Of a DNA stretch of 64,000 bases, positions 1 through 64,000 are shown one piece after another (positions within the stretch are counted from its first letter, which is position 1; the number at the start of each line of letters is the position of its first letter). The notes beneath the pieces are model-generated. The model saw only the letters and a program-made list of their open reading frames with translations, did no database searches and was not told the DNA's origin. The stretch lies in NCBI GenBank assembly GCA_964511075.1, contig CAZEDM010000008.1, positions 34,470-98,469 of the forward strand, written 5' to 3'. The position numbers and the translations under genes were made by a program. The stretch comes from an uncultured Ignavibacteria bacterium (GTDB lineage Bacteria > Zixibacteria > MSB-5A5 > RBG-16-43-9).

Positions 1-1220
1 GTCCCCTGAATTATCTTTCCGTTCTCGTCCATTCCTGAAATTGAGTATTCTTTTTCAAGTGGCACCCGCCTGTCAATGAAACTCTTGTAGATATTGTCAT
101 CAATGTAAAAATTGATTATTTGTTTCAAGCATCTATTAATGAATTCTATACGCCTTTCTCCTGAAAGAAGAAGACTGAATAATAGCTGTGTCTTATCGTA
201 TATTTTAAAAAACTCTCCTTTCAAATGTTCCGTGCCCCCAGCTCCTAGAGCTTTTACTACTGCTTTATTCAACTTATCCTCATAATCTTTCTCGCCTTCC
301 ATTCCTTGTAACTCGTCAATTATCAATCTGTACTGAATCTTGTCTTTGTCGATAATATTAAAATCTTCTTCAACTACACTTTTCTCTTCATTCCTCATCC
401 ATTCAAGACTGTTGTTTCTCGCTCGATCTAATTGTGTAATCAAATTCTGGTTAAGTCCGTCCATCATCACAGGGTTGCCTTCATATCCATAAATATCATT
501 GATGAATTCTAAAACGGTCCAAGTTCCAAAAATACTTGGCTTAGAAGAAATCAAATCCAATGGCCAACCTTTGCTCTTACACTTTCTATGATTCTCTAGT
601 AGCATTTCCATGCCCTTATTCAATATCAGGTTCAGATTCCCTCTCATTCTTTGGAGATCAAATTTCCCCTTCGATTGACTGTAATTCAGTAAAGTCTCTA
701 AGAAGTTTTTAGCCATCAAACACGATGAGAAAATAAAGGAAGCTGCATCAAGGTTAGGTATTTGCCAGTATCGAGATGATCCCCTTTTCCCCGTAGCCTT
801 TTCGAAGCGACCGTATGGCTCTCCTCTAATAGAAAGAACTGGTGTTACCTCTTCTGATAGCGAATTATCCACGACAAAGTTGATATCATCCAACATGCAG
901 TCAGCCAGACCAAAAATGTTTTCTAAGAACATGTCAATGGACATCTCCTGAATATCCAGACAAGGGATAAAGAAGCTTTCCAATGCCTCACAGGTTGTTA
1001 CCACGAAACGACTTTCTTTCTTGAATGTCTGTAAGGAGAAATCAAAAAATTTTAAATTCTCATTAGGCTCATCCACAAATCCCCTGTTTACAACTAGTTC
1101 GTTAAGGCGTGTATCAGATTTTCTCTCTCCAAACTTATTATCTGTCCTTGTTTCGCCTAGATTAATCAGAGCCTCTTTTATTACAGTGAGTACTTCAGAA
1201 GAACTAATATTGCTTGGCAT
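1..1220 (-). CDS. Hypothetical protein, C-terminally truncated by the window edge. Start codon lies 5 nt after the speE stop, so it is the third gene of the speH-speE operon
   Basis: ATG at 1220 (minus strand). Open frame runs to position 1 without a stop (own translation MPSNISSSEVLTVIKEAL...). No motif I recognise. Operon position behind spermidine synthase. Confidence 0.4.
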   Translation of the reverse strand, partial: MPSNISSSEVLTVIKEALINLGETRTDNKFGERKSDTRLNELVVNRGFVDEPNENLKFFDFSLQTFKKESRFVVTTCEALESFFIPCLDIQEMSIDMFLENIFGLADCMLDDINFVVDNSLSEEVTPVLSIRGEPYGRFEKATGKRGSSRYWQIPNLDAASFIFSSCLMAKNFLETLLNYSQSKGKFDLQRMRGNLNLILNKGMEMLLENHRKCKSKGWPLDLISSKPSIFGTWTVLEFINDIYGYEGNPVMMDGLNQNLITQLDRARNNSLEWMRNEEKSVVEEDFNIIDKDKIQYRLIIDELQGMEGEKDYEDKLNKAVVKALGAGGTEHLKGEFFKIYDKTQLLFSLLLSGERRIEFINRCLKQIINFYIDDNIYKSFIDRRVPLEKEYSISGMDENGKIIQG

Positions 1221-1224
1221 TCTA

Positions 1225-2064
1225 TTAACCCCCATTTAATAAGTTTTTTACATAATTAGGTAGTGAAAAACTACTTTTATGTACCTTTTCGTTATAGTAA
1301 ACTAAGTCCTTTCCCAATTTCTCGTATCTCTGTTTCTGAAAATCCTTAATCGGGTCATATTTCTTTGAACAGAATGCGAAGGAATGAAAACCATTGGAAT
1401 AGGTTGGAATATACCCAACAAACAACTTCACGATTGGGAAGATTTGTTCCAATCTCTTAAAGATAGAACCAGTTGTGTCTGGAGTGTAAAAAGGAGAACC
1501 AATTTGAACCACCATTAATCCATCTGATCTTAAAGCCCTGAAACAGTCTGAATAGAATCTGTTCTCATACAGGTGCTTGGCAATAGTTGAAGGGTCTGTT
1601 GAATCAATTATAATTACATCATAATTGTTTTTTACGTGCCTGATGAATTCCTCTCCAGGTTCAATATTTATATTAACTCGATCACTGCAGAGTTCTGCAC
1701 TCAATTCTGGAAAGTGTAATTTAGACAATTCAATCACTTTCTCATCTATTTCTACTAGATCAATGGATGAAATCTTATGCTTGAAAAGCTCTCTGATTGC
1801 TCCTCCATCTCCTCCACCTACCACCAATATATCCCTGGGACTCTTATGCGAGAACATAGAAACATGGACTATCATTTCATGATAAAACCGTTCGTCTTTT
1901 TCGCTCAGCATTATAATCCCGTCTAATACAAACATCTTGCCAAATTCATATGTATCCAAAATGTCTATCTTTTGGTACTTACTTTTTCCACTGTATAAGA
2001 CGGACTTGACTTTGATATCTAATTTTACATTATCAGTATGTTTATCTTGAAACCACCCCACCAT
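1225..2064 (-). CDS. speE: Spermidine synthase (aminopropyltransferase)
   Basis: Glycine-rich VVGGGDGG motif followed by acidic IRE. Overall spermidine-synthase-like layout (DxxxxD ... IIIDSTDP). 279 aa. Confidence 0.85.
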   Translation of the reverse strand: MVGWFQDKHTDNVKLDIKVKSVLYSGKSKYQKIDILDTYEFGKMFVLDGIIMLSEKDERFYHEMIVHVSMFSHKSPRDILVVGGGDGGAIRELFKHKISSIDLVEIDEKVIELSKLHFPELSAELCSDRVNINIEPGEEFIRHVKNNYDVIIIDSTDPSTIAKHLYENRFYSDCFRALRSDGLMVVQIGSPFYTPDTTGSIFKRLEQIFPIVKLFVGYIPTYSNGFHSFAFCSKKYDPIKDFQKQRYEKLGKDLVYYNEKVHKSSFSLPNYVKNLLNGG

Positions 2065-2184
2065 TATGATTCTTCTCCCTTATGATGACTTTCGGATATG
2101 TATATAATTATTACCTTTTAATTAATTCTCTTGCACTACTAAAACATACCCAAGATGCACGCTATTCCGGTCTAGCAAAGAATA

Positions 2185-2568
2185 TTAATGCGGTTTGTGT
2201 GGTAATGACCCAGCTGGGGCATCGAACAAGCCCCTTCGCATTTCAAAATGAGAACTCCTTTTAGATTTTAGTTTTTCCAACAGCAAGTGATGACCTTCCC
2301 ATGGATCAATTTTTCTTCCACAAACCTCAAAATCTACAGCAGCATATCTGTACTCAGGCCAGGTGTGAATAGCTAAATGAGATTCAGCTATTGTGACTGT
2401 TCCACTGATTCCATGAGGATTAAATACATGAAAAGAATAATTGATAACTCTTGCGCCCATTATTTCTGCCGCTTCCAGCATAATTTTTTGTATATACTCT
2501 TTATCCTTTAAAATTTTTGGGTCACAATCAAAATAATCTACACCCACTAATCTCACTAAAGATTCCAT
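2185..2568 (-). CDS. speH: S-adenosylmethionine decarboxylase proenzyme (pyruvoyl-dependent, small bacterial/archaeal type)
   Basis: AESHLAIHTWPE self-cleavage/pyruvoyl motif. 127 aa. Directly upstream of speE. Confidence 0.8.
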   Translation of the reverse strand: MESLVRLVGVDYFDCDPKILKDKEYIQKIMLEAAEIMGARVINYSFHVFNPHGISGTVTIAESHLAIHTWPEYRYAAVDFEVCGRKIDPWEGHHLLLEKLKSKRSSHFEMRRGLFDAPAGSLPHKPH

Positions 2569-3041
2569 TTATTTTTCCTAATTTTAGAAAATTCTCAATC
2601 TATTAGGTTATAGTGAGGATTATTTTGTTCACACACTTTAGGTTAAGCAAATTATTCCCCACTCATTGCTGCGCCCACATTTTTTATACTAACTTATATT
2701 ACATTCTTTTTTTGTCAAGAGTTTTTTTGGCCTTTCCGAAACTTTTTGAGCTTCGCAACTGGATGTTCATAAAAAATACTCCCTACATTTGACACACCAT
2801 TGTGCCAGAGTATTAGAAGAATTGGAATTTGAAACAAAATTGAAGTAAATTAAGATTATAAAAATAAATACACCTCTGTATTTTAAATGATAACATTCTC
2901 AGTTTCTCCCTTCAGTAAAGAGCCTCCCGTTTCCCCTAAGTTCCTATCACAATTAAAGATAATTTTTTCAAAGTTCCTCATAAGATTGGTATTCCAGTTG
3001 CAGTTCAAAGCTGAAAGAAGAACGAGTTACTCAAGGAGGTT

Positions 3042-4448
3042 ATGATGAAGGTTCTTTTGATTTACCCGGATACAAGCCCAGAGAGTGTGATTCCCCAAAA
3101 ACTTATTAATATTGAGCCTCTGGGATTGGAGTACCTGGCTGGGGCGATTCCGGAACATGAGGTTGAGATCTTGGATATGAAGATAGAAAATCATTGGAAG
3201 AAAAAAATTGAAGATTTTCAACCAGACATAGTAGGTATCACCGGCACGGTTATACATACCTCCCGGATGTTTGAGGTTTTGAAAAAAGTAAAAGAGCGCA
3301 ATCAAAGGACCTTGACTATAGTGGGCGGAGTTGGTGCCACTTTAAAGCCGGATGATTTTAACCAACCTTGTGTGGATGTCATTGTCCTGGGGCACAGGGT
3401 ATCCTCATTTAAGGAAATTGTGCAGAATTATGAGCATAAAAAATCTTTTGAGAAGATCGAGGGAATAGCCTTGCCTGATGGAGATAGGCTGTATCTCACT
3501 CCAGTTAAAAATCAAATAACCAGCCTGGACCATCTCCCTTTGCCCAGAAGGGATTTGACTGAAAAGTATCGTAATAGATATTTCCATTTGGTATGGAAAC
3601 CGACTGCTTTGATAATCACCTCAGCCGGATGCCCTTATCAGTGTAATTTCTGCCCTTGTCCGGTGCTCACCCAGAGAAGATTCTTGAAAAGGCCTCCGGA
3701 GTCAGTCATAGAGGAACTTTTACAGATCAAAGAGGAATATATCTACGCCGGAGATGACAACTTCTTCTTCGATTACCAGCACGCACTGAGAATCTATCAG
3801 CTGATAAAGGAATCCGGAATAAAAAAACAGTATTATATCTTGAGCCGGGTAGATGAGATAAACCGCCATCCAGACATTGTGGAGAAATGGGCTGAGATCG
3901 GCTTGAAAAAGGTTTTCTTGGGATTAGAATCTTTCAAAAACGAGGAGCTTCAATCTCTGAATAAGAGATGCACTGTGGAGAAAAATAACCGGGCTATAGA
4001 TATCTTACACCAGAACGAAGTCGATCCTCTGGGCGCATTTGTGATTCAGCCCTATTACAGGAAGGCGGATTTCGATGCGTTGTTAGATTATATGGATAAG
4101 ATGAAAATCTACTATCACGAGTTCACCATTTTAACCCCCTTTCCCGGAACTGAATTCTATGAGGATATAAAAGACAAAATGATATTCACGGATACCCGTC
4201 TGTTCGACTTAGCCCATAGTGTTCTGCCAACTGAGCTTCCCTCAGAGGAGTTCTATAAGTTATACAGTCGCCTCTATCGTAAAGCATTTTCTCTCATCAG
4301 GGCTTTAAGGATTAAGCCCACGGTCTCTCCTTTTGCCAACTTTGGCTTCTTAAGGCTTCTGCCCGGACTTTTTTCTCTGTTCTATTCCGGAACAAAAGCT
4401 TACAGGTCACTGAATAGACTTAATAATTCTTGTCCTGACAGTTTATGA
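3042..4448 (+). CDS. B12-binding domain-containing radical SAM protein
   Basis: N-terminal cobalamin-binding-like Rossmann segment (KVLLIYPD...). Radical SAM cluster motif CPYQCNFC (CxxxCxxC). 468 aa. Confidence 0.75.
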   Translation: MMKVLLIYPDTSPESVIPQKLINIEPLGLEYLAGAIPEHEVEILDMKIENHWKKKIEDFQPDIVGITGTVIHTSRMFEVLKKVKERNQRTLTIVGGVGATLKPDDFNQPCVDVIVLGHRVSSFKEIVQNYEHKKSFEKIEGIALPDGDRLYLTPVKNQITSLDHLPLPRRDLTEKYRNRYFHLVWKPTALIITSAGCPYQCNFCPCPVLTQRRFLKRPPESVIEELLQIKEEYIYAGDDNFFFDYQHALRIYQLIKESGIKKQYYILSRVDEINRHPDIVEKWAEIGLKKVFLGLESFKNEELQSLNKRCTVEKNNRAIDILHQNEVDPLGAFVIQPYYRKADFDALLDYMDKMKIYYHEFTILTPFPGTEFYEDIKDKMIFTDTRLFDLAHSVLPTELPSEEFYKLYSRLYRKAFSLIRALRIKPTVSPFANFGFLRLLPGLFSLFYSGTKAYRSLNRLNNSCPDSL

Positions 4449-4566
4449 CTAATTCGCTCCTCTTTGATCCTCAACAGCTAAATGGCTTAAAAGATATAGA
4501 CATCAGAACTCAGTGCAAAACCTAATATAGCTTGTCTGTGAGGGGAGTATTTATTAATTCAAGAAT

Positions 4567-4690
4567 ATGCTTGACTTAAGATAAATTCCTGAATGGGCTT
4601 ACCTTTGATTTTATAATATAGTCAGTTGCGAAACTCGTCCAGTGCGGGGTATTTTAAGTTATTGTGGTTTAATAACTTAAGCTTAGGTTA
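4567..4690 (+). repeat. Copy 1 of a ~120-nt conserved non-coding element (begins ATGCTTGAC...). Second copy at 8942-9060
   Basis: About 80% identity over ~80 nt with the second copy by manual alignment, weaker similarity for another ~45 nt. No ORF covers it. Sits in a 750-bp gene-free region. Confidence 0.4.
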
Positions 4691-5193
4691 AGCGTCCTCC
4701 TGTTCTTTTATATAGATACTTTTGAGAAGAAGAATTAGTGCGGTTGTATATAATAAAGCCATATACAGACCCTCTCACTCAATTCAATAATAAACAAAAA
4801 GGGGTGCAGAGGAGGGCACCTGCCATATCCTGAAACCGACTTGAATCCTATAGGACTTCTTACAATAACATTCCTCCTTAAAAATCATTAGGGTCTTCTG
4901 TTAAATGGTCCCTTATCGGGATTTGTCTTGACTTCCTTGGGTCAAGGGTTATTTTGTTATCGAATTAATCTTTAAGACATCGACAGACAGTTAGTCATGG
5001 CTGGAGGCTATACAATTCAATAGATTTAAACAAATTAAGCTGTGTACCCCAGTTTCGAGAAGGTTAGTCTGCAAAGCAACTTAGGGAAGAGGTGCTTGAT
5101 GTGAAATTAAACGGGAAAACATCTATGCTTACTTGAGCTGGCTGAAAATGTTTGCCGGGAAGTAAAAAATAGAAAAGAAGAGGGTATATATTT

Positions 5194-7653
5194 ATGGATA
5201 GAAGTGTTATAACTGCTGAGGAAGCAAAAAAAGCAAGCTTAAAGGAATTATTACAAAAGCTCTCAGCAAACACAAAAGGACTTTCTTCTTCAGAAGCAAG
5301 GGATCGGCTTAAGCTGTACGGTCCTAATGAGATCCCTGAGAAAAAAGTCAATCCCATACTTAAACTATTAAGATACTTCTGGGGTCCTATTCCCTGGATG
5401 ATCGAGGTTGCCGCCATCCTCTCGGTGCTGGTACGCCATTGGCCCGATTTTTTCATCATCCTAGCTTTGCTTTTTGTGAACGCTGTCGTGGGCTTCTGGG
5501 AGGAATTCAAGGCGGGCAACACGATTGCCGCGCTAAAGGCAAAGTTGGCCTTGAAAGCTCGGGTTAAACGGGATGATGCCTGGGGCACAATCCCTGCACG
5601 TGAATTAGTTCCGGGAGATATAATCAGGCTGCGAATCGGTGATATTGTGCCAGCCGACGCCAGATTGCTGGATGGCGATCCGGTTCAGGTGGACCAATCG
5701 GCTCTTACCGGCGAGTCACTGCCGGTGACGCACAAGACGGGTGATGTCGTCTATTCCGGTTCCATAATCAGGCAGGGGGAAATCGATTCGCTTATCTATG
5801 CTATCGGGACAGACACCTATTTCGGCAAAACCGCTCACCTTGTGGAAGAAGCTCACACCGTAAGCCATTTTCAGCGTGCCGTTTTGAAGATCGGAGACTA
5901 TCTTATCGTTGTAGCTCTGATCCTGGTGATCTTGATCCTGTCAGTGGCTCTTTTTCGTGGTGATAATATGCTCACGACCCTTGAATTTGCGTTGATCTTG
6001 ACGGTGGCCGCCATACCCGTAGCCATGCCAACGGTGTTATCGGTCACCATGGCAGTAGGTGCCCGGCTGCTGGCTAAGAGACAGGCAATCGTAAGTCGGT
6101 TAGCCAGTATCGAGGAGATGGCAGGTATAGACGTATTGTGTTCTGATAAGACCGGCACTTTAACTCAAAATAAACTGTCCTTGGGAGATCCTGCGGGGGT
6201 TGTCGGTGTAAGTCGCGATCAGATAATCCTCAGTGCAGCGTTGGCATCACGGGCAGAGGATCAAGACCCTATCGATTTAGCCGTGCTCAGTGGCCTTAAA
6301 GACGACCAGCAGCAGGCCGGATACCAGATCCTTCATTTCATGCCATTTGACCCGGTTCACAAGCGCACGGAGGCCACGGTGAAGGGACCGGGCGGGGAGA
6401 CCTTTAAAGTGACCAAAGGTGCACCGCAGGTGGTCTTGGAGCTGGCGGCCAATGCGGCACAGGTTCGATCTCAGGTCGAGAAAGCGGTAGGAGAATTTGC
6501 AGTACGCGGTTTCCGCTCTCTGGGCGTGGCCCGCACGGACCAGCATAGCCAATGGCAGTTTTTAGGTGTGATTCCATTATACGACCCACCTAGGGAAGAT
6601 TCAAAAACCACCATCAAAACCGCAGGAGAGATGGGTGTAAAAGTCAAGATGGTCACCGGGGATCAGGTGGCCATAGCGAAAGAGACAGCCCGGCAGTTGG
6701 ACCTGGGTACAGATATCCTGGATGCAGCGCTCTTTGCAGATACCAAGCATCACGAGACCGGTCAGCTCGCCAACGCCATCGAGCAGTCTGACGGCTTTGC
6801 TCAGGTCTTCCCCGAGCATAAATATCACATTGTGGATGTGCTTCAGCAACGAGGCCATATCGTTGGTATGACTGGCGATGGTGTCAACGATGCCCCAGCG
6901 CTAAAGGAGGCTGATGCCGGTATTGCAGTTTCCGGAGCAACCGATGCTGCGCGCAGCGCGGCGGATATCGTCCTTTTGACTCCGGGCCTCTCAGTGATAA
7001 TTGATGCCATCAAGGAAAGCCGCAAGATCTTTCAACGAATGGGCAGCTATGCAACCTATCGTATTGCAGAGACCATCCGGGTGTTGTTGTTCATGACCCT
7101 TTCCATCTTAGTTTTTAACTTCTATCCGGTGACCGCTGTGATGATCGTCTTGTTGGCACTGCTTAATGACGGTGCCATCTTGTCCATCGCTTATGATCAT
7201 GTTCGTTATTCCAATAAACCTGAGGTATGGAAAATGACTGAGGTGTTAAGCATAGCCACGGTTCTTGGCATAATGGGAGTATTTGCCTCCTTTGGTTTAT
7301 TTTACCTGGGCGAAAGAGTTTTCCACCTCAACCGAGAAGTCATACAGTCTCTGATGTACCTTAAACTCTCGGTAGCAGGTCACCTGACCATCTTTATCAC
7401 ACGGACCCGAGGATCTTTTTGGTCCTTCCGCCCTGCGCCGATCCTGATAGGAGCAGTCAGCGGAACACAACTGGTAGCGACCTTAATTGCCACCTTCGGT
7501 CTATTTATGGCCCCCATCGGTTGGAAATGGGCACTGTTTGTCTGGGGCTATGCCCTGGCATGGTTTCTGGTGAATGACAGGGTCAAACTGGCAGCATACC
7601 GGATTTTCGATCATCGTCAGCCGGGCTTGCTGACAAAGACGGACAAAAGATGA
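5194..7653 (+). CDS. P-type cation-transporting ATPase, P3A (plasma-membrane H+-ATPase-like) type
   Basis: Phosphorylation motif CSDKTGTLT, hinge motif TGDGVNDAPAL, plus KGAP and MVTGD motifs. N-terminus resembles fungal/plant/archaeal H+-ATPases. 819 aa. Confidence 0.85.
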   Translation: MDRSVITAEEAKKASLKELLQKLSANTKGLSSSEARDRLKLYGPNEIPEKKVNPILKLLRYFWGPIPWMIEVAAILSVLVRHWPDFFIILALLFVNAVVGFWEEFKAGNTIAALKAKLALKARVKRDDAWGTIPARELVPGDIIRLRIGDIVPADARLLDGDPVQVDQSALTGESLPVTHKTGDVVYSGSIIRQGEIDSLIYAIGTDTYFGKTAHLVEEAHTVSHFQRAVLKIGDYLIVVALILVILILSVALFRGDNMLTTLEFALILTVAAIPVAMPTVLSVTMAVGARLLAKRQAIVSRLASIEEMAGIDVLCSDKTGTLTQNKLSLGDPAGVVGVSRDQIILSAALASRAEDQDPIDLAVLSGLKDDQQQAGYQILHFMPFDPVHKRTEATVKGPGGETFKVTKGAPQVVLELAANAAQVRSQVEKAVGEFAVRGFRSLGVARTDQHSQWQFLGVIPLYDPPREDSKTTIKTAGEMGVKVKMVTGDQVAIAKETARQLDLGTDILDAALFADTKHHETGQLANAIEQSDGFAQVFPEHKYHIVDVLQQRGHIVGMTGDGVNDAPALKEADAGIAVSGATDAARSAADIVLLTPGLSVIIDAIKESRKIFQRMGSYATYRIAETIRVLLFMTLSILVFNFYPVTAVMIVLLALLNDGAILSIAYDHVRYSNKPEVWKMTEVLSIATVLGIMGVFASFGLFYLGERVFHLNREVIQSLMYLKLSVAGHLTIFITRTRGSFWSFRPAPILIGAVSGTQLVATLIATFGLFMAPIGWKWALFVWGYALAWFLVNDRVKLAAYRIFDHRQPGLLTKTDKR

Positions 7654-7818
7654 GCCGGCGATTTCAATACTGCTTTGAGCTGTTGTCTTGGGAGATGAAT
7701 TTAGCTGTTCACCTGGAACGGCTATACAGGCCATACCCACAGCAATAAAACCTAATTTTTTAATGCTGGGGCAAAGCTAATACCCAAAGCGACAAAATGA
7801 AGCGTAAAAGGAGTAAAA

Positions 7819-8376
7819 ATGTCGGGAAACTTGAATCGTAAAAACAAAGATAAAACAAGCCGAAGCACAAACATCCCCCAGACTGCCATCAGATCCTTGA
7901 TTGCCGACCTGAGAAGTAATGACGGAATGCTACGCCAGCGATCACGCCAGTCCCTGGTAGCTATTGGGAAACCGGCCGTCGCCTACCTGGTAAAACTGAT
8001 GAGAGACGTAAATGATCAGGTTCGGTGGGAAGCGACGAAAGCGTTGGGTGACATTGGCGATCCGGAAACTGCACCTGCTCTGACAGAGGTTCTGGAGGAC
8101 GAGGAGTTCGATGTCCGCTGGCTGGCAGCTGAGGGCCTGATCGCTCTGGGACGTAAAGGATTAGCCCCATTGCTCAAGGCATTGACGGAACGTCCGCAAT
8201 CGGTCTGGTTGCGAGAGGGGGCACATCACGTTCTTCACAATTTGGCAAAGGCGGGTCCTGATAAAAGGGTGGCATCTTTGCTGCAGGCTCTCGAAAGCGT
8301 CGAGCCCGAAATCGATATCCCCCCGGCAGCACACAAGCTTCTAAGCGCCCTGGGAAAAAAAGAGAGGAAAAACTAA
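7819..8376 (+). CDS. HEAT / PBS-lyase-like repeat protein
   Basis: Repeated LGDIGDPETAPAL...D.VRW.AAEAL-type HEAT-like repeats. Confidence 0.6.
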   Translation: MSGNLNRKNKDKTSRSTNIPQTAIRSLIADLRSNDGMLRQRSRQSLVAIGKPAVAYLVKLMRDVNDQVRWEATKALGDIGDPETAPALTEVLEDEEFDVRWLAAEGLIALGRKGLAPLLKALTERPQSVWLREGAHHVLHNLAKAGPDKRVASLLQALESVEPEIDIPPAAHKLLSALGKKERKN

Positions 8377-8941
8377 TGACTTTAGAGAATACTCTTTTGA
8401 CCTGATCGCCAGCAGCTCCAATTCTCTGCTCTGTTAAAGAAACAATATTCTGAAAGAACAGTAAATACACTTCTGAAATTTAGTAGAACAGAATCTACTA
8501 AGAGAGAGTTCCTAAAAGAAATAAAGATGTAAAAAGCGTAAACAGAAGCTGCACCTGTTGCATTATTTGCCCCCCCCGGTGGGCTAAGCAGGTGAGAGAA
8601 AATAGAAAGAACGCAATATCGAGTAAATGATCCACGAATTAAATATTTAATGGAAAAATCAAAAAGCCTGCTTGGTAGGGGTTTAATATTAAGTTAGAAG
8701 CAAAAAGAATCAAAGATTAATCTGTCCCGTATTTCGCTCCAGTTTAAAGTTAGTATATCAGGCTGGACTGAGGGTTAAGAATCTTGAAGAATCATTGTTG
8801 AACTATTCGGACTGCTGCACTCCGCTCACCAGAAAACAGTCAGTAAAACAGGCGAAAGCAAGGAACCACAGTGACGTAGCGCTATATTTTGGTGATCCGG
8901 TCTCGTTGATCGGAGAAGATGGGCATCTGTCATTTCAAAAA

Positions 8942-9060
8942 AATGCTTGACCTAAGGTAAATTTCTGAATAAGCTTACCTTTGATGTTATGATAAAGCCA
9001 GTTGAGAAACTCGCCCAGTGCCAGCTCATAACCTATTGGATGGTAATGACTTAAGGACAA
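8942..9060 (+). repeat. Copy 2 of the ~120-nt conserved non-coding element
   Basis: Aligns with 4567-4690 in the same orientation. A shorter shared box (TAGCTTGTCT.TG...CAAGAAT) lies upstream of copy 1 (4527-4566) but downstream of copy 2 (9131-9160). Confidence 0.4.
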
Positions 9061-9415
9061 GCTGGGCAGTCCCTTGTCTTTCCTTCAGACAATTCTCAAA
9101 CAACGAATTACATAGAAAGGAGTCGGGTGTAAGATTTACAATAGCTTGTCTTTGCCAATCCAAGAATCAAAATAAAGGAGTATAGGCGGAGGCTACACCC
9201 CGGAAGTAAACTGCTATTCATCTTTTGGATCCATCATATACTCCATAATAGTTCCTTTTGTGAGTACTAAATATTTGGGGGGGGGTAAGGAAGGGTACAT
9301 TCCACTTGTTTAGCTTGACATTTGCTATGGCAGGACTAACTTTAAAAGTGGTACAATAATTGGGGGCAGGCCAAAGTTGGAAGCATTGTGCTTAAACTAA
9401 GAAGAATATCTTAGA

Positions 9416-9548
9416 TTCGCGAAATATAGCTAAAAAGTTACGAATATATCGCAAATATTCGCGATATATTAACAAGTAATAACTTAGTGAATTATGTTGA
9501 GATGATAGGTTTTATATAAATAGATTCGCAAAGACTCGCGAATCCGGA
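9416..9548. promoter_or_regulatory. Cluster of TCGCGA-containing palindromes. Includes two 7-bp inverted repeats with 8-bp spacers (ATATCGC-N8-GCGATAT and GATTCGC-N8-GCGAATC) and a TTCGCGAA palindrome
   Basis: Read directly from sequence. Located 185-315 bp upstream of the 9733 gene in a gene-free region. Confidence 0.3.
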
Positions 9549-9732
9549 TTGAGTTATATATTTAAATAATTTCTACCCCCTCCTAATTCCAAGTAACACA
9601 AAGTGTTAGACTCGAAAAGATATATATTGGATTTTGGCATACTTCTTGTTGTTATAGTTACTTAAGTATGTAGAGAACGAGAAACTTTTACCTGCCGATA
9701 TATGAACTGTTAGAAATCTAACTCGTAAAAAC

Positions 9733-11394
9733 TTGAAAGGAGTGGTTATGCATTCAAACAAAAGACAATTTAAAATTCAGCACTCCTGGCATTGGATGGT
9801 TGGTTTTTTAGCATTTCTCTGGGTTTTACTAAGAAGCGGTACAAACCCCAAGCGGTTAACCTATCCTTGCCAGAGGGCAGCCATGCCCTTTGCTGCAAAT
9901 TGGTTTCTGGCAGTGATTGCATTTTTTGTGGGGAGTATATTTTTACGAAGATTTGTCAAGTTTTCCGGGGTACTGATTCTGATAGGGGGGGTTATCTGGT
10001 TCACAGGTGCCTTGCCCGAACTTACCAGATCCCAGCTAAATTGCCCAGGGACCCTTCCAGTATGGGAAGTTCCTGATCCCGTGTCAACCGTTTTCGTGAT
10101 GGATTCCCTTCCCCCGACAACTGGTTCTCTTGCTGCGGGTGATGCAACTGTTCCCGACGAGTACCTTTCAGATCCTGCTATGGATTCCATACTTGCCATG
10201 ATGGAGACAAAAGACATTTTTCTTCACAAAACCGCATCCCAGCCGTCCGGCATAGTGGGGACTGAGGATATCGTGATCATCAAGGGGAATTTTCAATGGA
10301 CCAGCAGGAACACCACCAGCACCGACCGCATAAAAGGATTGATCTGGCAGATATTAAATCACCCGGATGGGTTTTCCGGCGAGATTCTGATATGCGACAA
10401 TACGCAGGATATTGGCACGGGAATCAACCAGGCGGACAATAATTCCGAGGATACAGCTCAGTCCCTTCCGGATGTGGTGAGTACCTTTTATGCTAAAGGA
10501 TATCCGGTATATTATCTGGACTGGGCCTATCTCTGGAGTGTAGTGGCATCAGAATATTCTACTGGTGATTATGATGACGGGTATGTCTATGATACGCTGA
10601 CAAAGATATCCTACCCCAAGTTTCGATCCCCATCGGAGGATTACTATATTTCTCTGCGCTACGGGATCTGGGATTCGCTTTCGGCTGAGTATGATTCCTC
10701 CCGTCTCTGCATAATTGATTTCCCCGTGTTAAAATCTCACATGATGGCTGGTGCTACAATCGCTGTTAAAAACTGGATAGGAGTGCTTACTACAGCATAT
10801 GCTAATCAGCGCTATGGGAGCTGGGATAATATGCATTACTTTTATTTCTGGGGTGATTATGCCCTAGTCGCACGGCTGATCGCCGTAACCTACCCCAAAC
10901 TCTCAATAGTTGATGCGACCTGGACTTCAACCTATAATGCGAATGATCTTGACTGGCTGGCAAATACGAATATGCTGGTAGCTTCCACCGACCCTGTTGC
11001 GGCTTCCTGGTATGCAGCAAAATTCATACTCACACCTGTTGCTCGTTTTCGTCATTATACCAATCCAGAAACTGGTTATTATAGTACGACTCTGAATAGA
11101 TGGACAGCCTACCTGAGCGATTCAGCAGGAGTATCCTGCACAAAAGATTCTGCTGAAATCTCTGTTTATGACCGGAGAGTTATGGGCCCCTTATACACTT
11201 GCGGTGATACTGACGGAGATGAAGAGTTAAATGTTTCAGACGTGATATATTTAATCAACTACCTGTTCAAGGGAGGTTCTCCTCCTGATCCAGCCCAGAC
11301 TGGTGATGTAAATTGCGATGGTGAAACAACAGTGTCTGATGCGATCTTTTTAATCAATTATCTTTTCAAAGGCGGGGGGGAACCATGTAGCTAA
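9733..11394 (+). CDS. Membrane-anchored protein with a C-terminal duplicated dockerin-like (type I, Ca-binding) module
   Basis: N-terminal hydrophobic helices. C-terminus has GDTDGDEELNVSDVIYLINYLFKGGSPP and GDVNCDGETTVSDAIFLINYLFKGGGEPCS, matching D-x-[DN]-x-D-G-x5-D dockerin repeats. Central domain unassigned. Confidence 0.6.
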   Translation: MKGVVMHSNKRQFKIQHSWHWMVGFLAFLWVLLRSGTNPKRLTYPCQRAAMPFAANWFLAVIAFFVGSIFLRRFVKFSGVLILIGGVIWFTGALPELTRSQLNCPGTLPVWEVPDPVSTVFVMDSLPPTTGSLAAGDATVPDEYLSDPAMDSILAMMETKDIFLHKTASQPSGIVGTEDIVIIKGNFQWTSRNTTSTDRIKGLIWQILNHPDGFSGEILICDNTQDIGTGINQADNNSEDTAQSLPDVVSTFYAKGYPVYYLDWAYLWSVVASEYSTGDYDDGYVYDTLTKISYPKFRSPSEDYYISLRYGIWDSLSAEYDSSRLCIIDFPVLKSHMMAGATIAVKNWIGVLTTAYANQRYGSWDNMHYFYFWGDYALVARLIAVTYPKLSIVDATWTSTYNANDLDWLANTNMLVASTDPVAASWYAAKFILTPVARFRHYTNPETGYYSTTLNRWTAYLSDSAGVSCTKDSAEISVYDRRVMGPLYTCGDTDGDEELNVSDVIYLINYLFKGGSPPDPAQTGDVNCDGETTVSDAIFLINYLFKGGGEPCS

Positions 11395-11446
11395 TGTGAG
11401 AGATCAACAAACTGGGATGAGAGAAGAGATAGCAGAAGTTTCAGGA

Positions 11447-11983
11447 TTATGATTGCTCTTTGTTCCTTTTTAATAGTGCTTGGCAGGTGGAACAGAAGTT
11501 TTTCGTTTTAAAGTCAATTTCCTCAGCATAGCTTGTAGGGTACATCACACAATTCGGGGTCCGGCAGTGTATCAGGCCAAAAGTATGACCCAGCTCGTGC
11601 ACTGCCTCCTTTTCCAGCCGTTCTTTTAGTCTCTGAGGATTTTTGGGCAGTCCATATAGCTCGTCTCTTAAACGGTAAGTGGAAACCACGGCAGTTTTCC
11701 CGTTCAGCTGAGCTTCTCCGAAAACAAAAGTCAAGACGGGGATATACAGATCCACCTGCGTCACAGCCAGGATTTTGCAGTTGCCTTCTGGAGCCTGGGT
11801 TAGAAGCTGGGATAATATCCAGGTGGAGTTATATTGATTGCGGACAGGATCTCTGCCCTGCTCCAAAAGGAAAGAGCTATCCGAAATGGCAACCGGAAGG
11901 ATAAAGATTTCCTTCAATACCAAGGAAATATTATCCAGGAGGTCCTTGTCCGAGAATTGAAGTGGAAGTATGTATAGTCGCAC
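11447..11983 (-). CDS. amzA: Archaemetzincin-family zinc metallopeptidase
   Basis: HELGHTFGLIHC...C...CSTC, i.e. HExxHxxGxxH followed by a Cys4 zinc ribbon, the archaemetzincin signature. 178 aa. Confidence 0.7.
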   Translation of the reverse strand: MRLYILPLQFSDKDLLDNISLVLKEIFILPVAISDSSFLLEQGRDPVRNQYNSTWILSQLLTQAPEGNCKILAVTQVDLYIPVLTFVFGEAQLNGKTAVVSTYRLRDELYGLPKNPQRLKERLEKEAVHELGHTFGLIHCRTPNCVMYPTSYAEEIDFKTKNFCSTCQALLKRNKEQS

Positions 11984-11985
11984 AT

Positions 11986-13338
11986 CTATTTCCGCAAGCC
12001 GTATTTTTCGATCTTATTGTAAAGCGTAGCTCTGTCGATCTTCAGAACCTCAGCTGTCCGAGTTATGTTCCATCCCATCTCCTCCAGCAGGCACTTTATG
12101 TGTATCTTCTCGACTGCCTCCAGGCTCCTGTCCTCCGGAACGTATTTCGGACACGGTAAGATGGGGAGGTCATCCACAGAGATGCAGGATTCCTTAGCTA
12201 CAACTATTGCTCTCTCCACGGCATTTTTTAACTCCCTTACGTTTCCCGGCCAGTCATAGGTTGTGAGCTTATCCAGGGCTTCTTTGGAAAAGCTATTTAC
12301 CGGTTTGTTCAAACTGGTCGCTATCTTTTTTAGAAAGAAATTGCACAGAAGCGGGATGTCGGAACGTCTTTCCCTTAAAGGTGGAATAGAGATGGAGAAT
12401 ACGTTTAGCCTGTAATAGAGATCTTCTCTGAACGCTCCCTGCTTTACCGCCAGCTCCAGGTCCCGGTTGGTAGCGCAGATCAATCGAAAGTCGACCTTGA
12501 TGATCTCGTCTCCCCCTACCCGGGCGAACTGCTTGGTCTCAATTACCCGCAGTAGGTCTGTCTGAGATTTGGGGTCGATATTTCCGACCTCGTCCAGAAA
12601 GATGGTTCCTCCATTGGCCATCTCGAATTTTCCCTTGCGCCGATATAATGCCCCGGTGAAAGCTCCCTTCTCGTGACCGAAGAACTCGCTTTCCGTAAGT
12701 CCCTCGGTTAGGCCTCCGCAATTTACCGTGATGATAGGGAAAAATCTCCTGGAGCTTTTGGAATGAATGGCCCGGGCGATAAGCTCCTTGCCGGTTCCGC
12801 TTTCACCTTTAATCATCACACTTGTGTCGGTATTAGCTACAGTGTCAATCATATCAAAGACCTTCAGCATAGCAGAGCTCTCCCCGATGATCTGATCCAC
12901 CTCATAGAGCTCCTGGATCTGTTCTTTAAGCTGGATGTTCTCCGTAAGCAGGCGTTTTTGTTTTATAACGTTGTTTACCAGATGAGAGAGGTAATCAGGA
13001 TCTATTGGCTTGGTGATATAGTCGTATGCTCCTTCCTTGAGAGATTTTACAGCGGTATCAACCGTGGCAAAGGCCGTGATCATGATGATAGTTGCGTTGG
13101 CGTCGATATCTTTGATCCTCTGCTGTAGTTCAATTCCGTCCATACCAGGGAGTTTTATGTCCAGGAATACGATATCCCAGAGACCCGGCTTTATCTTCTT
13201 CAGAGCCTCGGTGGCATCTGCGGCAGAGTCTGCCAGGTAACCGTCTTCCTTAAACCACTCAGTTAAAGAATCCCTCACACTGAATTCATCATCCACAATC
13301 AAAATGCTTACCGAATCTTTATCCTTTTTGAGATTCAT
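11986..13338 (-). CDS. Sigma-54-dependent two-component response regulator (NtrC/Fis family)
   Basis: Receiver domain (ILIVDDE...D). AAA+ sigma-54 interaction motifs GESGTGKE, GAFTGA-like (GAFTGA) and ESEFFGHEKGAFTGA. C-terminal helix-turn-helix. Confidence 0.85.
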   Translation of the reverse strand: MNLKKDKDSVSILIVDDEFSVRDSLTEWFKEDGYLADSAADATEALKKIKPGLWDIVFLDIKLPGMDGIELQQRIKDIDANATIIMITAFATVDTAVKSLKEGAYDYITKPIDPDYLSHLVNNVIKQKRLLTENIQLKEQIQELYEVDQIIGESSAMLKVFDMIDTVANTDTSVMIKGESGTGKELIARAIHSKSSRRFFPIITVNCGGLTEGLTESEFFGHEKGAFTGALYRRKGKFEMANGGTIFLDEVGNIDPKSQTDLLRVIETKQFARVGGDEIIKVDFRLICATNRDLELAVKQGAFREDLYYRLNVFSISIPPLRERRSDIPLLCNFFLKKIATSLNKPVNSFSKEALDKLTTYDWPGNVRELKNAVERAIVVAKESCISVDDLPILPCPKYVPEDRSLEAVEKIHIKCLLEEMGWNITRTAEVLKIDRATLYNKIEKYGLRK

Positions 13339-13375
13339 TGCTTACCTCCAATCATACATCATTCTGTGATTTTAC

Positions 13376-14932
13376 TTAAATTTTAAAGTAGGATCCTCTT
13401 GGCTTCTTTCCTCCACAATGTGCCGGAAGCTGTATGGAGAAAGTGGAACCTTCGCCCACTACTGAATGGGCGTCGATTTTTCCGTTGTGCCTTTCAAGAA
13501 TTCCATAACATACAGACAAACCCAACCCCAGTCCCTTGCCCTCTTTCTTGGTGGTATAGAAGGGCTCAAAGATGTGTGGCAAGTCTGCAGGGGAGATACC
13601 CGGACCCGTATCCTTAAAGTCGATCCTTACATTTTTCCTCTCGGTATCGCAGGAAGTTCTCACAGTTATGCTGCCTCCTTTAGTCATAGCGCCTACCGCA
13701 TTGTCCAGTATAGCCAGGAAGGCTTGCTGGATCTGTTCCCTGTCGCAGATCACTTCTATTTTTCCTTTCTGGTAAGCTTTGATCAGTTCTATCTTATGTA
13801 GTTTCAAATGATGCTCCATTAATTGACTACAGCGGTCCAGGATCTGGTGCAAATCTACTGGAGCAAATTCTCCTATCTGTTTTTTGGAGAAAAGCAGAAG
13901 GTCCTTCACTATATTTCCACATCTATGTGTCTCATCCGCTATCAAAGACATCTTCGTCTGGATGTATGAGAGCTGTTCTGAGGGCAGGTTCAGGGAGGAG
14001 AGTCTCTTCTGGATAAGTCTGGCATAGGTTAGTACTCCTTCCAGAGGATTGTTTAGTTCATGCGCTACGCTGGCGGAGAGTTTTCCCAGGGAAGCCATCT
14101 TCTCGACCTGAATCAAGTGCGACTGCATGCGGTCCAGTTCCTCACGTGCTTTCTTCAGCTCACTGGTCATGCGGTTGAAAGAATTGGACAGTTCCCCGAT
14201 CTCATCTTTCCGCTGAAGGGGAATAGTGTAATCCAGGTTCCCCTGCGCAATCGCCCTTGTCCCCTCGGTTAATTTATGGACCGGGGCGCGAATAAGTGTG
14301 AAAACCAGGAATCCGGTTACGGAAAGAACGCTGAGCACCAGAATCACAGATGCCAATATCGTCTGTCGGCGACTGTGGGAGATATCGGCGTCCACATCAT
14401 TCAAAGACATCTGTACATCCAATACCCCCAGAATGAATTTTTTATCCGGAGACAAATGACAGCCAGAGCCGTAACAGGCGGTTTCGTTTTCAATGGGGTT
14501 GATCAACGCCAAGACCCTATGTCCGTCAGGAGACTTTATGATCCGATGGCGTTGTTCCCTGGCAAGAGCTTTAAGTGGTTCGGGAAAGCGGTGGCATACC
14601 TGGCAGGCCTCAGATTTAATATTGACTTTGTTCATTCTTTCTTCCGGACGGGTGGAGAAGATAATCTCGCCCTTTTTGTTATAAATCCTGATGACCTCAA
14701 AACCTGGCATCTGGCTGAAGTTTTTAAAGATCAGATGGATATCCTCTTTACGATTTATAAGCATACTGTAATGAGTGGATTCCTTTATCAGATCAGTGGT
14801 TCTAAGTGCAGCTAATTGCACCTGATCCAGCAGGTCGTTGGCCTCGCTTTTGACGTTTATGTAGGTAAAAGCAGCCAGCCCCAGGAACATAACCAGAAAC
14901 AGGGCGATGAAAAACTTTAATCCTAAAGGCAT
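13376..14932 (-). CDS. Sensor histidine kinase (HAMP-HisKA-HATPase) with haem c motifs in the periplasmic sensor domain
   Basis: Two transmembrane segments flank a ~170-aa periplasmic domain containing CQVCH (CxxCH) and CYGSGCH (CX4CH). H-box SVAHELNNPL. G-boxes at the C-terminus. Confidence 0.8.
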   Translation of the reverse strand: MPLGLKFFIALFLVMFLGLAAFTYINVKSEANDLLDQVQLAALRTTDLIKESTHYSMLINRKEDIHLIFKNFSQMPGFEVIRIYNKKGEIIFSTRPEERMNKVNIKSEACQVCHRFPEPLKALAREQRHRIIKSPDGHRVLALINPIENETACYGSGCHLSPDKKFILGVLDVQMSLNDVDADISHSRRQTILASVILVLSVLSVTGFLVFTLIRAPVHKLTEGTRAIAQGNLDYTIPLQRKDEIGELSNSFNRMTSELKKAREELDRMQSHLIQVEKMASLGKLSASVAHELNNPLEGVLTYARLIQKRLSSLNLPSEQLSYIQTKMSLIADETHRCGNIVKDLLLFSKKQIGEFAPVDLHQILDRCSQLMEHHLKLHKIELIKAYQKGKIEVICDREQIQQAFLAILDNAVGAMTKGGSITVRTSCDTERKNVRIDFKDTGPGISPADLPHIFEPFYTTKKEGKGLGLGLSVCYGILERHNGKIDAHSVVGEGSTFSIQLPAHCGGKKPRGSYFKI

Positions 14933-15385
14933 ACTCCTCTCTTTGCTACCATACTCTTAGTCCGAATAACCTTTTTCCACTGAGGATAATATATATCTCT
15001 CCTGGCGGAATGAAAAGGGATTTTTATCTTCCAAATCAGAGAATGAGATTGAAACAGAGCAACCGTTAGGTGGATTATGATTGAGTTACCTTATAATAAA
15101 TCCCCCTCAAAGAGGTATGGCAAGAAAATTTTTTCAGCAGGAGGCATTTCTTCATCCCGGCATCTGTTGAGCCAGGGAATCTATCCAGGCTTAAGTCCTC
15201 TTCTGTCTCTGGCTTCCGGAAAACAGTGCGTAGGCTACCCTTTATTGGATAACTCTTAATCAGGAGGTGCTCCCCATCTATTATTTCGTTTTTGCCCTAT
15301 TTAAAAAGCTTGCTTAATTCTTTTAAAAAATAGATATTAAGCCAAGAATAAGTGACTATCCGCTTATTTTTAAAATATCAAATTT

Positions 15386-16897
15386 ATGTCAAAACTCCTT
15401 TTGATTTTCCTCCTTATATTTCTTTTTAGCATACCTCTCTTTGCCCAATCCGTTGACACTGCCTGGGTGAGAAGATATACCGGTTTAATAAATGGAGACG
15501 ATAGAGCAACTGATTTAGTCCTGGATAGTGTGGGGAACATCTACCTGACCGGATACTGTGAGCAAAATGTGAGTGGAAATATCAATACCGGTTTTGTTAC
15601 TATAAAGTACTATCCGGATGGGAATACTGCCTGGATAAGAAGCTATGCCGGGGAGGATAACTCAGACGATTATGCTGAGGCTTTAGCCCTCGATGATTAC
15701 GGCAATGTGTACGTGACTGGTGCGGGCGATGTAAATTCAGATGCCGGATCCTACAGTGGCTACCTCACAATAAAATATTTACCTAACGGAGATACTGCCT
15801 GGGTGAGATACTTCAGGGAAGAGGTAACGGAAAAAAACCTGGGTGCTTATGCTATAGCTGTGGATAATTGCGGAAACGTCTACGTGACAGGAACAGGTGC
15901 CACTATAGGATACGACACCGACGGAGACTGCCTATGGATTGACTCTTCCGACTTTGTTGGCCAGGACATAGCCATAGATGATTCCGCTTACGTCTATGTT
16001 GCCGGTTACAGTAAAGGGGATGGAACATATTATGATTATGTCACGGTGAAATATTCTCCTGAGGGGGATACTGTCTGGACGAGAAGATATAATGGGCCGG
16101 GAAATGGCGATGACCGAGCCTGTGCAGTAGCTGTTGACGATTCAGGTAAAGTGTACGTGACCGGTTCAAGCTTAAGTCTGGGAACATCCTATGATTATGC
16201 CACCGTCAAATATCACTCCAACGGGGATATCTGCTGGGTTAGGAGGTATAATGGGCCGGCTGATGAGTGGGAACAAGCATCTGCCTTGGCGGTAGACGAC
16301 TCAGGCAACGTATATGTAACCGGGTTCAGTCAGGGGACAGGGACATCTCACGATTATGCTACAATTAAATACCACTCCAGTGGAGATACAGCCTGGCTGA
16401 GAAGATATAATGGGGCTGCAAACTCCTCTGACCGGGCCTGGGATATTGCTATTGATGATCTGGGTAATTCCTATGTGACAGGCTATAGTTCAGACACGGA
16501 AAGCTCAGACGATTATGCTACCGTTAAATACAGTCCTAAAGGAGAACGACTCTGGGTAGAGAGATACAACGGGCCGGCTAATTCCTTTGATCGCCCCTCT
16601 GCTATAGCTGTGGATAAGCTCAAAAATGTATATGTGGCTGGTTGGAGTAATGGAGGCGAGACCTCTAAGGATTATACCACTATAAAGTATATTCAGTTTT
16701 TGCGGGGAGATACTGACAGTAACGGGTATCTATCCTTCTCGGATATAGTCTATCTGATAAATTATCTTTTCAAATTCGGCTCCCTTCCGTATCCCTATCA
16801 GTCAGGAGACACAAATTGTGACGGTAAGGTCAGCCTTTCTGATGCGGTGTATCTGAAGGCATATCTTTTAAAAATGGGGGCACCGCCCTGTAGATGA
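15386..16897 (+). CDS. Secreted SBBP beta-propeller repeat protein with C-terminal dockerin-like module
   Basis: Signal peptide. About 8 repeats of the pattern Y.T.KY...G...W.RRYNG....D.A.A.AVD.SGNVYVTG. C-terminus GDTDSNGYLSFSDIVYLINYLFKFG / GDTNCDGKVSLSDAVYLKAYLLKMGAPPCR. Confidence 0.7.
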   Translation: MSKLLLIFLLIFLFSIPLFAQSVDTAWVRRYTGLINGDDRATDLVLDSVGNIYLTGYCEQNVSGNINTGFVTIKYYPDGNTAWIRSYAGEDNSDDYAEALALDDYGNVYVTGAGDVNSDAGSYSGYLTIKYLPNGDTAWVRYFREEVTEKNLGAYAIAVDNCGNVYVTGTGATIGYDTDGDCLWIDSSDFVGQDIAIDDSAYVYVAGYSKGDGTYYDYVTVKYSPEGDTVWTRRYNGPGNGDDRACAVAVDDSGKVYVTGSSLSLGTSYDYATVKYHSNGDICWVRRYNGPADEWEQASALAVDDSGNVYVTGFSQGTGTSHDYATIKYHSSGDTAWLRRYNGAANSSDRAWDIAIDDLGNSYVTGYSSDTESSDDYATVKYSPKGERLWVERYNGPANSFDRPSAIAVDKLKNVYVAGWSNGGETSKDYTTIKYIQFLRGDTDSNGYLSFSDIVYLINYLFKFGSLPYPYQSGDTNCDGKVSLSDAVYLKAYLLKMGAPPCR

Positions 16898-17124
16898 GAA
16901 ACTTAGATTAATCTACTCTTTTGTCTCTGGGCTTCAGAGAAAAATCCTTAAAATAGTGCTTGACAGGCTTAATAACACTCTTAAATTGAATTTATAGGAA
17001 GAGATAGGAAAGCAATATCATCACAATTGAGAAAATGGGAAATTTTACGGAGTTTCCTCATCCCTGCTATAAACAATTTAATTTCTAAACAGATCACATT
17101 TACCTCTGAAGAAAGGAGGAAAAA

Positions 17125-18666
17125 ATGGATTCAAAAAATTTATCTTTTGGAAGAGGTATGGGCTTGCTCTCCATTTTATTTGCGCTCGTAGGTTTTATCT
17201 ATGCCCCGCTTATAATCGCAGATGAGGATCCAAAAGATGCTGAAAGATCTTCTCAGGAGGAGCAAACTCTTATAGCTCCCGCTGACACCGTTATCTGTGG
17301 TGATGTAAATGGAGTTGGAGTTCCACCCTACGGGAACCTGACCCTGGCAGACGCCGTTTATCTGTGGAGCTTTCTTTTCAGAGACGGGCCCTCCCCAGTG
17401 CCGGACACATGCGTGGGCGATGCAAATGGTGATGGTACTGTTAGTGTTACTGACTGGATGGTTCCAATCAAATATCTGTACAAGGATACAGATCCTCCTG
17501 TAGATTACTGCTGTGATTCTGCCACACAGAGACAGCTTCCAGCCATTCAGGCACCTGGGAATACGGCAGTGTATGCAGATACTTTATATAATTTCATGAG
17601 GGTAGAGAATACCGTTGCCAGACCAGGCGCCCAGGGACACGTGATCAACGTCTATGGTTCGTGGAATGCAGAGCTGGGAGCATACGGTATGGTGTTGCTT
17701 TTCGATACCAGCAAGATCGATATAGTTGAGGTTTCCCCTACGGGGACAGCAGGCGAAGAGGGTATGCTTATTTCCAATTATCTGGGAAATTACTCACCTT
17801 TGAAAGCTGCTCTCCATCTGGATAATTACATCCCTGCTGACTCGGGCATCTTATTCAAAATCGTGGTTAATGTAAAAGAGACTGCTCCTCTGGGCGAGAC
17901 AGACCTGATTTTAGTTAACCAGCCTGGAACACCGCCTTGGATGTGTGATTATGCTTTGTCTGACGGGATTAATGATATATTTCCAGAATTGATGTCTGGA
18001 ACATTGAGCATAGAGGTGATCTGCGGTGACATTAATGGAGATGGTCTGGTGTCGGCCTCAGATGTGGTATATCTGCTCAATTATCTCTTCAAGGGAGGTT
18101 CTCCGCCGCTCTGCGCACCTGGACCTTATCTTGCCTGTGGAGACGTTAATTCCGATGGCCAGGTATCGATGAGTGATGTTGTCTATCTGATCAGCTATCT
18201 TTTCAAAGGGGGACCTCAGCCAGATTGCTCCTCTCCCATTGGCACTCTTATTCATCACTCTGATTGCAAAGGATTCGCCCTGAGAAGCTCTGTGGACAGT
18301 ATTTCACCAGATCAGGGCTGTATGGAATATTATTATGATGGGGAGGGTATTCTTGAGCTCAGACATATCAATGCAGGATTTAACTGCTGTCCAGATGATA
18401 TAATAGCGGATATCAGGTTGGAGGGCAATGTCATCTACATAGAGGAAAGAGAGTCTCTGAGTAACCCGTGTCATTGCCTTTGTCTTTTTGATTTAGACCT
18501 CCGGGTCATTAACCTGGAGCCCGGAGAGTATGTGATAAGTGTAATAGAACCTTATGTAGCTGAGGATGAGGCGAAATTAGAATTTCCGGTTAGTCTTTCT
18601 TTTTCACCTGTAGAGGGGGTATACTGTGTTGGAAGAAGCAATTACCCCTGGGGCGTCTGGGAATAA
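17125..18666 (+). CDS. Secreted dockerin-cohesin-dockerin protein (mini-scaffoldin-like) with C-terminal Cys-rich domain
   Basis: Signal peptide. N-terminal dockerin-like pair (CGDVNGVG... / GDANGDGTVSVTD...). Central segment ...TVARPGAQGHVINVYGSW...LLFDTSKIDIVEVSPTGT...SGILFKIVVNVKETAPLGETDL matches the cohesin profile. Second dockerin pair (GDINGDGLVSASDVVYLLNYLFKGGSPP / GDVNSDGQVSMSDVVYLISYLFKGGPQP). Confidence 0.55.
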   Translation: MDSKNLSFGRGMGLLSILFALVGFIYAPLIIADEDPKDAERSSQEEQTLIAPADTVICGDVNGVGVPPYGNLTLADAVYLWSFLFRDGPSPVPDTCVGDANGDGTVSVTDWMVPIKYLYKDTDPPVDYCCDSATQRQLPAIQAPGNTAVYADTLYNFMRVENTVARPGAQGHVINVYGSWNAELGAYGMVLLFDTSKIDIVEVSPTGTAGEEGMLISNYLGNYSPLKAALHLDNYIPADSGILFKIVVNVKETAPLGETDLILVNQPGTPPWMCDYALSDGINDIFPELMSGTLSIEVICGDINGDGLVSASDVVYLLNYLFKGGSPPLCAPGPYLACGDVNSDGQVSMSDVVYLISYLFKGGPQPDCSSPIGTLIHHSDCKGFALRSSVDSISPDQGCMEYYYDGEGILELRHINAGFNCCPDDIIADIRLEGNVIYIEERESLSNPCHCLCLFDLDLRVINLEPGEYVISVIEPYVAEDEAKLEFPVSLSFSPVEGVYCVGRSNYPWGVWE

Positions 18667-18712
18667 CTGGATAGGACTACGATGGCAGAAAAAGACATTA
18701 TATAATTAATTT

Positions 18713-19156
18713 TCAGCTTTTGGTTGCCTGACTCGTTTTCAGCACATCCTGAATTCTTTGATCGATATCTTTTTTGGTGAAAGGTTTCTTCATATAAGCC
18801 TTTGCTCCAGTCTTAAGCATCTCTTCAACTTCCTGTGTCCCTACATGGCCGGTAACTCCAATTATCTTAGCGCTTTGATCTAACTCGAGCAATTCCTTGG
18901 TTAACTCTATACCATTCATCTCCGGCATGGAGATATCCGCGAATACGATATCGAACTTTTCCTTTTGATAGATCTCCAGTGCTTTTTTAGCTTCAAAGGT
19001 AACGGAGACGCTGTGGCCATCAAACTCCATCAGCTTTCCCAGGACCTCAGCCACTACTTCCTCATCATCTACCACTAATATTTTTAAAGGCTTTTCTTTC
19101 ATCGCCCCCACCTGAAAGAGTAGAGATGCATCGCAACGCGTCTCCACAAATTTCAT
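18713..19156 (-). CDS. Single-domain response regulator (CheY-like receiver)
   Basis: ILVVDDE...D...K receiver motifs. 147 aa. Confidence 0.8.
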   Translation of the reverse strand: MKFVETRCDASLLFQVGAMKEKPLKILVVDDEEVVAEVLGKLMEFDGHSVSVTFEAKKALEIYQKEKFDIVFADISMPEMNGIELTKELLELDQSAKIIGVTGHVGTQEVEEMLKTGAKAYMKKPFTKKDIDQRIQDVLKTSQATKS

Positions 19157-21852
19157 TTGCTAAGACTATTATTGTTTATCTGAGAACTCCTTATAAGTCT
19201 GGATATTGTCGAACACAGAAGTTCATTTTTAAAGGGTTTGACCAGAACCTCATCTGCCCCAGCCTCTCTGGCTTTATTCTCTTTTTCTTTCAATATATGT
19301 CCTGTTATCGCTATTACCTTCGTATCCTTATTCTCGTCCTTGATCGTCTTTATCAGCTCTATCCCATCCATATCCGGCATGGCTATGTCTGATAATACTA
19401 AATCAAACCTGTCTTTCCTTATATGTTCTAATCCTTCTTTAGCTTTCAGAAAAGCTCTTACCTTATGTCCTCTGGACTCCAGGAACTTCTTCAGACCAAA
19501 GGATATGGCTTTCTCATCATCCACCAGTAATATCTTCAATTTCCCCTCGCTCTCCCCGGAGGATTCCATCTCAGTATGCCGAATAGATCCGCAGGGTAGA
19601 TTTTTGGAGACCGGAATTGATAGGGTGAACCTGGTCCCTTTACCTACCTCTGATGCTACCTCAATCTTCCCTTTATATCCGTCTATTATCCCATAGGAGA
19701 GGAAAAGGCCCAGGCCGGTTCCGGGGATATCGCCTTTGCCCAGAGCTCCCTTGGTGGTAACGAAAGGCTCAAAGATTTTCCCTTTTATCTTTTCTGGGAT
19801 GCCGCAACCCGTGTCCTGGAAGATGATTTGAATATTCTCTCCAACTGGCTCAGCCTGTATGATTAATTTACCTCCTTTTTCTCTCATCGCATCCCGGGCA
19901 TTGGTAACCATATTTAAGAAGACCTCAGACAGCTGACCCGCATCACAGCATATCTTGGGCAAGGGCTTGAAATTCTCCACTATATGGATATTAAGCTTCT
20001 CCAGCTCTCGTCGGGTGATGGCTAAAACGCTTTTCAAGGGTTCGGTTACATCTATTAGCTCCTTCTTTGCTTCCTGGTTGCGTGAGAAAGCCAGAAGGTT
20101 TCGGGTTATGCTGGAGGCACGATAAGAGTTATCCGCGATAACCTTAAAACATTTCTTAATCTGCTCGAGCTCATCAGTAATTAATCCTAATTCTGCATTA
20201 GCCAGCATGCCGGCTAAGATATTATTGAACTCATGTGCAATGCCATAAGCTAAGGTTCCCACCGCGGCTAATTTCTCGGTCCGGATTAATTGCTGCTGGA
20301 GCTGTTTTCTTTCAGTTATGTCTCGAATAATACCAAAAGTAGCAGTTAGTACCCCATCCTTGTCAAACCAGGGTGCGGCAGTTAAAAGAAGATAGCGTCT
20401 TTCTCCTTTGGCAGTGATGATCTCTATCTCATAAGAGCCTTTTTCTCCTGTATGACGTCTTTTTGTCTGTTCTCGTATAAATTCAAACTGTTCTGAAGAA
20501 GTGAAATCTTTAAAATTTCTTCCGACTAGTCCCCCTTCTGGAACTCCGAAGATTTTCTCGGCGGAGGGGTTAGCAAAGATGAAATTCTCCTCCAGGTCGG
20601 CAGTAGCAATGCCCTCACCCTGATTTTCAATCAGGAGCCGGTATTTTTTCTCGCTTTCCCGTAGAGCTTCCTCAGCTCTCCTGAGATTGGAGATATCAAT
20701 AAAGCTCTCTATCAGATAACCTTTGCCTTTACGGGTTATGGGAACCACACTTTTCAGTATAGGTATTTCATCCTTGTTGATATTGAGCAATACCCGTTCC
20801 GAGCTGTCCACTTCCTGCCAGAGGTCGGTTATGGGGCACTTTCCCACCTCCGCAGGACAGACGAAGTTGTGACAGATACGACCGACGAGTTCCTCTTTGG
20901 ATTCACCAATCATCTCCACAGCATAGGAATTTGCATCAACGATCGTATGTGTTTCCGGATCTATGGCTATGATACCGGCATGGATTGAATCCAATAAGAT
21001 CTTTAGATATTCTTCATTTTCCCTTAATTCCTCTTCTGCTTTCCTTCGCTCTGAGATATCTGTGAAGAAGCCAACACTACATTCTTTGCCGTTCATGCTA
21101 ACTTTTGCGGAGCTGACATCCACATATATTATATTTCCATCTTTTCTTAAACAGGGTAGATTCTCACATAAGGTCTTCTCTCCTCTTGCCTGGGCTTCAA
21201 ATTCAGAGATAACATACTCCAACTTTTCCCTGGGGTGAATGTCAGCCACGCTCATTCGTTTTAATTCATCTTCAGTGTACCCTAAAATTCTACATATTGC
21301 CGGATTGGCATACTTAAACTCTTTGGTCTGGATGTCAGCCACAAGTATCCCCTCAGCTGTCCCCTCAAATAACGCCCGGTATCTCTGCTCAGATTCTCTT
21401 AATGTCTCCTCTGCTTTCTTTCGCTCGGTGATGTCCCAAAAAATGCCCAATACGCCAATAGTGTTCCCCTTTTCATCTTTGATAGGCGTTTTGACGGTAT
21501 GAACAAATACTGCCTGACCCTCCTGAAGATATTCCTCTTCTAAATCCTCTGTCTTACCGGTTTGCATAATCCTTTTGTCGTCTGCTCTGTATTTCTCAGC
21601 CAATCCCTTGGGAAAAAAATCATAATCTGTCTTACCGGTAATCTCATTGGGCAGTATTTTTAAATCCCGAGCGTAGTTCTCATTGCAGGATACATAAATT
21701 AAATTCTTATCTTTGAAAAATATCTTCTGCGGAAGATTTTCAAGTAATGTTCTATACTTGCTCTCGCTTGTTCGTAGCGCCTCCTCTACCTTTTTGCGCT
21801 CTGTGATGTCCGTTTCCCCCCCTGCGAGATTTTCCCTGTTCTTCTTGCTCAT
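19153..21852 (-). CDS. Hybrid sensor histidine kinase with multiple PAS domains and a C-terminal receiver
   Basis: At least four PAS-like repeats (TERK..EE.LR.SE..YR.L.E), HisKA H-box AHEFNNIL, HATPase G-boxes, C-terminal ILLVDDE receiver. Overlaps the downstream receiver gene by 4 nt. Confidence 0.85.
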   Translation of the reverse strand: MSKKNRENLAGGETDITERKKVEEALRTSESKYRTLLENLPQKIFFKDKNLIYVSCNENYARDLKILPNEITGKTDYDFFPKGLAEKYRADDKRIMQTGKTEDLEEEYLQEGQAVFVHTVKTPIKDEKGNTIGVLGIFWDITERKKAEETLRESEQRYRALFEGTAEGILVADIQTKEFKYANPAICRILGYTEDELKRMSVADIHPREKLEYVISEFEAQARGEKTLCENLPCLRKDGNIIYVDVSSAKVSMNGKECSVGFFTDISERRKAEEELRENEEYLKILLDSIHAGIIAIDPETHTIVDANSYAVEMIGESKEELVGRICHNFVCPAEVGKCPITDLWQEVDSSERVLLNINKDEIPILKSVVPITRKGKGYLIESFIDISNLRRAEEALRESEKKYRLLIENQGEGIATADLEENFIFANPSAEKIFGVPEGGLVGRNFKDFTSSEQFEFIREQTKRRHTGEKGSYEIEIITAKGERRYLLLTAAPWFDKDGVLTATFGIIRDITERKQLQQQLIRTEKLAAVGTLAYGIAHEFNNILAGMLANAELGLITDELEQIKKCFKVIADNSYRASSITRNLLAFSRNQEAKKELIDVTEPLKSVLAITRRELEKLNIHIVENFKPLPKICCDAGQLSEVFLNMVTNARDAMREKGGKLIIQAEPVGENIQIIFQDTGCGIPEKIKGKIFEPFVTTKGALGKGDIPGTGLGLFLSYGIIDGYKGKIEVASEVGKGTRFTLSIPVSKNLPCGSIRHTEMESSGESEGKLKILLVDDEKAISFGLKKFLESRGHKVRAFLKAKEGLEHIRKDRFDLVLSDIAMPDMDGIELIKTIKDENKDTKVIAITGHILKEKENKAREAGADEVLVKPFKNELLCSTISRLIRSSQINNNSLSK

Positions 21853-22347
21853 CAGGCTATGCTCCCCTTATCTTTCTCTCTTTAGCGTTCCTAATTTTTT
21901 TCTAATCTCTCAAATTCGAGCCATTTAAGATAATTCTCAAATATCATCTGACAGATAGAAGAGTTTTTTCCTCTGTAGAAGAAAATATGCGAAAAGAGGC
22001 TCCAACATATATCTCTTCTCAGTTTATTATACCTCAGGCTATACCCTTATCAGGTTTTTCGAAAGGGTATAACCACTATACCTGAAAAGACTTAATAGGA
22101 TCTACTGTGTAAGACTTCGATTGATAAGATTGACAAATTGCCCCCCGTTTTTTAAGATAAATAAGATCACGGCATTCTTCTTTATTTATCGGAATTATGA
22201 AGAATAAGATTAGCTAACTCCGTTTGTGAAAAGAACATCCGGAATGAACTGCAGAGAGCATTTTGAAAAAGCAGGAACGGCTTTCAAACCCGTGCCTACA
22301 GATTTCAACCTAACCCTGACCCACTCCTAAGGGGAGAGGGGATGACA

Positions 22348-23595
22348 TTACAATCCGTATTTCTCTATAATCTCTTTCTTCTTCTTTCCCAGGATATCGT
22401 ATTTCCCGCCAATCCTGGTAAAGGCTTCGATGGCTCTATCTAAGTGCTCTTTCTCGTGGTCGGCGGAGAGCTGGACCCTGATTCTTGCCTCACCTCTGGG
22501 AACAACCGGGAAGAAGAATCCAATCACATAGATGCCCTCATAATATAAGTCCTTAGCGAAATCAGATGCCAGCTTTGCATTGTAAAGCATTATGGGAACA
22601 ATTGGATGAGTACCCTCCTTGATGTCAAAGCCAGCCTCGGTCATCTTTTTTCTGAAATAGAGGGTATTGTTCTCCAACTTATCCCTTCTCTCGGTGGTTT
22701 TGGAGATGAGGTCTAAGACCTTGCTGGCAGCAGAGACGATCACCGGAGGGACTGTATTGGAGAAAAGATAAGGTCTGGCTCTCTGACGCAGTAAATCCAC
22801 TATTTCCTTTCTACCGCTGACACCGCCGCCTGAAGCACCTCCCAAGGCTTTGCCCAGGGTGGTGGTGATTATGTCAATTCTACCTACTACCCCGCAATGC
22901 TCGTGTGTCCCCCTGCCGGTCTTTCCCATAAAGCCGGTGGAATGAGAATCGTCCACCAAGACCATAGCGTCATATTTATCCGCCAGCTCGCAGATCTGAT
23001 CCAGTTTAGCGATATCCCCATCCATAGAGAAAACACCATCAGTTATAATCATCCTGAAACGGTTATCCTGGGTATCTTTTAGCTTTTCCTCCAGGTGCTC
23101 CATATTGGAGTGCTTATAAATATATTGTTGTGCCTTGCAAAGCCTCATCCCGTCCACAATTGAGGCGTGGACCAATTTATCTGCAATCATAGCATCTTCT
23201 CTGTCCAGGAGCACATCAAAAACCCCGGCATTGGCATCCATACAGGAGGGGAAAAGGATGGTATCCTCTGTGCCCAAGAACTCGCTTAATTTTCTTTCCA
23301 GCTCACGGTGAACATCCTGGGTTCCGCAGATAAACCTGACTGAGGACATACCATAACCCCTGTCATCCAAGCCCTGATGTGCTGCCCTGATCACATCCGG
23401 ATGGCTGGAAAGTCCCAGATAGTTATTGGCACAGAAATTAATTACCTCTTTTTCCGGAGCTCCTTCCGGAAACTCCACCTTGATATCCGCCCCCTGAGGA
23501 GAATGAATATACCTTTCCTCTTTGCTCAGACCCGCTTCTTTAATCCCCTTTAGCTCGTTTTGATAGAAATCTTTTGACTTACTACTATATGCCAT
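22348..23595 (-). CDS. PLP-dependent alpha-oxoamine synthase (glycine C-acetyltransferase / 8-amino-7-oxononanoate synthase / serine palmitoyltransferase family)
   Basis: Family layout with PLP-lysine motif TLGKALGG and DDSHSTGF. 415 aa. Confidence 0.8.
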
Positions 23596-23727
23596 AAAAC
23601 CTCCTGCAGAATTCTTGATAAAATCATCTTTTAAAAAGCTTATCGGAGTACAAATCTTTAGAGTTGCCAGAATTATTTTGTGGGGATTAGAGGCAAAGCT
23701 AAAGCTTTACACTCCATACTTTCCTCT

Positions 23728-23979
23728 TTATATCTTCACAAACTCCTTGAGTAGAATAACGATTTTATTTACCGTATCAAAAGTTTCCGGCGTTGCCTTG
23801 GCATCCGGTATCTGGATTTTGTATTTTTTCTCCAGAAAAGTTTTCAAAGAAACCATAGAGAAAGAATCCACTATGCCGGAGGAGATCAAAGGGGTGTCCT
23901 CCTTGACCTCCATATCGCTATCCTCTTCCAGAAACTCTTTTTTTACATAATCGATGATGATTTTTTTTGCATCTTCCAT
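23728..23979 (-). CDS. Acyl carrier protein-like
   Basis: 83 aa, acidic, phosphopantetheine attachment motif GIVDSFSMV (DS*F). Confidence 0.65.
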   Translation of the reverse strand: MEDAKKIIIDYVKKEFLEEDSDMEVKEDTPLISSGIVDSFSMVSLKTFLEKKYKIQIPDAKATPETFDTVNKIVILLKEFVKI

Positions 23980-24002
23980 CTGTTACTCCTTTCTGCCTGT
24001 GT

Positions 24003-24120
24003 ATTATCGTAGTGCGATCCTGCTTGTCCCGCAGTAAGCGGGATTAGGGTCGCTTCAGGCGAGGCTGAAAGTCTTCGCCAGGATCCTGTGGACAAGACCT
24101 TGACGGCCTCGCACTACAGG
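24003..24120 (-). other. Highly structured 118-nt intercistronic element between the ligase and ACP genes
   Basis: 9-bp terminal inverted repeat GTAGTGCGA...TCGCACTAC encloses internal hairpins (CCCGCagtaaGCGGG; GGCGAGgctgaaagtcTTCGCC). 60% GC in a lower-GC context. Seen in sequence only. Confidence 0.3.
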
Positions 24121-25878
24121 TCAATCGTTTTCCAAGGTTGATAAATCCCCAACCGGCTCGCCTCTTTCCTGTGCCCGAAGCAGGCGCCGCATGATCTTTC
24201 CGCTTCTGGTTTTGGGCAGAGATTCAACAAACTCTATCTCCTGGGGCATTGCCAAAGGGGACAGTCTCTTACGGATGAAGTTCATAATATCCAATTCCAG
24301 GTCATCCGATTTTTCAAAGCCCGGTTTTAAAGCTACAAAGGCCTTGACCACCTCCATATTTATTGGATCTGGTTTCCCAATAGCGGCTGATTCTGCTACT
24401 GCCTGATGCTCTAAAAGGGCAGATTCCACCTCAAAGGGGCTGACCAGGTGTCCGGCAGTATTAATGACATCATCATCCCTTCCCACAAACCAGAAATACC
24501 CATCCTTGTCGATGCTGGACCTGTCTCCAGTCAGATACCAGCCGTTTTTAAATTTACTCTCATAGGTAAGGGGGTTATTCCAGTAAGCCCTGAACATAGA
24601 GGGCCAGCCCGGTTTAAGGGCAATCAAACCCACAGAGCCAATTTTATTGATAGGATTGTAGCTGGAGTCAAGCACAGTTGCCACAATTCCGGGAAAAGGT
24701 TTGCCCATGGAGCCGGGACGAACCTCCATCCCAGGGTAATTCGAGATGACAATAGCACCGGTCTCGGTCTGCCAGTAAGTATCATGGAAAGGAAGTCCGT
24801 AAACCTTCTTGGACCATATGACTGCTTCCGCATTCAATGGTTCCCCTACGCTGCATAGATGTCTTAAAGAGGACAGGTCAAACCTCTTCACAATCTCCTC
24901 TCCTCCCTTCATCAGAAGCCTTATGGCGGTAGGAGCGGAATACCAAACTGTTATCTTATGCCTCTGGATTAAACCATACCATTTCTCCGGCTGGAACCCG
25001 CTATCCAGGACCACCTGGGTGATACCCAGGCTCCACGGTCCAATAATTCCATAGGAGGTGCCGGTAACCCAGCCCGGGTCTGCAGTACACCAGTAGATAT
25101 CATCAGCTCCTAAATCCAGGCACCATTTCGTAGTTAAAGATTGCGCCAGTATAGAGTAGTGGACATGCAGAGCTCCTTTGGGTTTTCCAGTCGTGCCTGA
25201 GGTATAATGCAGAACCGAGGGTGTCTCAAAAGTGGTGGGGAAGATGTCAAACTCCTCCACCCTGTGAGCTTTTCTGACTGAATATGCTATCTCCTTTTCC
25301 TGAGGTTTGAAATTTTCATCATCCGTGGCAATGATGATCTTCTTGAGCTCAGGCAGCTGGTTTTTTATCCTCCTTATCCTTTTAATAAGTTTTGGAATGG
25401 TAACTATTGCAGAGGCTTTGCCATCTTCCAGACGGGTTAAAAGGGAATCCTCCCCAAAGGCTGAGAATAGTGGTGCTACTATTCCGCCCATCTTCAAGGT
25501 TCCCAGAAAAGAGAAATATAGGTCCGGCACCCGGTCCATAAAAACGAAGACCCTTTCTCCTTCTCTGATTCCTAAATCCCTTAGAAGCCGGGCGTAATTA
25601 TTAGAGTAGACCCTCAGATCATCAAAGGTGAATCTCTGTACCTCTCTGGTATACCCCTCCCAGATCATGGCAGGCTTTTTTCCATTTCCCTGCTGGCAGA
25701 TTCTGTCTGAACAGTAATAACCGATATTAAAGGGTAAGTCCTCTTTATAGCCTAATTCCTTCAGGGCAAATGGCCACTCAAAGTTTTTATATCTTTGATC
25801 ATAAGAACCTATGTTGCTCATTAGAATGACTCCTTCTTTCCTGAATAGTGTGCTTAAAAAACGTGGAAAAGATAACAT
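24121..25878 (-). CDS. AMP-dependent synthetase/ligase (acyl-CoA or acyl-ACP synthetase)
   Basis: AMP-binding motif YTSGTTGKPKG, plus GEP...TGD and SGKIMRR motifs. 585 aa. Confidence 0.8.
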   Translation of the reverse strand: MLSFPRFLSTLFRKEGVILMSNIGSYDQRYKNFEWPFALKELGYKEDLPFNIGYYCSDRICQQGNGKKPAMIWEGYTREVQRFTFDDLRVYSNNYARLLRDLGIREGERVFVFMDRVPDLYFSFLGTLKMGGIVAPLFSAFGEDSLLTRLEDGKASAIVTIPKLIKRIRRIKNQLPELKKIIIATDDENFKPQEKEIAYSVRKAHRVEEFDIFPTTFETPSVLHYTSGTTGKPKGALHVHYSILAQSLTTKWCLDLGADDIYWCTADPGWVTGTSYGIIGPWSLGITQVVLDSGFQPEKWYGLIQRHKITVWYSAPTAIRLLMKGGEEIVKRFDLSSLRHLCSVGEPLNAEAVIWSKKVYGLPFHDTYWQTETGAIVISNYPGMEVRPGSMGKPFPGIVATVLDSSYNPINKIGSVGLIALKPGWPSMFRAYWNNPLTYESKFKNGWYLTGDRSSIDKDGYFWFVGRDDDVINTAGHLVSPFEVESALLEHQAVAESAAIGKPDPINMEVVKAFVALKPGFEKSDDLELDIMNFIRKRLSPLAMPQEIEFVESLPKTRSGKIMRRLLRAQERGEPVGDLSTLEND

Positions 25879-25992
25879 CTTAAGAGGATTTTAGCAAGTC
25901 AAAAAACGGGTAGAATGCGGTTATCTTAGATTATCTACCATTCACTATGAACCATAAACCAAAAAAATCCCCCAGGGGAAGAAAAGCTTTTC

Positions 25993-26050
25993 TGAGGATG
26001 TACGAGATTGAACTACCACCCGCCTGCTCAAAAGGCAGATACTCGTATTG
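25993..26050 (-). pseudogene. Degenerate tRNA-Lys-like remnant (anticodon arm and 3' part only)
   Basis: TCTGCC-TTTTGAG-CAGGC matches the anticodon arm of the intact tRNA-Lys at 47934-48005. No D-arm or 5' acceptor. Part of the direct repeat 25690-26050. Confidence 0.35.
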
Positions 26051-26365
26051 TTAGACTATGCTTTTGCAGATTACAGGTTAAGACACAAAAAACTTGAATT
26101 TCAAAAAAAGGAGCTCCTTTTTTCTCCTATTAGGTTCACTTCGGCGTAGAAGACTTTACAGCCCCTCGTCCTATAGATCTTTTTCTAAGATAAACTTTTA
26201 GTGTCGTTTACCAAAAGATTATTTCATCCTCATTTATTCTGGGTGGCTCGATTCAAATCATGCCTCTTTTGAGAAATAAAGATAAAGTTGTGCTGCTCTT
26301 TGGATAGGATCAAACAGGGAGGTGCCCGGTTCCTCTTTACTTTCTCTGCTTCTCGTAAAGTAAAT

Positions 26366-27202
26366 TCACCAACCCTGTTTACTTGTCACCATCAGTTCAT
26401 TTGCCAACCTGAAGCATACTTTGTCAGGCAAGACTTGACGGAGATATTTTATGTTAACTCCCCCATCCGGAAGGGTATGGCCTATTTGGTTAACCTCTAC
26501 ACCTCTATGCCTGAGGAAGAAATTCAGATGTTGAGCCTCTTCCAGCAAGTATCTTCTGGCACTGACTCCAGTGAAGAACTTCTCAAGTTCAGTGCGGCTT
26601 TCTGTCCGCTCTATTGTTGCTAACCAGCCCTTCCCATATGGGTCCTCTTGTACCAGCTCCGGATGTTGAGCCAGTCCGGAATTTATTTGAACCAGATGTC
26701 CAGAGAGAGGGGTAGCTAAGAAAACCATTCCGGCAGAAGAGAGTATCTTTCCAAATACCTGATCCTGGGTAAGATCATTCTCCAGCTCGGAGAATTGCAA
26801 CTTAGCGGGTAGCGGAAGGACATATGCCAAAAGTTCGTCAACTCCTATTCTCCATTTCCGCCCTTCCAACGGTTGAGCCCATAGGTGAGAGGGGTGTAAA
26901 TAGACTCCTTCTCTCATCTCAACGGGCGTGAAGGTGAAAAATAGGAGGGGAGGATTTTTCCCACTTCCAGGGACGGGGCATTCTTCAGATTCTCTTAGAG
27001 ACTGAGATCTGTGCTGTTCGGCTTTTGATCGTATCTTTCTCGAACCGACATGAGAGCGCATGGCTTTGTCTAACTCACAGTGTTCACAGTCATAGTTAAT
27101 CGGACATAATTTATAGGAGATCACTCCTGCGGTCATCCAGATACAACGACCGTCCTGGTGGACAGGCTGGGCATCTTGTTTTTTTGATATATTCTTTTTC
27201 AT
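26366..27202 (-). CDS. Glycine-cleavage H-protein-like (lipoyl-domain fold) protein with N-terminal Cys4 extension; lipoyl-lysine position not conserved
   Basis: C-terminus PLSGHLVQINSGLAQHPELVQEDPYGKGWLATIE aligns with GcvH PVSGEVVEVNEAL..PELVN.DPYGEGWL. N-terminus carries C-x13-C-x5-C-x2-C. Last gene of the cytochrome/FeS/NrfD operon. Confidence 0.5.
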   Translation of the reverse strand: MKKNISKKQDAQPVHQDGRCIWMTAGVISYKLCPINYDCEHCELDKAMRSHVGSRKIRSKAEQHRSQSLRESEECPVPGSGKNPPLLFFTFTPVEMREGVYLHPSHLWAQPLEGRKWRIGVDELLAYVLPLPAKLQFSELENDLTQDQVFGKILSSAGMVFLATPLSGHLVQINSGLAQHPELVQEDPYGKGWLATIERTESRTELEKFFTGVSARRYLLEEAQHLNFFLRHRGVEVNQIGHTLPDGGVNIKYLRQVLPDKVCFRLANELMVTSKQGW

Positions 27203-27215
27203 AAAGATCGTTTTA

Positions 27216-28463
27216 TCAAAAGTTTTCCTCTGTACCTATCTCGCTATATTGTGGATATTCTCGGTGAACAGGCATACGGTTCACTATCCACCTGTAGGTT
27301 AAAATCTCAATGGTGATTATAGCCAGAACGATCAGTAATTCCTTCCAGTATATGAATACACGGTGCGGAAGTTTCCAGTTAAGGGCAATTAAGGAGACAT
27401 TGAAGCGGTTGACCGCCACTCCCAGTATGGTGAGAATGGCTGTAAACTGGGTCAGGACTACATTTCTCTTCTTCACCGCCAAGGCGAAAAGGAAACAAGG
27501 CAGAAGCACAAAGATAAAAATCTCCACCAGAAACCAGTGACCCCAAGAGGTATTCAGGAGGTTCCAGTGGTTACTGTGAGCCACGCCGATCCACTTCAGG
27601 CAGAAGTAGGCTAAGAGAACAAATGAAGCTGCTTTGCCTAAACCCAGGGTGAGGTTATCATAATTGGCGGCCTGGAGTGGATTTATCTGACTTTTGAGCG
27701 TTTTTTTGGATACCATAGCTACCACGATGATCATGGATAGTCCGGCGAAGATACTTGAAACGAAGAAAAACAGGGGGAGGAATTGTGAATACCAAAGCGG
27801 GTGAAGTTTTCCGGGGACTAAAAGAAACAGGGCGCCCAGAGCAGATTGGTGCAAGGTCGAGAGGATCACGCCGAAAATGGTGGCTCCCACGGTTATCTTC
27901 AAAGCCCACCTGCGAAATCTGTTTGCCCCAAGCCATTCGAAGATAGCAGGGCAGAACTCAACCAGCTGGGTTGAAAGATAGAGTGCCACATGCCAACCCA
28001 CCAGAAATAGAACTGAGCTTGTTCCATAGGAAACAACCATAGGATAGGGAAGCCTCCAGGGACGTCCTAAATCGAAGAGCAGAAATACTACGGCGAAGAA
28101 ATAACCCAGAAATCCGGTAAGTATAGCTGGTCGTACCAGGGGATGATAATCTTCAAGCCCGAAGATATAAACGGCTGCTGCCATGATGAAGCCGGTAGAG
28201 GCTAAGGGAACGCCGGTAAAAAGTCCCCAGTTAAGAAAAAGACTCCAGGGCTGGTCCTGTGAGGCATGGGTCACAGCCGCCAGGCCCTGGGTGAAGCGCA
28301 TGACCATAAAGGGTAGCCCTGCCAAAATAATTATTCCAGCAACAATATTGAAAGGCTTTAAAAGGTTTCTCAGGTAGTCTTTAACTGAAAGCCCCAGAAA
28401 AATCCTCTCCCTGATCCAGTTCTGGAAAACACTGGTTTTCTCAGCGTATTCGTACTCGGTCAT
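27216..28463 (-). CDS. NrfD/PsrC-family integral membrane quinone-interacting subunit
   Basis: About 10 transmembrane helices; NrfD-like motifs. Start overlaps the upstream FeS gene by 4 nt. Confidence 0.8.
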   Translation of the reverse strand: MTEYEYAEKTSVFQNWIRERIFLGLSVKDYLRNLLKPFNIVAGIIILAGLPFMVMRFTQGLAAVTHASQDQPWSLFLNWGLFTGVPLASTGFIMAAAVYIFGLEDYHPLVRPAILTGFLGYFFAVVFLLFDLGRPWRLPYPMVVSYGTSSVLFLVGWHVALYLSTQLVEFCPAIFEWLGANRFRRWALKITVGATIFGVILSTLHQSALGALFLLVPGKLHPLWYSQFLPLFFFVSSIFAGLSMIIVVAMVSKKTLKSQINPLQAANYDNLTLGLGKAASFVLLAYFCLKWIGVAHSNHWNLLNTSWGHWFLVEIFIFVLLPCFLFALAVKKRNVVLTQFTAILTILGVAVNRFNVSLIALNWKLPHRVFIYWKELLIVLAIITIEILTYRWIVNRMPVHREYPQYSEIGTEENF

Positions 28464-29389
28464 GCCTGCTCCTCCTTCCTCTCAGGGGTCCACTCCCCCT
28501 CCTTGAGCATTTGTTCCCGGTGTTTGGTGAACATGTAAAACCCGCCCAACAGGACAGGCCAGATTACCAATACAGCAGGGACCATGGTGAGAAATCCTCT
28601 GGTTAACTCTGGATAGGGCCTGGTGCCCACATCCATGGGAAACCCCAGCTTCTCAAAGGGAATTTCGGATATATATAGCCAGCTGGTTCCCCCAACTTCA
28701 CGCTCACCATAGATATGGTCAATGTATTTTTCGGGTTTGCTCCTTATCTTCTCTCTGGCTAATTTGATCAGCTCGCTCCTCCTGCCGAAGGTCAGAGCCT
28801 GAGTCGGGCAGATCTTCACACAGGCTGGACTTTCACCCTTTTTGATTATCCTCTCATAGCATAAGGTGCATTTTCTAATCCGAGGGGTGAATGGTTTATT
28901 GTATTCATAGGTTGGAATATAAAAGGGACAGGCGGTCATGCAGTAACGGCAGCCTATGCAGATATCCTTATTGTAAACCACCGCTCCCTCCGGAGTTTTC
29001 TTCAAGGCTGCTACTAAGCAGGCGGAGGCGCAAGCTGGTTCGTCACAGTGATTGCACTGTTTCTTAACATAGAAGGGCTTCTCCTCATCCCTCGGATTCG
29101 AATAGCGGTTGACCACGGTATAGCTTTCCTGGTCAGTTCTTCTCTTTTCCTCAAACACCGATTTGTCGTCAAATGTTTTTATAGGTTTATTGGGAAGTTT
29201 ATTCTGGTCCTTGCAAGCCCATTCACACTTTCGGCATCCGGTGCATAGAGGTATGTCGTGAAGCACGCCAAAGCGATCCGGGTAACCAGGAAGATTTTCC
29301 TGAGCCATGGCTTTTTTGTAACTTCCAATTAGGCTCGTGGATCCTATCGTTCCCAGAGTTTTCAGGAAACCCCTTCGATTGAGTGACAT
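28460..29389 (-). CDS. Tat-exported 4x[4Fe-4S] ferredoxin-like subunit (NrfC/PsrB/HmcB-like) with C-terminal transmembrane helix
   Basis: Twin-arginine signal NRRGFLKTLG. Four Cys clusters (CTGCRKCEWAC, CNHCDEPACASAC, CIGCRYCMTACP, CTLC...CVKICP). Confidence 0.85.
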   Translation of the reverse strand: MSLNRRGFLKTLGTIGSTSLIGSYKKAMAQENLPGYPDRFGVLHDIPLCTGCRKCEWACKDQNKLPNKPIKTFDDKSVFEEKRRTDQESYTVVNRYSNPRDEEKPFYVKKQCNHCDEPACASACLVAALKKTPEGAVVYNKDICIGCRYCMTACPFYIPTYEYNKPFTPRIRKCTLCYERIIKKGESPACVKICPTQALTFGRRSELIKLAREKIRSKPEKYIDHIYGEREVGGTSWLYISEIPFEKLGFPMDVGTRPYPELTRGFLTMVPAVLVIWPVLLGGFYMFTKHREQMLKEGEWTPERKEEQA

Positions 29390-29391
29390 GG

Positions 29392-30543
29392 TTATAATCT
29401 CCTTTCTTTGAGGGTTCCGGGGCTACTTTCAGGGTAGGCTCGGCCGTCATCGTGGCAATTTCCACAGGAGGGTTTATCCTCGAACCTTCTTTCCACATGG
29501 CACTCTGCGCAGTCCAGCTCCTGGTGGATTTCGTCCAGGACCAATCCGGTTACAGTATGATCAAAGTTCTCGGTGTTCCAATTGCTATGGCAGGAAACGC
29601 ACGCCGGTTTAAGTTTGGTTAACTTGCGCCCGGCGGGATGACAGGAGCGGCAGCTGAGAGCCTGGTGAAATCTATTCAATGGCCATCCGGTTCGAGCATG
29701 GTCAAAACCTTTCCTCTCACTCTGAGCATGACAGATGGAGCAGGTTTTCATGGTGTGACAGGTGATGCAAGGTTTGTGGTGCTCTTTGGAGGTTTTCATT
29801 GCCGGTTCAGGTTCTTCCCCTACCTCATGACAGCGAGTGCAGCTCTGCTCACTATGACAATTCACGCATTTAAGCTCAAACAGCTCCACATGATCTTTGT
29901 GATGGAAGGTTACCACCGGGCCATTGGCGTAGTTTGTATGATAGACTTTTTTGTCCGGCACGGTTATAGTTGGATGCTTTGTCCCGATAATATCGGTGGT
30001 GTCGATCTTTTGCATAGACATCTCTCCAGGTGTTTTTTTTGCATGACAGATATCGCAGGCAGTGCTGTGGCTCCATTCCCTGTGACAGTTCATACATTGA
30101 CGATGATAAGCTCCCTTGAGCCCGGGCTGACGCAGATCCTCCGGATTTAAAGGGCCACCGTGGCACTCCCTGCAGGGAGGTATGTGACCGGGAGGAGCAT
30201 AGTGGTGGCAGACTGCACATCCTTGACCCATCTCCGCCATTTCAGCATGCAGCTTATGGGCGAATATCACCGGCTTAAACAAATCCTCAAGCTGATTTAA
30301 GATAACCACCTCTGGCCCTTCTTCAGGAGTATGGGGACTCATTTTCTCGGGAAAGCGAGGACAGGACCGGAGACAAGGGTCATTTTTAGTAGGAGTAAAA
30401 CAGATATGGCAGTCACTGCAGGTTGCGTCTGCCGGGAACTCATGAGCAGGTTCGTTTTTCTCTCCCATACTGCTTGTAGAAACCAGGAGAATAAAAATAC
30501 CCGTAGCCAAGATGCTACTCATAACCATTTTGCTGAACACCAC
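29392..30543 (-). CDS. Periplasmic multihaem cytochrome c with 13 CxxCH motifs
   Basis: Signal peptide. 13 CxxCH motifs counted in 383 aa. First gene of a tightly coupled three-gene module. Confidence 0.85.
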   Translation of the reverse strand: MVFSKMVMSSILATGIFILLVSTSSMGEKNEPAHEFPADATCSDCHICFTPTKNDPCLRSCPRFPEKMSPHTPEEGPEVVILNQLEDLFKPVIFAHKLHAEMAEMGQGCAVCHHYAPPGHIPPCRECHGGPLNPEDLRQPGLKGAYHRQCMNCHREWSHSTACDICHAKKTPGEMSMQKIDTTDIIGTKHPTITVPDKKVYHTNYANGPVVTFHHKDHVELFELKCVNCHSEQSCTRCHEVGEEPEPAMKTSKEHHKPCITCHTMKTCSICHAQSERKGFDHARTGWPLNRFHQALSCRSCHPAGRKLTKLKPACVSCHSNWNTENFDHTVTGLVLDEIHQELDCAECHVERRFEDKPSCGNCHDDGRAYPESSPGTLKERRL

Positions 30544-30574
30544 ATCTCCTTTTTAGTTTTTATTTTACGTGTAT

Positions 30575-31246
30575 TTATTTTATATTAAAAAACTCTCTGG
30601 CTACCTTATTCCATTGTTGTATGGTTAATTCATCCCCTAAATCAGGTTTGATCTCGCCTCCCTCCTGTAACACTGGAAATTCAGCCGGGACTAATACTGA
30701 TATTAAATGCTCTTTGGCAGCCTGATTCCAACGTTTAAGCAGTTCACCAGAAAGAAGATTTCTCAGTTCTCGAGAGAGATTAATCGGTTCAATTTTTAAA
30801 ATCCAGTTCTTTTCCGGGTCCTCACGATTCAGAAGGATTGGCTCCTCAGCCAGTTTTTTATTGACCTCCACAACCCTTCCACTAATAGGGGAGGCCTGAA
30901 CCAATTCCCTATTGTCTCTTTTTATCTTCCAGGCGCTGCTTCCCTGGTATATTCTGTCCCCACGCTTAGGCAGTTCTATCTCTTTAACCGATCCGAAAAC
31001 CGAAGAGGTGAACTTATCCATGCCAATATTCACCAGGTTAGGCTGGATCACCTCTGCCCAGGTATGGTTTGGATGTGTGAACACTCCCCTGATCATCCTG
31101 GAAGCTTCAGTCATAAATTGTCTCACCGGGCGGTAGACAGGGGTATTTAACAATCTCCAGAAAAGAATGATTATAAACATGAAGGCGATAGCTATCAGGT
31201 ACTCATTAGCTTTGGTAGCAAGTAAGAATTCTTGAAGAGTTTGCAT
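30575..31246 (-). CDS. Membrane-anchored GcvH-like (lipoyl-domain fold) protein, paralog A
   Basis: N-terminal transmembrane helix. HTWAEV...IGMDKFTSSVFGSV...PISGRVVEVNKKL...NWILKIE aligns with GcvH (HEWV...VGITD.AQ...PVSG.VV.VN..L...GWL.K). No Lys at the lipoylation position. Confidence 0.5.
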   Translation of the reverse strand: MQTLQEFLLATKANEYLIAIAFMFIIILFWRLLNTPVYRPVRQFMTEASRMIRGVFTHPNHTWAEVIQPNLVNIGMDKFTSSVFGSVKEIELPKRGDRIYQGSSAWKIKRDNRELVQASPISGRVVEVNKKLAEEPILLNREDPEKNWILKIEPINLSRELRNLLSGELLKRWNQAAKEHLISVLVPAEFPVLQEGGEIKPDLGDELTIQQWNKVAREFFNIK

Positions 31247-31312
31247 ATAAAGCTCCTTTGATGAGGTATCTTCTTAAAAAAACCTGTTTACCTTTATCCT
31301 TATATCTATGGC

Positions 31313-31972
31313 TTAATCCGTTGAGTCAAAAAACTCCCGGTTGACCTTCTCCCACTGTTCGGAGGTTAATTCGTTCCCCAGGTCAGATTTAATTTCCCCG
31401 CCCTCCTGCAGGACAGGAAATTCTGCCGTGGTCAAAGTAGCTACGAGCTGATCCTTAACCGCCTGATTCCAGCGCTTCAGGATGGTTCCGTGTAGCAGGT
31501 TCTGGAGCTCTCCTTTCATTCTATCCGGTCTGATTTTTAATATCCAATTCCTTTCAGTATCCTTCTGGGTTAAAAGCTTAGGATTATCCGCCAGCTCCTG
31601 GTTTAAAGCCACCACCGTGCCGCTAATGGGTGAAGTCTGAGTCAACTCTCGGTTTCCCCTTCTTAATAACCAGGCTTTTTCTCCCTGATGAATCCGGCTT
31701 CCCACAGGAGGAAGAGATAACGCCTCGACTGAGCCGAAAACTGATGTGGTGAAATCGTCCACTCCCACTGTAATTAAACTGGGATCGAGAACCCTGACCC
31801 AAGCATGACCTGGGTGCACGAAAATTCCCTCTAAGGCGGAGGGGAGCTTCAACTTGGTGGTCAAGGGGGTTTTCTCTTCTGCTGGGGCAACGGCCTTTCT
31901 TTGACGCCAGATACCAATTCCTATGGCTAAAGCCACGAAAAGTAAAATAAGGATTACCGACATTTCAATCAC
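31313..31972 (-). CDS. Membrane-anchored GcvH-like protein, paralog B (tandem duplicate of 30575-31246)
   Basis: About 45% identical to paralog A by eye. HAWVRV...VGVDDFTTSVFGSV...PISGTVVALNQEL...NWILKIR. Confidence 0.5.
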   Translation of the reverse strand: MIEMSVILILLFVALAIGIGIWRQRKAVAPAEEKTPLTTKLKLPSALEGIFVHPGHAWVRVLDPSLITVGVDDFTTSVFGSVEALSLPPVGSRIHQGEKAWLLRRGNRELTQTSPISGTVVALNQELADNPKLLTQKDTERNWILKIRPDRMKGELQNLLHGTILKRWNQAVKDQLVATLTTAEFPVLQEGGEIKSDLGNELTSEQWEKVNREFFDSTD

Positions 31973-31998
31973 CTCGCTTTTTCCTAATAGTTAACCTC

Positions 31999-32094
31999 TC
32001 ATCGTGTTTCGGTAACTTCAATCTTTTTTCTTCCACGCAACAAACCTATCCCCATTGCTAACACAGTGAAAAGCAAACCTAATAATATTGACAT
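31999..32094 (-). CDS. 31-aa single-transmembrane micro-ORF resembling the membrane anchors of the GcvH-like paralogs (possible remnant of a third copy)
   Basis: Own translation MSILLGLLFTVLAMGIGLLRGRKKIEVTETR; compare MSVILILLFVALAIGIGIWRQRK of the 31313 gene. Not in the supplied ORF track (below its length cut-off). Confidence 0.25.
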   Translation of the reverse strand: MSILLGLLFTVLAMGIGLLRGRKKIEVTETR

Positions 32095-32687
32095 TTTTGC
32101 TCACCTGACCTTTCTATTAGAAAGGAACACTTGTCTGTACTCATTGTAAATAAGGGCAAATAGAGTGCCGCAAAACCTACCATCTAAGATGGTATCTGCT
32201 AAGTCCCAGAATCATATGAGATTATCGTACAATGTATATAAGGAAAGTTAGAATTATTCAAAATTTTTAGCGCAAGCACGTTGAAAATTTCTACAGAGTA
32301 TTTGAGGTTGAATGTTGGATTATTAGTAATTACAGTGCTGTCAATATCTTAGTAATTGTAGAGAAATTCAACATCAAGTGGCGTTTATTTCCACATTTTT
32401 CTTTTATTTAACTATAGTATCAAAAAATTACTCATCCTTAGTCAGAGATCAAGGCATTAAAAAAATTGTTGCTGAGGTCAAACACGGTTTTCTTACAAAT
32501 TGATAAATTAGATCTATGTGATATTAATTGATTCTCTAAGTGGAAGAAAAGAAAAGAATTACGAGGAGGAGAATTTCGAATTGACTTCTCAATTTTCATT
32601 ATTTTTTTTCTTATTTTTTTAAAAAAAAGCTTGACATTATGATATCCGTCATATAAAATAAGATGAATGAGATATGGTTAATCAATT

Positions 32688-32705
32688 TTGTGAAAAAAAT
32701 CACAA
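32688..32705. promoter_or_regulatory. Candidate Rex operator TTGTGAAAAAAATCACAA
   Basis: TGTGA-N6-TCACA matches the Rex operator consensus (TTGTGAA-N4-TTCACAA) with one half-site mismatch. 82 bp upstream of the 32787 start. A possible -35/-10 pair (TTGACA ... TATAAA/ATAAAA, spacing ambiguous at 15-16 nt) lies at 32630-32660. Confidence 0.5.
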
Positions 32706-32786
32706 TCTCATATAAGGAGGTGGTAATCAACAAAATCAGATTTCTGTAGAGAACAAAATACGCCTGAACCCTAAGGAGGAAAGAAT

Positions 32787-35438
32787 ATGAGTAATAGAAA
32801 AAGGATTTTGATTGTTACCTGCTTTTTGATTTTTATGGGCTTTCAATTATCTTCAGCCGCATCTCCCGTGGCTAAAATAAGGCTTTTGGCTTATTCAGAA
32901 AGAGACCTTGCCCTTGATACCACTTTGACAAGAACTTCGACCGGGTTGCCTAATGTAGGTGTTGGGAGTATGGTTTATTTTACTGCTAATCCTGAGGAGC
33001 CCGGTGCTTATACTTATACCTGGACTCTTAGCACCCCTCTTGGTTCCTCCACCACCCTGAGCGATGATGCTATACAGAATCCTACTATGGTTCCGGATTT
33101 GGAGGGAACTTATATAGTTACTCTGGTGATAGCAGATACCTCTGGAACAAGCGATCCTGATACGATGTATATCAGTGCCGGAACCTGGGTGGGCACAGGG
33201 CAAATAGGCGGGATGACCCCGCATTGGCCCCAGTGTGGCTTCTTCTGCCATAATGATAAGATCGCCGAATGGGAGGAAACCGGACACGCTGTTATCTTTC
33301 AGCAAGGTTTAGACGGGATAGCCAGTAGCCACTATGGTTCAAGTTGTATCAGCTGTCACACGGTTGGATATGATACAGACCCGGCCGCAGATAATTTCGG
33401 CTTTGATGATGTGGCAACATTATTAGGCTGGACCTTCCCGGATACTCTATTTCCTGGTCAGTTTGATTCCCTGGTAATCAATTATCCGGATTTAGCTAAC
33501 TTGGGAAATATCCAGTGTGAGAACTGTCATGGTCCGGGTAGCAGGCACGGCGGAGAGGACAGATGGAACAGGATTGCGGTTAGCTATGGATCCGGGGTCT
33601 GTGCCTATTGTCATGACTCAGGCACTCATCATATAAAACCTTATCAGTGGGATTATTCCAGGCATCCATTTGCAGTAGGGGAACATGATCACATGAACCG
33701 AACTTCCTGCTCCAGATGTCATACTGCTCAGGGTTATATAGACGAGACCATAAACGGAGGTTCCTCCGGTGCACCTTATAAGTACGCGGAGGGTGTAACC
33801 TGTAGCGCCTGCCATGACCCTCACAGCGATGCCAATGAGTATCAGCTCAGGAGAGCAGAGGTTTACGGTGTTTGTTACGACTGTCATACGCTAAGAGTCA
33901 GCAGTCACGGGATCCATCATTCGCACCAATCCGATATGTTAGAAGGAAACAGCGGATACGAGTACCCAGGAGAGCTGTATCCGGTTGGGAGTCATACTTA
34001 CACAACCGAGAAATGCGTGGGATGTCATATGGCAACATCTCCTGCGGATAGCCTGGTCACCAAGGTGGGCGAGCATACCTTTGCGGTCTTCTCAGACAAC
34101 GGGACTCCGGACGACTCTACTGATGACATCCTGAATGATGAGGGGTGCAAGGGATGTCATGGCAGTGTAAGCCTGGTTTTCCTCAGGAAAAGTCAGGAGA
34201 AATTTGTGAATCTACTTGATTCGCTGGCAGCTTTACTTCCCAAGGATGGAAGTGGTGAGGTCATTAGCCATACGGAAGATGATCTTCTGACCCTGACTGA
34301 AATAGGAGGAGCTTACAACTACTATTTTGTGCTGGATGACGGAAGTTATGGCACACACAACCCCAGATATGCGGAAAAACTCTTATGGGATTCCATTAAG
34401 AGGTTAGTAGCTCAGATGCATGCCGGGGACATAGTGGAGATATCGGATGTGCCTAATGATCAGGGCAAACAGGTGAGGATCCTCTGGAATATGTTTGCCG
34501 GCGAGGACGATGTCGATCATCCGGTCACTCAATATGGGATCTGGCGAAGAGATGAGTCCTCTACCGCAAAAGCTTTGACTGGGAAGGTGAATACCTTCAA
34601 GGAGTTGCTCTCCTACTATCCTAACATAGAAGCCGGAGCTACCTTCTCGGTGGCAGGGACGATCTGGACTTTCTTGGGCTCAATCCCGGCCTCCCATCAT
34701 GAGCGTTATGGTTATGTAGCTCCTACTCTTTTTGACTCCACCATTGTTTCCGGAATGCAGTGGTCAGTTTTCTACGTATCCGGTCATACGGCTGACCCTG
34801 GCATCTTCTACGAGTCCTACCCGGATAGCGGATATTCAGTGGACAACCTGGTTCCCGCTCCTCCCACCGGCCTGGCAGCTATTATTCAGGGGCGGAATGT
34901 CCAGTTGAGCTGGGATGACTCTTCGGATCCTGATTTTGACTACTTTGCCGTCTATAGAAGCACTACCCCGGGATTTACCCCCTCTCCGGCTAACCGTATA
35001 GGCTATAGTTCCAATCCCGAGTATGTGGACTCCAATTTAGTTAATGGAACTCATTATTATAAATTAACCGCCACCGATTTCTCTGGAAACGAAGGAGGTC
35101 CATCGCTTGAGCTTCCGATTAACATCACCTCAGTCAGGGAGGAAGAGGGAGCTGTGCCCAAGGTGTTTGCCCTGTTCCAGAACTATCCCAATCCCTTCAA
35201 CCCGTATACTCAGATCAAATTCTCCGTGGCTAATAGAACTAAGGTGGGACTCTCGGTTTACAATATCCTGGGACAGAGGGTGAAAACTCTACTGGATGAA
35301 GAGATGGAAGCAGGGAATTATGTGGCTACTTGGGACGGAAAGGATGAGAAAGGATATGATGTCTCCAGCGGAATCTATTTCTACAAACTGAATACCAAGG
35401 AGTTCACCCAGACCAAAAAGATGCTTCTGGTCAGATAG
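32787..35438 (+). CDS. Secreted multihaem cytochrome c (8 CxxCH + 1 CX3CH) with fibronectin-III domain and T9SS-type C-terminal sorting domain
   Basis: Signal peptide. Haem motifs include CGFFCH. FN3-like PAPPTGL...LSWDDSSD...YRS. C-terminus FALFQNYPNPFNP.T.I.F......VGLSVYNILGQRV..L.........WDGKDEKG..VSSGIYFYKL......TKKMLLV is the Por/T9SS CTD pattern. Confidence 0.85.
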   Translation: MSNRKRILIVTCFLIFMGFQLSSAASPVAKIRLLAYSERDLALDTTLTRTSTGLPNVGVGSMVYFTANPEEPGAYTYTWTLSTPLGSSTTLSDDAIQNPTMVPDLEGTYIVTLVIADTSGTSDPDTMYISAGTWVGTGQIGGMTPHWPQCGFFCHNDKIAEWEETGHAVIFQQGLDGIASSHYGSSCISCHTVGYDTDPAADNFGFDDVATLLGWTFPDTLFPGQFDSLVINYPDLANLGNIQCENCHGPGSRHGGEDRWNRIAVSYGSGVCAYCHDSGTHHIKPYQWDYSRHPFAVGEHDHMNRTSCSRCHTAQGYIDETINGGSSGAPYKYAEGVTCSACHDPHSDANEYQLRRAEVYGVCYDCHTLRVSSHGIHHSHQSDMLEGNSGYEYPGELYPVGSHTYTTEKCVGCHMATSPADSLVTKVGEHTFAVFSDNGTPDDSTDDILNDEGCKGCHGSVSLVFLRKSQEKFVNLLDSLAALLPKDGSGEVISHTEDDLLTLTEIGGAYNYYFVLDDGSYGTHNPRYAEKLLWDSIKRLVAQMHAGDIVEISDVPNDQGKQVRILWNMFAGEDDVDHPVTQYGIWRRDESSTAKALTGKVNTFKELLSYYPNIEAGATFSVAGTIWTFLGSIPASHHERYGYVAPTLFDSTIVSGMQWSVFYVSGHTADPGIFYESYPDSGYSVDNLVPAPPTGLAAIIQGRNVQLSWDDSSDPDFDYFAVYRSTTPGFTPSPANRIGYSSNPEYVDSNLVNGTHYYKLTATDFSGNEGGPSLELPINITSVREEEGAVPKVFALFQNYPNPFNPYTQIKFSVANRTKVGLSVYNILGQRVKTLLDEEMEAGNYVATWDGKDEKGYDVSSGIYFYKLNTKEFTQTKKMLLVR

Positions 35439-35460
35439 AAAAAGTGGTTTAGCTATCAAG

Positions 35461-35497
35461 AAAACCGACCCTGGCCTTCACATGGGTCGGTTTTCTT
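35461..35497 (+). terminator. Rho-independent terminator after the T9SS cytochrome gene
   Basis: AAAACCGACCC-loop-GGGTCGGTTTTCTTAT. Confidence 0.5.
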
Positions 35498-35849
35498 ATA
35501 GCTTAGAGATCGTGATTAAAAGAGTGAAGAATCTGCAAAGGAGTCCTTCATAAGAAGAAAATCCAGGTATTTCAGCAAAGGGAAGTATTTATCCTTCTCA
35601 TATTTTCAGGAGATGTTGACGAGTTGACATACGTGGGGAATAATTTTTGTTTTTCCAGTAAACAGTTCCAAGATGCTTTTGCATTGGAGACTTCGGGATC
35701 TGAATGAATTTGAGGAATCAATTTGTTACAATCTTTGAAAATATAAGGAGAGTTTTTTCTTGACATCTTTGGTCTTGTTTACCATTCTATTGTAGGTTTT
35801 TAGATTAAGCATTTTTGAAAAGAGTGATTTCTGAAAAAGGGAAAGCCGA

Positions 35850-37163
35850 GTGAAGAAAAAGATATTTTTCCTGGGAACAGCAACCCTGATTATCTTAGGA
35901 TTATTCGGATGCACTAAAAATAAATTTAAACCTACCAGTTCACAGCCTATAGATATCCCCTACTATAATTCAGCTAATGATTCCTGTTTTGTCTGCCATA
36001 ACGACCCATCTTTAAAAAAGACCATCGGAGCAGAGACGGTCCCGCTTTATGTTGACCGTGAGAGATTCGCCCGCTCCATTCACCGGGCTAATCGATGTCT
36101 GGATTGCCATACGGACATAGTTTTCTATAAAGGGCATTCCGAGGCGGTGAAGACCTATGGGGGCTGGGCAAATTTCAGCGCCGAGGATACCAGCCAGACC
36201 AGAAATTATCACACCAGCGCCTCCATCTCCTGTGGTAACTGTCATACAGATCAATCAGGTTTCTTCTCAAGTCAGCATTATCTGATCGAGGATATTAAGC
36301 AGTCTCGCCAGGAGACTCACGATGGTATGGAGATAGGCAAGGATTATGATGAGGCCAAGTGTGGTAAATGCCATCTTACCTGTGCCACCTGTCATTTTAA
36401 AGGTGAGAGAGTTCAACAGAATTTTGGAGAGATAACTGATTATTGGAGTCAATTATTAACAGGCAATCAGGTTCCAGGAGCAGATGAGATGACCGACTGG
36501 TCGATCGACTGGACCACCAACATTGAATCGCACGATTTTGCTAAAGCTGAGGATCTAGAAGGTTCGAATGATTTGTGCCGGGTATGTCACACAGGTTATT
36601 ATACCCAGTACGGGGTCCGTGGATTCCCGAACTCAGATACGCTGGTTCACGATATGATAACCAGCCAGGGGGTGGTGAAATATCCTCAATATGAGGAGTG
36701 GAGCTTTCTAAAAGGTGATATTAGTGTAATGACAGGGGTTTCTTATTTAGATTCGATATATGCACGAATGGGAAATTCAGACCATTACTCTCGGAAATGC
36801 ATCGACTGTCATGATAAAATTCATTCCTTAACGCCCATCACTTGCTTGAAGTGTCATGCTGATAAGGTAATTCCGAAGGGCAGAGAGCATTCTGATGTGG
36901 GTTGTGAGGCTTGTCACGATGCTACGATGAAGCCGTTCAGAGTAAACTATTCAGTATTCCCCCGGGCTGACACCGTGAGAGCAGCAGCAATTAAAGATAA
37001 TAAAGTCATAGATTGGCGCTCCCATATGATTGTTGATCCGAGGAATACGTTAGGAGTTCCTGATTTCTGTATCTATAAATGCCATAATCCGGTGGGGCAA
37101 GGTACGGTTGGTGCTCCCAAGAACTTTGAGATAATGGAAATTCATGATCAAGATGATAAATGA
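35850..37163 (+). CDS. Multihaem cytochrome c lipoprotein (9 CxxCH + 1 CX3CH)
   Basis: GTG start. Lipobox LFGC. Motifs CFVCH, CLDCH, CGNCH, CGKCH, CATCH, CRVCH, CIDCH, CLKCH, CEACH, CIYKCH. Confidence 0.85.
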   Translation: MKKKIFFLGTATLIILGLFGCTKNKFKPTSSQPIDIPYYNSANDSCFVCHNDPSLKKTIGAETVPLYVDRERFARSIHRANRCLDCHTDIVFYKGHSEAVKTYGGWANFSAEDTSQTRNYHTSASISCGNCHTDQSGFFSSQHYLIEDIKQSRQETHDGMEIGKDYDEAKCGKCHLTCATCHFKGERVQQNFGEITDYWSQLLTGNQVPGADEMTDWSIDWTTNIESHDFAKAEDLEGSNDLCRVCHTGYYTQYGVRGFPNSDTLVHDMITSQGVVKYPQYEEWSFLKGDISVMTGVSYLDSIYARMGNSDHYSRKCIDCHDKIHSLTPITCLKCHADKVIPKGREHSDVGCEACHDATMKPFRVNYSVFPRADTVRAAAIKDNKVIDWRSHMIVDPRNTLGVPDFCIYKCHNPVGQGTVGAPKNFEIMEIHDQDDK

Positions 37164-37169
37164 GGAGAG

Positions 37170-38394
37170 AATGAAGCGAAAGGTCATTTTAGTTCTAAGT
37201 TTATTGAGCCTCTTTATTTTCAAGAATGGTCAGGCTGTTGAGCTTAAAGCCAACATCTCCACCTGCTTTAACTCCTATCAGACTCAGGACCTTTATACTG
37301 AGGAGAAGACCTCTTACCTCAGAGCTTATCAGAGTTTCAGGTTTGATTTAACAGAATTGGGAACAAAAGACCTGTCCTTTCACACTTATTTTCGCTCCAC
37401 TACAGATCTTCTCCATGAGAATTCCACTGATCCCTCCACAAAAATTTATAACGCCTATCTCAACTGGAAAAATATCAAGAAGGTATTAGATTTAAGATTA
37501 GGCAGGCAGTTTCTGTATGCGGGAGTGGGGAATGCGACTATGGACGGTTTGAGATTGGATCTCAAACCCAAGCAAAAGCTTCAGCTGACCGCATATGCGG
37601 GGTTTCAACTTCCCCGGTATAAATGGACCAAAATAGATACCTGGGAGAAAAGCCATATTTTCGGCGGCGAGATATCAACCACATATCTGAAAAATACCAG
37701 ATTGGCTGTAAGCTATGTTCAGAAAGAAAGAGAGAAGGCTTTGGAGGAGCATTTGATCGGGATCAATGCCGCTCACCTTTATAAAAAACTTGATTTCTAC
37801 AGCCAGTTTTATTATAACCTGGTTTACAAGAAAGTTCAGAACTTAACCTTGAGAGGAGCCTGCTCAAGGCTTTGGGATAAACTCTACCTCTCACTGGAAT
37901 ATCAATTCCGCAGACCCAGCATATACTCCAACTCTATCTTCAGCGTTTTCAAACAGGAGAGTTATTCCATTTTCAGGTTCTCAGGCTCCTATCAGCTATT
38001 GAGAGATCTCAGATTCTCTTCGGAGTATGATCTGACCCTCTACGAGTCGGATAACTCCGCTCGCACAAGACTGGGGATAGAATATGCCTTTATAGGTCTG
38101 GGAGTTAATTTCAGAAGAGGATACGGCGGGGAGAACAATGGGGTTTATGGGAAACTGGTGTATTCCCTTAAGAGGAATTTAATCTTGTCAGCCTGTGCTG
38201 ATTACGGCAAGTACAAGCTGGATGAGGAACAGGAAAGCACAGACGAGTCGTTCATACTTTCCTCGAGACTGGAATGGGAGCCCTTGAGAAACTTCAGGTT
38301 TGCACTGGAGCTTCAGGATTTAAGGAATAAAGTCAAAAGCTACGACTTCAGATTCCAGGGAAGGGCAAGCTATAGATTCGGGCTTTCATTTTAA
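37170..38394 (+). CDS. Putative outer-membrane beta-barrel protein (porin-like component of a porin-cytochrome conduit)
   Basis: Signal peptide (MKRKVILVLSLLSLFIFKNGQA). Alternating amphipathic beta-strand pattern. C-terminal ...YRFGLSF ends in Phe. GAGGAG ribosome-binding site 4 nt before the ATG at 37170 (the longest ORF would start at 37144). Confidence 0.55.
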
Positions 38395-38440
38395 GATTCG
38401 GGGAAGGGATTTGTAGAACAGGACATAAAAAGGAAATGGG

Positions 38441-39493
38441 ATGAGATTTTCAGGCAGAGTTTTCATAGGAACACTTCTGACCATGGTGTTCAGCTGGATA
38501 ATGTTCTCAGCGCTTTTCGCCAGCTTGGAGATACCCAAAAGCGACATCATATTTTCGCATAAGAAACACTCAGACCAGCCCTGCACCAACTGCCACCCTC
38601 AGATAGAGGAGAGTGATAAAGCCGGCGATAAAAACCTTCCCTCTATGGATATCTGCACCGAATGCCATGATGGCGAGATGTTGCCGGGCGAATGTTCGGT
38701 CTGCCATAGAGATAAGGAGAACCCCCAGGCACTGGTCAACCCCCAGAGGGATTTTATCTTCTCTCACCAGAAACATCTGCAGAGGAAAACAGAGTGTTCT
38801 TTCTGTCATGGTGACGTGAGCAATAAGGATAAGCTGGATTCCGGGAATATGCCGGATATGGGGAAATGCTACCAATGTCATGAGGGGTTCAAAGCACCAA
38901 ATAACTGCGAGCTCTGTCATACGGAGATGAATTTGAGAAAATATCACCCGGATGACTGGCAACACGCCCACCAATTTCAGGCGGAAATTAAAAAGGAGAA
39001 GTGCATCCAGTGTCACCAGAAGGAGGACCTCTGTCAGAAATGTCATCAGGGAGATAACCTGCTTCAAACCACTCATCCGCTGAACTATTATTATACTCAC
39101 GGACTGGATGCCAAATCCAAAGAAAAGGATTGTCTGTCCTGTCATCTCACCAAGGAGTTCTGCGATAACTGTCATTCCCAAGAAGGTGGAAAACCTTTGA
39201 ACCATTCTATCCCGGGCTGGGGTTTTTCTGGAAAACATGGAGAGTTTGCCAGAAAAGATATGGAATCATGCGCTTCCTGTCACGATACGGCTGACCCTAT
39301 CTGCACCTGGTGTCACCAGGATAAGAATCCCGGCAGAGGGAATGACCATAATATCCACCCTGCGGGTTTTGCCTCCAGTTTGGATAAAGGACCCTGGCAT
39401 GAGGACGAGGGGTATTTCTGCTACGAGTGTCATACTAAAGGACTTAAAGCAGGAGAAGGGTTCTGCGGATATTGCCATGGAGACGGAGATTAA
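38441..39493 (+). CDS. Multihaem cytochrome c with 14 CxxCH motifs
   Basis: N-terminal signal/anchor. 14 CxxCH in 350 aa, many preceded by distal-His FSH.KH segments (c3/c7-like repeats). Confidence 0.85.
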   Translation: MRFSGRVFIGTLLTMVFSWIMFSALFASLEIPKSDIIFSHKKHSDQPCTNCHPQIEESDKAGDKNLPSMDICTECHDGEMLPGECSVCHRDKENPQALVNPQRDFIFSHQKHLQRKTECSFCHGDVSNKDKLDSGNMPDMGKCYQCHEGFKAPNNCELCHTEMNLRKYHPDDWQHAHQFQAEIKKEKCIQCHQKEDLCQKCHQGDNLLQTTHPLNYYYTHGLDAKSKEKDCLSCHLTKEFCDNCHSQEGGKPLNHSIPGWGFSGKHGEFARKDMESCASCHDTADPICTWCHQDKNPGRGNDHNIHPAGFASSLDKGPWHEDEGYFCYECHTKGLKAGEGFCGYCHGDGD

Positions 39494-39601
39494 CCCAGAA
39501 GTTTTTTCACTTGACATAATCTCTTATTTTAGATATAATCAGAACTAAAATTGTCTTTTTTGTGAAGAAAATAACAAGTATCACAAAAGAGAGATTGATT
39601 G

Positions 39602-40054
39602 ATGGCTGAAGAAGGCGAAAAGAAAATCTCCAGGCGGTCTTTTCTGGACCGTCTTATAGTCGGCTCTATGTTCGTATCTGCCTTAGCAGTGCTTGGCTCA
39701 GTTTTGACCTATATTTACCCGCCGAAGAAAGAGGGTGGGGCAGAAAGAGCAGAGAGGGTTGAGGTTGCCTCTTTAGCTGATCTACCTGTTGGCAAAGCCA
39801 AGCCGGTGGTATATCAGAACAAAAATGTCATGGTGATGCACGTGCAGGCTGGGCTTTTTGCCGTGAGTATGAAATGCACTCACCTGGGGTGTATGGTGGA
39901 ATGGGAGGAAGGTCCTCAGACCTTGAAATGTCCCTGCCATGCCGCCTTTTTCGACTATCAGGGAAAGGTGATCTCTGGCCCTGCACCCAAGCCCCTCCCC
40001 GCCTATAAGGTAGAGGTGGCAAATGATATCATATACGTTACCGGATTAGCCTAA
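39602..40054 (+). CDS. petA: Rieske [2Fe-2S] subunit of a cytochrome bc-type complex
   Basis: Tat-like SRRSFLDRL plus transmembrane helix. Rieske boxes CTHLGC and CPCH. Confidence 0.85.
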   Translation: MAEEGEKKISRRSFLDRLIVGSMFVSALAVLGSVLTYIYPPKKEGGAERAERVEVASLADLPVGKAKPVVYQNKNVMVMHVQAGLFAVSMKCTHLGCMVEWEEGPQTLKCPCHAAFFDYQGKVISGPAPKPLPAYKVEVANDIIYVTGLA

Positions 40055-40056
40055 GG

Positions 40057-40800
40057 ATGGATGAGAAGGGAAAAAAGATAGGTCCGAAACTCAAACGCTG
40101 GACTGAGGAGAGATTCAACCTCAGGCAGTTGGTGGGTGTTCTTTTAAATATATTCCCGGTGATCTATGGGGAATTAGATCAGAGATTAGACGTAAAAGAG
40201 GGGTTGCAAAAACTACTCAAGAAGCCGGTACCCAAGGGGTTAAGCTTTCTGCATTGTTTCGGGGGAATGACCTTTCTTCTGTTTGTGATTCAGGTCTTTA
40301 CCGGTATACTTTTAGCCATATATTATAAACCTTCAGCTGCAGATGCCTACACCAGCGTCAAATACATCACCGATACAGTGCCCCTGGGCTGGCTGATAAG
40401 GCAGATCCATGCCTGGGGTGCGAATCTGATGGTAATCACCATGTTCGTACATATGCTGAGGGTGTATTTTCATGGTGCCTTTAAAAATCCCAGGGAGCTG
40501 AACTGGATGGTGGGGACGGTTTTGTTTATACTCACCTTAGCTTTTGGATTTACCGGCTATCTTCTTCCCTGGGATCAGAGGTCCTACTGGGGTACAACCA
40601 TAGGGACTGAGGTAGCAGGCGGTGTTCCCTTTATCGGTAAATATCTTCTGATTATCCTGAGAGGCAGCCTCAACGTGACCGGTGATACTTTAACCCGGTT
40701 TTATTCTGTGCATGTCCTTATACTTCCCTGGGTGACAGCTCTTTTTCTGGCGCTTCATTTCGCCATGGTGAAAAGGCAGGGGGTTGCCAAACCTCTGTAA
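40057..40800 (+). CDS. petB: Cytochrome b6-like subunit (N-terminal half of split cytochrome b)
   Basis: Four-helix cytochrome b N-terminal pattern with conserved His pairs (RQIHAWGANLMV...FVHMLRVYFHGAF; GYLLPWDQ.S.W). Confidence 0.8.
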   Translation: MDEKGKKIGPKLKRWTEERFNLRQLVGVLLNIFPVIYGELDQRLDVKEGLQKLLKKPVPKGLSFLHCFGGMTFLLFVIQVFTGILLAIYYKPSAADAYTSVKYITDTVPLGWLIRQIHAWGANLMVITMFVHMLRVYFHGAFKNPRELNWMVGTVLFILTLAFGFTGYLLPWDQRSYWGTTIGTEVAGGVPFIGKYLLIILRGSLNVTGDTLTRFYSVHVLILPWVTALFLALHFAMVKRQGVAKPL

Positions 40801-40837
40801 AAATAGTGAGAAGTTAAAGGGAATACGAAGGGATAAG

Positions 40838-41326
40838 ATGGAAGCAGAGAAAGAGAAGAAAAACAATGAGGGGATGGAAGAGGGAAAGCCTTTTTATCCT
40901 AATCATTTCCTGAAGGAAGTTATCGTAGCTTTCCTTCTTTTTGGGGTTCTCCTAAGCTTAGCTGTTTTTTTCCCCTTTCCTTTTCATGAGAAAGCTAATC
41001 CCTTTCAAACCCCTGAGGGGATCAAGCCGGAATGGTATTTTCTGGCTGGGTATCAGATGTTGAAATATGTGCCTAAGGTGGTGGGGATTGTGGGGATAGG
41101 AATTGTGATGGTTATTCTTTTTATAGTTCCCTTCCTTGAAAGAAGTCCAGAACGTCATCCTTCGAAAAGGAGATTTGCCCGAGCGATTGGTGTGGTGGTG
41201 ATAATTTTCGCTGTCCTCTTTTCACTCTTGGGCTATCTATCTGAATCGACTCAGACTGTTTTGGGAAAGAAATATCATTTCGATCTAAAAGGGGTTCCCT
41301 ATAAAGTTGAGGAGCCAAAAAAATAG
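40838..41326 (+). CDS. petD: Subunit IV-like protein (C-terminal half of split cytochrome b)
   Basis: PEWYFLAGYQMLKYVPK matches the cytochrome b C-terminal/subunit IV PEWY motif. Three transmembrane helices. Start placed at the ATG after the petB stop. Confidence 0.7.
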   Translation: MEAEKEKKNNEGMEEGKPFYPNHFLKEVIVAFLLFGVLLSLAVFFPFPFHEKANPFQTPEGIKPEWYFLAGYQMLKYVPKVVGIVGIGIVMVILFIVPFLERSPERHPSKRRFARAIGVVVIIFAVLFSLLGYLSESTQTVLGKKYHFDLKGVPYKVEEPKK

Positions 41327-42583
41327 ATGAGAAGGGACATTTTTAGAAAAATCAGCCTGCTGGTAATAACCGTTTTTTTCTTCTATAGGCCTGTCCTTCC
41401 CCAGGACATTGAATCGTATTCCTGTATGGTCTGTCACGGTGAAAAGAAGGTGGAATATCTGAAGAGCATCCATTGGGAGAAGGAGATGTGGTGCGCTGAT
41501 TGTCATGGTGGAGACCCTTCCAGCCTGGATCCAGAGGTTTCCATGTCAGCTAGGGCCGGGTTCAAGGGAAGGTTTACCAAAAAAGAGGTGGTTTACCTGT
41601 GCGGAAATTGTCACGCGGACAAAAAAAGGATGAGACAATACGGGATATCCACTGATCAGTTAGATTATTACCGTACGAGTGAGCATGGAATAGCTCTTCT
41701 TAAAAAGAACGATCCGAGTGTGGCTGGATGCGTGGACTGCCATGGTAGCCACAGCATTACCTCCGTGAAAGACCCGGAGAACAAGGTTTTCCCCACTAAT
41801 CTTCCCCAGACTTGCGCCATGTGCCATTCGGACAAAAAACTCATGGAGAAATATGGTCTGCCTTACAATACCTTAGAGGAATATGTCTCAAGCGTTCACG
41901 GTAAGGCGCTTTTGGAGAAAAACGACAGGTCAGCTCCTACCTGTGCAGGTTGTCACAGTAGCCATGGTGCAGCTCCTCCTGGTGTTACAGAGATAGAGAA
42001 TGTGTGCGGGAAATGCCATATCAATTCAGAGACGAATTTCGCCAAGAGCCCACATCTGGAGGCTATGAGGAAGATGAATCTGTCACAGTGCGCCTCCTGC
42101 CACCAGCATCACTCTATTAAATATCCAGATATATCCATGTTCGATCAGGTATGTTCAAATTGCCACGAGCCCGGATCAGGCGCCTATAAGAGAGGACAGC
42201 AGATAAAAGCTCTGATCCTGGAGGCACAGGACCAGATACAGAAGGCAAAGGAGTTAATCCAGAAGGGCAAATCCAGGGGACTGGATGTCTCTCAGTTCGA
42301 GCCTGAATTGGAACAAGCCAATACCGCCATGTTGCAGGTTCTGCCAGTAACTCACAGTCTGGTCCTCTCTAAGGTCGAGGAGATAACCAGCAGCGCCAGA
42401 ACCTTAGCCGGAGAGATATCCGCTTCCGTTCACAACTATCTGGAATCATTACGCCTGAGAAAGGTGGGGTTAGGGATTGTCTGGCTTTTTATCTTTTTCG
42501 TGGTGGTGATATTGTATATAAAGGTGAAGAGGGCAGATAGTGAATTCGAATTAGCTCAGCAAAAAAATAAAGGAAAAGACTGA
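41327..42583 (+). CDS. Membrane-anchored 9-haem cytochrome c, the likely c-type subunit of the bc complex
   Basis: Nine CxxCH. C-terminal transmembrane helix LGIVWLFIFFVVVILYI. Start abuts the petD stop. Confidence 0.8.
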   Translation: MRRDIFRKISLLVITVFFFYRPVLPQDIESYSCMVCHGEKKVEYLKSIHWEKEMWCADCHGGDPSSLDPEVSMSARAGFKGRFTKKEVVYLCGNCHADKKRMRQYGISTDQLDYYRTSEHGIALLKKNDPSVAGCVDCHGSHSITSVKDPENKVFPTNLPQTCAMCHSDKKLMEKYGLPYNTLEEYVSSVHGKALLEKNDRSAPTCAGCHSSHGAAPPGVTEIENVCGKCHINSETNFAKSPHLEAMRKMNLSQCASCHQHHSIKYPDISMFDQVCSNCHEPGSGAYKRGQQIKALILEAQDQIQKAKELIQKGKSRGLDVSQFEPELEQANTAMLQVLPVTHSLVLSKVEEITSSARTLAGEISASVHNYLESLRLRKVGLGIVWLFIFFVVVILYIKVKRADSEFELAQQKNKGKD

Positions 42584-42608
42584 GTTCTCAACAGAGGTGT
42601 CCATTTAG

Positions 42609-42647
42609 TAAAACCGATGCCTTTTCACCGAGGTGTCGGTTTTATTC
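42609..42647 (+). terminator. Possible rho-independent terminator (stem with two G.U pairs, then a T-run)
   Basis: AAACCGATGCC-loop-GGTGTCGGTTTTATT. Confidence 0.35.
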
Positions 42648-42670
42648 CGTTAGTTTAGAAGGGTGCGGAG

Positions 42671-44677
42671 ATGAGACTGGATTTTTTCAAGCAGGAAAAA
42701 TTTAAGAAGAGAATGATCAGGGCGGGCAAAGTTCTTCTGGCTCTTTTAGTCTTTGGGGTTATTTTAACCTTCATAGGCGTGGAATACAGCGCCAAGCCGG
42801 AGTTCTGCATCACCTGTCATTATATGCAGCCCTATTATGACGGCTGGAAAACCTCCACCCATAACATGGTCTCCTGCGTGGACTGTCACTACCCACCGGG
42901 AATAGAAAGCGAGCTGAGAGGTAAGTTCGAGGCCTTAGTCTCAGTGGCTAAATATGTTACCGGCACCTACGGAAAAAGCAGACCCTGGGTGGAGATAAGT
43001 GACCAGAGCTGCCTGAGGTCTGACTGTCATGAGAAAAGACTGCTTCAGGGCAAGGTGAGCTTTGGGAATATCCTTTTCGACCATACTCCACATCTGTTTG
43101 AAATGAAAAGGGGGATGAAGCTGCGCTGTACCAGCTGTCACTCTCAGATAGTCCAGAGAGTCCATATGACAGTCACCAATAACACCTGTTTCCTCTGTCA
43201 TTTTAAGGAAGTTGAAGGAGAGATGCCCCTGGGCGGATGTCCCTCCTGTCATGGTGCTCCAACCTCGATAGTGGAATATCAGGGGATAAAATTTGATCAT
43301 AAAGAGGCGGTGAAGCTCGGAATAGACTGCATGAAATGTCATTTTGATGTGGTGCAGGGACAGGGGAACGTCTCCAAAGAGAGATGTTTTAACTGCCATA
43401 CTGAGCCTGACCGTCTGGAGAAATACCAGGACGTTTTGCTGATGCATATGTATCATGTGACCAACCATAAGGTAGACTGTTTGAGATGTCACGAGGAGAT
43501 CAAGCATCAGATGATCTCTATGGCGAAGTCCATAGAGGTGGATTGCAACTCCTGTCATCCAGCTCATCATGTGGCTCAGAAGGAGCTTTTCATAGGGACA
43601 GGCGGAAAAGGAGCAGAGCAGATTCCTGACCCCATGTTCCTTGTGCGGGTGAGCTGTACAGGCTGTCATATCTCTCACCAGGGAGATGAACTTAAAGGAA
43701 AGACTGCCTTTGCCTCACCGGCTGCCTGTATCTCATGCCACGGGTCGAATTACGGGCAGATCCTGGAGGAGTGGAAGATGGTAATGAGCAAATCGCTTTC
43801 CCAGATATCTCCGATTTTAAGCCAGGCGGAATCCGAACTGAAGACAACTGCAACCAAGGGGGAGGCTTTTCTAAAAGGCAAGGCACTGATAAGCGAAGCC
43901 AAATCCAATATAGATCTGGTGAGGGAGGGTAAGGGGGTACACAACATAAAATACTCCATCCATCTTTTGGAAGTTGCTCATCAGAAGCTCAAACAGGGAT
44001 TGAAGGCACTCGGTTCTAAATATCAGGTCCCCGCATTGGCCTTGCCTTCGCTAACTCCCAAGACCGAGTGCTATACCTGTCATTTAGGGGTAGAGACCAA
44101 GACCGTTTCAGCCTTCGGGTTGACCTTTCCCCATCAGGCACATTTAGTTAAAGCCAATATACCCTGCGGAAGCTGTCATTCCAATGAAAGAGTACATGGA
44201 GAGCTGATTCTGAAGAAGGAGAGTTGTACCAGCTGTCATCACATCAAAAGAGGAGACTGCCAGGGCTGTCATCCGGTTCAGGAGGAATTTCGCCAGGGAT
44301 TTGAGGTTTTGGATTATGACTCAATCCCCGCCCCTATGGCGGATTTAAGTTGCAAGGACTGTCATTCCGAGATTGAATTTCAGCAGACATCAAGGGTAGT
44401 CAGAGATGCCTGTGTCAACTGTCATGATAAAGATTATATCCAGATTCTGGAGGAACAGCAGCAGGAGATAAAAGAGCGTATACAGGAAGCAAGGGATTTT
44501 GTGTCCCGCTTTGAGGGAAAAGGGAAGCTCAGCTCTGAGCAGCAGGAGAAAATAGATTATATTCAGGAAAGAATAGACCTGATGGAAAAGGACAAAAGCC
44601 TTGGCGGCCATAATTATAACTTAAACCAGAGAATGCTTGAGGATATCAAAGGGGTGATGGAGGAGTTAGGAGGTTAG
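42671..44677 (+). CDS. NapC/NirT/NrfH-like membrane quinol dehydrogenase fused to a large multihaem domain (17 CxxCH + 1 CX4CH) with C-terminal coiled coil
   Basis: N-terminal transmembrane helix then CITCH...CVDCH...CLRSDCH...CTSCH (NapC-like tetrahaem layout), followed by 14 further CxxCH. 668 aa. Confidence 0.8.
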   Translation: MRLDFFKQEKFKKRMIRAGKVLLALLVFGVILTFIGVEYSAKPEFCITCHYMQPYYDGWKTSTHNMVSCVDCHYPPGIESELRGKFEALVSVAKYVTGTYGKSRPWVEISDQSCLRSDCHEKRLLQGKVSFGNILFDHTPHLFEMKRGMKLRCTSCHSQIVQRVHMTVTNNTCFLCHFKEVEGEMPLGGCPSCHGAPTSIVEYQGIKFDHKEAVKLGIDCMKCHFDVVQGQGNVSKERCFNCHTEPDRLEKYQDVLLMHMYHVTNHKVDCLRCHEEIKHQMISMAKSIEVDCNSCHPAHHVAQKELFIGTGGKGAEQIPDPMFLVRVSCTGCHISHQGDELKGKTAFASPAACISCHGSNYGQILEEWKMVMSKSLSQISPILSQAESELKTTATKGEAFLKGKALISEAKSNIDLVREGKGVHNIKYSIHLLEVAHQKLKQGLKALGSKYQVPALALPSLTPKTECYTCHLGVETKTVSAFGLTFPHQAHLVKANIPCGSCHSNERVHGELILKKESCTSCHHIKRGDCQGCHPVQEEFRQGFEVLDYDSIPAPMADLSCKDCHSEIEFQQTSRVVRDACVNCHDKDYIQILEEQQQEIKERIQEARDFVSRFEGKGKLSSEQQEKIDYIQERIDLMEKDKSLGGHNYNLNQRMLEDIKGVMEELGG

Positions 44678-44904
44678 AATTTATTTACCTTTTGTCAGCA
44701 TAAGATTAGGAAGATTTACATGTTGCGTTGAATAGTGATGTTGATAGTCAAAAAAAATGAACCCTTGCGATACAGGTCAGATTGAGATCCCATTCTATTC
44801 AGGAAGTAACGAGATATTGGAGGGCGATGGTAGTTTTACTCATCTTAAGTGGATTTTTACGTATACTCTAAGTTGGATAAGAAAACAGAGGAGAGAAAAG
44901 AAAA

Positions 44905-45270
44905 ATGAAGTTAAAATATGTTGTAGGCCTAGGGGTGATCTTGGTATTCATAATTTTTGGTGCCTTATCTTTCAGGAAGAACCTTACCCCTTATGTGGGG
45001 TTCAAGGAAGCCAAGAGCTTAAACACCTCTGTGCAGATAATAGGTGTGGTGATACCGGAGGAGACCAGTTATGACCTTGAAAATCATAAGCTCTACTTCA
45101 GCTTGAAAGACCCTCAAGGCGAAAAGATGCGAGTTATTTATCCGGGGGTTAAACCGGCTAATTTCGAGCAGGCTACTAATATCGTGGCTATTGGCAGATA
45201 TCAGGAAGGGGAATTTTTAGCTGATCAGGTTCTGGTCAAATGCCCCTCCAAATATCAGGGAGAAGATTAA
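44905..45270 (+). CDS. ccmE: Cytochrome c maturation haem chaperone CcmE, Cys-variant (CxxxY instead of HxxxY)
   Basis: N-terminal anchor. OB-fold core (VQIIGVV...YFSLKD..GEKMRVIYPGVKPANFEQATNIVAIGRY). C-terminal KCPSKY. Confidence 0.75.
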   Translation: MKLKYVVGLGVILVFIIFGALSFRKNLTPYVGFKEAKSLNTSVQIIGVVIPEETSYDLENHKLYFSLKDPQGEKMRVIYPGVKPANFEQATNIVAIGRYQEGEFLADQVLVKCPSKYQGED

Positions 45271-47451
45271 ATGGTTTTAGGAGACTTATTTTTATGGCTG
45301 TGTTTTGTAGGGGCAGTTTTTTCTGCCCTTCTTTTTCTTTTGAGCGCCAAAGGGGATAGGAGGATATTCTCCTGGGGTAAAAAAGCTTATTACCTGACTT
45401 TCCTTTTTTCCTCCTTTGCCACTTTTCTCCTTTTTTATCTTTTTTTAACTCATGATTTTCAAACCTCCTATGTATTCAGTTACAGCTCAACCGATCTGCC
45501 ATTCTTTTACCTTATTTCCTCTTTCTGGGCGGGGCAGGAGGGGACCTTCCTCTTATGGCTTTTCATCGGACTTCTTTTGGGCCTTTTCCTGATTAACAGA
45601 AAGGGAGACGAGCTGCAAAGTCATCTTTTGTTTTTCTTCCTTACAGCTCAGATATTCCTGCTGGTTTTGCTTTTAAAGAAAAGCCCTTTTGAGCTTTTGC
45701 CAGAAACGCCCCTGGAGGGCCGGGGCCTTAACCCCCTTTTGAAAGACCCCTGGATGGTATCACACCCTCCTTTGATCTTCATCGGCTATGCCGCGCTGGC
45801 TATTCCCTTTGCCTATGCCTTGGCAGCCTTGATCAAGGATAAATATGATAGCTGGATAAAATTCTCCCTGCCCTGGGTTGGATTTTCAGCGCTGAGCTTG
45901 GGTGCTGGGATTTTCGTGGGAGGATTCTGGGCTTATAAGGTCTTAGGATGGGGAGGGTACTGGGGGTGGGACCCGGTGGAGAATGCCTCGTTGATTCCCT
46001 GGCTCACCACCATAGCTTTATTTCATGGAATTATTCTGGAGAGAAATAAAAAAAGTCTAAAAAAGACCAATCTTTTCCTTGCCCTGATCTCATTTCTCTT
46101 GGTTATCTATGGCACCTTTCTTACCCGCAGTGGGATCTTAGCTGATTTCTCTGTTCATTCCTTTGCTGATCTGGGGATTAATCAGTATCTTATTTTCTTT
46201 ATGCTTTTGTTTACTGCCTTCTCCTTGGGTCTTTTGGCTTTTCGCTCTTCAAAGCTAAAGGGTGCGGAAACTGGCAAATCCATTCTATCTCAGGACTTCG
46301 TCATCCTTCTGGGAATGATCTTTATATCCTTATCCGCGGTCTTGATCCTGGTTGGAACCTCCGCTCCTATCATAACCGGGATCTTGGGCCAAGCCTCAAA
46401 TGTCTCTGCGCCCTATTATGTCCGAACACATCTACCCCTTGCCATTGTTTTGGGATTACTCTTAAGCCTTACGCCATTTTTATCCTGGAAGGAGATAAAA
46501 GTCAAAGTGTTAGCAAGGAATATAGCTCTTCCCCTGGGGATTGCCGTGATCTTCTCACTCATAGCCTGGATATCGGGAGTAAGAAAATTATCCTATTTTC
46601 TCTTCCTCTTTTTTTCAAGCTTCCTTGTGATTTCGAATTTAATGATTTTTTACAAAAGGTTAAAAGGAAATCTCCTCAACACCTCAGGTTATTTAACCCA
46701 TATAGGGGTAGGCTTAATGTTCATAGGTATCCTCACCTCTTCCGCATATTCCGAATCTGAGAAACTGAACCTACCAGAAGATGAGCCCAAGGCAGCATTC
46801 GGTTATCAGCTTACATTTAGGGGCGAGGAGAATCCATCTCCCAAAGAGGGGAATTCTCTTTTAGTAGAAGTGAAAAAGGGAACAGATGACTTCATTGCCA
46901 AACCCAGGCTTTACTGGAGCGAATATAGTCAGGCGATGATGAGAAAACCAGCCATCAAAAGAAAGCTGACCGAAGATATCTATTTTGCGCCGCTGGAATA
47001 CAGCCAAAGGGAGCTTATCTTCTCTGAGCCCTTTAGCTTATCCAAGGGAGAGGAAAAGGAGATCGAGGGGTATAAGATTAAATTCCTAAGTTTTGATATG
47101 ACGCCACACCAGCAGGGTGGAGAGTTCAGGGTCGGGGCTGTGCTGGAGGTCAAGCACCAGGGCCAGAAATCAACTGCCACGCCAGCCATTGTTTTCAAAG
47201 AACAGAATCAGATGGCCCAGATAGAAGCTCAATTGCCAGACGACAAGCTGATCTTTTTGGAAAAGGTGATGGCTGATCAGAAGATGGTAGTTCTCAGTAT
47301 CGCCCTGAGGAAAAAAGAGAGTGGAGAGATTCTGGTATTGGAGGTCAGCAGAAAGCCTTTAATTAACCTTCTATGGCTGGGCATGATCGTGGTTATGGCA
47401 GGACTTTTTTTAACTACCTGGAGGGAGAAGCAAAGAAGCCCAAAACCATAG
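45271..47451 (+). CDS. ccmF: Cytochrome c-type biogenesis protein CcmF (System I haem lyase component)
   Basis: WWD domain WGGYWGWDPVENASLIPW. Polytopic membrane protein. 726 aa. Confidence 0.85.
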   Translation: MVLGDLFLWLCFVGAVFSALLFLLSAKGDRRIFSWGKKAYYLTFLFSSFATFLLFYLFLTHDFQTSYVFSYSSTDLPFFYLISSFWAGQEGTFLLWLFIGLLLGLFLINRKGDELQSHLLFFFLTAQIFLLVLLLKKSPFELLPETPLEGRGLNPLLKDPWMVSHPPLIFIGYAALAIPFAYALAALIKDKYDSWIKFSLPWVGFSALSLGAGIFVGGFWAYKVLGWGGYWGWDPVENASLIPWLTTIALFHGIILERNKKSLKKTNLFLALISFLLVIYGTFLTRSGILADFSVHSFADLGINQYLIFFMLLFTAFSLGLLAFRSSKLKGAETGKSILSQDFVILLGMIFISLSAVLILVGTSAPIITGILGQASNVSAPYYVRTHLPLAIVLGLLLSLTPFLSWKEIKVKVLARNIALPLGIAVIFSLIAWISGVRKLSYFLFLFFSSFLVISNLMIFYKRLKGNLLNTSGYLTHIGVGLMFIGILTSSAYSESEKLNLPEDEPKAAFGYQLTFRGEENPSPKEGNSLLVEVKKGTDDFIAKPRLYWSEYSQAMMRKPAIKRKLTEDIYFAPLEYSQRELIFSEPFSLSKGEEKEIEGYKIKFLSFDMTPHQQGGEFRVGAVLEVKHQGQKSTATPAIVFKEQNQMAQIEAQLPDDKLIFLEKVMADQKMVVLSIALRKKESGEILVLEVSRKPLINLLWLGMIVVMAGLFLTTWREKQRSPKP

Positions 47452-47627
47452 TCCATATATGAGAAAAGACCAGGTTAGATAAAAATCTCCGGATTTTTTA
47501 AGTTGTATCTGACTCTCCGGAATTAGTTCCTGCATAAAAATATATCAATTTGCGTCATCTGGACTGTTTCAGCTGGTTCACGTTCACGATGTAAAGTCGA
47601 AGCCGATTTTTTTAATTTCCCTACTGG

Positions 47628-47815
47628 CAGATTCTGTCTAGGCAGTCACAACCGATATTTAAAGGGGAGCCTTGCAGGTAGCCTAATTCCTCCAGGACAA
47701 ATGGCTACTCAAAGTTTTTATATCTTTCCTCATAGGAAATATGTTGCTCATTGGAATAACTCCTTGTTTCCTGAATTAGGTGCTTTAAAAACGGGGAAGA
47801 GGTAATATACTAAGA
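47628..47815 (-). pseudogene. Degenerate 5' fragment of an AMP-ligase gene, paralogous to the start of 24121-25878
   Basis: About 80% nucleotide identity to 25700-25880. In-frame TAG where the intact gene has TGG (E-W-P becomes E-stop-P), and TAA upstream of the internal Met. No continuing ORF. Confidence 0.5.
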
Positions 47816-47896
47816 AAGTTTATACAAGCCCAAAAAACGGCAGAATATGGTTTTTAGATTATCTACCATCCGCTATGAACCAGAGACCATTAGTCA

Positions 47897-47932
47897 AAAA
47901 AATCCTCTCACAAAGAGTGAGAGGATTTTTTT
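47897..47932. terminator. Bidirectional rho-independent terminator (A7-stem-T7) immediately 3' of tRNA-Lys
   Basis: AAAAAAATCCTCTCACaaagaGTGAGAGGATTTTTTT. Confidence 0.55.
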
Positions 47933-47933
47933 C

Positions 47934-48005
47934 TGAGGGTGGATGGGATCGAACCATCGGCCACCTGCTTAAAAGGCAGATGCTCTACCACTGAGCTACA
48001 CCCCC
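47934..48005 (-). tRNA. tRNA-Lys (anticodon TTT)
   Basis: Manually folded. Acceptor GGGGGTG/CACCCTC, D-arm GCTC-AGTGGTA-GAGC, anticodon arm TCTGC-CTTTTAA-GCAGG (positions 34-36 = TTT), T-arm GATGG-TTCGATC-CCATC, discriminator A. No encoded CCA. Confidence 0.85.
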
Positions 48006-48152
48006 AAATTTCCTTTAAAAGAGCTATACGCTGAAAATTGTCGAATCAAAGAGTTTTAGCTCTCCAAGACAACTAAAATATAGTTTGAAACTCTTTTGTC
48101 AAGTGGAAAGGTAACAGAGCAAAGGCGAGGAGACCTCGCCCCTACGGAAGAC

Positions 48153-49223
48153 CTATCTTTTCAAACCGCAGAGCATATGATATTTCCCTATTTGCTCCAG
48201 ACTTATCAGCCCTTTGAGAATTCCACCCTGCATCACCGGAAGAACAGAGATTTTTTCGGAACTCATCTTTTTAAAAACTTCAGAGAGAGGGGTGTCTTCC
48301 GAGGTGCTCAGAAAATCCTGAGGCATTATCTCCCTAACCCTGGTATCCTTGGAATGATTATGTAAGGCGGAAAAGATTTTTTCCCGTGACAGAATTCCCA
48401 GGACCTTATTCCCCTCTATAATGGGGAAGTCCTGCTGAAGCCCATGGCAGATTTTTTCCAGTACCATGCCCAAGGTCACGTCTGGAGTGATAGCCTCCAC
48501 GTCCGTAAGCATTGCCGCCTTAACCGGCACATCCGTTATCACCACTTTCAACTCAGTAGCCTTCTTCTCCCCTTCAGCGCCTAAATATATAAAGATGGCG
48601 ATAAGAGCTAACCAGGGATTGAAGAACAAGCCGAAGAAGAAAAGGAAAATGGCAAAGATCTCCCCGATTCCCACAGCGATCCTGGTGGCTTTTAAAAGGT
48701 CCATCCTCAGCCCTAAGAATCCTCTCAAGACCCTTCCTCCATCCATAGGGAAGGCAGGGAGCAGATTGAAAAGGGCTAAGATGAGATTTATAAAAAAGAG
48801 GTTAAGGAGTAGATTGCCTTGGAATATTGAGATCTTCAAATTTCTTATTCCAGGCGTAAAGAAGACAAATGCCAGATAGAAGATCAGAGCCAGGAGGATG
48901 CTGGTTACAGGACCAGCCAAGGCAACAAAGATCTCCTCATCTGGCTTTTGAGGAAGCTCCTCCATCTCAGAGACCCCGCCTATGGGAAGGAGAACGATAT
49001 CCTTTACCTTGACCCCGTATTTTCGCGCTAACAGACTATGGGACAGCTCATGGATAACCACGCACAGAAATATCAGTATCACACTCAGAATCCCGAAAAC
49101 TCCGGAACGAGCACCTTCCAGCCTGCTTCCATAAAAGCCGATGAAGATTAAAAGTAAAAAGAAGGTTATGTGAACCCTTATAGGGATTCCAAAAACCTTT
49201 CCGATTTGAAATGACCATTTCAT
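48153..49223 (-). CDS. Site-2 protease family (M50) zinc metalloprotease with C-terminal CBS pair
   Basis: HELSHSL (HExxH) in a transmembrane region; further transmembrane helices; two CBS-like segments at the C-terminus. Confidence 0.75.
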   Translation of the reverse strand: MKWSFQIGKVFGIPIRVHITFFLLLIFIGFYGSRLEGARSGVFGILSVILIFLCVVIHELSHSLLARKYGVKVKDIVLLPIGGVSEMEELPQKPDEEIFVALAGPVTSILLALIFYLAFVFFTPGIRNLKISIFQGNLLLNLFFINLILALFNLLPAFPMDGGRVLRGFLGLRMDLLKATRIAVGIGEIFAIFLFFFGLFFNPWLALIAIFIYLGAEGEKKATELKVVITDVPVKAAMLTDVEAITPDVTLGMVLEKICHGLQQDFPIIEGNKVLGILSREKIFSALHNHSKDTRVREIMPQDFLSTSEDTPLSEVFKKMSSEKISVLPVMQGGILKGLISLEQIGKYHMLCGLKR

Positions 49224-49493
49224 AAAACTCCTCCATTTTTTGAATCAAAAAAGCCGATTTAACTCATCCTAATTAGAATAAATTAATCTCTATTGTCAAG
49301 GTTTATCATTTTTTAATCCTGTTGCTGGACGGTAAAGCAGGTAGTCATCAGTGTCAAATAAACTGGAGGCCTGTTCCCTCTGTTTTTTTGGAGGATATAT
49401 TTTCGGATATTTAGCTTGATTTATTGTCTTTTAAAAGTTTAAATAGGACTAACATAGTATTAAAAAAGTAAACTTCAAAACCAGGAGGTTAAA

Positions 49494-50072
49494 ATGGTGT
49501 ATGTAGCTATGAATTATGACGCCCTTTTAGAGATGGAAGGTTTCAGCGATACCTTGCTGAAGAACCATTTCACTTTATATCAGGGGTATGTGAACAATAC
49601 CAATAAGGTTCACGAGATGTTAGTCGAGCTACACAAAACGGGAAAGACCTCTGGTCCGGATTATGCGGAGCTGAAAAGGAGATTCGGCTGGGAGTTCAAT
49701 GGTATGCGTCTGCACGAGCTATATTTTGAGAACTTAGGTGGCAACGGGAAGCTAAATCAATCCGGGAAATTGGCAAAGAGAATGGCTGAGGATTTCGGAA
49801 GCTACGAGCACTGGGAATCGGATTTCAAAGCCACAGCTATAATGAGGGGAATAGGCTGGGTGATTCTGTATCAGGATAATCTCACCGGAAGACTTTTCAA
49901 CCAGTGGATTAACGAGCATGATGTTGGCCATATGGCTGGATGCACCCCGATTTTAGTCTTGGACGTTTTCGAGCACGCCTATATGACGGATTACGGGCTG
50001 AAGAAAGCTGATTATATTACGGCCTTTTTCAAGAATATAAAATGGGAAAAAGCTGAGTCCCGGCTGAAATAG
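49494..50072 (+). CDS. Fe/Mn superoxide dismutase-family protein
   Basis: C-terminal DVFEHAYMTDY (D/H metal ligands) and W.FNGMRLHELYF. N-terminal His-box partly divergent. 192 aa. Confidence 0.55.
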   Translation: MVYVAMNYDALLEMEGFSDTLLKNHFTLYQGYVNNTNKVHEMLVELHKTGKTSGPDYAELKRRFGWEFNGMRLHELYFENLGGNGKLNQSGKLAKRMAEDFGSYEHWESDFKATAIMRGIGWVILYQDNLTGRLFNQWINEHDVGHMAGCTPILVLDVFEHAYMTDYGLKKADYITAFFKNIKWEKAESRLK

Positions 50073-50089
50073 AGTTTGGAGTTTGTTCG

Positions 50090-50300
50090 TTTGTTAGGTT
50101 GGTGTAGGGGCGGGTTTCAAACCCGCCCCTACAGTTTTATAGCGAAGGTCAAAAGACCTTCATTTCATTTTTATCAATGGAACTCTGAAGAGTTCCACTA
50201 ACTTTTAGCTCCTCCGTCAAGGAGGGAGCAATTTTGTAAGGGAGTCCCTTGTGGACTCCCGAAAAGAGGGAGGGGACAAGCTCCTCCCCTACATTTCTAA
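50090..50300. repeat. Array of about six different GC-rich perfect hairpins in a convergent intergenic region
   Basis: GTAGGGGCGGGTTtcaAACCCGCCCCTAC; GAAGGTCaaaaGACCTTC; GGAACTCTgaAGAGTTCC; CTCCTCCgtcaaGGAGGGAG; GGGAGTCCcttgtGGACTCCC; GGGAGGGGacaagctCCTCCCCT (imperfect). Confidence 0.35.
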
Positions 50301-50301
50301 C

Positions 50302-51732
50302 TCATTTTATAGCTACCTTTTTCGACACCTGAGCCATATTTATTATAGGCAGTGCTGGCGCATCTTTTCCGAAAAGGGAATTTATAAGACCTTGAGGTGC
50401 TGAGCGATAGTTTAGAATGGCAATGACATTTAATGATTTAGATTCAGGAGTCAGAAAAGCATACCTTTCTATCACATTTCCCTTGGGCGGTATTCTATGG
50501 TCAGAGATTACATAAGTTCCCTTGGCTACATTCAAAGTCGGATTTCCTTTAGAATCGCCCAAGACCGTATTGAAGATCCTGGTTTCTTTATCCAGATCTC
50601 CTTTTTCATCTACTGTCCCGGAAGTGAAGACCGTATTCCCCTTATCATCCAAAACCCTAATCTCCAGCCAGAGCTCTCTTACTTCAGTCAAACCAGTAGG
50701 GAGATAATGTCCGCATCCTGTGTTGGTAACCATAATTTTGATTGTGCCAATACCATTAGCAGCGAATGTATCGGGTGCAAGGATTTCCAAGGATGCAGCA
50801 TTATTCAATCTCTCCTTGGCCAAGGTAAAATGAAGAGTATCTCCCAGGAGAAGAGGGATAACTCCATTTGCTCCCACATTGTAGTGGGTGTAGAAATGTT
50901 CTCTTTCCGGACCCATAAGGCAGGGCTTTCCGGGATTGTCCGGCCTTTCTGTTGCTCCGGTGGCAGGGATCCCTGGTCTTTGCCTCATATGGCAATCCTG
51001 ACAATGCACCGTAGTGTTAGGGTCCAGGGTATTATAGGGGCCTCCTCTCCATTCAGAATAGGTTTTCTCAATAGGCAGATCGTTTCGGGCATGGGTGACG
51101 TCATGACACATCCCGCAAAATTCGGAGGTGGTGTGAAGCTCGGAATACCCGGTTTTATGGAAGGGGGATTCCGAATCCTTATAAGGTCCCCATTTTGTTC
51201 CTGGATTATCCTCACCCTCTCCAGGCTCCAAAATAAAAGGGGCATTGCCTATTCCGGCGGAAGCTTTTACCGAATGGCAGAAATCACAGAAAACGCCTTT
51301 TGAACCTAACTCGCTTACCCTGGAATAATCGCCTTCGGTTGTGGGTAGCTCACCAGTCAAATGAGCTACCGGAGCATGACAGCGCACACAGGTCAGAGCC
51401 TCATCTTTTTCCATTTCATTTTCTGCTTGATTTAAGAACAGTTTGGAGACCTTTTGAAAGACCGGGTCCTTTAAAGCAAATGCATGCATACCTCCTTTCC
51501 ACTGCTGGTAAAGCTCATTATGACACCCAGAACATACCACAGGGTCTATGAACTGGTTTTGCTGGAAGTCTCCGGGTAAGGAGATCTTTCCATCCAGATC
51601 CATATTAGCTGGTCTTCTGGCAGTGGATTTGGGCCAGGTGGGCGAGTAATCATTGGTATCTGCAAAAACCATAATAGATAAGACAGCAAGTATCGATATG
51701 AACATAAGACCGAGTATAACTTTCTTTCTCAT
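50302..51732 (-). CDS. Secreted pentahaem c-type cytochrome with C-terminal beta-rich domain
   Basis: Signal peptide. Motifs CSGCH, CVRCH, CDFCH, CGMCH, CQDCH. 476 aa. Confidence 0.75.
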   Translation of the reverse strand: MRKKVILGLMFISILAVLSIMVFADTNDYSPTWPKSTARRPANMDLDGKISLPGDFQQNQFIDPVVCSGCHNELYQQWKGGMHAFALKDPVFQKVSKLFLNQAENEMEKDEALTCVRCHAPVAHLTGELPTTEGDYSRVSELGSKGVFCDFCHSVKASAGIGNAPFILEPGEGEDNPGTKWGPYKDSESPFHKTGYSELHTTSEFCGMCHDVTHARNDLPIEKTYSEWRGGPYNTLDPNTTVHCQDCHMRQRPGIPATGATERPDNPGKPCLMGPEREHFYTHYNVGANGVIPLLLGDTLHFTLAKERLNNAASLEILAPDTFAANGIGTIKIMVTNTGCGHYLPTGLTEVRELWLEIRVLDDKGNTVFTSGTVDEKGDLDKETRIFNTVLGDSKGNPTLNVAKGTYVISDHRIPPKGNVIERYAFLTPESKSLNVIAILNYRSAPQGLINSLFGKDAPALPIINMAQVSKKVAIK

Positions 51733-51850
51733 ACTTCCTCCTTATCAAAGCCGCAAGATTTTTCTTGATTTCCATTCAAAATAAGTTAAAATATAAAAAC
51801 TGCAAGAAAAATCCGCCTTTAAAAGCGGATCTTTACAAAGGAGGTAATTA

Positions 51851-52645
51851 GTGAATATAGTTGTCTGTATAAAACAGGTCCCGGACACGGAGACCAAAAT
51901 AGAATTAAATTTTGATTCAAGCGGGATTGAAACTGAGGGGGTCAAATGGGTGATGAACCCCTATGATGAGTACGCGGTGGAGGAGGGGTTGAAAATCAAG
52001 GAGAAATACGGTGGTAAGGTAACTATTGTGTGCCTGGGTCCAGAAAGGTCAGTTGAAGCCATAAGGACTGCCCTGGCTATGGGGGCGGACGATGCAGTCC
52101 TGTTAAACGATCCAGCCTTTGAAGGATCGGATAGTTATGTCACTTCCCTGATTCTGTCCAAGGCTTTGAGCCAGATGGAATATGATCTTGTCCTCACCGG
52201 GAAGCAGGCAGTCGATTTAGACTGCTCTCAAGTCTACGCAGGATTAGCCGAGTTTTTGAATCTGCCCTATGTCTCTGTGATAGTTGGGTTAGAGCTTTTT
52301 CCTGACCAGAAGAAAGCCATAACCAAAAGGGAGACCGAGGGTGGAGAAAAAGAATTGATTGAGCTAAACCTTCCGGCGATCCTTGCCTGTCAGAAAGACC
52401 TGAATGTTCCCAGGTATGCCTCGCTTCCCGGGATTATGAAGGCTAAGAAAAAGGAGATAAAGAAGCTCGGCCTGGCTGACCTGTGTTTGAATCCGGAGCA
52501 CGTAGGGAAGGCTGGCTCCAGATTGAAAACCGGAAAATACTTTTTACCGCCACAGAGAAAGGCAGGGGTAAAAATAGAGGGTGAGATTCCAGAAGCTACT
52601 GCCAAGCTGGTTAAACTATTGAGGGAAGAAGCCAAGATAATCTAA
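51851..52645 (+). CDS. etfB: Electron transfer flavoprotein beta subunit
   Basis: GTG start. MNIVVCIKQVPDTE... N-terminus and overall FixA/EtfB layout. Confidence 0.85.
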   Translation: MNIVVCIKQVPDTETKIELNFDSSGIETEGVKWVMNPYDEYAVEEGLKIKEKYGGKVTIVCLGPERSVEAIRTALAMGADDAVLLNDPAFEGSDSYVTSLILSKALSQMEYDLVLTGKQAVDLDCSQVYAGLAEFLNLPYVSVIVGLELFPDQKKAITKRETEGGEKELIELNLPAILACQKDLNVPRYASLPGIMKAKKKEIKKLGLADLCLNPEHVGKAGSRLKTGKYFLPPQRKAGVKIEGEIPEATAKLVKLLREEAKII

Positions 52646-52656
52646 AGGAGAGAAAG

Positions 52657-53655
52657 ATGCCAGGAATTTGGATTATAGCTGAACATAAAGAAGGTAAATT
52701 CAAAAAGATAACTTTTGAGCTTCTAAGTTTAGGGAAGAAACTTAAGGAGAAAAATGGAGAGGAGCTCTGTGCTCTTCTTTTGGGCACAGATATCGAGAAC
52801 TTAGCTGACCAGTTAGGACCTTATGGGGCAGATAAGGTTTTTCTTTTAGAGGATGAGGTTTTAAGAAATTACACCAACGAGAGTTACGCAAAAGCGATTA
52901 CCGATTTATCCAAAGCCCAGAATCCTTCTATCCTTTTGGGAGGTGCAACCGCCCAGGGAAAGGATTTGCTTCCCCGGGTTGCTGCCGGCCTGGGAACCGG
53001 TTTGGCATCTGACTGTGTAAATGTAGACATAGAAGGAAACGGATTGTTAAAGATAACCCGGCCGATCTATGCTGGTAAGGTTTTGATAGAGGTAACCATA
53101 CCCGATTCCAAACCTCAGATGGCTTCACTCAGGCCCAACGTGTTGGAGGTTCTGCCAAAAGATGATTCAAAGAAAGCGGAGATTATAAAATCCAGGCCCG
53201 AGTTGAAAAAGGAGGATTTAAAATCGGCTCTCAAGGAGATATTAAAAGGGGAGGCCAAAAAAATCGATATCACCGAAGCGAATATAATCGTCTCCGGTGG
53301 CAGGGGGATGAAAGACAAGGAGCATTTCAAAATCTTGGAGGAATTAGCAGATGCCTTTGGTGAGGGAACAGCAGTTGGCGCCTCCAGGGCGGCAGTCGAT
53401 TCGGGTTTTGCAGCGCATGATATACAGGTAGGACAAACCGGAAAGGTGGTAAACCCCACTCTGTATATCGCCTGCGGAATTTCCGGCTCCATTCAGCATT
53501 TAGCCGGAATGGCAACTTCAAAATATATCGTGGCAATAAACAAAGACCCGGAGGCACCTATCTTCCAGAAAGCAGATTACGGGATAGTGGGGGACCTGTT
53601 CGAGGTTGTCCCGCTTTTAACCCAGGAAGTTAAAAAGCTCAAAGCCGAAGGGTGA
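52657..53655 (+). CDS. etfA: Electron transfer flavoprotein alpha subunit
   Basis: FAD-binding C-terminal block (IACGISGSIQHLAGM, VAINKDPEAPIF). Confidence 0.85.
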   Translation: MPGIWIIAEHKEGKFKKITFELLSLGKKLKEKNGEELCALLLGTDIENLADQLGPYGADKVFLLEDEVLRNYTNESYAKAITDLSKAQNPSILLGGATAQGKDLLPRVAAGLGTGLASDCVNVDIEGNGLLKITRPIYAGKVLIEVTIPDSKPQMASLRPNVLEVLPKDDSKKAEIIKSRPELKKEDLKSALKEILKGEAKKIDITEANIIVSGGRGMKDKEHFKILEELADAFGEGTAVGASRAAVDSGFAAHDIQVGQTGKVVNPTLYIACGISGSIQHLAGMATSKYIVAINKDPEAPIFQKADYGIVGDLFEVVPLLTQEVKKLKAEG

Positions 53656-53656
53656 T

Positions 53657-55663
53657 ATGGAGATAACCAGAGAGATATTCTGGAACGTTCAGGGAGTGAG
53701 GCTCATCGTTTATCTTTTAGCCTTGATCCCTGTTTTTCTTTTGATCTATGGATTGTGGAAAAAAATAAAGCTCTGGAAAATCGGGAGAGAAGAGAATCGG
53801 TATGGTCAGCTCTGGAAAAGGATAGGTTCAAAACTCTATTATGCAGCACTGCAGGTCAGGAATTTAGAAAAGATATTTCCAGGTATAATGCATCTTTTTA
53901 TCTTCTGGGGATTCGTAATTCTATTCGTCGGCACGGTAATAATCTTCCTGCAGGAGGATATCACTTTACCGATTTTCAGTTTTACTTTCCTTCACGGTAA
54001 TTTCTATCTCTGGTATTCACTTATATTGGATCTATTCGGGTTTTTAGCTATAGTTGGGGTTCTTTTAGCTTTATGCAGAAGGTTTTTTGTGCGTCCAGAT
54101 AGCCTGGATAACAGATCCGAGGATTTCCTTTCTTTATACTGGCTCCTCTTGGTTCTGATCACCGGATTCTCCAACGAAGGTTTGAGGATTGCTGCGACCA
54201 ACCCCGGGTTCGAAAAATGGTCTTTTGCCGGGTGGCAGATAGCTTCATTAGTGAAGTCTTTAAATTTTAACGCCGGCTCAATCCAAATCCTGCACCGAAT
54301 AAGCTGGTGGACTCATCTGTTTCTTGCTTTCGGATTTATTGGATATATTGCCTACTCCAAGCTCCTGCATATAATTTCCTCCCCCCTGAATATCTTCTTC
54401 CGCTCCTTTGAGCCGATTGGATTAATCAAGCCCATCCCGGATTTAGAAAATCAGGAGACCTTTGGAGTTTCCAAATTAGAGGAGTTCACCTGGAAAGACC
54501 TTCTGGATACGGATGCCTGCACTAAATGCGGAAGGTGTCAGGACAACTGTCCTGCATCTCTTTCCTCCAAGCCGCTTTCTCCCAAGAAAGTTATCTTGGA
54601 TTTAAAAACTCACCTCCAGGAGAAAGGTAATTTACTACTACAGAGAAAAGAGCCAAATCCAGATAAAAACCTCGTAGGCGAGGTTATCCTGGAAGACGAG
54701 CTCTGGGCATGCACCACCTGTGGTGCCTGTATGAGAGCCTGCCCGGTTTTAATCGAGCATATACCCAAGATCGTGGAGATGAGAAGGAATCTGGTTCTGA
54801 TGCAGAGCAGATTTCCCCAGGAGGTTTCCTTGTTTTTCAAGAATCTGGAAAACAACTACAACCCCTGGACCATAGGCTTTGCCACCCGTGCGGATTGGGC
54901 TAAGGATTTGAAGGTGAAACTACTTTCCCAGGATAAGGATATAGAATACCTGTATTTTGTGGGGTGTGCAGGCTCTTTTGACGACAGGGTGAAAAAGGTC
55001 TCCAGGGCAGTAGTCAACATACTGAACCAGGCAGGGATAAATTTCGGCATCCTGGGAACTGAGGAATATTGCTGCGGTGATTCTGCACGCAGGATAGGGA
55101 ATGAGTATTTAGCCCAGATTTTGGTCCAGCAGAATATAGAGATTTTTCAAAAATATAATATCAGGAAGGTAATAGTCTCCTGTCCACACGGTTATAATAC
55201 TTTAAAGAACGAATATCCATTATTCGGATATAAATTAGAGGTGACTCACCATTCCGAGCTTATCCTTGATCTGATTAGAGAAGGAAAGCTGAATTTAAAT
55301 AAGAAATTCGACTATAAAGTTACCTATCATGATTCCTGCTATCTGGGAAGATATAACCTGATGTACGAGCCTCCCAGACAGGTTCTGAAATCACTCTTCC
55401 CCAACCTTAAGGAGATGGAGCTTGTCAGGGACAGGGGTCTCTGCTGTGGTGCCGGGGGCGGGAGGATGTGGATGGAGGAAAAATTAGGCACAAGGATCAA
55501 CCAGATGAGACTGAAACAGGCTCAAGAAACCGGTGCCCAAATAGTTGCTACTGCCTGTCCCTATTGTCTTACTATGCTGGAGGATGGTATAAAGGAGCTG
55601 GAGATAAAGGATATGCAGGCTCAGGATCTGGCTGAGCTGGTGGAGCAGTCCCTCCAAAGATAA
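53657..55663 (+). CDS. Membrane-bound FeS oxidoreductase with two CCG (cysteine-rich, HdrD/GlpC-like) domains; candidate ETF:quinone oxidoreductase
   Basis: N-terminal ~6 transmembrane helices. Two 4Fe-4S motifs (CTKCGRCQDNCP, CTTCGACMRACP). Two CCG-type motifs (CCGDSAR..., CCGAGGG...). Start abuts the etfA stop. Confidence 0.75.
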   Translation: MEITREIFWNVQGVRLIVYLLALIPVFLLIYGLWKKIKLWKIGREENRYGQLWKRIGSKLYYAALQVRNLEKIFPGIMHLFIFWGFVILFVGTVIIFLQEDITLPIFSFTFLHGNFYLWYSLILDLFGFLAIVGVLLALCRRFFVRPDSLDNRSEDFLSLYWLLLVLITGFSNEGLRIAATNPGFEKWSFAGWQIASLVKSLNFNAGSIQILHRISWWTHLFLAFGFIGYIAYSKLLHIISSPLNIFFRSFEPIGLIKPIPDLENQETFGVSKLEEFTWKDLLDTDACTKCGRCQDNCPASLSSKPLSPKKVILDLKTHLQEKGNLLLQRKEPNPDKNLVGEVILEDELWACTTCGACMRACPVLIEHIPKIVEMRRNLVLMQSRFPQEVSLFFKNLENNYNPWTIGFATRADWAKDLKVKLLSQDKDIEYLYFVGCAGSFDDRVKKVSRAVVNILNQAGINFGILGTEEYCCGDSARRIGNEYLAQILVQQNIEIFQKYNIRKVIVSCPHGYNTLKNEYPLFGYKLEVTHHSELILDLIREGKLNLNKKFDYKVTYHDSCYLGRYNLMYEPPRQVLKSLFPNLKEMELVRDRGLCCGAGGGRMWMEEKLGTRINQMRLKQAQETGAQIVATACPYCLTMLEDGIKELEIKDMQAQDLAELVEQSLQR

Positions 55664-55664
55664 G

Positions 55665-56429
55665 ATGATTCTAAAAGATAACCAATTTTACGATCTTCTA
55701 TCCTCAGATTTCGACCTAATGGTTTCCTGGGAGAAAAGGTTGAAAAATGAGGCTCCGTTCTTTAAAAAGTTATTTAAAGAGTACAGGGTTAAAAAAATCC
55801 TGGATCTTGCCTGCGGAACAGGTCATCATTCGATATTTTTTGCCAAATCCGGTTATGAGGTTACAGGAGTGGATAAAAGCAGGGAGATGATTCGAATAGC
55901 CAGGAAAAACTCTGAAAAAGTTTTGGGAGTTAAGTTCTTAAGGGCGGATTTCTTGGATGTTTACCCCAGAATAAAACAAAGATTTGATGCGGTGATCTGT
56001 CTGGGGAACTCGCTTCCTCATCTGTTGAGCAAAAAAGCTTTGAGAAAAACCCTCAACGATATCTACAGACTTCTAAATCCTAATGGGATTTTTATCTTTC
56101 AGAACAGGAACTACGACAAAATACTGCAAAAGAGAATAAGATTTATGCCTCCGAATATCACAGATGGAAATGGAGAAAAAATTGTGTTCTTCAGGGTTCT
56201 TGATTTTCTTAAGTCCAAGATAATCTTCAACTTAATTACTTTCAAGCATAGACAGGGCAAGTGGAGCGTTCAAACAAAAACGACCTTATTACGTCCAATT
56301 AAAAGAAAAGAAATTGCAGGACTTCTGAGAGAGGTGGGTTTTAAAGGGCTGAGGATCTTTGGAGATTATAAATTTTCGCATTTCAGAAGATTTACCTCAG
56401 AAGACCTTATAGTTTTTGCCAGAAAATAA
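55665..56429 (+). CDS. Class I SAM-dependent methyltransferase
   Basis: ILDLACGTGHHS (motif I) and acidic motif II/III blocks. Confidence 0.65.
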   Translation: MILKDNQFYDLLSSDFDLMVSWEKRLKNEAPFFKKLFKEYRVKKILDLACGTGHHSIFFAKSGYEVTGVDKSREMIRIARKNSEKVLGVKFLRADFLDVYPRIKQRFDAVICLGNSLPHLLSKKALRKTLNDIYRLLNPNGIFIFQNRNYDKILQKRIRFMPPNITDGNGEKIVFFRVLDFLKSKIIFNLITFKHRQGKWSVQTKTTLLRPIKRKEIAGLLREVGFKGLRIFGDYKFSHFRRFTSEDLIVFARK

Positions 56430-56450
56430 TCCGTATCAAGGGAGAAAGAA

Positions 56451-56672
56451 ATGACAGATGAAAATAAGATAACCAAAGAGATGTCGTTTGGAGAGGTCTT
56501 GAGAAAATATCCTCAGACTGTCAAGACCTTCTTCGGTTTCGGGATGCACTGTTTTGGCTGTGCCATAGCGGAGAATGAGACCATCGAGCAGGGGGCGTTA
56601 GCTCATGGAGTCTCGCCAGATGAGCTGGTGGAAGAGCTAAATAAAATTATCGTAGAGAAAGCAAAAGAGTAG
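56451..56672 (+). CDS. DUF1858-like small redox protein (hybrid-cluster-protein-associated redox disulfide domain)
   Basis: 73 aa. HCFGCA motif plus conserved framing (TI.E...KYP.T...F..GM.C.GC......T..E.....G....E..EELN). Confidence 0.5.
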   Translation: MTDENKITKEMSFGEVLRKYPQTVKTFFGFGMHCFGCAIAENETIEQGALAHGVSPDELVEELNKIIVEKAKE

Positions 56673-56674
56673 GG

Positions 56675-57589
56675 ATGAACAATAATCAGAAGTTAGTCGA
56701 GGATATCCTTAAGCTTAAAGATGAGCGAAAGGCTATAATTTTGGCTCACAACTACCAATCACCTGGGGTGCAGGATATCGCAGATTTCGTAGGCGATTCC
56801 CTGGGTTTGAGCCAGGAAGCGGCAAAAACAGAGGCTGAGGTTATTTCATTCTGCGGGGTTCACTTTATGGCAGAGACTGTGGCAATTCTTTGTCCTGACA
56901 AGACCGTTCTGATGCCGGATTTGAATGCCGGCTGTCCTATGGCAAATATGATAACCCTAAGACAGCTTCGGGAGCAGAAGAAAAAACATCCTCAGGCTGT
57001 TGTGGTCACCTATATAAATTCCAAAGCCGAGATAAAGGCAGAAAGCGATTACTGCTGTACCTCCTCCAATGCGGTTAAGGTCGTTAATGCAATACCGGAG
57101 GATAAGGAGATATTATTTGTCCCGGATAAATATTTAGGCAGTTACGTAGCCTCCCAGACCAAAAGAAATCTTATCCTGTGGGAGGGTTTCTGCCCGACCC
57201 ACAGGAGAATTTTAGCAGAGGATATACTTAAGAAGAAAGCCTTATATCCCAAGGCAGAGGTTCTGGTTCACCCCGAATGTATCCCTGAGGTAATCGCTAT
57301 GGCAGACAAGGTCCTGTCCACTACCGGGATCTGTAAATATGTCAAGGAATCCAAATCCGAAGAATTTATTATCGGAACTGAGATAGGGATTTTGCACCGG
57401 TTAAAGAAAGAAAGTCCTGAAAAGAAGTTCTATCCCGCCTCAGAGCTGGCTGACTGCCCCAATATGAAGCTCAATAGCTTAGAAAAGCTTTTGTGGTCTC
57501 TGGAGGATTTAGTATACAAAATAGAAGTCCCCAAGGAGATCGCCCGCAGGGCTAAAAGGTCGATTGATCGGATGTTAGAAATAGGTTAG
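56675..57589 (+). CDS. nadA: Quinolinate synthase A
   Basis: AHNYQ, VHFMAE and CPMA blocks with three-Cys cluster ligands. 304 aa. Confidence 0.85.
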   Translation: MNNNQKLVEDILKLKDERKAIILAHNYQSPGVQDIADFVGDSLGLSQEAAKTEAEVISFCGVHFMAETVAILCPDKTVLMPDLNAGCPMANMITLRQLREQKKKHPQAVVVTYINSKAEIKAESDYCCTSSNAVKVVNAIPEDKEILFVPDKYLGSYVASQTKRNLILWEGFCPTHRRILAEDILKKKALYPKAEVLVHPECIPEVIAMADKVLSTTGICKYVKESKSEEFIIGTEIGILHRLKKESPEKKFYPASELADCPNMKLNSLEKLLWSLEDLVYKIEVPKEIARRAKRSIDRMLEIG

Positions 57590-57640
57590 AGGAGTAGGGA
57601 CGACCCGACGGATCGCCCCTACCTTAATTACAATCCCATT

Positions 57641-58474
57641 ATGCCAGAACTGCCTGAAGTTGAGACGATCGTCAGGGGATTAAGAAAGAGCGTATTAGAC
57701 AAAAAGATAAAGGCAATAAAGGTAATCCCTTCCAGGGTTCTGCAGAACTCTCCTGCTTATCTCAAGCGAAATCTAAGCGGGCATAAAATTACAGGGGTAA
57801 ACAGAAGGGGGAAGAATATAATTATACACCTGTCTGGCGGAAATCTAATCCTCATTCATCTGGGGATGACCGGGAATCTGTTTTATCTAAAAAGATCAAT
57901 CCCCCTTGATAAACATAATTATCTGGAATTAAAATTTTCAGACAATACCATCCTGAGATTCAGAGATGTCAGAAAATTCGGCAAGTTCAAACTGACAAAG
58001 TCCTCTCCTCAAAAAAAGCTGGAGGATTTGAGGAGGCTTGGTCCTGAACCACTGGAGATTTCAAAAGATGCTTTTATTCAGCTCTTGCAAAAAAGAAAAG
58101 GCAAAATCAAGCCCACCCTCTTGAACCAGAAAGTGATTGCCGGAATCGGGAACATCTATGCGGATGAGGCTCTGTTTGAAGCTAAGATTCATCCAGAGGA
58201 AAAAACCTGTGATTTAAGTGCGGATAGATTAATAAAGCTGCACCGGGCGGTTAAGAGAATATTAAAAAAGGCCATAGAAGCCGGGGGCTCCTCAGTGGAC
58301 AACTATTTAGACCTTGAAGGGGAGAAGGGTTTTTTTCAATTACATCATAAAGTCTACGGAAAAGAGGACAGACCCTGTCCCAGATGCAAAACCAGGATCA
58401 AAAGAATAGTATTAAACCAGCGCTCCAGCCATTTTTGCCCAAAATGTCAGAAAAGTAGGGGTTCAAAAATTTGA
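57641..58474 (+). CDS. mutM: Formamidopyrimidine-DNA glycosylase
   Basis: N-terminal MPELPEVE. H2TH region. C-terminal zinc finger CPRC...CPKC. Confidence 0.85.
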   Translation: MPELPEVETIVRGLRKSVLDKKIKAIKVIPSRVLQNSPAYLKRNLSGHKITGVNRRGKNIIIHLSGGNLILIHLGMTGNLFYLKRSIPLDKHNYLELKFSDNTILRFRDVRKFGKFKLTKSSPQKKLEDLRRLGPEPLEISKDAFIQLLQKRKGKIKPTLLNQKVIAGIGNIYADEALFEAKIHPEEKTCDLSADRLIKLHRAVKRILKKAIEAGGSSVDNYLDLEGEKGFFQLHHKVYGKEDRPCPRCKTRIKRIVLNQRSSHFCPKCQKSRGSKI

Positions 58475-58582
58475 AGCCTTACAAATATTACATATTCAAC
58501 TATACAGGATAAGCAGGGAAGAAGCTTTTTGAGGAAAGCGACTGCGTCTTGATAGTGGGTTTTAGAATTTTTATCCAGATAT

Positions 58583-58615
58583 AAAAAAGGACAGCCACAA
58601 GGGCTGTCCTTGCAA
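58583..58615. terminator. Bidirectional terminator between convergent mutM and the dual-receiver gene
   Basis: AAAAAAGGACAGCCacaagGGCTGTCCTTG. Confidence 0.5.
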
Positions 58616-58662
58616 TTTCTGAAGGTCCGAAAACCTCCGCTACATAATCCTTCAAACTCTTT

Positions 58663-59430
58663 TTAGATCTCTTCTTTTTCCAGAAGGAGATTCCTCATCA
58701 GCTCGTCGATCTTCTCTATCCTGAAAGGCTTGGCTAAGTAACCGTCCGCGCCTTCGATTAAGGCTTTGTCCTCTGGATAGGCGTTTGAATAGGCGGTTAT
58801 CATTATCACCGGCGTCTTCAAATCGTTCTCCTTGATCTTCCTCATCAAGGTGATCCCATCCATATTGGGCATCTTTATGTCGGTGATCACCAGGTCGAAA
58901 TTGTCCTCCTGCAAAATCTGCCAGGCCTTTTCGCCGTCCTCCGCTGGTATGGGATGATAGTCTAAAGAGAAAAGGGTATCGATGAGCATATTTCTCAGGA
59001 CCTCATCATCGTCCACCACCAATATCCTTTTGAGGGAACTGTCATCTTTGGGCTCGGGTTTTTTATGCCCTAAAAGGCTTTCCATAGCCTCCTCTATCTT
59101 CCCGATCCTGAATGGCTTGGCTAAGAAACCATCTGCCCCTTTCTGCAAAGCCTGCTCCATGGTATAATTGAAATTATATCCGGTTATGAGAAGGACCGGA
59201 AGATTGGAATCCTTAGCTTTGATTGACTCCAGAAGGGAAAAGCCGTTCATCTTGGGCATCTTTATGTCGGTGATCACCAGGTCCATCTTCTGCTGATCCA
59301 GTAGGTTCAGAGCCTCCTCTCCATCCTTGGCACCAAAGGCGTTATAACCCAGAGCAGATAAGGTATCTATCATGAGCTGACGGGTCTTCTCGTCGTCATC
59401 CACGATCAATACTTTGGTACCCTGATTCAT
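58663..59430 (-). CDS. Response regulator with two tandem receiver domains and no output domain
   Basis: Two copies of the (V/I)LIVDDDE...D...K receiver pattern. 255 aa. Confidence 0.75.
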   Translation of the reverse strand: MNQGTKVLIVDDDEKTRQLMIDTLSALGYNAFGAKDGEEALNLLDQQKMDLVITDIKMPKMNGFSLLESIKAKDSNLPVLLITGYNFNYTMEQALQKGADGFLAKPFRIGKIEEAMESLLGHKKPEPKDDSSLKRILVVDDDEVLRNMLIDTLFSLDYHPIPAEDGEKAWQILQEDNFDLVITDIKMPNMDGITLMRKIKENDLKTPVIMITAYSNAYPEDKALIEGADGYLAKPFRIEKIDELMRNLLLEKEEI

Positions 59431-59528
59431 ATAGACCTCGACTTTAAGGTTTAGAACTTAGGTCTCCTTTAATTTTTATCGTAATTTTTGGGAATTACTT
59501 TAAGGAGAATAAAAGAAAAAAGAGGTAT

Positions 59529-60884
59529 TCAGGAGCGAATCAGATTCAAAATCTCCGATTTTCTTTGTTCCAAAAGCTCCCTGGTATTAGCCTCCAAATT
59601 CAGGCGGAGCAAGGGCTCGGTATTGGAAGGTCTGAGGTTAAACCACCAGTCAGGGAATTCCACCGTGAGCCCATCCAAATGGTCTATTTTGGCATCCTTA
59701 TAATGTGACTGGATCATTTTTAGCTTCTGGGGGATATCTTCCACCCTGGAGTTTATCTCCCCTGTCCTGAAATAGGGGTCGATTGAACCTACCAGCTGAG
59801 ACAGTGGCTTGTTTTCCTCTGAGAGAAGCTCCAGGCAGACCAGAAGCGCTATCAAACCTGAATCAGCATAGTAGTTCTTTCGAAAATAGAAATGACCGGA
59901 ATGTTCACCTCCAAAGACGGCATTATATTTTTTCATCAGGGGTTTTATCAGAGCATGCCCCACGGGCGTGCGGATACCCTTTCCTCCGTTCTGCCTGATT
60001 ATCTCGGGAACAATCCTGGAACAGGGTACATTATATAATATGGTTGCCCCCTTCTCCTTCTTTAACAGGTTCTTGGCCACAAGTGCTGTGATTATATCTC
60101 CACCTAAGGGAGAAGCTTTCTCATCCACCAGGAACATACGGTCTGCATCTCCATCAAAAGCCACACCCAAATCTGCTTTCTCTTCTAAAATTCTATCTTT
60201 TAAAGATGCGATGTTCTCGGGTATTATGGGATTAGGCAGATGATGAGGAAAAGTGCCATCCAGCTCAAAGAACATAGGGATAATCTCGCAGGGAAGATGA
60301 GAAAAAAGTTCTGGAAGAACTTTGCCCGCAATTCCGTTCCCGGCATCGATGACTATCTTAAAGGGCTTGATCTTCATATCTTTGAGGAAGGACAGAAGGT
60401 GCTGGATATAATCTTTTTGAATGTCTTTCTTTTGAATAACCCCTTTTCTCTTAGAAACCAAAAAATCCTTTTTTAAAATCAGGTCCCTGATCTGCTCTAT
60501 TCCCTCTTTGCCGCTCAAAGGAACTGCCTCCTTTCTGCACATCTTCATCCCGTTATACTCGGGTGGATTATGGGAAGCAGTGATCATAATGCCGGAATCG
60601 TATCCGAATTTACCAACCGCAAAATATAAAGCGTCAGAGGTACATAAGCCCATATCTATCACATCCGCGCCTGTTTCGGTTATCCCGCGGGCAAGATTTC
60701 CAAACAAAGCCTCTGAGGAGAGACGCATATCCCGGCCTATAGCTACATCCTTGGGTTTTAGATATTGCACAAAAGCCCTCCCCACAAGATAGGCAATCTC
60801 ATCATTTAGTTCTGTGGGGTATATCCCCCTGATATCATAAGCCTTGAATATTACAGGATTTACTTTCATCTCTCCTTCTCCCAT
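59529..60884 (-). CDS. Phosphoglucomutase/phosphomannomutase (alpha-D-phosphohexomutase superfamily)
   Basis: Active-site TASHNPPEYNG, metal loop DGDADR, sugar-binding GGEHSGH. Confidence 0.8.
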   Translation of the reverse strand: MGEGEMKVNPVIFKAYDIRGIYPTELNDEIAYLVGRAFVQYLKPKDVAIGRDMRLSSEALFGNLARGITETGADVIDMGLCTSDALYFAVGKFGYDSGIMITASHNPPEYNGMKMCRKEAVPLSGKEGIEQIRDLILKKDFLVSKRKGVIQKKDIQKDYIQHLLSFLKDMKIKPFKIVIDAGNGIAGKVLPELFSHLPCEIIPMFFELDGTFPHHLPNPIIPENIASLKDRILEEKADLGVAFDGDADRMFLVDEKASPLGGDIITALVAKNLLKKEKGATILYNVPCSRIVPEIIRQNGGKGIRTPVGHALIKPLMKKYNAVFGGEHSGHFYFRKNYYADSGLIALLVCLELLSEENKPLSQLVGSIDPYFRTGEINSRVEDIPQKLKMIQSHYKDAKIDHLDGLTVEFPDWWFNLRPSNTEPLLRLNLEANTRELLEQRKSEILNLIRS

Positions 60885-61035
60885 TTTATCCTACAACTCT
60901 TGTATTAACTATAAGACTAAAAGGTATTTTTGTCAAATCTTTCTTTAAGATTCTGACTCCTTAAATAAACCTCCTTTGGGATAAGCCCTGGTCGTTGATT
61001 TTCTGCTTGACAGGGGTTCAATTATATGATAAAAT

Positions 61036-61053
61036 ATGTGAAAGGATTCACAA
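61036..61053. promoter_or_regulatory. Rex operator ATGTGAAAGGATTCACAA overlapping the rex promoter (autoregulation site)
   Basis: TGTGA-N6-TCACA with full TTCACAA half-site. Preceded by TTGACA (61007-61012) and TATGATAAAAT (-10-like). 5 bp upstream of the rex ATG. Confidence 0.55.
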
Positions 61054-61057
61054 GAAA

Positions 61058-61684
61058 ATGCGCCGGATCTCAGAGTCTACAATACACAGGTTATCACTTT
61101 ATTACAGAACCCTGGCAGATCTCCGCAGGGAGCATCTTACCACTGTTTCCTCCAGAGAGCTTGCCAGAAGAAATAAATTTACCCCTGCCCAGGTAAGAAA
61201 AGACCTCTCCTTTTTTGGAAGTTTCGGCACCAGAGGCTTGGGTTATCCTGTGGAAGAGCTTAGAGATAAGATCGCATCTATCCTGGGCTTAAGCAAGACC
61301 TGGAACGTAGCTTTAGTAGGGGTAGGGAATGTGGGTTCGGCATTGGTCTCCTATAAGGAGTTCCAGAGACAGGGTTTTGTCATAAAAAAGATTTTCGATA
61401 ACGATCAGCGTAAAATAGGTAAGAATCACAAGGGGATCTTGGTCTTGGACGTGAGAGACCTGGCCAGAGAATTGAGAGAGGGTAGAATCGAGATGGCGAT
61501 CATCGCTGTTCCCGCCTCAGGGGCTCAAAAGGTAGTGGATGAGATAATAAATGCAGGAGTACGCACCATTCTGAATTTCGCCCCCACTCATCTTAAGGTA
61601 CCGGAAAATGTGGTCCTGCGCTCGGTTAATATGGCGATGGAGCTGGAGCACCTCTCTTTTGCCTTAACTAACCAGAAGTCTTAA
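61058..61684 (+). CDS. rex: Redox-sensing transcriptional repressor Rex
   Basis: N-terminal winged helix (RLSLYYR.L), Rossmann NAD(H) domain GVGNVGSAL. Start placed at the internal ATG 61058 because the operator/promoter lie inside the longest ORF (60995). Confidence 0.8.
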   Translation: MRRISESTIHRLSLYYRTLADLRREHLTTVSSRELARRNKFTPAQVRKDLSFFGSFGTRGLGYPVEELRDKIASILGLSKTWNVALVGVGNVGSALVSYKEFQRQGFVIKKIFDNDQRKIGKNHKGILVLDVRDLARELREGRIEMAIIAVPASGAQKVVDEIINAGVRTILNFAPTHLKVPENVVLRSVNMAMELEHLSFALTNQKS

Positions 61685-61689
61685 GAAGG

Positions 61690-62934
61690 CTACAGCTCTC
61701 TTATTCTTTTCACCAGAAGCCCCCCTAATCCGCCGAAGGCAATGAAAACCCCGCTTAGAAAAATTATCATCTTAATATGCAAAAGACCGCCTAAAACTCC
61801 AATCAACGCCAAGGAAATTGGTCTCAGGCCCCCGCTTATGGTTCCCAAGGTGCCAAAGACCCTGCCTTGCTTCTCATGGGGGATCTTAGTCTGGAAAACA
61901 GCCGGAACCAGTATGTTGGCGAAAGAGACCCCAAATCCACAACCGCCTAAAAGGAAGATAGAAGTCCAGAAAGATTCTGAGATGCCGAACAGGGCTAAAA
62001 AAACTCCAGCTACGATTATTCCCGTGGTTATAAAACCTCCCTTGCTTCTCACCCCTCCGATCATTCCCAGAAAAAGTGAACCCAATACCATTCCCACGGA
62101 TATGCTTGAGCCCAGAACTCCGAACCCCTCCGCACCCCTGTTCAATATATTTTTAACCACAAGGGGTATCAATACACCTACCGGAGCCACAAAGAAGTTG
62201 AGAAGAGAAAATAGGATCACCAGTCCCAATATTCCAGATTCGGTCCGGATAAAATTAAGTCCCTCCAGAAGATCATGGGTAAATTTTTTTCTTTCAGTTT
62301 GAATAGGGACCTGCTCCGTTTTTATTCTCACAAAGAATATGGCAACAACGGAGAGAAAAAAGCTTAGAGCATCCAAAAACATCACTGTTCCCGCTCCAAT
62401 AAGAGCAACCAGAATTCCACCTAAGGCAGGTCCCAGAACTCCACTTAGATTGTTACTCATCTGGGACAGGGAATTAGCCCGAACCAGCTTGCCTTTGTCC
62501 ACGATGCGAGGTATAAAGGAGTTTAGAGCCGGGTTGAAAAATATTGTCATAGATGAAAGCAGGGCCGCGATTATAAATATATGCCAGACCTGTAGATGAT
62601 TTAGGAAGTAAAGTATGCCGGGGATACAGATTATTATCCCTCTGCCGAGATCCATTAAGATTAGAAGCTTTCTCTTATCTACCCTGTCCACAAAGGTTCC
62701 GGCAAAAGGACCCAGGATAATAGTTGGGAGTGAGGAGCAGATGGCAACGGATGCCATGGCAGCAGTGGAGCCGGTCTTCTCCAGAACCCACCACATCAAA
62801 GCTATTATATAGAGATAATCGCCAAATAGGGAGATGCTCTGACCTATCCAGATCAGGAAGAAATTCTTATTTCTGAATATTGACACGGAGTTTTCATTTA
62901 GTGTCTCCGATATTTTACCTGCCAGGTTTTCCAT
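61690..62934 (-). CDS. MFS transporter
   Basis: 12 predicted transmembrane helices; 414 aa; MFS-like loop motifs. Confidence 0.75.
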   Translation of the reverse strand: MENLAGKISETLNENSVSIFRNKNFFLIWIGQSISLFGDYLYIIALMWWVLEKTGSTAAMASVAICSSLPTIILGPFAGTFVDRVDKRKLLILMDLGRGIIICIPGILYFLNHLQVWHIFIIAALLSSMTIFFNPALNSFIPRIVDKGKLVRANSLSQMSNNLSGVLGPALGGILVALIGAGTVMFLDALSFFLSVVAIFFVRIKTEQVPIQTERKKFTHDLLEGLNFIRTESGILGLVILFSLLNFFVAPVGVLIPLVVKNILNRGAEGFGVLGSSISVGMVLGSLFLGMIGGVRSKGGFITTGIIVAGVFLALFGISESFWTSIFLLGGCGFGVSFANILVPAVFQTKIPHEKQGRVFGTLGTISGGLRPISLALIGVLGGLLHIKMIIFLSGVFIAFGGLGGLLVKRIREL

Positions 62935-62941
62935 TTACAGC

Positions 62942-64000
62942 TCAGCCCCTTAGAATATTTTTGCCGGTTTCAGGATCGAAGAATAAGGCTCTATCCAAGT
63001 TGAAAGATAATCCCAAGAGACTTCCCAGGGAAAGATCTTCCCTGTATTTTTCCTTAACAGCTATTTTTTTATTCCCGATCTTAAGATAGAGAAAAATCTC
63101 ACCACCTGTGGGCTCTATCTGTTCCAGCTCCAGTTTAATCTCTGCGTCTTTCTGGGATATGGAGATCTCCTCCGGCCTTATCCCCAAGCAGAGCTCCTTT
63201 CCCGGATATTCATTTAAACCTTTCCGATGTCTCTCTGGCAGCAGTAGCTTATGATTTCCTTCAAGCATAAATTCAAAGGACGAATTTAATTTGCCCCTGA
63301 GAAGATTTATAGAGGGAGTTCCTATGAAAGAGGCCACAAATGTATTCGAGGGATGATTATACAGCTCGAAAGGAGTTCCGACCTGCTGAACTTCGCCATC
63401 CTTAAGGACCAGTATCCGCTGTCCCAAGGTCATAGCCTCCAACTGATCGTGGGTCACATAAAGGATAGAGGCCTCGAGGTTTCTATGCAGTTTTAAAAGC
63501 TCCCCTCGCATCTGAACCCTGAGCATGGCATCTAGGTTAGACAATGGCTCGTCAAAAAGGAAAATCCTTGGATTTCTTACTATTGCCCGACCCAAAGCCA
63601 CCCTCTGCCTTTCTCCACCGGAAAGTGCCTTAGGTTTTCTTTGAAGAAATGTTTTTATACCCAGGATATCAGCGGTCTCCGTGATCCTCTTTTTAATCTC
63701 CTCTTTTTGATATCCTCTTAACTTTAAGGGGAAAGCAAGGTTATCTGAGACCGAAAGATGGGGGTAAAGAGCATAATTCTGAAAGACCATAGCCACATCT
63801 CTCTGCTTGGGAGGTAAATCATTTACCTTGACACCATCCAAATATATCCCCCCGGAGGAAGCCTCCTCCAGTCCTGCAATCATCCGTAGGATAGTGCTTT
63901 TTCCGCATCCAGAAGGACCAACCAGAACGAAGAACTCACCCTCTTCCACCTCAAAGCTGATATCTTTTAAAACCTGGTTATTGTCGAAAAATTTACTTAC
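62942..64000 (-). CDS. ABC transporter ATP-binding protein (MalK/UgpC-like), N-terminus beyond window edge
   Basis: Walker A GPSGCGKST, signature LSGGERQRV, Walker B FLFDEPLS, transport-associated OB-fold C-terminal domain. The frame stays open upstream of the track start (…VSKFFDNNQVLKDISFEVEEGE…) to position 64000. Confidence 0.8.
   Translation of the reverse strand, partial: VSKFFDNNQVLKDISFEVEEGEFFVLVGPSGCGKSTILRMIAGLEEASSGGIYLDGVKVNDLPPKQRDVAMVFQNYALYPHLSVSDNLAFPLKLRGYQKEEIKKRITETADILGIKTFLQRKPKALSGGERQRVALGRAIVRNPRIFLFDEPLSNLDAMLRVQMRGELLKLHRNLEASILYVTHDQLEAMTLGQRILVLKDGEVQQVGTPFELYNHPSNTFVASFIGTPSINLLRGKLNSSFEFMLEGNHKLLLPERHRKGLNEYPGKELCLGIRPEEISISQKDAEIKLELEQIEPTGGEIFLYLKIGNKKIAVKEKYREDLSLGSLLGLSFNLDRALFFDPETGKNILRG

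Follow-up and report, generated by a model that had tools for sequence, protein, structure and literature searches.

Organization of the gene cluster

All seven ORFs of the cluster were found on the minus strand, between positions 32094 and 26366 of the window (the whole 64,000-nucleotide stretch of DNA that was analysed; Table 1). Of the 4-nt start/stop overlaps ascribed to this operon by the first-pass annotation, those joining the cytochrome gene to the HmcB-type gene and the HmcB-type gene to the HmcC-type gene were confirmed, while at the remaining junctions the genes are 13-66 nt apart. For G0-A, the ATG at 31963 is a likelier start than the GTG at 31972 assumed earlier (219 aa), and the resulting 216-aa sequence matches exactly one in a public collection.

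Table 1. Positions of the genes and of the promoter-like element discussed in the text
Feature	Position	Strand	Basis
31-aa single-TM peptide, paralogue of the G0-A anchor	31999..32094	-	
G0-A: N-terminal TM helix, lipoyl-less GcvH-fold domain, conserved C-terminal helical extension	31313..31963	-	
G0-B (223 aa): HmcD-like TM anchor, lipoyl-less GcvH-fold domain, C-terminal extension	30575..31246	-	
Periplasmic 13-haem cytochrome c (c3/c7-type)	29392..30543	-	CxxCH count, Pfam
HmcB/HybA-type Tat-exported tail-anchored 4x[4Fe-4S] protein	28460..29389	-	NCBIfam HmcB
HmcC/HybB-type NrfD-family membrane subunit	27216..28463	-	Pfam NrfD
G1 (soluble, 278 aa): Cys4 motif, disordered linker, lipoyl-less GcvH-fold domain, C-terminal extension	26366..27202	-	
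Predicted sigma-54-type -24/-12 promoter element cGGCACtctatTTGCc	32155..32170	-	Read from sequence
HAMP histidine kinase (HK), periplasmic domain with CQVCH (residues 110-114)	13376..14932	-	Pfam
NtrC-type sigma-54-dependent response regulator (EBP)	11986..13338	-	Pfam
Archaemetzincin-family (Peptidase_M54) protein (M54)	11447..11983	-	NCBIfam archmetzin, Pfam

The three central genes had been read as an Hmc/Nhc-like set encoding a 13-haem periplasmic cytochrome, a Tat-exported tetra-cluster ferredoxin with a TM tail and an NrfD-type subunit, and this reading held for each of them. The cytochrome has 13 CxxCH motifs and a signal peptide and matches Pfam Cytochrom_CIII and Cytochrome_C7, with residues 79-170 alone resembling the C-terminal domain of HmcA (36% identity). 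The ferredoxin has the Tat motif RRGFLK, four Cys-cluster motifs and a TM helix at its C-terminus, and its NCBIfam HmcB score of 427.5 bits exceeds the cutoff of 420. The NrfD-type subunit scored 60.2 bits against Pfam NrfD (cutoff 25.8) and 467.7 bits against NCBIfam HmcC, under the cutoff of 550; a JGI source labels one cluster member HybB-like. A Tat signal is missing from roughly half of the HmcB homologues of other phyla, so that the architecture may differ between lineages.

The DNA of the 31-aa ORF and the beginning of the G0-A gene are 75% identical, and the peptide had no match in NCBIfam. The ORF is absent from two relatives (L005 and L007) and has an intact equivalent in a third (L133, positions 9859-9954), in which the adjoining G0 protein is 80% identical. 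Because of this intact copy it may encode a genuine small membrane protein and not be the anchor-only remnant originally suggested.

GcvH-fold domains without a lipoyl lysine

The three proteins flanking the redox genes had been described as GcvH-like, and each scored above the Pfam GCV_H gathering score of 22.2 bits (45.6, 60.8 and 61.3 bits for G1, G0-B and G0-A, respectively). The AF2 model of the G1 GcvH core has a pLDDT above 90, and Foldseek gave a target TM-score of 0.89 to H-protein. In agreement with the first reading, the lipoylation position is occupied by a residue other than Lys in all three proteins: gapless HMMER alignments to PDB H-proteins place Ala157 of G1 and an Asn of G0-A opposite the lipoyl Lys, and counting back from P-I-S-G, within the shared P-x-S-G motif, gives an Asn in G0-B, in a column that is variable in a 47-sequence family alignment. 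No conserved Lys was found in this column among 105 close homologues, 135 distant homologues and 182 proteins from other genomes, and Lys stands at the hairpin tip, also a variable column, in 7 of 65 G0 homologues. The hairpin region of G1 is, however, not devoid of Lys as had been stated, since K152 sits five residues before the tip; the position is K/R in the Zixibacteria subfamily and mostly Trp in the wider family. The G proteins reached no NCBIfam cutoff, no Pfam or NCBIfam family covers them and a literature search found no paper on them, consistent with their being undescribed; the precomputed annotation of G0-B homologues includes Pfam family PF28260 'DVU_0533'.

With 25.8 bits, the N-terminus of G0-B fell short of the NCBIfam HmcD cutoff of 34. 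A TM helix is present in 32 of 34 G0 proteins, with a mean K+R count of 3.2 after the helix versus 1.0 before it. G1 has no signal peptide; its Cys4 motif (C20-x12-C33-x5-C39-x2-C42) is invariant, had no match among Pfam or PDB sequences and falls in a low-confidence region of the AF2 model (pLDDT below 50). In the Zixibacteria G1 subfamily a fifth Cys, C263, is also invariant, and the C-terminal extensions of G0 and G1 have the motif (T/V)L(P/Q)(D/E)GG in common.

Distribution and gene order in other genomes

The association of the H-like proteins with NrfD-type modules recurs elsewhere. Loci from other genomes were picked by Cys motif and by M54 and annotated in 8-kb chunks with a simple ORF script. 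An HmcB-like and an HmcC-like gene occurred together at 48 of 69 single-motif loci, and G0 was also present at 44 of these 48. The usual gene order is G0-B-C-G1, and a cytochrome gene was found in only 11 loci; the conserved core is G0-HmcB-HmcC-G1, with the cytochrome optional. This core is spread over at least 8 bacterial phyla (the clusters coming from Zixibacteria, Bacteroidota/Ignavibacteria, Calditrichia, Eisenbacteria, Acidobacteriota, Planctomycetota, Gemmatimonadota and Desulfobacterota), and together with its regulators constitutes a widespread, previously undescribed gene set. Most loci are ordered G0-B-C-G1-HK-EBP-M54 or HK-EBP-M54-G2, and several clusters are without G1 (G0-B-C-HK-EBP-M54).

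G2, a double-Cys4 relative, stands alone behind the HK-EBP-M54 trio; HmcB or HmcC was nearby at 0 of 63 G2 loci, and the trio genes are the only conserved neighbours. Gene fusions were also found. In P0274, seen in two independent contigs, Cys4, GcvH domain and extension are fused straight to HisKA-HATPase, G1 replacing the sensor domain of the kinase, and another fusion, located beside NuoE/NuoF-like genes, joins Cys4+GcvH to an Fe-S protein resembling the NuoG N-terminus.

Regulatory genes and predicted promoter element

The window kinase contains Pfam HAMP, HisKA and HATPase_c domains and the EBP contains Response_reg, Sigma54_activat and HTH_8, the best scores of these regulators being to AtoSC- and ZraSR-type models. 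The periplasmic CxxCH motif of the kinase is conserved in 29 of 36 and 32 of 37 kinases beside such modules, that of the window included. The third gene of the trio scored 166.8 bits against NCBIfam archmetzin (cutoff 145) and matched Pfam Peptidase_M54 as well. The HK-EBP-M54 order is conserved, with M54 always last, and a reverse search from M54 recovered an EBP at 22 of 22 informative loci and a G protein at 17 of the 22. In relatives L133 and L005 the kinase directly follows G1, and in the window the trio (14932-11447) lies about 11 kb away from G1; the window HAMP kinase is probably the cognate sensor of the cluster.

The predicted sigma-54 promoter-like site cGGCACtctatTTGCc lies 61 nt upstream of the ATG at 32094. 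Elements of the pattern GG[CT][AG][CT]-N5-[TC]TGC lie upstream of 50 of 61 G2 genes and of the first gene in 17 of 47 G0-B-C-G1 modules, with about 2 expected by chance in either set.

Comparison with known systems

The operon shares with the Hmc complex of Desulfovibrio vulgaris (HmcABCDEF) a Tat tail-anchored ferredoxin of the HmcB type, above the equivalog cutoff, together with an NrfD subunit of the HmcC type, a multihaem cytochrome of the c3 type and a single TM helix resembling HmcD. A G0/G1 pair directly adjoins a complete hmcABCDEF operon in one Desulfobacterota contig, and G0 is soluble where it lies beside such an operon with a separate 45-aa HmcD. Unlike Hmc, the window operon is without HmcE (cytochrome b) and HmcF (CCG Fe-S protein), its HmcC is under the equivalog cutoff, a GcvH-fold domain is attached to its HmcD-like helix, and its cytochrome has 13 rather than 16 haems, with a single domain resembling HmcA. 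The nine-haem cytochrome complex (NhcABCD) likewise consists of cytochrome, Fe-S protein, NrfD subunit and small membrane subunit, without transmembrane haem b or a cytoplasmic CCG protein, and by analogy electrons would pass between periplasmic carriers and the quinone pool (PMC8076601). The window cytochrome is, however, not NhcA (34 bits versus a cutoff of 640), and here the D-type subunits bear GcvH-fold domains, predicted to be cytoplasmic, alongside an extra Cys4+GcvH protein. HybA and HybB of E. coli hydrogenase-2 belong to the same two protein families and are similarly paired and translationally coupled (227.8 and 212.6 bits for the window proteins, respectively, both under the cutoffs), but the window operon has no hydrogenase genes, extra cytoplasmic partners and predicted sigma-54 control.

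GcvH, and LbpA of sHdr sulfur oxidation, differ from the window proteins in having a lipoyl Lys, where the column here is variable. The window proteins also score far under the GcvH equivalog cutoffs, carry a family-specific C-terminal extension, TM anchor or Cys4 motif, and have no gcvT/gcvP, hdr or lipoate-ligase genes near them. As a working analogy, they may be likened to the N-terminal barrel-sandwich-hybrid domains of NqrA and RnfC, cofactor-less lipoyl-like folds that are cytoplasmic structural parts of membrane redox complexes.

Proposed role and alternative explanations

With a probability of roughly 0.5, the G proteins are subunits on the cytoplasmic side of an Hmc/Nhc-like module, their GcvH fold having no cofactor and serving as a protein-protein adaptor rather than a cofactor carrier, and G1 probably links the module to the kinase. 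The operon would then form a periplasm-facing, quinone-interacting electron-transfer module from a Sec-exported 13-haem cytochrome, a Tat-exported tail-anchored HmcB-type four-cluster ferredoxin and a cofactor-less NrfD/HmcC-type membrane subunit, with the lipoyl-less GcvH-fold proteins on the cytoplasmic face in place of HmcE/HmcF. Each G0 would be held at the membrane by its one N-terminal helix and, as one of these helices is HmcD-like, HmcD-type helices probably dock the G0 proteins onto HmcC. G1, having the family-specific extension in common with G0, probably pairs with it, and its Cys4 is a putative metal site for either Zn or Fe-S; NrfD proteins contain no redox cofactors through which this site could connect with the Fe-S chain in the periplasm. 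The tie to the kinase, the archaemetzincin and the lone and kinase-fused Cys4+GcvH proteins suggest a regulatory or adaptor role. The kinase, with its periplasmic haem c, would sense the periplasmic redox state and the sigma-54 activator would drive the operon from the sigma-54 promoter, while G1 most likely feeds the state of the membrane module, or a cytoplasmic redox state sensed by Cys4, back to the kinase.

A purely structural or bioenergetic function is a tentative alternative, in which G0 and G1 would cap a respiratory cytochrome:quinone oxidoreductase on its cytoplasmic side (stabilizing HmcC, for example, or gating its N-side proton half-channel), with the two-component system as regulator of the operon only and G1 taking no part in signalling. 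It leaves unexplained the stand-alone G2 genes with their trio neighbours, the fusion of G1 to a histidine kinase, and the fixed co-directional order of structural genes and regulators across phyla. The kinase fusion is equally unaccounted for if the G proteins are cytoplasmic maturation or assembly chaperones, similar to Tat proofreading chaperones, that keep hold of HmcB or supply it with Fe-S clusters ahead of its export, with the G1 Cys4 as transient cluster carrier, or assist HmcC insertion. This less favoured idea is possible, in that a cytoplasmic location is predicted for the G proteins, HmcB is exported by Tat with its cofactors loaded, the G genes share its operon, as genes for dedicated chaperones usually do, and the Cys4 site could bind Fe-S; it is nevertheless improbable given the permanent anchoring of G0 by an HmcD-like helix, the retention of G0 and G1 where HmcB has no Tat signal, and the G2 loci without HmcB or HmcC. 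Least probable is a swinging-arm-type role, raised by the first-pass annotation; the GcvH-like domains would then be LbpA-like carriers of a covalently bound group, such as sulfur or an acyl group, on another residue (K152, the basic hairpin tip or a Cys, for example). The GcvH fold is well conserved, a conserved basic residue stands beside the G0 hairpin tip (36 Arg and 17 Lys of 65), and one distant relative lies near HdrA/CCG/DsrE genes. Against this, no subfamily has a conserved Lys at or near the tip, Arg predominates, K152 is replaced by Trp in most of the wider family, and genes for lipoate ligase, lipoyl synthase, hdr and dihydrolipoamide dehydrogenase are not conserved in the clusters.

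Counted against the preferred reading are the G1-less clusters, the distance of the window trio from G1, the HmcB homologues without Tat signals, the absence of NrfD redox cofactors that could join Cys4 to the Fe-S chain, the low-confidence model of the Cys4 region and the way in which the loci were picked and annotated. The G proteins are also products of operons predicted to be under sigma-54 control, which speaks against a signalling role in that it fits mere outputs too. In PspA-PspF, ZraP-ZraSR and BceAB-BceS, effector or accessory proteins act back on their own regulators. By analogy, an operon product encoded beside, and under, sigma-54/two-component control may here modulate that system, although there is no homology to these proteins and the partner is a redox membrane module.

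An HmcB/HmcC-type operon with three GcvH-fold proteins

The minus strand of the window carried seven ORFs at 32094-26366 (table below), among them two membrane-anchored GcvH-fold proteins (G0-A and G0-B, of a family termed G0) and a soluble protein combining a four-Cys motif (Cys4) with the same fold (G1). The first-pass annotation had described an operon tightly coupled by 4-nt overlaps, with a cytochrome/FeS/NrfD module resembling Hmc or Nhc. The overlaps were found at two junctions (cytochrome/Fe-S and Fe-S/NrfD, the NrfD-type gene being translationally coupled to the HmcB-type gene), and gaps of 13-66 nt separated the other ORFs. The likeness of the module held: the Fe-S protein scored 427.5 bits against the NCBIfam HmcB model (NF045715, cutoff 420), and the 415-aa membrane protein matched Pfam NrfD (PF03916) at 60.2 bits versus a required 25.8, with HmcC (NF045714) as its best match but below threshold (467.7 bits, cutoff 550). 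Nine TM-like segments were detected in this subunit, the tenth probably lying in a long K/R-rich stretch. The cytochrome was of c3/c7 type and far below the cutoffs of both known counterparts. The HmcA of Hmc has 16 haems rather than 13 (NF045713, 54.4 bits, cutoff 400), and only residues 79-170 of the window cytochrome resembled the C-terminal domain of a true 16-haem HmcA; the nine-haem NhcA of Nhc was matched at 34.3 bits (NF045784, cutoff 640). HmcE cytochrome b and the HmcF CCG Fe-S protein of Hmc were likewise absent from the window operon, unlike in a true hmc locus (L009). Close homologues carried the source name 'candidate division Zixibacteria'. The only non-Zixibacteria source name in the first search for G1 homologues was a 'Deltaproteobacteria' MAG chromosome (CP070692.1, L001), where the neighbouring genes, NrfD included, were split into fragments, which suggests a frameshift-rich assembly or decay.

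Features of the minus-strand operon and its putative promoter
Feature	Position	Strand	Characteristics
Putative sigma-54 element cGGCACtctatTTGCc	32170-32155	-	61 nt before 31-aa ORF
Single-TM peptide, 31 aa	31999-32094	-	ORF
G0-A	31313-31963/31972 (alternative starts)	-	N-terminal single TM helix + GcvH fold
G0-B	30575-31246	-	N-terminal single TM helix + GcvH fold
Cytochrome, 383 aa	29392-30543	-	Signal peptide, 13 CxxCH motifs
Fe-S protein, 309 aa	28460-29389	-	RRGFLK Tat motif, four ferredoxin-type Cys groups, C-terminal TM tail
NrfD/HmcC-type polytopic protein, 415 aa	27216-28463	-	Pfam NrfD
G1, soluble, 278 aa	26366-27202	-	Cys motif + GcvH fold

GcvH-fold domains and the missing lipoyl lysine

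All three GcvH-like proteins exceeded the gathering score of Pfam GCV_H (PF01597), which places them in this fold with family-level similarity; against the TIGR00527 GcvH equivalog the trio gave scores of only 45.7, 52.7 and 55.8 bits (cutoff 115.85; relatives 62-70 bits). In gapless HMMER alignments to H-proteins of the PDB, the lipoyl Lys faced Ala157 in G1 and the Asn of the hairpin RRGNRE in G0-A; in G0-B, counted back from the shared P-I-S-G motif, the position was taken by the Asn of KRDNRE. The lipoyl Lys at the hairpin tip (ESVKA-type motif) was thus absent from all three, and the column was variable in relatives (A/V/G/T/P in 105 close G1 homologues, G/E/A/D/S/N in 135 distant ones). 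Among 182 proteins collected from other genomes, it was E/S/G/D/N in G0 (Lys in 7 of 65), E/A/G/D in G1 (Lys in 1 of 58) and Gly in 45 of 59 members of G2, a double-Cys4 relative; a basic residue beside the hairpin tip was retained in G0, Arg in most. Both earlier claims, that the proteins are GcvH-like and that their lipoyl-lysine position is not Lys, were therefore borne out: the domains have a genuine H-protein fold and, as a family, are not lipoylatable at the canonical site. The three also had in common a C-terminal helical extension that is specific to the family and bears a (T/V)L(P/Q)(D/E)GG motif, which marks them as paralogues of one distinct subfamily. A true GcvH or glycine-cleavage role was rejected on the missing Lys, the scores far under the equivalog cutoff and the lack of gcvT or gcvP among the annotated window neighbours and the recurrent neighbours at ~130 loci (among the matches listed). 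Nor did the proteins fit LbpA of sHdr systems, as they lack the lipoyl Lys and the window operon contains no hdr or lipoate-ligase genes.

Across the G0 family the mean number of K+R was 3.2 after the TM helix and 1.0 before it, from which the GcvH-fold domain is predicted to be cytoplasmic. The G0-B anchor scored 25.8 bits against NCBIfam HmcD (cutoff 34), and precomputed Pfam annotation assigns homologues to PF28260 'DVU_0533' (weakly in the closest one), the family that corresponds to HmcD of D. vulgaris. Neither the 31-aa ORF nor the G0-A anchor matched HmcD in NCBIfam. The 31-aa ORF proved to be a diverged copy of the G0-A anchor (75% DNA identity); it was rejected as a conserved HmcD for want of a family match and for its absence from the more distant Zixibacteria L005 and L007, though it is intact in the relative L133, whose G0-A is 80% identical. 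In G1 the motif C-x12-C-x5-C-x2-C was invariant (RCIWMTAGVISFKLCPxxYDCExCxFD) and was followed by a low-confidence linker of ~40 residues; within the Zixibacteria subfamily a fifth Cys, C263, is invariant too. A profile of the Cys4 motif had no significant match in PDB sequences (E > 3) or Pfam, so homology does not separate Zn from Fe-S at this site.

Distribution and conserved gene order

A G1 family profile, run with HMMER against the full set of 1.84 billion representative proteins, returned 183 clusters at E < 1e-30, the top matches being nearly all of 250-320 aa with the Cys motif, some with two copies. Scanning one genome per species with the back-translated motif gave at least 120 loci; loci were taken as 8-kb chunks picked by the Cys motif or by archaemetzincin (Peptidase_M54, abbreviated M54), and were annotated by our own ORF and HMM pipeline, with a simple ORF caller and ad hoc HMMs. 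Among the matches listed, loci came from Desulfobacterota, Bacteroidota (including Ignavibacteria and Chitinophagaceae), Calditrichia, Eisenbacteria, Acidobacteriota, Planctomycetota, Gemmatimonadota and Aminicenantes, and fell into two types, with single-motif G1 (69 loci) or double-motif G2 (63 loci). Co-occurrence with NrfD-type modules elsewhere, proposed as a check by the first-pass annotation, was strongly confirmed: among the matches listed, 48 of the 69 single-motif loci had both HmcB-like (B) and HmcC-like (C) genes within the chunk, 44 of these 48 with one or two motif-less G0 paralogues, usually in the order G0-B-C-G1, and most of the remaining single-motif loci were cut by chunk ends. 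A multihaem cytochrome was present in only 11 single-motif loci of the same set, and the conserved core is G0-B-C-G1, of which the cytochrome is not a part. The G2 proteins (~309 aa) were mostly from Desulfobacterota, and no HmcB, HmcC or G0 was seen near G2 within the 8-kb chunks of the 63 loci (among the matches listed). Strain NaphS2 is among the carriers of G2. The whole cassette was kept within Zixibacteria, and one Desulfobacterota contig encoded a soluble G0 and a G1 divergent from an adjoining complete hmcABCDEF with its own 45-aa HmcD.

About 25 HmcB homologues (Bacteroidota, Ignavibacteria, Calditrichia, Acidobacteriota) lacked any signal peptide, Tat included, in cytochrome-less G0-B-C-G1 modules (L013, L029, L031, L035, L039, L045, L072, L073, L090, L112 and others), with a stop codon just upstream of the short N-terminus and the C-terminal TM tail retained. 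Neither the topology of HmcC nor the charge pattern along the HmcB tail looked altered in these modules, and an inverted HmcC topology was rejected because the per-loop K+R pattern was alike in both classes. The signal-less HmcB may ride on a Tat partner, or else the module may face the cytoplasm.

A kinase, a sigma-54 activator and an archaemetzincin as probable regulatory partners

When neighbouring ORFs were clustered, the next commonest families at both locus types were an NtrC-type sigma-54 activator (EBP) and Peptidase_M54, and gene order was highly uniform, co-directional as G0-B-C-G1-HK-EBP-M54 (HK, histidine kinase) or HK-EBP-M54-G2 (both among the matches listed). Several loci lacked G1 and read G0-B-C-HK-EBP-M54, the HmcC gene there abutting or overlapping that of the kinase. 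In a reverse test starting from M54 homologues in metagenomes, the activator was found in 22 of 22 informative loci and a G protein in 17 of 22, and the activator lay directly upstream of M54 in nearly all loci with enough upstream sequence. The window trio (HK-EBP-M54) was located at 14932-11447, on the strand of G1 and separated from it by ~11 kb of unrelated genes; L133, a close relative, has it directly after G1. The intervening stretch included, at 22348-25878 (-), an AMP-dependent acyl-CoA synthetase-like gene, a small ACP-like ORF without a Pfam match and a class I/II aminotransferase (8-amino-7-oxononanoate synthase- or serine palmitoyltransferase-like), and looks like an insertion because G1 and the trio adjoin in relatives. 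The window M54 protein (11447-11983) scored 166.8 bits against the NCBIfam archaemetzincin model NF033823 (cutoff 145); of the HExxHxxGxxH-type motif, HELGH is conserved in the family alignment of this putative protease.

Sigma-54 -24/-12 elements (consensus GG[CT][AG][CT]-N5-[TC]TGC) were found 30-100 nt upstream of 50 of 61 G2 genes and upstream of the first gene of 17 of 47 modules, with ~2 expected by chance in each case. The strict pattern with at most one mismatch gave 0 matches in the window, and the putative site of the table came from reading the sequence together with a relaxed core pattern of measured background; the start predicted from it lies at about 32145. Kinases beside G0-B-C-G1 modules mostly had two TM helices, and the periplasmic domain between them carried CxxCH in 29/36 and 32/37 (L005, L029, L039 and L090 among them), which suggests a c-haem sensor domain. 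The window kinase (13376-14932, -) has CQVCH at residues 110-114; a CYGSGCH (CX4CH) motif also occurs near residue 146. Homology to known haem sensor domains is not claimed, since the periplasmic domain gave only sub-threshold Pfam matches (Mcp40H-20_sensor, 18-21 bits, cutoff 27) and no match among PDB sequences. G2-linked kinases were soluble PAS kinases without the CxxCH motif. Very common in Desulfobacterota (L011-L132 range; for example, L037, L052, L077) was an arrangement in which genes for a PAS kinase, a sigma-54 activator and an archaemetzincin precede one G2 gene with a sigma-54 promoter element, and HdrA-like and HdrB/C-like genes lay near G2 in 11-13 of 61 loci (among the matches listed).

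Gene fusions joined G-type domains to signalling and redox proteins. In P0274 (505 aa, found on two independent contigs with a G0 gene upstream) the Cys4 motif, GcvH-fold domain and C-terminal extension run directly into HisKA-HATPase, the Cys4+GcvH part taking the place of the usual TM, haem and HAMP sensor region. A 434-aa protein fused a NuoG-N-terminal-like [2Fe-2S]/[4Fe-4S] region to Cys4+GcvH, its gene lying downstream of HK-EBP-M54 with G2 and NuoE/NuoF-like genes as neighbours. P0307 (1391 aa, from the search of 1.84 billion proteins) has three GcvH-like domains before an FAD-linked oxidase, a 4Fe-4S dicluster and two CCG domains, an HdrD/GlcF-like architecture. An apparent 511-aa single ORF, G1-TM-G0, was seen in an Acidobacteriota MAG (L046, 5988-7523). 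If genuine, its GcvH-fold domains would face opposite compartments across the membrane; the ORF may stem from a sequencing error or read-through and was not used as evidence, the MAG being long-read and the product topologically odd.

Interpretation

Beyond the observed folds, missing lipoyl site, cross-phylum gene order, promoter motifs, kinase haem-binding motif and fusions, we propose a composite model, given a probability of roughly 0.5, in which G0 and G1 sit on the cytoplasmic face of HmcC and G1 or G2 provides a link to the kinase. G0 would dock on HmcC through its HmcD-type helix, and G1 would pair with G0 through the common C-terminal extension, both lying on the cytoplasmic face. G1 (elsewhere G2) could then act as an adaptor or sensor connecting the module, or the cytoplasmic redox state, to the kinase. 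Taken separately, a role of G0 and G1 as cytoplasmic accessory subunits of the HmcB/HmcC module is likely, and the signalling link to the kinase is tentative, with rather less than an even chance. In the main rival explanation, G0 and G1 belong to a respiratory complex under sigma-54 control and have a purely structural or ion-channel-gating role in it; this accounts equally well for the synteny but leaves the stand-alone G2 and the G1-kinase fusion unaccounted for. Roles of the G proteins as chaperones or as alternative carriers are less likely.

A further reading, which we regard as improbable, is that the whole set forms a new kind of signalling machine. A quinone-linked module of HybAB/HmcBC type would serve as a sensor of electron flux or redox state rather than as a bulk respiratory enzyme, and its state would pass to the kinase, and on to transcription by sigma-54, through GcvH-fold adaptors that lack lipoyl and bear a Cys4 sensor site. 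The disordered linker of the G proteins may be a target of the metalloprotease, and in Zixibacteria the extra 13-haem cytochrome would enable the system to monitor the extracellular-electron-transfer cytochrome network next to it. If true, this would be categorically new, and electron flow would be sensed by bacteria in a way not seen before.

Modules of the HmcBC/HybAB/NhcBC type have a central place in anaerobic respiration. To our knowledge, neither the role of the tiny HmcD/NhcD subunit nor a cytoplasmic-face function, if any, of cofactor-less NrfD subunits has been established since the Hmc operon was described, and our results offer the lead that HmcD-type helices may dock subunits of a lipoyl-less H-protein-fold family that had no name before. 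What we rate as new is a set of accessory subunits and dedicated regulators on known NrfD-type quinone modules. No G protein reached any NCBIfam curated cutoff, and public sources that name them say 'glycine cleavage system H protein', a systematic mis-annotation that is hereby corrected. The gene cluster of GcvH-fold proteins, haem-c sensor kinase, sigma-54 activator and archaemetzincin is defined in at least eight phyla and is the first genomic context to recur consistently around bacterial archaemetzincins. A full-text literature search returned nothing pairing NrfD/Hmc with GcvH or glycine cleavage, or archaemetzincin with sigma-54; the words 'glycine' and 'lipoyl' occur nowhere in the text of a review of the NrfD family (PMC8076601), and a section of a survey of Tat tail-anchored ferredoxins makes no mention of such proteins. 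One genome paper speculated on a lipoylated carrier near an Act complex (PMC3543383), which is a different case.

Surrounding genes

Divergent from the operon, a run of multihaem cytochromes at 32787-47451 (+) looks like an extracellular-electron-transfer island. One member, of 883 aa, combines PKD-like and MtrC-like regions with a C-terminal sorting domain for type-IX secretion. Other cytochromes of c7/MtrC-like type and, at 39599-41326, a Rieske and cytochrome b pair (b6-type split) belong to the same run, which is linked to the G0-B-C-G1 cassette in L133 as well. Dockerin type I proteins are unusual outside cellulosome-forming Firmicutes, and several secreted-looking proteins at 9733-11394 and 15386-18666 (+) carried such domains, with partner domains that included DUF362, beta-propeller SBBP repeats and an EF-hand-like region.

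Follow-up and report, generated by a model that had tools for sequence, protein, structure and literature searches.

A possible new export route and redox control in extracellular electron transfer, suggested by an OcwA-like nonahaem cytochrome with a T9SS sorting domain and a Rex-type operator

By what route could a diderm bacterium place a multihaem cytochrome outside its outer membrane, and what would control its expression? In known systems of extracellular electron transfer (EET), type II secretion delivers the outer cytochromes of Shewanella, which are lipoproteins; those of Geobacter form filaments, and those of Gram-positive bacteria are built into the cell wall or S-layer. The 64-kb stretch of DNA analysed here (the window), probably from a member of the Zixibacteria, encodes a protein that matches none of these descriptions: a multihaem cytochrome that ends in a type IX secretion system (T9SS) C-terminal domain (CTD), its gene preceded by an operator-like palindrome of the redox regulator Rex. 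Its best named matches are from Zixibacteria, placed within the FCB group in the NCBI taxonomy. The combination of an OcwA-like cytochrome, a T9SS tag and a Rex operator points, at the level of sequence, to an export route and a redox control that may both be undescribed for EET.

The cytochrome gene (32787..35438; this and all other features are on the forward strand unless stated otherwise) encodes 883 amino acids arranged, according to open reading frame analysis and domain scans, in six parts: a Sec signal peptide at residues 1-24 (32787..32858), judged by inspection from its basic n-region, hydrophobic core and cleavage site between SSA and AS; a PKD/Ig-like beta-sandwich at residues 31-132 (32877..33182), delimited by model strands and a profile match; an OcwA-like nonahaem domain at residues 150-545 (33234..34421), with a three-helix bundle at its C-terminal end (residues 463-544); a conserved beta-sandwich with a DVPNDQG motif at residues 549-690 (34431..34856, from model strands); an FN3 domain at residues 697-780 (34875..35126); and the T9SS type-A CTD at residues 796-883 (35172..35435). 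The N-terminus, MSNRKRILIVTCFLIFMGFQLSSA followed by AS, fits a Sec signal peptide, and residues 2-23 are helical in the AlphaFold model. PKD matches in Pfam to the N-terminal sandwich are below threshold; the A1 profile matches a KIAA0319-like PKD chain over this domain with an E-value of 3e-7. The sandwich at residues 549-690 has no sequence match in Pfam or the PDB, and D554, P556, D558, G560 and W567 within it are invariant. A terminator-like hairpin with a T-run (35471..35500) follows 33 nt past the stop codon, which suggests that the gene is monocistronic. More than 2000 proteins from FCB phyla share this succession of signal peptide, PKD, nonahaem domain, beta-sandwich, FN3 and CTD.

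The initial annotation described an 883-residue cytochrome with eight CXXCH motifs plus CGFFCH and an FN3 domain, and the reading frame, the motif count and the placement of the FN3 domain all bear it out. CGFFCH, a CX3CH motif at C150/C154-H155, is a real ninth haem site, because many homologues have a standard CXXCH in its place. An alignment of 33 sequences shows conservation of nine C(X2-3)CH sites; by motif count four of the sequences give only eight, their first site not being a plain CX2-3CH, and in the remaining ones this site alternates between CXXCH and CX3CH. Besides the haem motifs, seven histidines and M415 are invariant and one further histidine is nearly so; as read from the alignment, these residues are candidate distal ligands, enough in number to serve every haem.

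The nearest solved relatives of the haem domain are OcwA of Thermincola potens (PDB 6I5B), a nonahaem cell-surface terminal reductase, and the S-layer undecahaem cytochrome of Carboxydothermus ferrireducens (6QVM), both surface cytochromes of metal-reducing bacteria. Similarity to OcwA is significant in sequence and in fold, the C-terminal three-helix bundle included. These relatives belong to monoderm Firmicutes, whose cell wall or S-layer retains them, whereas the cytochrome described here comes from an FCB-group bacterium; they lack the PKD, FN3 and T9SS domains, all three of which are present here, and they differ from it at the first haem site, here CX3CH. We know of no test of the function of the OcwA-like family in a diderm.

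An alternative that such homology raises is that the protein, instead of being a terminal reductase for solids, is an enzyme of the NrfA/ONR/MccA superfamily, secreted or at the cell surface, acting on a soluble substrate (nitrite, hydroxylamine, sulfite or tetrathionate). The A1 profile also matches NrfA, octahaem nitrite reductases and MccA (E-values from 1e-10 to 1e-3), and OcwA itself, which has two five-coordinate haems of open coordination and one His/Met haem, shows weak activity with nitrite, which it reduces slowly, and with hydroxylamine, so that a catalytic role is possible for the cytochrome here. However, every one of the nine sites has the form C(X2-3)CH, and the CXXCK catalytic motif is absent from them; the conserved histidines and methionine could occupy the distal positions of every haem; small soluble anions need no export to the outside; and the conserved neighbourhood contains genes for a barrel and a multihaem conduit, with no NrfH or NrfBCD partners. 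An enzyme of soluble substrates is accordingly considered unlikely.

Control of the gene was examined through its leader. A predicted sigma-70-type promoter (TTGACA-17-TAAAAT, 32631..32659, 11/12 match) implies a transcription start near 32666, and the 18-bp palindrome TTGTGAAAAAAATCACAA (32688..32705) begins 29 nt past the -10 hexamer, at approximately +23 to +40 relative to that start. The near-consensus Rex box that had been reported upstream of the start codon is indeed there, with one mismatch to the Rex consensus TTGTGAANNNNTTCACAA and 81 nt ahead of the ATG; so too are the rex gene and its autoregulatory box, claimed for the same window and located below. Between the box and the coding region are a conserved upstream Shine-Dalgarno-like block, AAGGAGGTGG (32714..32723), and a ribosome-binding site, AAGGAGG, read from the sequence 7 nt ahead of the ATG (32773..32779). 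GGAGGTG in the upstream block is invariant in alignment A3, and the block also occurs in KSB1 and Calditrichaeota leaders; it is accompanied by no conserved upstream open reading frame and no stable fold.

Rex-type sites are far more frequent in the window than expected: two with at most one mismatch (0.03 expected) and three with at most two (0.29 expected), neither count being matched by any of 100 shuffles. The box is found at 11 of 13 orthologous Zixibacteria-type loci (it is missing in L082 and L095) and in two different kinds of leader; no other block of the leader is conserved as well. In one of these loci, L081, the promoter layout aligns with that of the cytochrome gene here; in the second type of leader the box lies approximately 20-25 nt before the ATG and roughly 200 nt from a candidate upstream promoter. 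Within 133 kb of orthologous loci there are 15 sites with at most two mismatches, each upstream of a multihaem cytochrome gene. Ten distinct variants of the site fit the Rex pattern TTGTGAAW4TTCACAA, as given in PMC2883068, with G3-T4-G5-A6-A7, T13 and A15-C16-A17 invariant and an A/T-rich spacer. No such box precedes the orthologues in KSB1, Ignavibacteriales, Calditrichaeota or L001, and the predicted Rex control is specific to the Zixibacteria clade, not general to the cytochrome family.

The rex gene (61058..61684) encodes a protein of 208 amino acids with a winged-helix and a Rossmann domain (PF06971, Put_DNA-bind_N; PF02629, CoA_binding) that contains the motifs QVRKDLS and VGVGNVG. Its promoter-like site (TTGACA-17-TAAAAT, 61007-61035) is directly abutted by its own box, ATGTGAAAGGATTCACAA (61036-61053; the whole at 61007..61053), which covers the predicted start site. 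A third, weaker Rex-like box, TTGTGAAGAAAATAACAA (39560-39577), follows a TTGACA-17-TATAAT promoter (39511-39539; the whole at 39511..39577) ahead of a Rieske/cytochrome b operon. The ATAACAA half-site variant of this box recurs ahead of orthologues of the cytochrome gene at loci L087 and L094; L081, as read from its sequence, does not keep the box at its Rieske promoter. All three boxes of the window are situated just downstream of TTGACA-17-TA(A/T)AAT promoters.

The palindrome could alternatively be an operator of the CRP/FNR family, in which case the signal would be oxygen, NO, CO or cAMP rather than the NADH/NAD+ ratio. The CRP-type consensus is TGTGA-N6-TCACA, and TTGTGAAAAAAATCACAA holds a perfect copy of this core; Rex and CRP-type operators necessarily have sequence in common, and therefore a pattern match alone cannot tell them apart. 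What separates them is variation among the loci: in the second type of leader TGTGA becomes AGTGA or GGTGA, breaking the CRP core, yet the Rex core GTGAA-N4-TTCAC is kept. In addition, the motif also lies over the point at which transcription of rex is predicted to begin, an arrangement typical of Rex autoregulation, and Pfam and NCBIfam scans of 33 window open reading frames, 16 others being outside the scan, gave no match to a CRP/FNR-family model. Regulation by a CRP/FNR-type protein is distinctly unlikely on these grounds, and Rex is the preferred regulator. The operators, in their sequence, placement and conservation, are as described; by analogy with the Rex family, they would be bound by Rex and released in response to NADH. 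Among Gram-positive bacteria, the Rex regulons of Streptomyces, Staphylococcus, Bacillus and Clostridia share with the predicted regulon the 18-bp TTGTGAA-W4-TTCACAA site, autoregulation of rex, and respiratory or redox-balancing targets. Unlike them, the predicted targets here are EET cytochromes of an FCB-group bacterium, and the predicted operators are located downstream of start sites, some of them beside the ribosome-binding site. With the box downstream of the predicted start, Rex would have to act as a roadblock.

The genes surrounding the cytochrome suggest where its electrons could come from. Downstream are a lipoprotein-type cytochrome with nine CXXCH motifs and an LFGC lipobox (35850..37163), which has its own promoter-like site (35616-35644); a 407-residue outer-membrane beta-barrel of 22 strands with a C-terminal phenylalanine (37171..38394; AlphaFold pLDDT 89.4); and a 14-haem cytochrome with an N-terminal anchor (38441..39493), whose N-terminal region resembles ActA of alternative complex III. 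These are followed by an operon encoding Rieske, cytochrome b, petD-like, 9-haem cytochrome and 17-haem NapC-like cytochrome proteins (39599..44677) and by CcmE and CcmF of the periplasmic haem-attachment machinery (44905..47451). Divergent from the cytochrome gene, on the reverse strand, is a module of NrfD-like, 4Fe-4S and 13-haem c3-type proteins (27216..30543), and the NrfD-like module has the same divergent arrangement at the KSB1 locus L098. Association of the CTD-bearing cytochrome gene with a 22-strand barrel and multihaem cytochromes recurs in Zixibacteria and KSB1. The gene for the lipoprotein-type cytochrome keeps its place in L081 and L093; in these two loci and in L098, the orthologue of the CTD-bearing cytochrome has barrel and multihaem genes after it; and L001 encodes a 12-haem cytochrome and a barrel-like protein in the vicinity of its orthologue.

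A barrel flanked by a lipobox cytochrome with nine CXXCH motifs and a 14-haem cytochrome constitutes a porin-cytochrome gene layout. The triad at 35850-39493 thus mirrors MtrC/OmcA-MtrAB of Shewanella and OmaB-OmbB-OmcB of Geobacter, each consisting of a periplasmic multihaem cytochrome, a barrel and an outer lipoprotein cytochrome, with extra surface cytochromes. The differences from these systems are several: the barrel, with its 22 predicted strands, has no Pfam match, no specific similarity to MtrB, PioB or OmbB, and only generic outer-membrane barrels (porins and ushers) as Foldseek matches; no homology to MtrA or OmaB was found for the conduit; and the haem-domain fold of the CTD-bearing cytochrome is of the OcwA/NrfA type, not the MtrC type. 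The barrel-cytochrome set would work like a Pcc and is not classed as a member of that group. Moreover, the lipoproteins MtrC and OmcA cross the outer membrane by type II secretion, whereas the cytochrome here carries a T9SS tag.

Multihaem conduits can in principle run in either direction, the Mto and Pio systems being examples, and nothing in the sequence fixes the direction of electron flow; the cytochrome might serve for uptake, drawing electrons from partner cells, cathodes, minerals or Fe(II) and passing them inward. Derepression by Rex at high NADH would, however, suit electron disposal rather than uptake, and the closest characterized relatives are reductases of metal-reducing bacteria, leaving electron uptake quite improbable and outward flow the direction that we favour.

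That the protein is destined for the T9SS is suggested by its C-terminus. The initial annotation called this a textbook Por/T9SS CTD, an assessment upheld by both curated type-A models within residues 800-880 of 883: TIGR04183 reaches 39.5 bits against a cut-off of 23, and PF18962 (Por_Secre_tail) 33.1 bits against one of 27. In the AlphaFold model the domain is a seven-stranded sandwich (strands at residues 796-797, 808-814, 818-825, 831-840, 843-849, 862-870 and 874-881) behind a flexible, low-confidence linker at residues 783-789. QNxPNPFNP, G829 (before beta4) and G862 are invariant in the 33 sequences, which span several phyla, and conservation is also strong in the (K/R)(K/R)M motif of the last strand (K877 is K or R in 32 of 33 sequences, and K878 in 31) and at the terminal K/R. 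Experiments on Porphyromonas gingivalis CTDs show that the glycine before beta4 and the basic (K/R)(K/R)M motif of the last strand matter (PMC11285876), and the cytochrome retains both determinants. Por_Secre_tail or FlgD_ig lies at the C-terminus of 116 of the 120 best homologues, and many of the more than 2000 homologues are automatically named "T9SS type A sorting domain-containing protein" at NCBI. The cytochrome is the only open reading frame with a CTD in the 64-kb window; elsewhere the same terminal domain is found on dozens of unrelated large proteins of FCB genomes, including Zixibacteria chromosomes (L008, L012, L025 and L079), which is the pattern of a sorting signal.

By its domain models, CTD structure and signal peptide, the cytochrome is a predicted T9SS type-A cargo, and its export would follow from the behaviour of that family. 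It shares with established cargo (RgpB and other gingipains, a Flavobacterium chitinase, and carbohydrate-active enzymes of Cytophaga, Fibrobacter and Melioribacter) a Sec signal peptide, Ig/FN3 spacers, a terminal seven-stranded CTD, a glycine before beta4 and a basic last strand; it differs in being a redox protein loaded with cofactors, not a hydrolase or an adhesin. It is very improbable that the module is only a structural Ig domain of the FlgD type in an organism devoid of a T9SS, with the cytochrome periplasmic or brought to the outer membrane by another route: PF13860 (FlgD_ig) scores 31.5 bits (cut-off 27), close behind Por_Secre_tail, some homologues are named "FlgD immunoglobulin-like domain containing protein" at NCBI, the general Pfam/NCBIfam scan matched no T9SS component model among 33 window open reading frames (16 were outside it), no PorU or SprA was found in the FCB loci searched, and Zixibacteria are not among the phyla named as T9SS hosts in the literature, but the domain never lies anywhere except at the very end of the protein, where it follows a flexible linker and carries the type-A motifs and the glycine and lysine determinants, and it is shared by those dozens of unrelated proteins.

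The T9SS is reported from several FCB phyla beyond Bacteroidota, and Por CTDs on carbohydrate-active enzymes outside Bacteroidota have been noted since 2013; a 2024 review of the T9SS makes no mention of cytochromes. Export by the T9SS had been termed an uncommon route for extracellular electron-transfer proteins. This holds for the literature, in the searched part of which we found no paper connecting the T9SS with multihaem cytochromes or EET; the family itself, at more than 2000 homologues, is not rare in nature.

Taken together, we consider it probable, with moderate confidence, that the protein is a Sec/Ccm-matured, T9SS-exported cytochrome that serves as the outermost module of EET and is derepressed when NADH rises. 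The apoprotein would be exported by Sec through its signal peptide, and nine haems would be attached in the periplasm by the Ccm system encoded 9 kb downstream; the folded holoprotein, recognized by its type-A CTD, would then cross the outer membrane through the T9SS, after which, as in other members of the cargo family, the CTD would be removed and the cytochrome released or attached to the surface. Outside the cell, the PKD, beta-sandwich and FN3 spacers may hold out the OcwA-like haem domain. Homology and conserved synteny suggest that electrons would reach it from a conduit of the 22-strand barrel, the lipoprotein cytochrome and the 14-haem cytochrome, itself fed by quinol-oxidizing modules (NrfD/FeS/13-haem and Rieske/cytochrome b/multihaem), and would pass to insoluble or extracellular acceptors. 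At a low NADH/NAD+ ratio, Rex bound at +23 to +40 would block transcription; a rise in NADH, reflecting acceptor limitation, would release Rex and induce the cytochrome. Rex would also repress its own gene and probably the Rieske/cytochrome b operon.

A broader proposal is tentative and, in our estimation, doubtful: that throughout the FCB superphylum (Zixibacteria, KSB1, Ignavibacteria, Calditrichaeota, Rhodothermales and Bacteroidota) the T9SS is the dedicated export route for EET cytochromes, the nonahaem protein being linked covalently to LPS after PorU-type processing to form a haem-rich conductive coat that is wired to a new 22-strand barrel-cytochrome conduit and, in Zixibacteria, switched by Rex.

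The FCB bacteria concerned are common in sediments, aquifers and bioreactors. If the proposed export is correct, a large and environmentally abundant set of them exports folded, haem-loaded cytochromes by the T9SS, and this secretion system gains a new class of cargo. Layers of cytochromes anchored to LPS would be suggested as a surface architecture, and the co-occurrence of multihaem motifs and a CTD would be a simple sequence marker for predicting electroactive members of uncultured phyla. Rex has been studied mostly in Gram-positive bacteria; in the organism described here it would tie expression of the cytochrome directly to the NADH/NAD+ ratio.

The open reading frame at 32787-35438 (+) encodes exactly what the initial annotation claimed, an 883-residue cytochrome with eight CXXCH motifs and one CGFFCH. 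The latter is a CX3CH motif (C150/C154-H155); since many of the 33 members of the family alignment have an ordinary CXXCH at this first haem site, it counts as a genuine ninth. All nine sites are kept across this alignment, which spans several phyla. An AlphaFold model built with the 33 sequences (mean pLDDT 80.5) predicts the following layout: a signal peptide (residues 1-24); a PKD/Ig-like sandwich (31-132); a helical multihaem domain (150-545) with a three-helix bundle at its end (463-544); a conserved beta-sandwich of unassigned family (549-690); the FN3 domain recognized in the initial annotation (697-780); a low-confidence linker (783-789); and a C-terminal sandwich of seven strands (796-881). 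By sequence, the cytochrome is homologous to surface reductases, and it has in common with OcwA, the nonahaem surface reductase of Thermincola potens, the globular haem domain and three-helix bundle described in the OcwA paper. A 2021 study found that OcwA falls in a subclade of Gram-negative nonahaem cytochromes of unknown function, to which the present family probably belongs. According to the OcwA paper, two of the haems of OcwA have open coordination and its nitrite activity is weak; a rival explanation of the cytochrome is that it is an enzyme acting on soluble nitrogen or sulfur oxyanions.

The cytochrome gene is probably monocistronic, since a terminator-like hairpin (35471-35490) lies 3' of it and is followed by a separate promoter-like site (35616-35644) ahead of the next gene. 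Three genes come after it: a lipobox (LFGC) cytochrome with nine CXXCH motifs (35850-37163); a 407-residue beta-barrel of 22 strands with a C-terminal Phe (a confident model, pLDDT 89.4); and a 14-haem cytochrome (38441-39493). Over its first ~150 residues, the last of these resembles ActA (6F0K_A, E 5e-9), the pentahaem subunit of alternative complex III that is anchored in the membrane; the resemblance suggests an inner-membrane-anchored, periplasm-spanning wire rather than a soluble carrier. Further downstream, an operon encodes a Rieske protein, cytochrome b and a petD-like protein together with two multihaem cytochromes, of 9 and 17 haems, and beyond it lie CcmE and CcmF (44905-47451). 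Upstream, and divergent from the cytochrome, an NrfD/4Fe-4S/13-haem module is encoded along with two membrane proteins that are GcvH-like.

The linkage of barrel and cytochromes recurs in relatives. All of the genes just described are present, in rearranged order, in L081, the locus of a relative with 83% identity; L093 has the lipoprotein cytochrome and barrel downstream of the orthologue; in the KSB1 locus L098 (41% identity) the orthologue is bordered by a divergent NrfD/FeS/cytochrome module on one side and by a barrel homologue with two cytochromes on the other; and in L001 (35% identity) genes for a barrel-like protein and a 12-haem cytochrome are close by. At Ignavibacteriales and Calditrichaeota loci the orthologue sits among multihaem cytochromes, including further haem proteins that bear the same kind of C-terminal domain (CTD). 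The arrangement works like porin-cytochrome conduits, yet we do not place it in those families because neither a Pfam scan nor a fold search detected homology of the barrel to MtrB or OmbB. Electrons would pass from the quinol-oxidising modules to the 14-haem protein, then to the barrel/lipoprotein conduit, and from there to the nonahaem cytochrome and external acceptors; the rival reading of the same route is that flow is reversed and the system serves uptake.

Several other genes of the window are of interest. Three membrane-anchored GCV_H paralogues, at 26366-27202, 30575-31246 and 31313-31972 (minus), flank the NrfD/4Fe-4S/13-haem cluster, and a tandem GCV_H pair adjoins the 13-haem gene in L081 too; the glycine-cleavage H-protein, a lipoyl-carrier-like domain, is an unusual partner for such a cluster. 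Positions 50302-51732 (minus) encode a c554-like cytochrome with five CXXCH motifs, positions 53657-55663 a membrane protein that combines CCG, 4Fe-4S and NarI-like domains, and a single tRNA-Lys(UUU) lies at 47933-48006. Type I dockerin modules occur in three proteins: a DUF362 protein (9733-11394), an SBBP beta-propeller protein (15386-16897) and a 513-residue protein in which the module is internal (17125-18666); a PKD plus dockerin protein is encoded on a relative's contig (L095, 18483-22343). These modules suggest a second surface display system, of the cohesin-dockerin type, in a non-cellulolytic lineage.

The near-consensus Rex box assigned to the leader of the cytochrome gene is TTGTGAAAAAAATCACAA at 32688-32705, one mismatch from TTGTGAANNNNTTCACAA. 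Sites with at most one mismatch number 2 in the window versus 0.03 expected, and those with at most two mismatches 3 versus 0.29, with neither count equalled in any of 100 shuffles; all three sites are intergenic, each immediately ahead of a gene. The rex gene was correctly reported to lie in the window with a box of its own: the product of 61058-61684 combines a Rex DNA-binding N-terminus (QVRKDLS helix) with a Rossmann domain (VGVGNVG motif), and the box at 61036-61053 lies over the predicted start site. All three boxes lie closely downstream of near-consensus promoters that share an identical layout: TTGACA-17-TAAAAT at 32631-32659 for the cytochrome, with the box at about +23 to +40; a perfect TTGACA-17-TATAAT at 39511-39539 for the Rieske operon, with the box TTGTGAAGAAAATAACAA at 39560-39577; and TTGACA-17-TAAAAT at 61007-61035 for rex. 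The box of the Rieske operon is a weaker match, with ATAACAA as right half-site, and is not conserved at the equivalent Rieske promoter of L081; the same half-site variant stands ahead of the cytochrome orthologues in L087 and L094.

A Rex-like box is found upstream of the cytochrome orthologue in 11 of 13 orthologous loci (71-85% protein identity), having been lost in L082 and L095. Leaders of the window type (L081, L093, a remnant in L094, and L087) carry TTGTGAAAAAA(A/G)T(C/A)ACAA about 90-100 nt ahead of the ATG, and no other invariant block in their alignment is as long as this box; those of a second type (L083-L088 and L096; degenerate in L094) carry T(A/G)GTGAA-W4-TTCACAT about 20-25 nt ahead of the ATG. 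In 133 kb of orthologous loci, sites with at most two mismatches number 15 versus roughly 0.6 expected from the rate in the window, and all 15 precede either the orthologue or a gene for a 647-residue fusion of an 11-haem cytochrome and a cytochrome b. Over 10 distinct site variants G3-T4-G5-A6-A7, T13 and A15-C16-A17 never vary and the spacer is rich in A/T, which in sequence terms is the pattern of the Rex consensus TTGTGAAW4TTCACAA (PMC2883068). The box of the window, taken alone, is compatible with both Rex and a rival regulator of the CRP/FNR type, but in the second leader type the CRP core TGTGA is broken while the Rex core is intact, which speaks against the CRP/FNR alternative. Rex would repress the cytochrome gene, and NADH would lift the repression when acceptors are limiting. 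No Rex-like site was found at the KSB1, Ignavibacteriales, Calditrichaeota and L001 orthologues, where Rrf2 and Fur are the regulators encoded nearby; this marks the putative Rex control as a trait of the window's lineage.

In relatives, the sequence T(A/G)GTGAAATTATTCACAT forms a further Rex-like box at L083 8185, L085 7302, L087 14864 and L096 9011, ~30 nt ahead of the 647-residue fusion gene (its cytochrome b domain is of the Ni_hydr_CYTB family), so that their putative Rex regulon spans several multihaem operons; a 17-haem cytochrome gene comes next. Locus L094, from the Zixibacteria MAG GCA_030692185.1, contains at ~245-400 an apparent remnant of a deleted tandem paralogue, in which a leader of the window type, bearing a Rex-like box, Shine-Dalgarno (SD) sequence and ATG of its own, is joined in frame to the last ~25 CTD codons (...IYFYKLISKDFTETKKMLLIR*), immediately upstream of the intact orthologue with its second-type leader. 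The window leader also holds a conserved SD-like block, (A/G)AGGAGGTG(G/A), at 32714-32723, 55-130 nt upstream of the real ribosome-binding site; it recurs in the leaders of L081, L093, L094, L087, L098 and L100, spanning orthologues of Zixibacteria, KSB1 and Calditrichaeota, and might be a standby site or a pause site. A small upstream reading frame after the block was rejected, as neither its start codon nor its frame is conserved, and so was an RNA element in the leader, which had no Rfam match and a fold no better than shuffles (z = -0.33).

The C-terminal sandwich had been proposed to be a type IX secretion system (T9SS) sorting signal, and both curated type-A models score the last ~85 residues above threshold, TIGR04183 at 39.5 bits (cut-off 23) and PF18962 at 33.1 bits (cut-off 27). 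Mutational work on Porphyromonas gingivalis CTDs defined exactly two essential elements, the beta3-beta4 loop with the Gly that starts beta4 and a motif at the C-terminus whose Lys in beta7 is conserved (PMC11285876), and the cytochrome CTD has both: G829 lies in the predicted beta3-beta4 loop immediately ahead of beta4 and, like QNxPNPFNP and G862, is invariant in the 33 aligned sequences, and the last-strand (K/R)(K/R)M motif and terminal K/R are strongly conserved. Por_Secre_tail and/or FlgD_ig ends 116 of the 120 best homologues, many of which NCBI already names 'T9SS type A sorting domain-containing protein'. The identical CTD type closes many unrelated large proteins of the FCB group, including some on the Zixibacteria chromosomes L008, L012, L025 and L079, which is, as judged from these sequences, the behaviour expected of a sorting tag; the rival view that this Ig domain is no secretion signal accords poorly with these features. 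A profile search of genome contigs with the family alignment returned mostly unrelated CTD cargo through the generic motif QN[YFH]PNPFN, with L001 as the sole full-length relative, and is informative solely on how widespread the CTD is. Within the window the cytochrome is the sole CTD-bearing reading frame. In the fetched FCB loci, PorU was not matched among 900-1500-residue reading frames with weak CTD hits, nor SprA by a 1717-residue candidate. T9SS has been reported in Bacteroidota and probably in Chlorobiota, Ignavibacteriota, Rhodothermota, Gemmatimonadota, Cloacimonadota and Fibrobacterota, literature in which Zixibacteria go unmentioned; the best named homologues of the cytochrome (72-78% identity) are from Zixibacteria, which NCBI taxonomy places in the FCB group.

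Haem attachment takes place in the periplasm, and the cytochrome must therefore pass the outer membrane folded; T9SS can move folded cargo across this membrane. The cytochrome would thus be exported by Sec, matured by Ccm and carried over the outer membrane by T9SS, after which the CTD would be removed and the protein attached to the surface or released. Other haem proteins have CTD-type ends, namely a 962-residue Calditrichaeota protein that combines CXXCH motifs with CBM9, an EB_dh haem domain and Por_Secre_tail (L100, 13983-16871) and a 521-residue multihaem cytochrome of Ignavibacteriales with a weak FlgD_ig match (L099, 13139-14704), so the redox cargo of T9SS may be diverse.

The components are each already known: T9SS CTDs, OcwA-type cytochromes, Rex operators and the logic of porin-cytochrome conduits. 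In the searchable literature, subscription-only papers aside, their combination is absent, T9SS or type IX secretion and multihaem cytochromes are not mentioned together, 'type IX' and 'extracellular electron' co-occur only incidentally, and nothing relevant links Zixibacteria with T9SS. The word 'cytochrome' is absent from a 2024 review of T9SS, and 'secretion', Zixibacteria, Ignavibacteri-, KSB1 and Calditrich- are all absent from a 2024 survey of outer-membrane multihaem cytochromes. The proposed NADH-sensing control of such a cytochrome is unexpected, and the proposed export route offers a concrete, testable answer to how bacteria of the FCB group place electron-transfer cytochromes outside the cell.

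Follow-up and report, generated by a model that had tools for sequence, protein, structure and literature searches.

The window analysed here is a 64-kb stretch of DNA from a Zixibacteria MAG. Between 35850 and 47451 it carries eleven consecutive open reading frames, all on the plus strand as the original prediction had it, and the four cytochromes among them hold 51 haem motifs in total, the number that had been put at about 51 (Table 1). The gene identities proposed earlier were all right on the evidence of Pfam and NCBIfam profile matches and haem motifs, with every family suggested for profile searching (cytochrome_B, Rieske, NapC/NirT and CcmE/F) being matched and with an N-terminal hydrophobic leader, in keeping with export, on every cytochrome of the locus. 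The earlier open reading frames are real with two amendments: the barrel gene begins at 37171 rather than 37170, and a twelfth plus-strand gene assigned to the same system, encoding a cytochrome with a type IX secretion system (T9SS) sorting domain, lies outside the earlier coordinates and had been overlooked. Over 15,324 bases the window agrees exactly with a separate Logan assembly (L001), so the arrangement is no assembly artefact. The genes of the island are co-oriented, which is not the same as being co-transcribed.

Table 1. Genes and predicted transcription signals of the island (positions in the window).
Feature	Position	Strand	Evidence
Sigma-70-like promoter TTGACA-17-TAAAAT, 5′ of T9SS cytochrome gene	32631..32659	+	11/12 consensus matches, intergenic
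Predicted cell-surface cytochrome, 883 aa, 9 haem motifs	32787..35438	+	haem motifs, sorting-domain profiles
Intrinsic-terminator-like hairpin, 3′ of T9SS cytochrome gene	35458..35505	+	MFE -33.7 kcal/mol, z -6.6, then U-run
Lipoprotein cytochrome, 437 aa, 10 haem motifs	35850..37163	+	lipobox, haem motifs
Predicted outer-membrane beta-barrel, 407 aa, unannotated family	37171..38394	+	predicted fold
Periplasmic cytochrome, 350 aa, 14 CXXCH, signal peptide	38441..39493	+	haem motifs, leader
Perfect sigma-70 consensus promoter TTGACA-17-TATAAT, 5′ of Rieske gene	39511..39539	+	12/12 matches
Rieske 2Fe-2S subunit, 150 aa	39602..40054	+	PF00355, 50.5 bits
Cytochrome b6-type subunit, 247 aa	40057..40800	+	PF00033, 205 bits
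Subunit IV, 162 aa, PEWY motif	40838..41326	+	PF00032, 71.8 bits
Cytochrome at c1/f position, 418 aa, 9 CXXCH	41327..42583	+	haem motifs, hydrophobic segments
Terminator/attenuator-like hairpin between 9-haem and 18-haem genes	42607..42646	+	MFE -28 kcal/mol, z -3.5
Membrane-anchored cytochrome, 668 aa, 18 haem motifs	42671..44677	+	PF03264, TIGR03153, haem motifs
CcmE haem chaperone, 121 aa	44905..45270	+	PF03100, 63 bits
CcmF haem lyase, 726 aa, WWD motif WGGYWGWDPVEN	45271..47451	+	PF01578, 122 bits; PF16327, 106 bits

Genes and signals of the locus

The T9SS cytochrome combines a signal peptide and a PKD-like domain with a C-terminal sorting domain for type IX secretion (Por_Secre_tail PF18962, 33 bits; TIGR04183, 39.5 bits, cut-off 23), with eight haem motifs of the CXXCH type and one CX3CH. 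Matches to its family number more than 2,042 across FCB phyla, and the gene also lies 5′ of the barrel module in the rearranged relative L011 and in L016, the KSB1 locus.

The next three genes make up the porin-cytochrome-like trio that had been predicted. The first encodes a lipoprotein with the lipobox LFGC at residues 18-21 and with nine CXXCH and one CX3CH motif, and it lies directly 5′ of the barrel gene in L002-L011 at 48-64% identity. The beta-barrel anticipated at 37170-38394 was recovered as a confident outer-membrane barrel model (pLDDT 90) with 22 predicted strands and no plug, the C-terminus reading RFGLSF. An alternative in-frame ATG at 37144 would overlap the preceding gene; from the start at 37171 the gaps are 7 nt to the lipoprotein gene and 46 nt to the 14-haem gene. 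The barrel has no match to PF11854, the MtrB family, from which it also differs in having 22 rather than 26 strands. A 14-haem cytochrome gene always adjoins the barrel gene in relatives, including distant pairs (L014 at 31% identity, L015, L016, L017, L076, L088 and L091). A role of the barrel as a substrate porin, admitting selenite- or tellurite-type oxyanions for reduction by periplasmic multihaem cytochromes as proposed for Geobacter ExtI, is very improbable: the gene always lies directly 5′ of that very haem-dense periplasmic cytochrome, here with a lipoprotein cytochrome gene closely 5′ as well, an arrangement that is the signature of porin-cytochrome systems, the plugless 22-strand barrel exceeds the 18-strand Occ porins in width, the 64-kb window yielded no ExtH-type rhodanese, and all Ext models but ExtP fall far short of their cut-offs.

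The promoter preceding the Rieske gene, in a 108-bp gap (39494-39601), is the only exact sigma-70 consensus in the 64 kb, where four sites with at most one mismatch were found against 0.38 expected; in L011, L012 and L013 the first gene of the bc module likewise follows a perfect consensus promoter. The Rieske protein, with a start codon at 39599 (TTG) or 39602 (ATG), carries a Tat-type RRSFL motif, a membrane anchor and the motifs CTHLGC and CPCHAA, matches b6f PetC-type NCBIfam models and has as its best PDB match a b6f-type Rieske protein (8hn2_A). The cytochrome b6 subunit scores 263 bits with the NCBIfam b6 model, and alignment to spinach b6 (223 bits) reveals conservation of the four His ligands together with the Cys corresponding to the haem ci ligand of b6f. 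Subunit IV has three hydrophobic segments, corresponding to three membrane helices, and the sequence KPEWYF. The start codon of the following gene abuts the subunit IV stop, and its product, which has a signal peptide and is anchored by a membrane helix at the C-terminus, stands where cytochrome c1/f would be, in agreement with the replacement originally proposed; the nine motifs and the anchor are kept in L011-L014.

The hairpin between the 9-haem and 18-haem genes has a stem of 16-17 bp followed by UUUUAUU and is found at the equivalent junction in L011 with compensating changes near the loop. Beyond it the 18-haem cytochrome has 17 CXXCH motifs and one CX4CH, an N-terminal membrane helix, a CxxCHxM head and two haem-free helical segments. 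The head is of the NrfH/NapC type, as had been claimed (NapC/NirT PF03264, 31 bits against a cut-off of 24.1; NrfH TIGR03153, 68 bits), with residues 27-91 matching NrfH in PDB 2j7a_C, and 22 homologues show no variation in C46, C49, H50, M52 or the CX4CH motif. The 17+1 motifs are kept in Aminicenantes and Marinimicrobia. In NrfH, NapC and CymA, as in this protein, an N-terminal membrane helix leads into a CxxCHxM first-haem motif, but the classical members have 4-5 haems in 140-390 residues whereas this one has 18 motifs in 668 residues with two helical inserts and is linked genetically to a Rieske/cytochrome b complex. As the 18-haem family counts more than 1,764 relatives in the databases, the NapC-multihaem fusion is not the undescribed type it was taken for. 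The AlphaFold model (pLDDT 64.7) is too poor to judge whether the protein could reach across the periplasm.

Both haem maturation proteins were confirmed by Pfam. CcmE is a Cys variant in which CPSKY replaces HxxxY (VKCPSKYQGED), a motif described previously (PMC9084895), while CcmF matches TIGR00353 (317 bits) and resembles ResB over C-terminal residues 657-721 (25 bits). Cytochrome c maturation genes recur beside the bc/18-haem module: a CcmF gene lies near it in L026, and of 43 loci 21-22 have ResB plus CcsA directly 5′ of it. The adjacency of ccmEF is not kept in L011/L018, the closest relative with a rearranged locus, which carries the modules without ccmEF.

Gene order in relatives

The trio is kept as a tight unit in eight Zixibacteria loci. 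It stands alone in four related Zixibacteria genomes, and six related loci (L003, L004, L005, L007, L008 and L009) hold it among housekeeping genes with no bc genes within about 9-10 kb; because it stands alone there, the conduit needs no neighbouring bc module. In L011/L018 the same modules occur in a different order and orientation with a transposase-like gene adjoining. Together with the internal promoter and the hairpin preceding the 18-haem gene, these arrangements speak against the single supercluster unit originally proposed. Aminicenantes, Marinimicrobia and other Zixibacteria keep the Rieske, cytochrome b, 9-haem and 18-haem genes together, with unchanged haem counts, and of 28 metagenome loci that extend at least 3 kb to either side, 18 have Rieske/cytochrome b genes beside the 18-haem homologue. 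The Rieske protein, cytochrome b, the 9-haem subunit and the 18-haem NrfH fusion form a module conserved across phyla, to which linkage of the trio is facultative.

In the synteny comparison suggested earlier, the trio is solitary in the six loci above, and relatives of the barrel and 14-haem genes adjoin bc/NapC genes in seven others, namely a Marinimicrobia MAG (L014), L015 and the metagenome contigs L076, L088, L091, L092 and L093, among which the order varies. This repeated but shuffled neighbourhood supports functional coupling of the barrel, 14-haem, bc and NapC proteins. It is doubtful that the modules are independent respiratory units sharing a neighbourhood with no direct electron hand-off, in which the bc/9-haem/18-haem proteins would serve soluble periplasmic acceptors and another complex, such as the Hmc-like module encoded 4 kb upstream inside the window, would feed the barrel conduit. 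The separate promoter and terminator signals of the modules, the solitary trios and the rearrangement in L011/L018 are consistent with such independence, as are the 74 of 80 loci in which the 18-haem homologue has no barrel within reach and the pairing of the barrel with an NrfCD-type module in KSB1. Against this, the barrel/14-haem pair adjoins bc/NapC genes in at least four arrangements in distant lineages, and both a 4-nt overlap between a 9-haem-like gene and the barrel gene in L076 and the co-linearity of L014 with the window, though from a different phylum, are hard to explain without shared function.

Comparison with described clusters

Comparable clusters have already been reported, and the present island is built of separate, reshuffled modules. 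The view that the joining of a bc complex with a porin-cytochrome module was undescribed is contradicted by precedents in Zixibacteria RBG-1 (PMC3903129) and Geobacter (PMC5877670). The published description of RBG-1 (Castelle et al., 2013; PMC3903129) gives a cluster with a decahaem cytochrome, a porin-type protein, PetAB and several periplasmic or inner-membrane multihaem cytochromes, read there as iron respiration. This "Mtr-like" cluster comes from the same phylum and has a similar gene set, a likeness drawn from that description; according to the same description RBG-1 lacks extracellular cytochromes, whereas the present locus encodes two candidates. Geobacter-like porin-cytochrome operons have also been recorded in Zixibacteria by FeGenie (PMC7005843).

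In Geobacter sulfurreducens the co-oriented extHIJKLMNOPQS cluster (GSU2940-2930) comprises genes for an outer-membrane porin-like protein (about 45 kDa), for Rieske and cytochrome b proteins, for a small membrane subunit and for large multihaem cytochromes, including ExtM (12 haems, 68 kDa) and ExtN (10 haems, 47 kDa) (PMC5877670). It likewise joins a porin to Rieske/cytochrome b, and ExtM and ExtN resemble the 668-aa and 418-aa proteins in size. The two clusters are not orthologous, however, with cytochrome b reaching 255 bits on the ExtP model against a cut-off of 290, with ExtQ at 30 against 150, and with matches to ExtM, ExtN and ExtO reaching the haem-motif level only. The island differs further in lacking the rhodanese and the selenocysteine cytochrome, in haem counts of 9 and 18, in the NrfH-type membrane head of the 18-haem protein, in a porin flanked by lipoprotein and 14-haem cytochromes, and in the added T9SS cytochrome. 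With Geobacter OmaB-OmbB-OmcB and ExtABCD and with Shewanella MtrCAB it shares the logic of a periplasmic multihaem cytochrome, a barrel and a surface lipoprotein as neighbours. The b6f-type complexes with multihaem c subunits described by Dibrova et al. (2013), as cited in PMC5317091, share with it, on that account, the split b6 and subunit IV, the haem ci Cys, the PEWY motif and a multihaem c subunit in place of c1/f; the present locus differs from them as so described in the 9-haem subunit with its associated 18-haem NrfH fusion and in an outer-membrane barrel that is operon-linked in some lineages.

Proposed electron route

The likeliest reading of the island, at about even odds, is a respiratory electron route from membrane menaquinol to acceptors outside the cell, composed of at least four separately controlled modules. 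The T9SS-exported cytochrome would be attached to the cell surface, and in the second module the 14-haem cytochrome is proposed to thread into the 22-strand barrel and contact the 10-haem lipoprotein, its partner at the outer face. The third module would be a b6f-type Rieske/b6/subunit IV complex under its own strong promoter, with the 9-haem cytochrome serving for c1/f and a putative attenuating hairpin preceding the N-terminally anchored 18-haem cytochrome, the NrfH-type head of which could bind quinol and the haem chain of which could bridge the periplasm to the barrel, linking inner and outer modules. CcmE and CcmF would attach haem to the haem-rich proteins of the island, and EtfAB with a membrane FeS/CCG oxidoreductase, encoded nearby in the window, could feed the quinol pool. 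The inner-membrane-to-surface path originally suggested is supported by the gene-neighbourhood comparison, as a set of separate modules with facultative linkage rather than one unit.

Several observations weigh against the outward route. The modules carry separate promoter- and terminator-like signals, the Hmc-like module could equally feed the conduit, and the barrel family, which lies beside an NrfCD-type module in the KSB1 locus, is near the 18-haem homologue in only 6 of 80 loci. The acceptor of a Rieske centre must normally lie above about +100 mV, which is marginal for many Fe(III) minerals.

The same proteins could instead run inward, with Fe(II), a reduced mineral or a cathode donating electrons that pass through the barrel conduit to the periplasmic cytochromes and part of the flow being pushed uphill through a reversed Rieske/cytochrome b complex to reduce menaquinone. 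The bc1 complex of Acidithiobacillus ferrooxidans has been proposed to operate in reverse in this way. The literature cited regards porin-cytochrome conduits as reversible (PMC7005843), and in their description of RBG-1 Castelle et al. considered Fe(II) oxidation to be the likelier role of the porin/decahaem/PetAB cluster (PMC3903129). That argument relied on missing extracellular cytochromes, and inward flow is unlikely here, where no terminal oxidase, carbon-fixation genes or high-potential monohaem or copper carrier were found in the 64-kb window. Outward flow is favoured because two surface cytochromes, the lipoprotein and the T9SS protein, are predicted and the ETF-type electron-input module lies nearby.

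Composition of the locus

Eleven open reading frames follow one another on the plus strand from 35850 to 47451, as the original prediction had stated, and motif counting over four cytochrome genes gives exactly 51 haem motifs where about 51 haems had been proposed. Every cytochrome of the locus has an N-terminal hydrophobic leader, with a lipobox (LFGC) in the 10-haem protein, a signal peptide in the 14-haem protein and a membrane helix that is C-terminal in the 9-haem protein and N-terminal in the 18-haem protein. Pfam and NCBIfam agree on the Rieske protein, b6, subunit IV, the NapC/NirT/NrfH-type N-terminus, CcmE and CcmF, bearing out the domain assignments made from the sequence. An assembly chimera was ruled out since an independent assembly has identical sequence. 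A tRNA-Lys (UUU) gene on the opposite strand, just downstream of ccmF, marks the end of the plus-strand block.

Features of the cytochrome locus and its surroundings (window coordinates)
Feature	Coordinates	Strand	Haem motifs	Predicted transcription unit
Dockerin type I domain proteins (three, secreted)	9733-11394, 15386-16897, 17125-18666	+
Hmc-like complex	26366-31972	-
T9SS-sorted cytochrome, 883 aa	32787-35438	+	9	1
10-haem lipoprotein cytochrome	35850-37163	+	9 CXXCH + 1 CX3CH	2
Barrel	37171-38394	+		2
14-haem cytochrome	38441-39493	+	14 CXXCH	2
Rieske protein	39602-40054	+		3
Cytochrome b6	40057-40800	+		3
Subunit IV	40838-41326	+		3
9-haem cytochrome	41327-42583	+	9 CXXCH	3
Hairpin	42607-42646	+
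18-haem cytochrome	42671-44677	+	17 CXXCH + 1 CX4CH	3, by attenuated read-through
CcmE	44905-45270	+		4, possible
CcmF	45271-47451	+		4, possible
tRNA-Lys (UUU)	47933-48006	-
ExtKL-like secreted cytochrome, 476 aa	50302-51732	-	5
EtfB, EtfA, 668-aa membrane protein	51851-55663	+
Rex-type regulator	60995-61684	+
Near-consensus promoter site	61007-61035

The Rieske protein has CTHLGC and CPCHAA motifs, a Tat-like RRSFL sequence and a single hydrophobic anchor (PF00355, 50.5 bits). It is followed by a b6 subunit (PF00033, 205 bits; 223 bits against spinach b6) that retains all four haem-ligating histidines and the haem ci cysteine, and by a 162-aa subunit IV (PF00032, 71.8 bits) in which KPEWYF holds the PEWY of the quinol site. 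No monohaem c1 or f gene was found at the locus and the 9-haem protein with its C-terminal anchor occupies the position, in keeping with the proposal that a membrane-anchored multihaem subunit replaces c1/f, a known variation in anaerobic lineages. A PDB sequence search with the 9-haem subunit returned no matches. In high-potential Rieske proteins a Ser and a Tyr shift the potential of the cluster upwards, as bc1 mutants indicate. Both residues are replaced in the CPCHAAFF of the window protein, which by extrapolation from these mutants predicts a low-potential, menaquinol-type centre.

The 18-haem protein (668 aa) begins with a helix at residues 14-42 followed by a NapC/NrfH-type head (PF03264, 31 bits against a cut-off of 24.1), with residues 27-91 matching NrfH (2j7a_C) and with C46, C49, H50 and M52 (CxxCHxM) and the CX4CH motif invariant in 22 homologues. 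The claim of a NapC/NirT-fused cytochrome with 18 haem motifs was thereby upheld. The protein scores below the equivalog level (TIGR03153 NrfH, 68 bits against 134), with the TorC models far below their own cut-offs, and is a fusion or extension of the NapC/NirT/NrfH family head, a family whose classical members are tetra- or pentahaem whereas the window protein has 18 haem motifs in 668 aa. The AlphaFold2 model (pLDDT 64.7, pTM 0.39) is confident in haem-free helical segments only. Relatives number more than 1,764, at approximately 40% identity over the full length, in Aminicenantes, Gemmatimonadota, Marinimicrobia and Zixibacteria, with haem counts constant across phyla (17+1 in the 18-haem protein and nine in the 9-haem subunit). 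The gene adjoins those for a Rieske protein, cytochrome b and a 9-haem protein of about 420 aa in genomes of Aminicenantes, Zixibacteria and Marinimicrobia, and the same neighbours lie next to an 18-haem homologue in 18 of the 28 metagenome loci that have 3 kb or more of flanking sequence on each side; the bc/9-haem/18-haem module is thus widespread.

The barrel gene, which lies beside multihaem cytochrome genes, specifies a large predicted outer-membrane beta-barrel of 22 strands that no Pfam or NCBIfam model matches. A database search gave 50 relatives, of which the close ones, at 67-88% identity, are from Zixibacteria MAGs and place the source organism in that group. An exhaustive profile search extended the family to 2,690 cluster representatives at E≤1e-3 (1,268 at E≤1e-10), revealing a large and unannotated family. 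Genome contigs were scanned for the barrel pattern with an alignment of 16 close sequences, which reached close relatives only, an alignment of 41 sequences being too divergent for the purpose. The barrel is flanked by a signal-peptide 14-haem protein and a lipobox 10-haem protein, as in Pcc-type conduits, and the three genes are tightly packed with intergenic gaps of 7 and 46 nt. The likeness of this trio to the Geobacter Pcc conduits (OmbB/OmaB/OmcB, ExtABCD) is one of gene layout, homology at the protein level being reported only for Zixibacteria in general, in which FeGenie identified Geobacter-like porin-cytochrome operons (PMC7005843). The PDB sequence search with the 14-haem protein found ActA-type pentahaem subunits, matched at the level of haem motifs only. 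That the barrel is instead a substrate porin, as proposed for Geobacter ExtI, is improbable given the company it keeps with multihaem cytochromes.

Directly upstream of the trio, and absent from the original prediction, lies the gene for an 883-aa cytochrome with a type IX secretion sorting domain at its C-terminus (TIGR04183, 39.5 bits; cut-off 23), bringing the haem motifs of the locus to 60. The cytochrome precedes the barrel module in L011, a locus from a relative, and in a KSB1 locus, and its family has more than 2,042 matches in Zixibacteria, Ignavibacteriae, Bacteroidota, KSB1, Calditrichaeota and Rhodothermales. The protein is a second candidate for display at the cell surface, and it adds to the system a member that had been missed.

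Haem maturation genes and predicted transcription units

CcmE (63 bits for the domain) has CPSKY rather than HxxxY as its haem-binding motif, a Cys-type motif known from archaea and Desulfovibrio (PMC9084895). CcmF matches both PF01578 and PF16327, with a WWD motif, WGGYWGWDPVEN, at residue 227 and a C-terminal stretch (residues 657-721) that resembles ResB. The window ORFs of at least 120 aa include no ccmA, B, C, D, G or H, so that ccmEF stand apart from the remaining ccm genes, which must lie elsewhere in the genome or be absent. The ccmEF pair is not beside the bc module in L018, from the nearest rearranged relative. Where the sequence extends far enough upstream to tell (43 loci), the 18-haem gene is directly preceded by the System II genes ResB and CcsA in 21-22 cases, these being Aminicenantes-like contigs (L012, L032, L038, L070 and about 20 others), and a CcmF gene lies near the bc module in L026. 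As such, haem-attachment genes of either System recur beside this haem-hungry module.

The sole exact TTGACA-17-TATAAT sequence of the 64-kb window sits in the 108-nt gap before the Rieske gene, with four sites of at most one mismatch in the window against 0.38 expected, and perfect consensus promoters precede the first bc-module gene in L011, L013 and the Aminicenantes locus L012. Between the 9-haem and 18-haem genes there is a hairpin with a 16-17-bp stem followed by UUUUAUU (-28 kcal/mol, z -3.5). It is conserved at this junction in L011 (2218-2326, minus strand), where base changes compensate one another, and may govern the relative amounts of the two gene products. A strong terminator-like hairpin (z -6.6) lies 3′ of the T9SS cytochrome gene. 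The positions of promoter and hairpins and the packing of the trio together predict at least four transcription units (see table). A single 11-gene operon was rejected on account of the perfect promoter within it and the conserved hairpin, and the one-unit supercluster first envisaged gives way to modules that are linked facultatively.

Elsewhere in the window a Rex-type redox regulator is encoded, with a DNA-binding N-terminus and a CoA-binding domain. A near-consensus promoter site lies just within the annotated start of this ORF, suggesting that the true start may be downstream.

Gene order in related genomes

The barrel trio is kept in the comparison loci L002-L011 and is conserved at 48-77% identity in six genome loci (L003, L004, L005, L007, L008 and L009). 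In L003, L004, L005 and L007, where 9-10 kb of sequence is available, Rieske, cytochrome b, 18-haem and Ccm genes are absent around the trio, while in L008 and L009 it lies among housekeeping genes. The 76%-identical relative (L011/L018) has all of the modules, rearranged such that the T9SS cytochrome and trio diverge from the bc/9-haem/18-haem unit and an Hmc-like module lies 3′ of the trio. In L018 a transposase-like helix-turn-helix gene (12358-13383, plus strand), and not ccmEF, comes directly after the 18-haem gene, and mobile elements may have reshuffled the modules. With the trio lacking bc genes in relatives and the modules rearranged in L011/L018, the exact arrangement of the window is lineage-specific.

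More distant loci bring the barrel and the bc genes together in other orders. The Marinimicrobia locus L014, which is co-linear with the window (26% identity for the barrel and 31% for the 14-haem cytochrome), has the order barrel, 14-haem, small lipoprotein cytochrome, Rieske, cytochrome b, 9-haem, 4-haem and 18-haem. In L015 the bc genes are followed by a NapC-type cytochrome and then the barrel with its cytochrome. On one strand of the metagenome contig L076 there are NapC-type, 18-haem, Rieske, cytochrome b, 9-haem-like, barrel and 14-haem-like genes, the 9-haem-like gene overlapping the barrel gene by 4 nt, and L088, L091, L092 and L093 show still other orders of the barrel with bc/NapC genes. 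The recurrence of this neighbourhood despite shuffling is good evidence, drawn from gene order, that inner and outer modules probably share a function. The association of the barrel with the 18-haem protein is a minority one, the barrel lying near the 18-haem homologue in six of the 80 loci that carry such a homologue (two of the 13 with 6 kb or more on each side). In a KSB1 locus the barrel is paired with an NrfCD-type module rather than the bc module. The proposed path from inner to outer membrane therefore draws support from L014, L015, L076, L088 and L091-L093, although the association occurs in a minority of loci. Independent modules with no electron hand-off between them would agree with the latter and sit less easily with the repeated neighbourhood, and are regarded as unlikely.

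Proposed electron path and relation to known systems

There is an even chance that the locus exports electrons outward. Menaquinol would be oxidised at the Rieske/b6 complex, and possibly also at the NrfH head of the 18-haem protein, from where the electrons would enter the anchored 9-haem subunit and the haem chain of the 18-haem protein. They would then cross the periplasm to the 14-haem protein, putatively inside the barrel, and exit via the 10-haem lipoprotein and the T9SS cytochrome. The outward direction is favoured by the two predicted surface cytochromes, by an input module of EtfAB and a membrane FeS/CCG oxidoreductase and by there being no oxidase or carbon-fixation genes nearby. Inward flow, with the bc complex running in reverse, finds favour in the reading of Zixibacteria RBG-1 by Castelle et al. 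(2013; PMC3903129), and is considered rather unlikely in view of the same three features. The 668-aa protein encoded after EtfB and EtfA has NarI-like, 4Fe-4S and CCG domains, and the set looks like an electron-transfer-flavoprotein:quinone input module.

More tentatively still than outward export itself, the Rieske/b6 complex, the 9-haem subunit and the NrfH-headed 18-haem protein might form one uncharacterised machine, in which menaquinol oxidation by a proton-motive Q-cycle would feed a periplasm-spanning haem wire and then the 22-strand barrel/14-haem conduit and T9SS cytochromes. Such a machine, a somewhat doubtful proposition, would be an energy-conserving route of extracellular electron transfer distinct from CymA, ImcH and CbcL and common to Zixibacteria, Marinimicrobia, Aminicenantes and other uncultured phyla. 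If the bc/9-haem/18-haem module feeds the conduit, metal respiration in these phyla runs via a proton-pumping Q-cycle enzyme, changing the expected energy yield and the range of usable acceptor potentials and bearing on energy conservation in extracellular electron transfer, which is still debated for Geobacter. Sediments and aquifers are rich in Zixibacteria and their neighbours, which to our knowledge have no cultured members, so that any role in iron and manganese cycling rests on the reading of such loci.

The locus had been thought undescribed, and here the literature anticipates it. In Zixibacteria RBG-1, Castelle et al. (2013) described a single cluster, similar to the window locus in its published description, that holds PetAB, a number of multihaem cytochromes and genes resembling those for MtrA and MtrB (PMC3903129), while Geobacter extHIJKLMNOPQS unites a porin, Rieske, cytochrome b and 10- and 12-haem cytochromes (PMC5877670). 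Orthology with the latter was rejected, ExtP alone being near its cut-off (255 bits against 290) and the other models far below (ExtQ 30/150, ExtM 25/800, ExtN 21/200, ExtO 20/200), which suggests a locus that works like the ext cluster and is not a member of it. The weak ExtKL-like match (53.6 bits against 250) is to a separate gene, and no ExtH-type rhodanese was found in the window. Membership of MtrCAB/MtoAB/PioAB was likewise rejected, there being no MtrB model match, 22 strands against approximately 26 and a decahaem model (TIGR03508, MtrA/DmsE; cut-off 192) that gives the 14-haem protein 20.8 bits and the 9-haem protein 41.5. The cluster is real and coherent, as originally read, yet modular, facultatively linked and foreshadowed. 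Measured against the literature searched, three things appear new: an 18-haem family with an NrfH head that is linked to a bc complex, the 22-strand barrel family itself and T9SS-sorted multihaem cytochromes, no paper there pairing type IX secretion with multihaem cytochromes. Annotation markers for which there is currently no specific curated model are offered by the barrel family, with about 2,700 cluster representatives, by the family of NrfH fusions with 18 haems and by the T9SS-domain multihaem cytochromes.

Two further gene sets lie upstream of the locus. The Hmc-like membrane complex has an NrfD subunit of HmcC-like type (468 bits), a 4Fe-4S subunit and a multihaem cytochrome whose C-terminal part is HmcA-like. 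Interleaved with these are three membrane-anchored GcvH (lipoyl-carrier-like) domain proteins, one with an HmcD-like N-terminus; in L011 this set lies 3′ of the barrel trio. Dockerins are unusual outside cellulosome-forming Firmicutes, and in addition to the three secreted dockerin type I proteins of the window, dockerin proteins flank the trio in L008 and L009.
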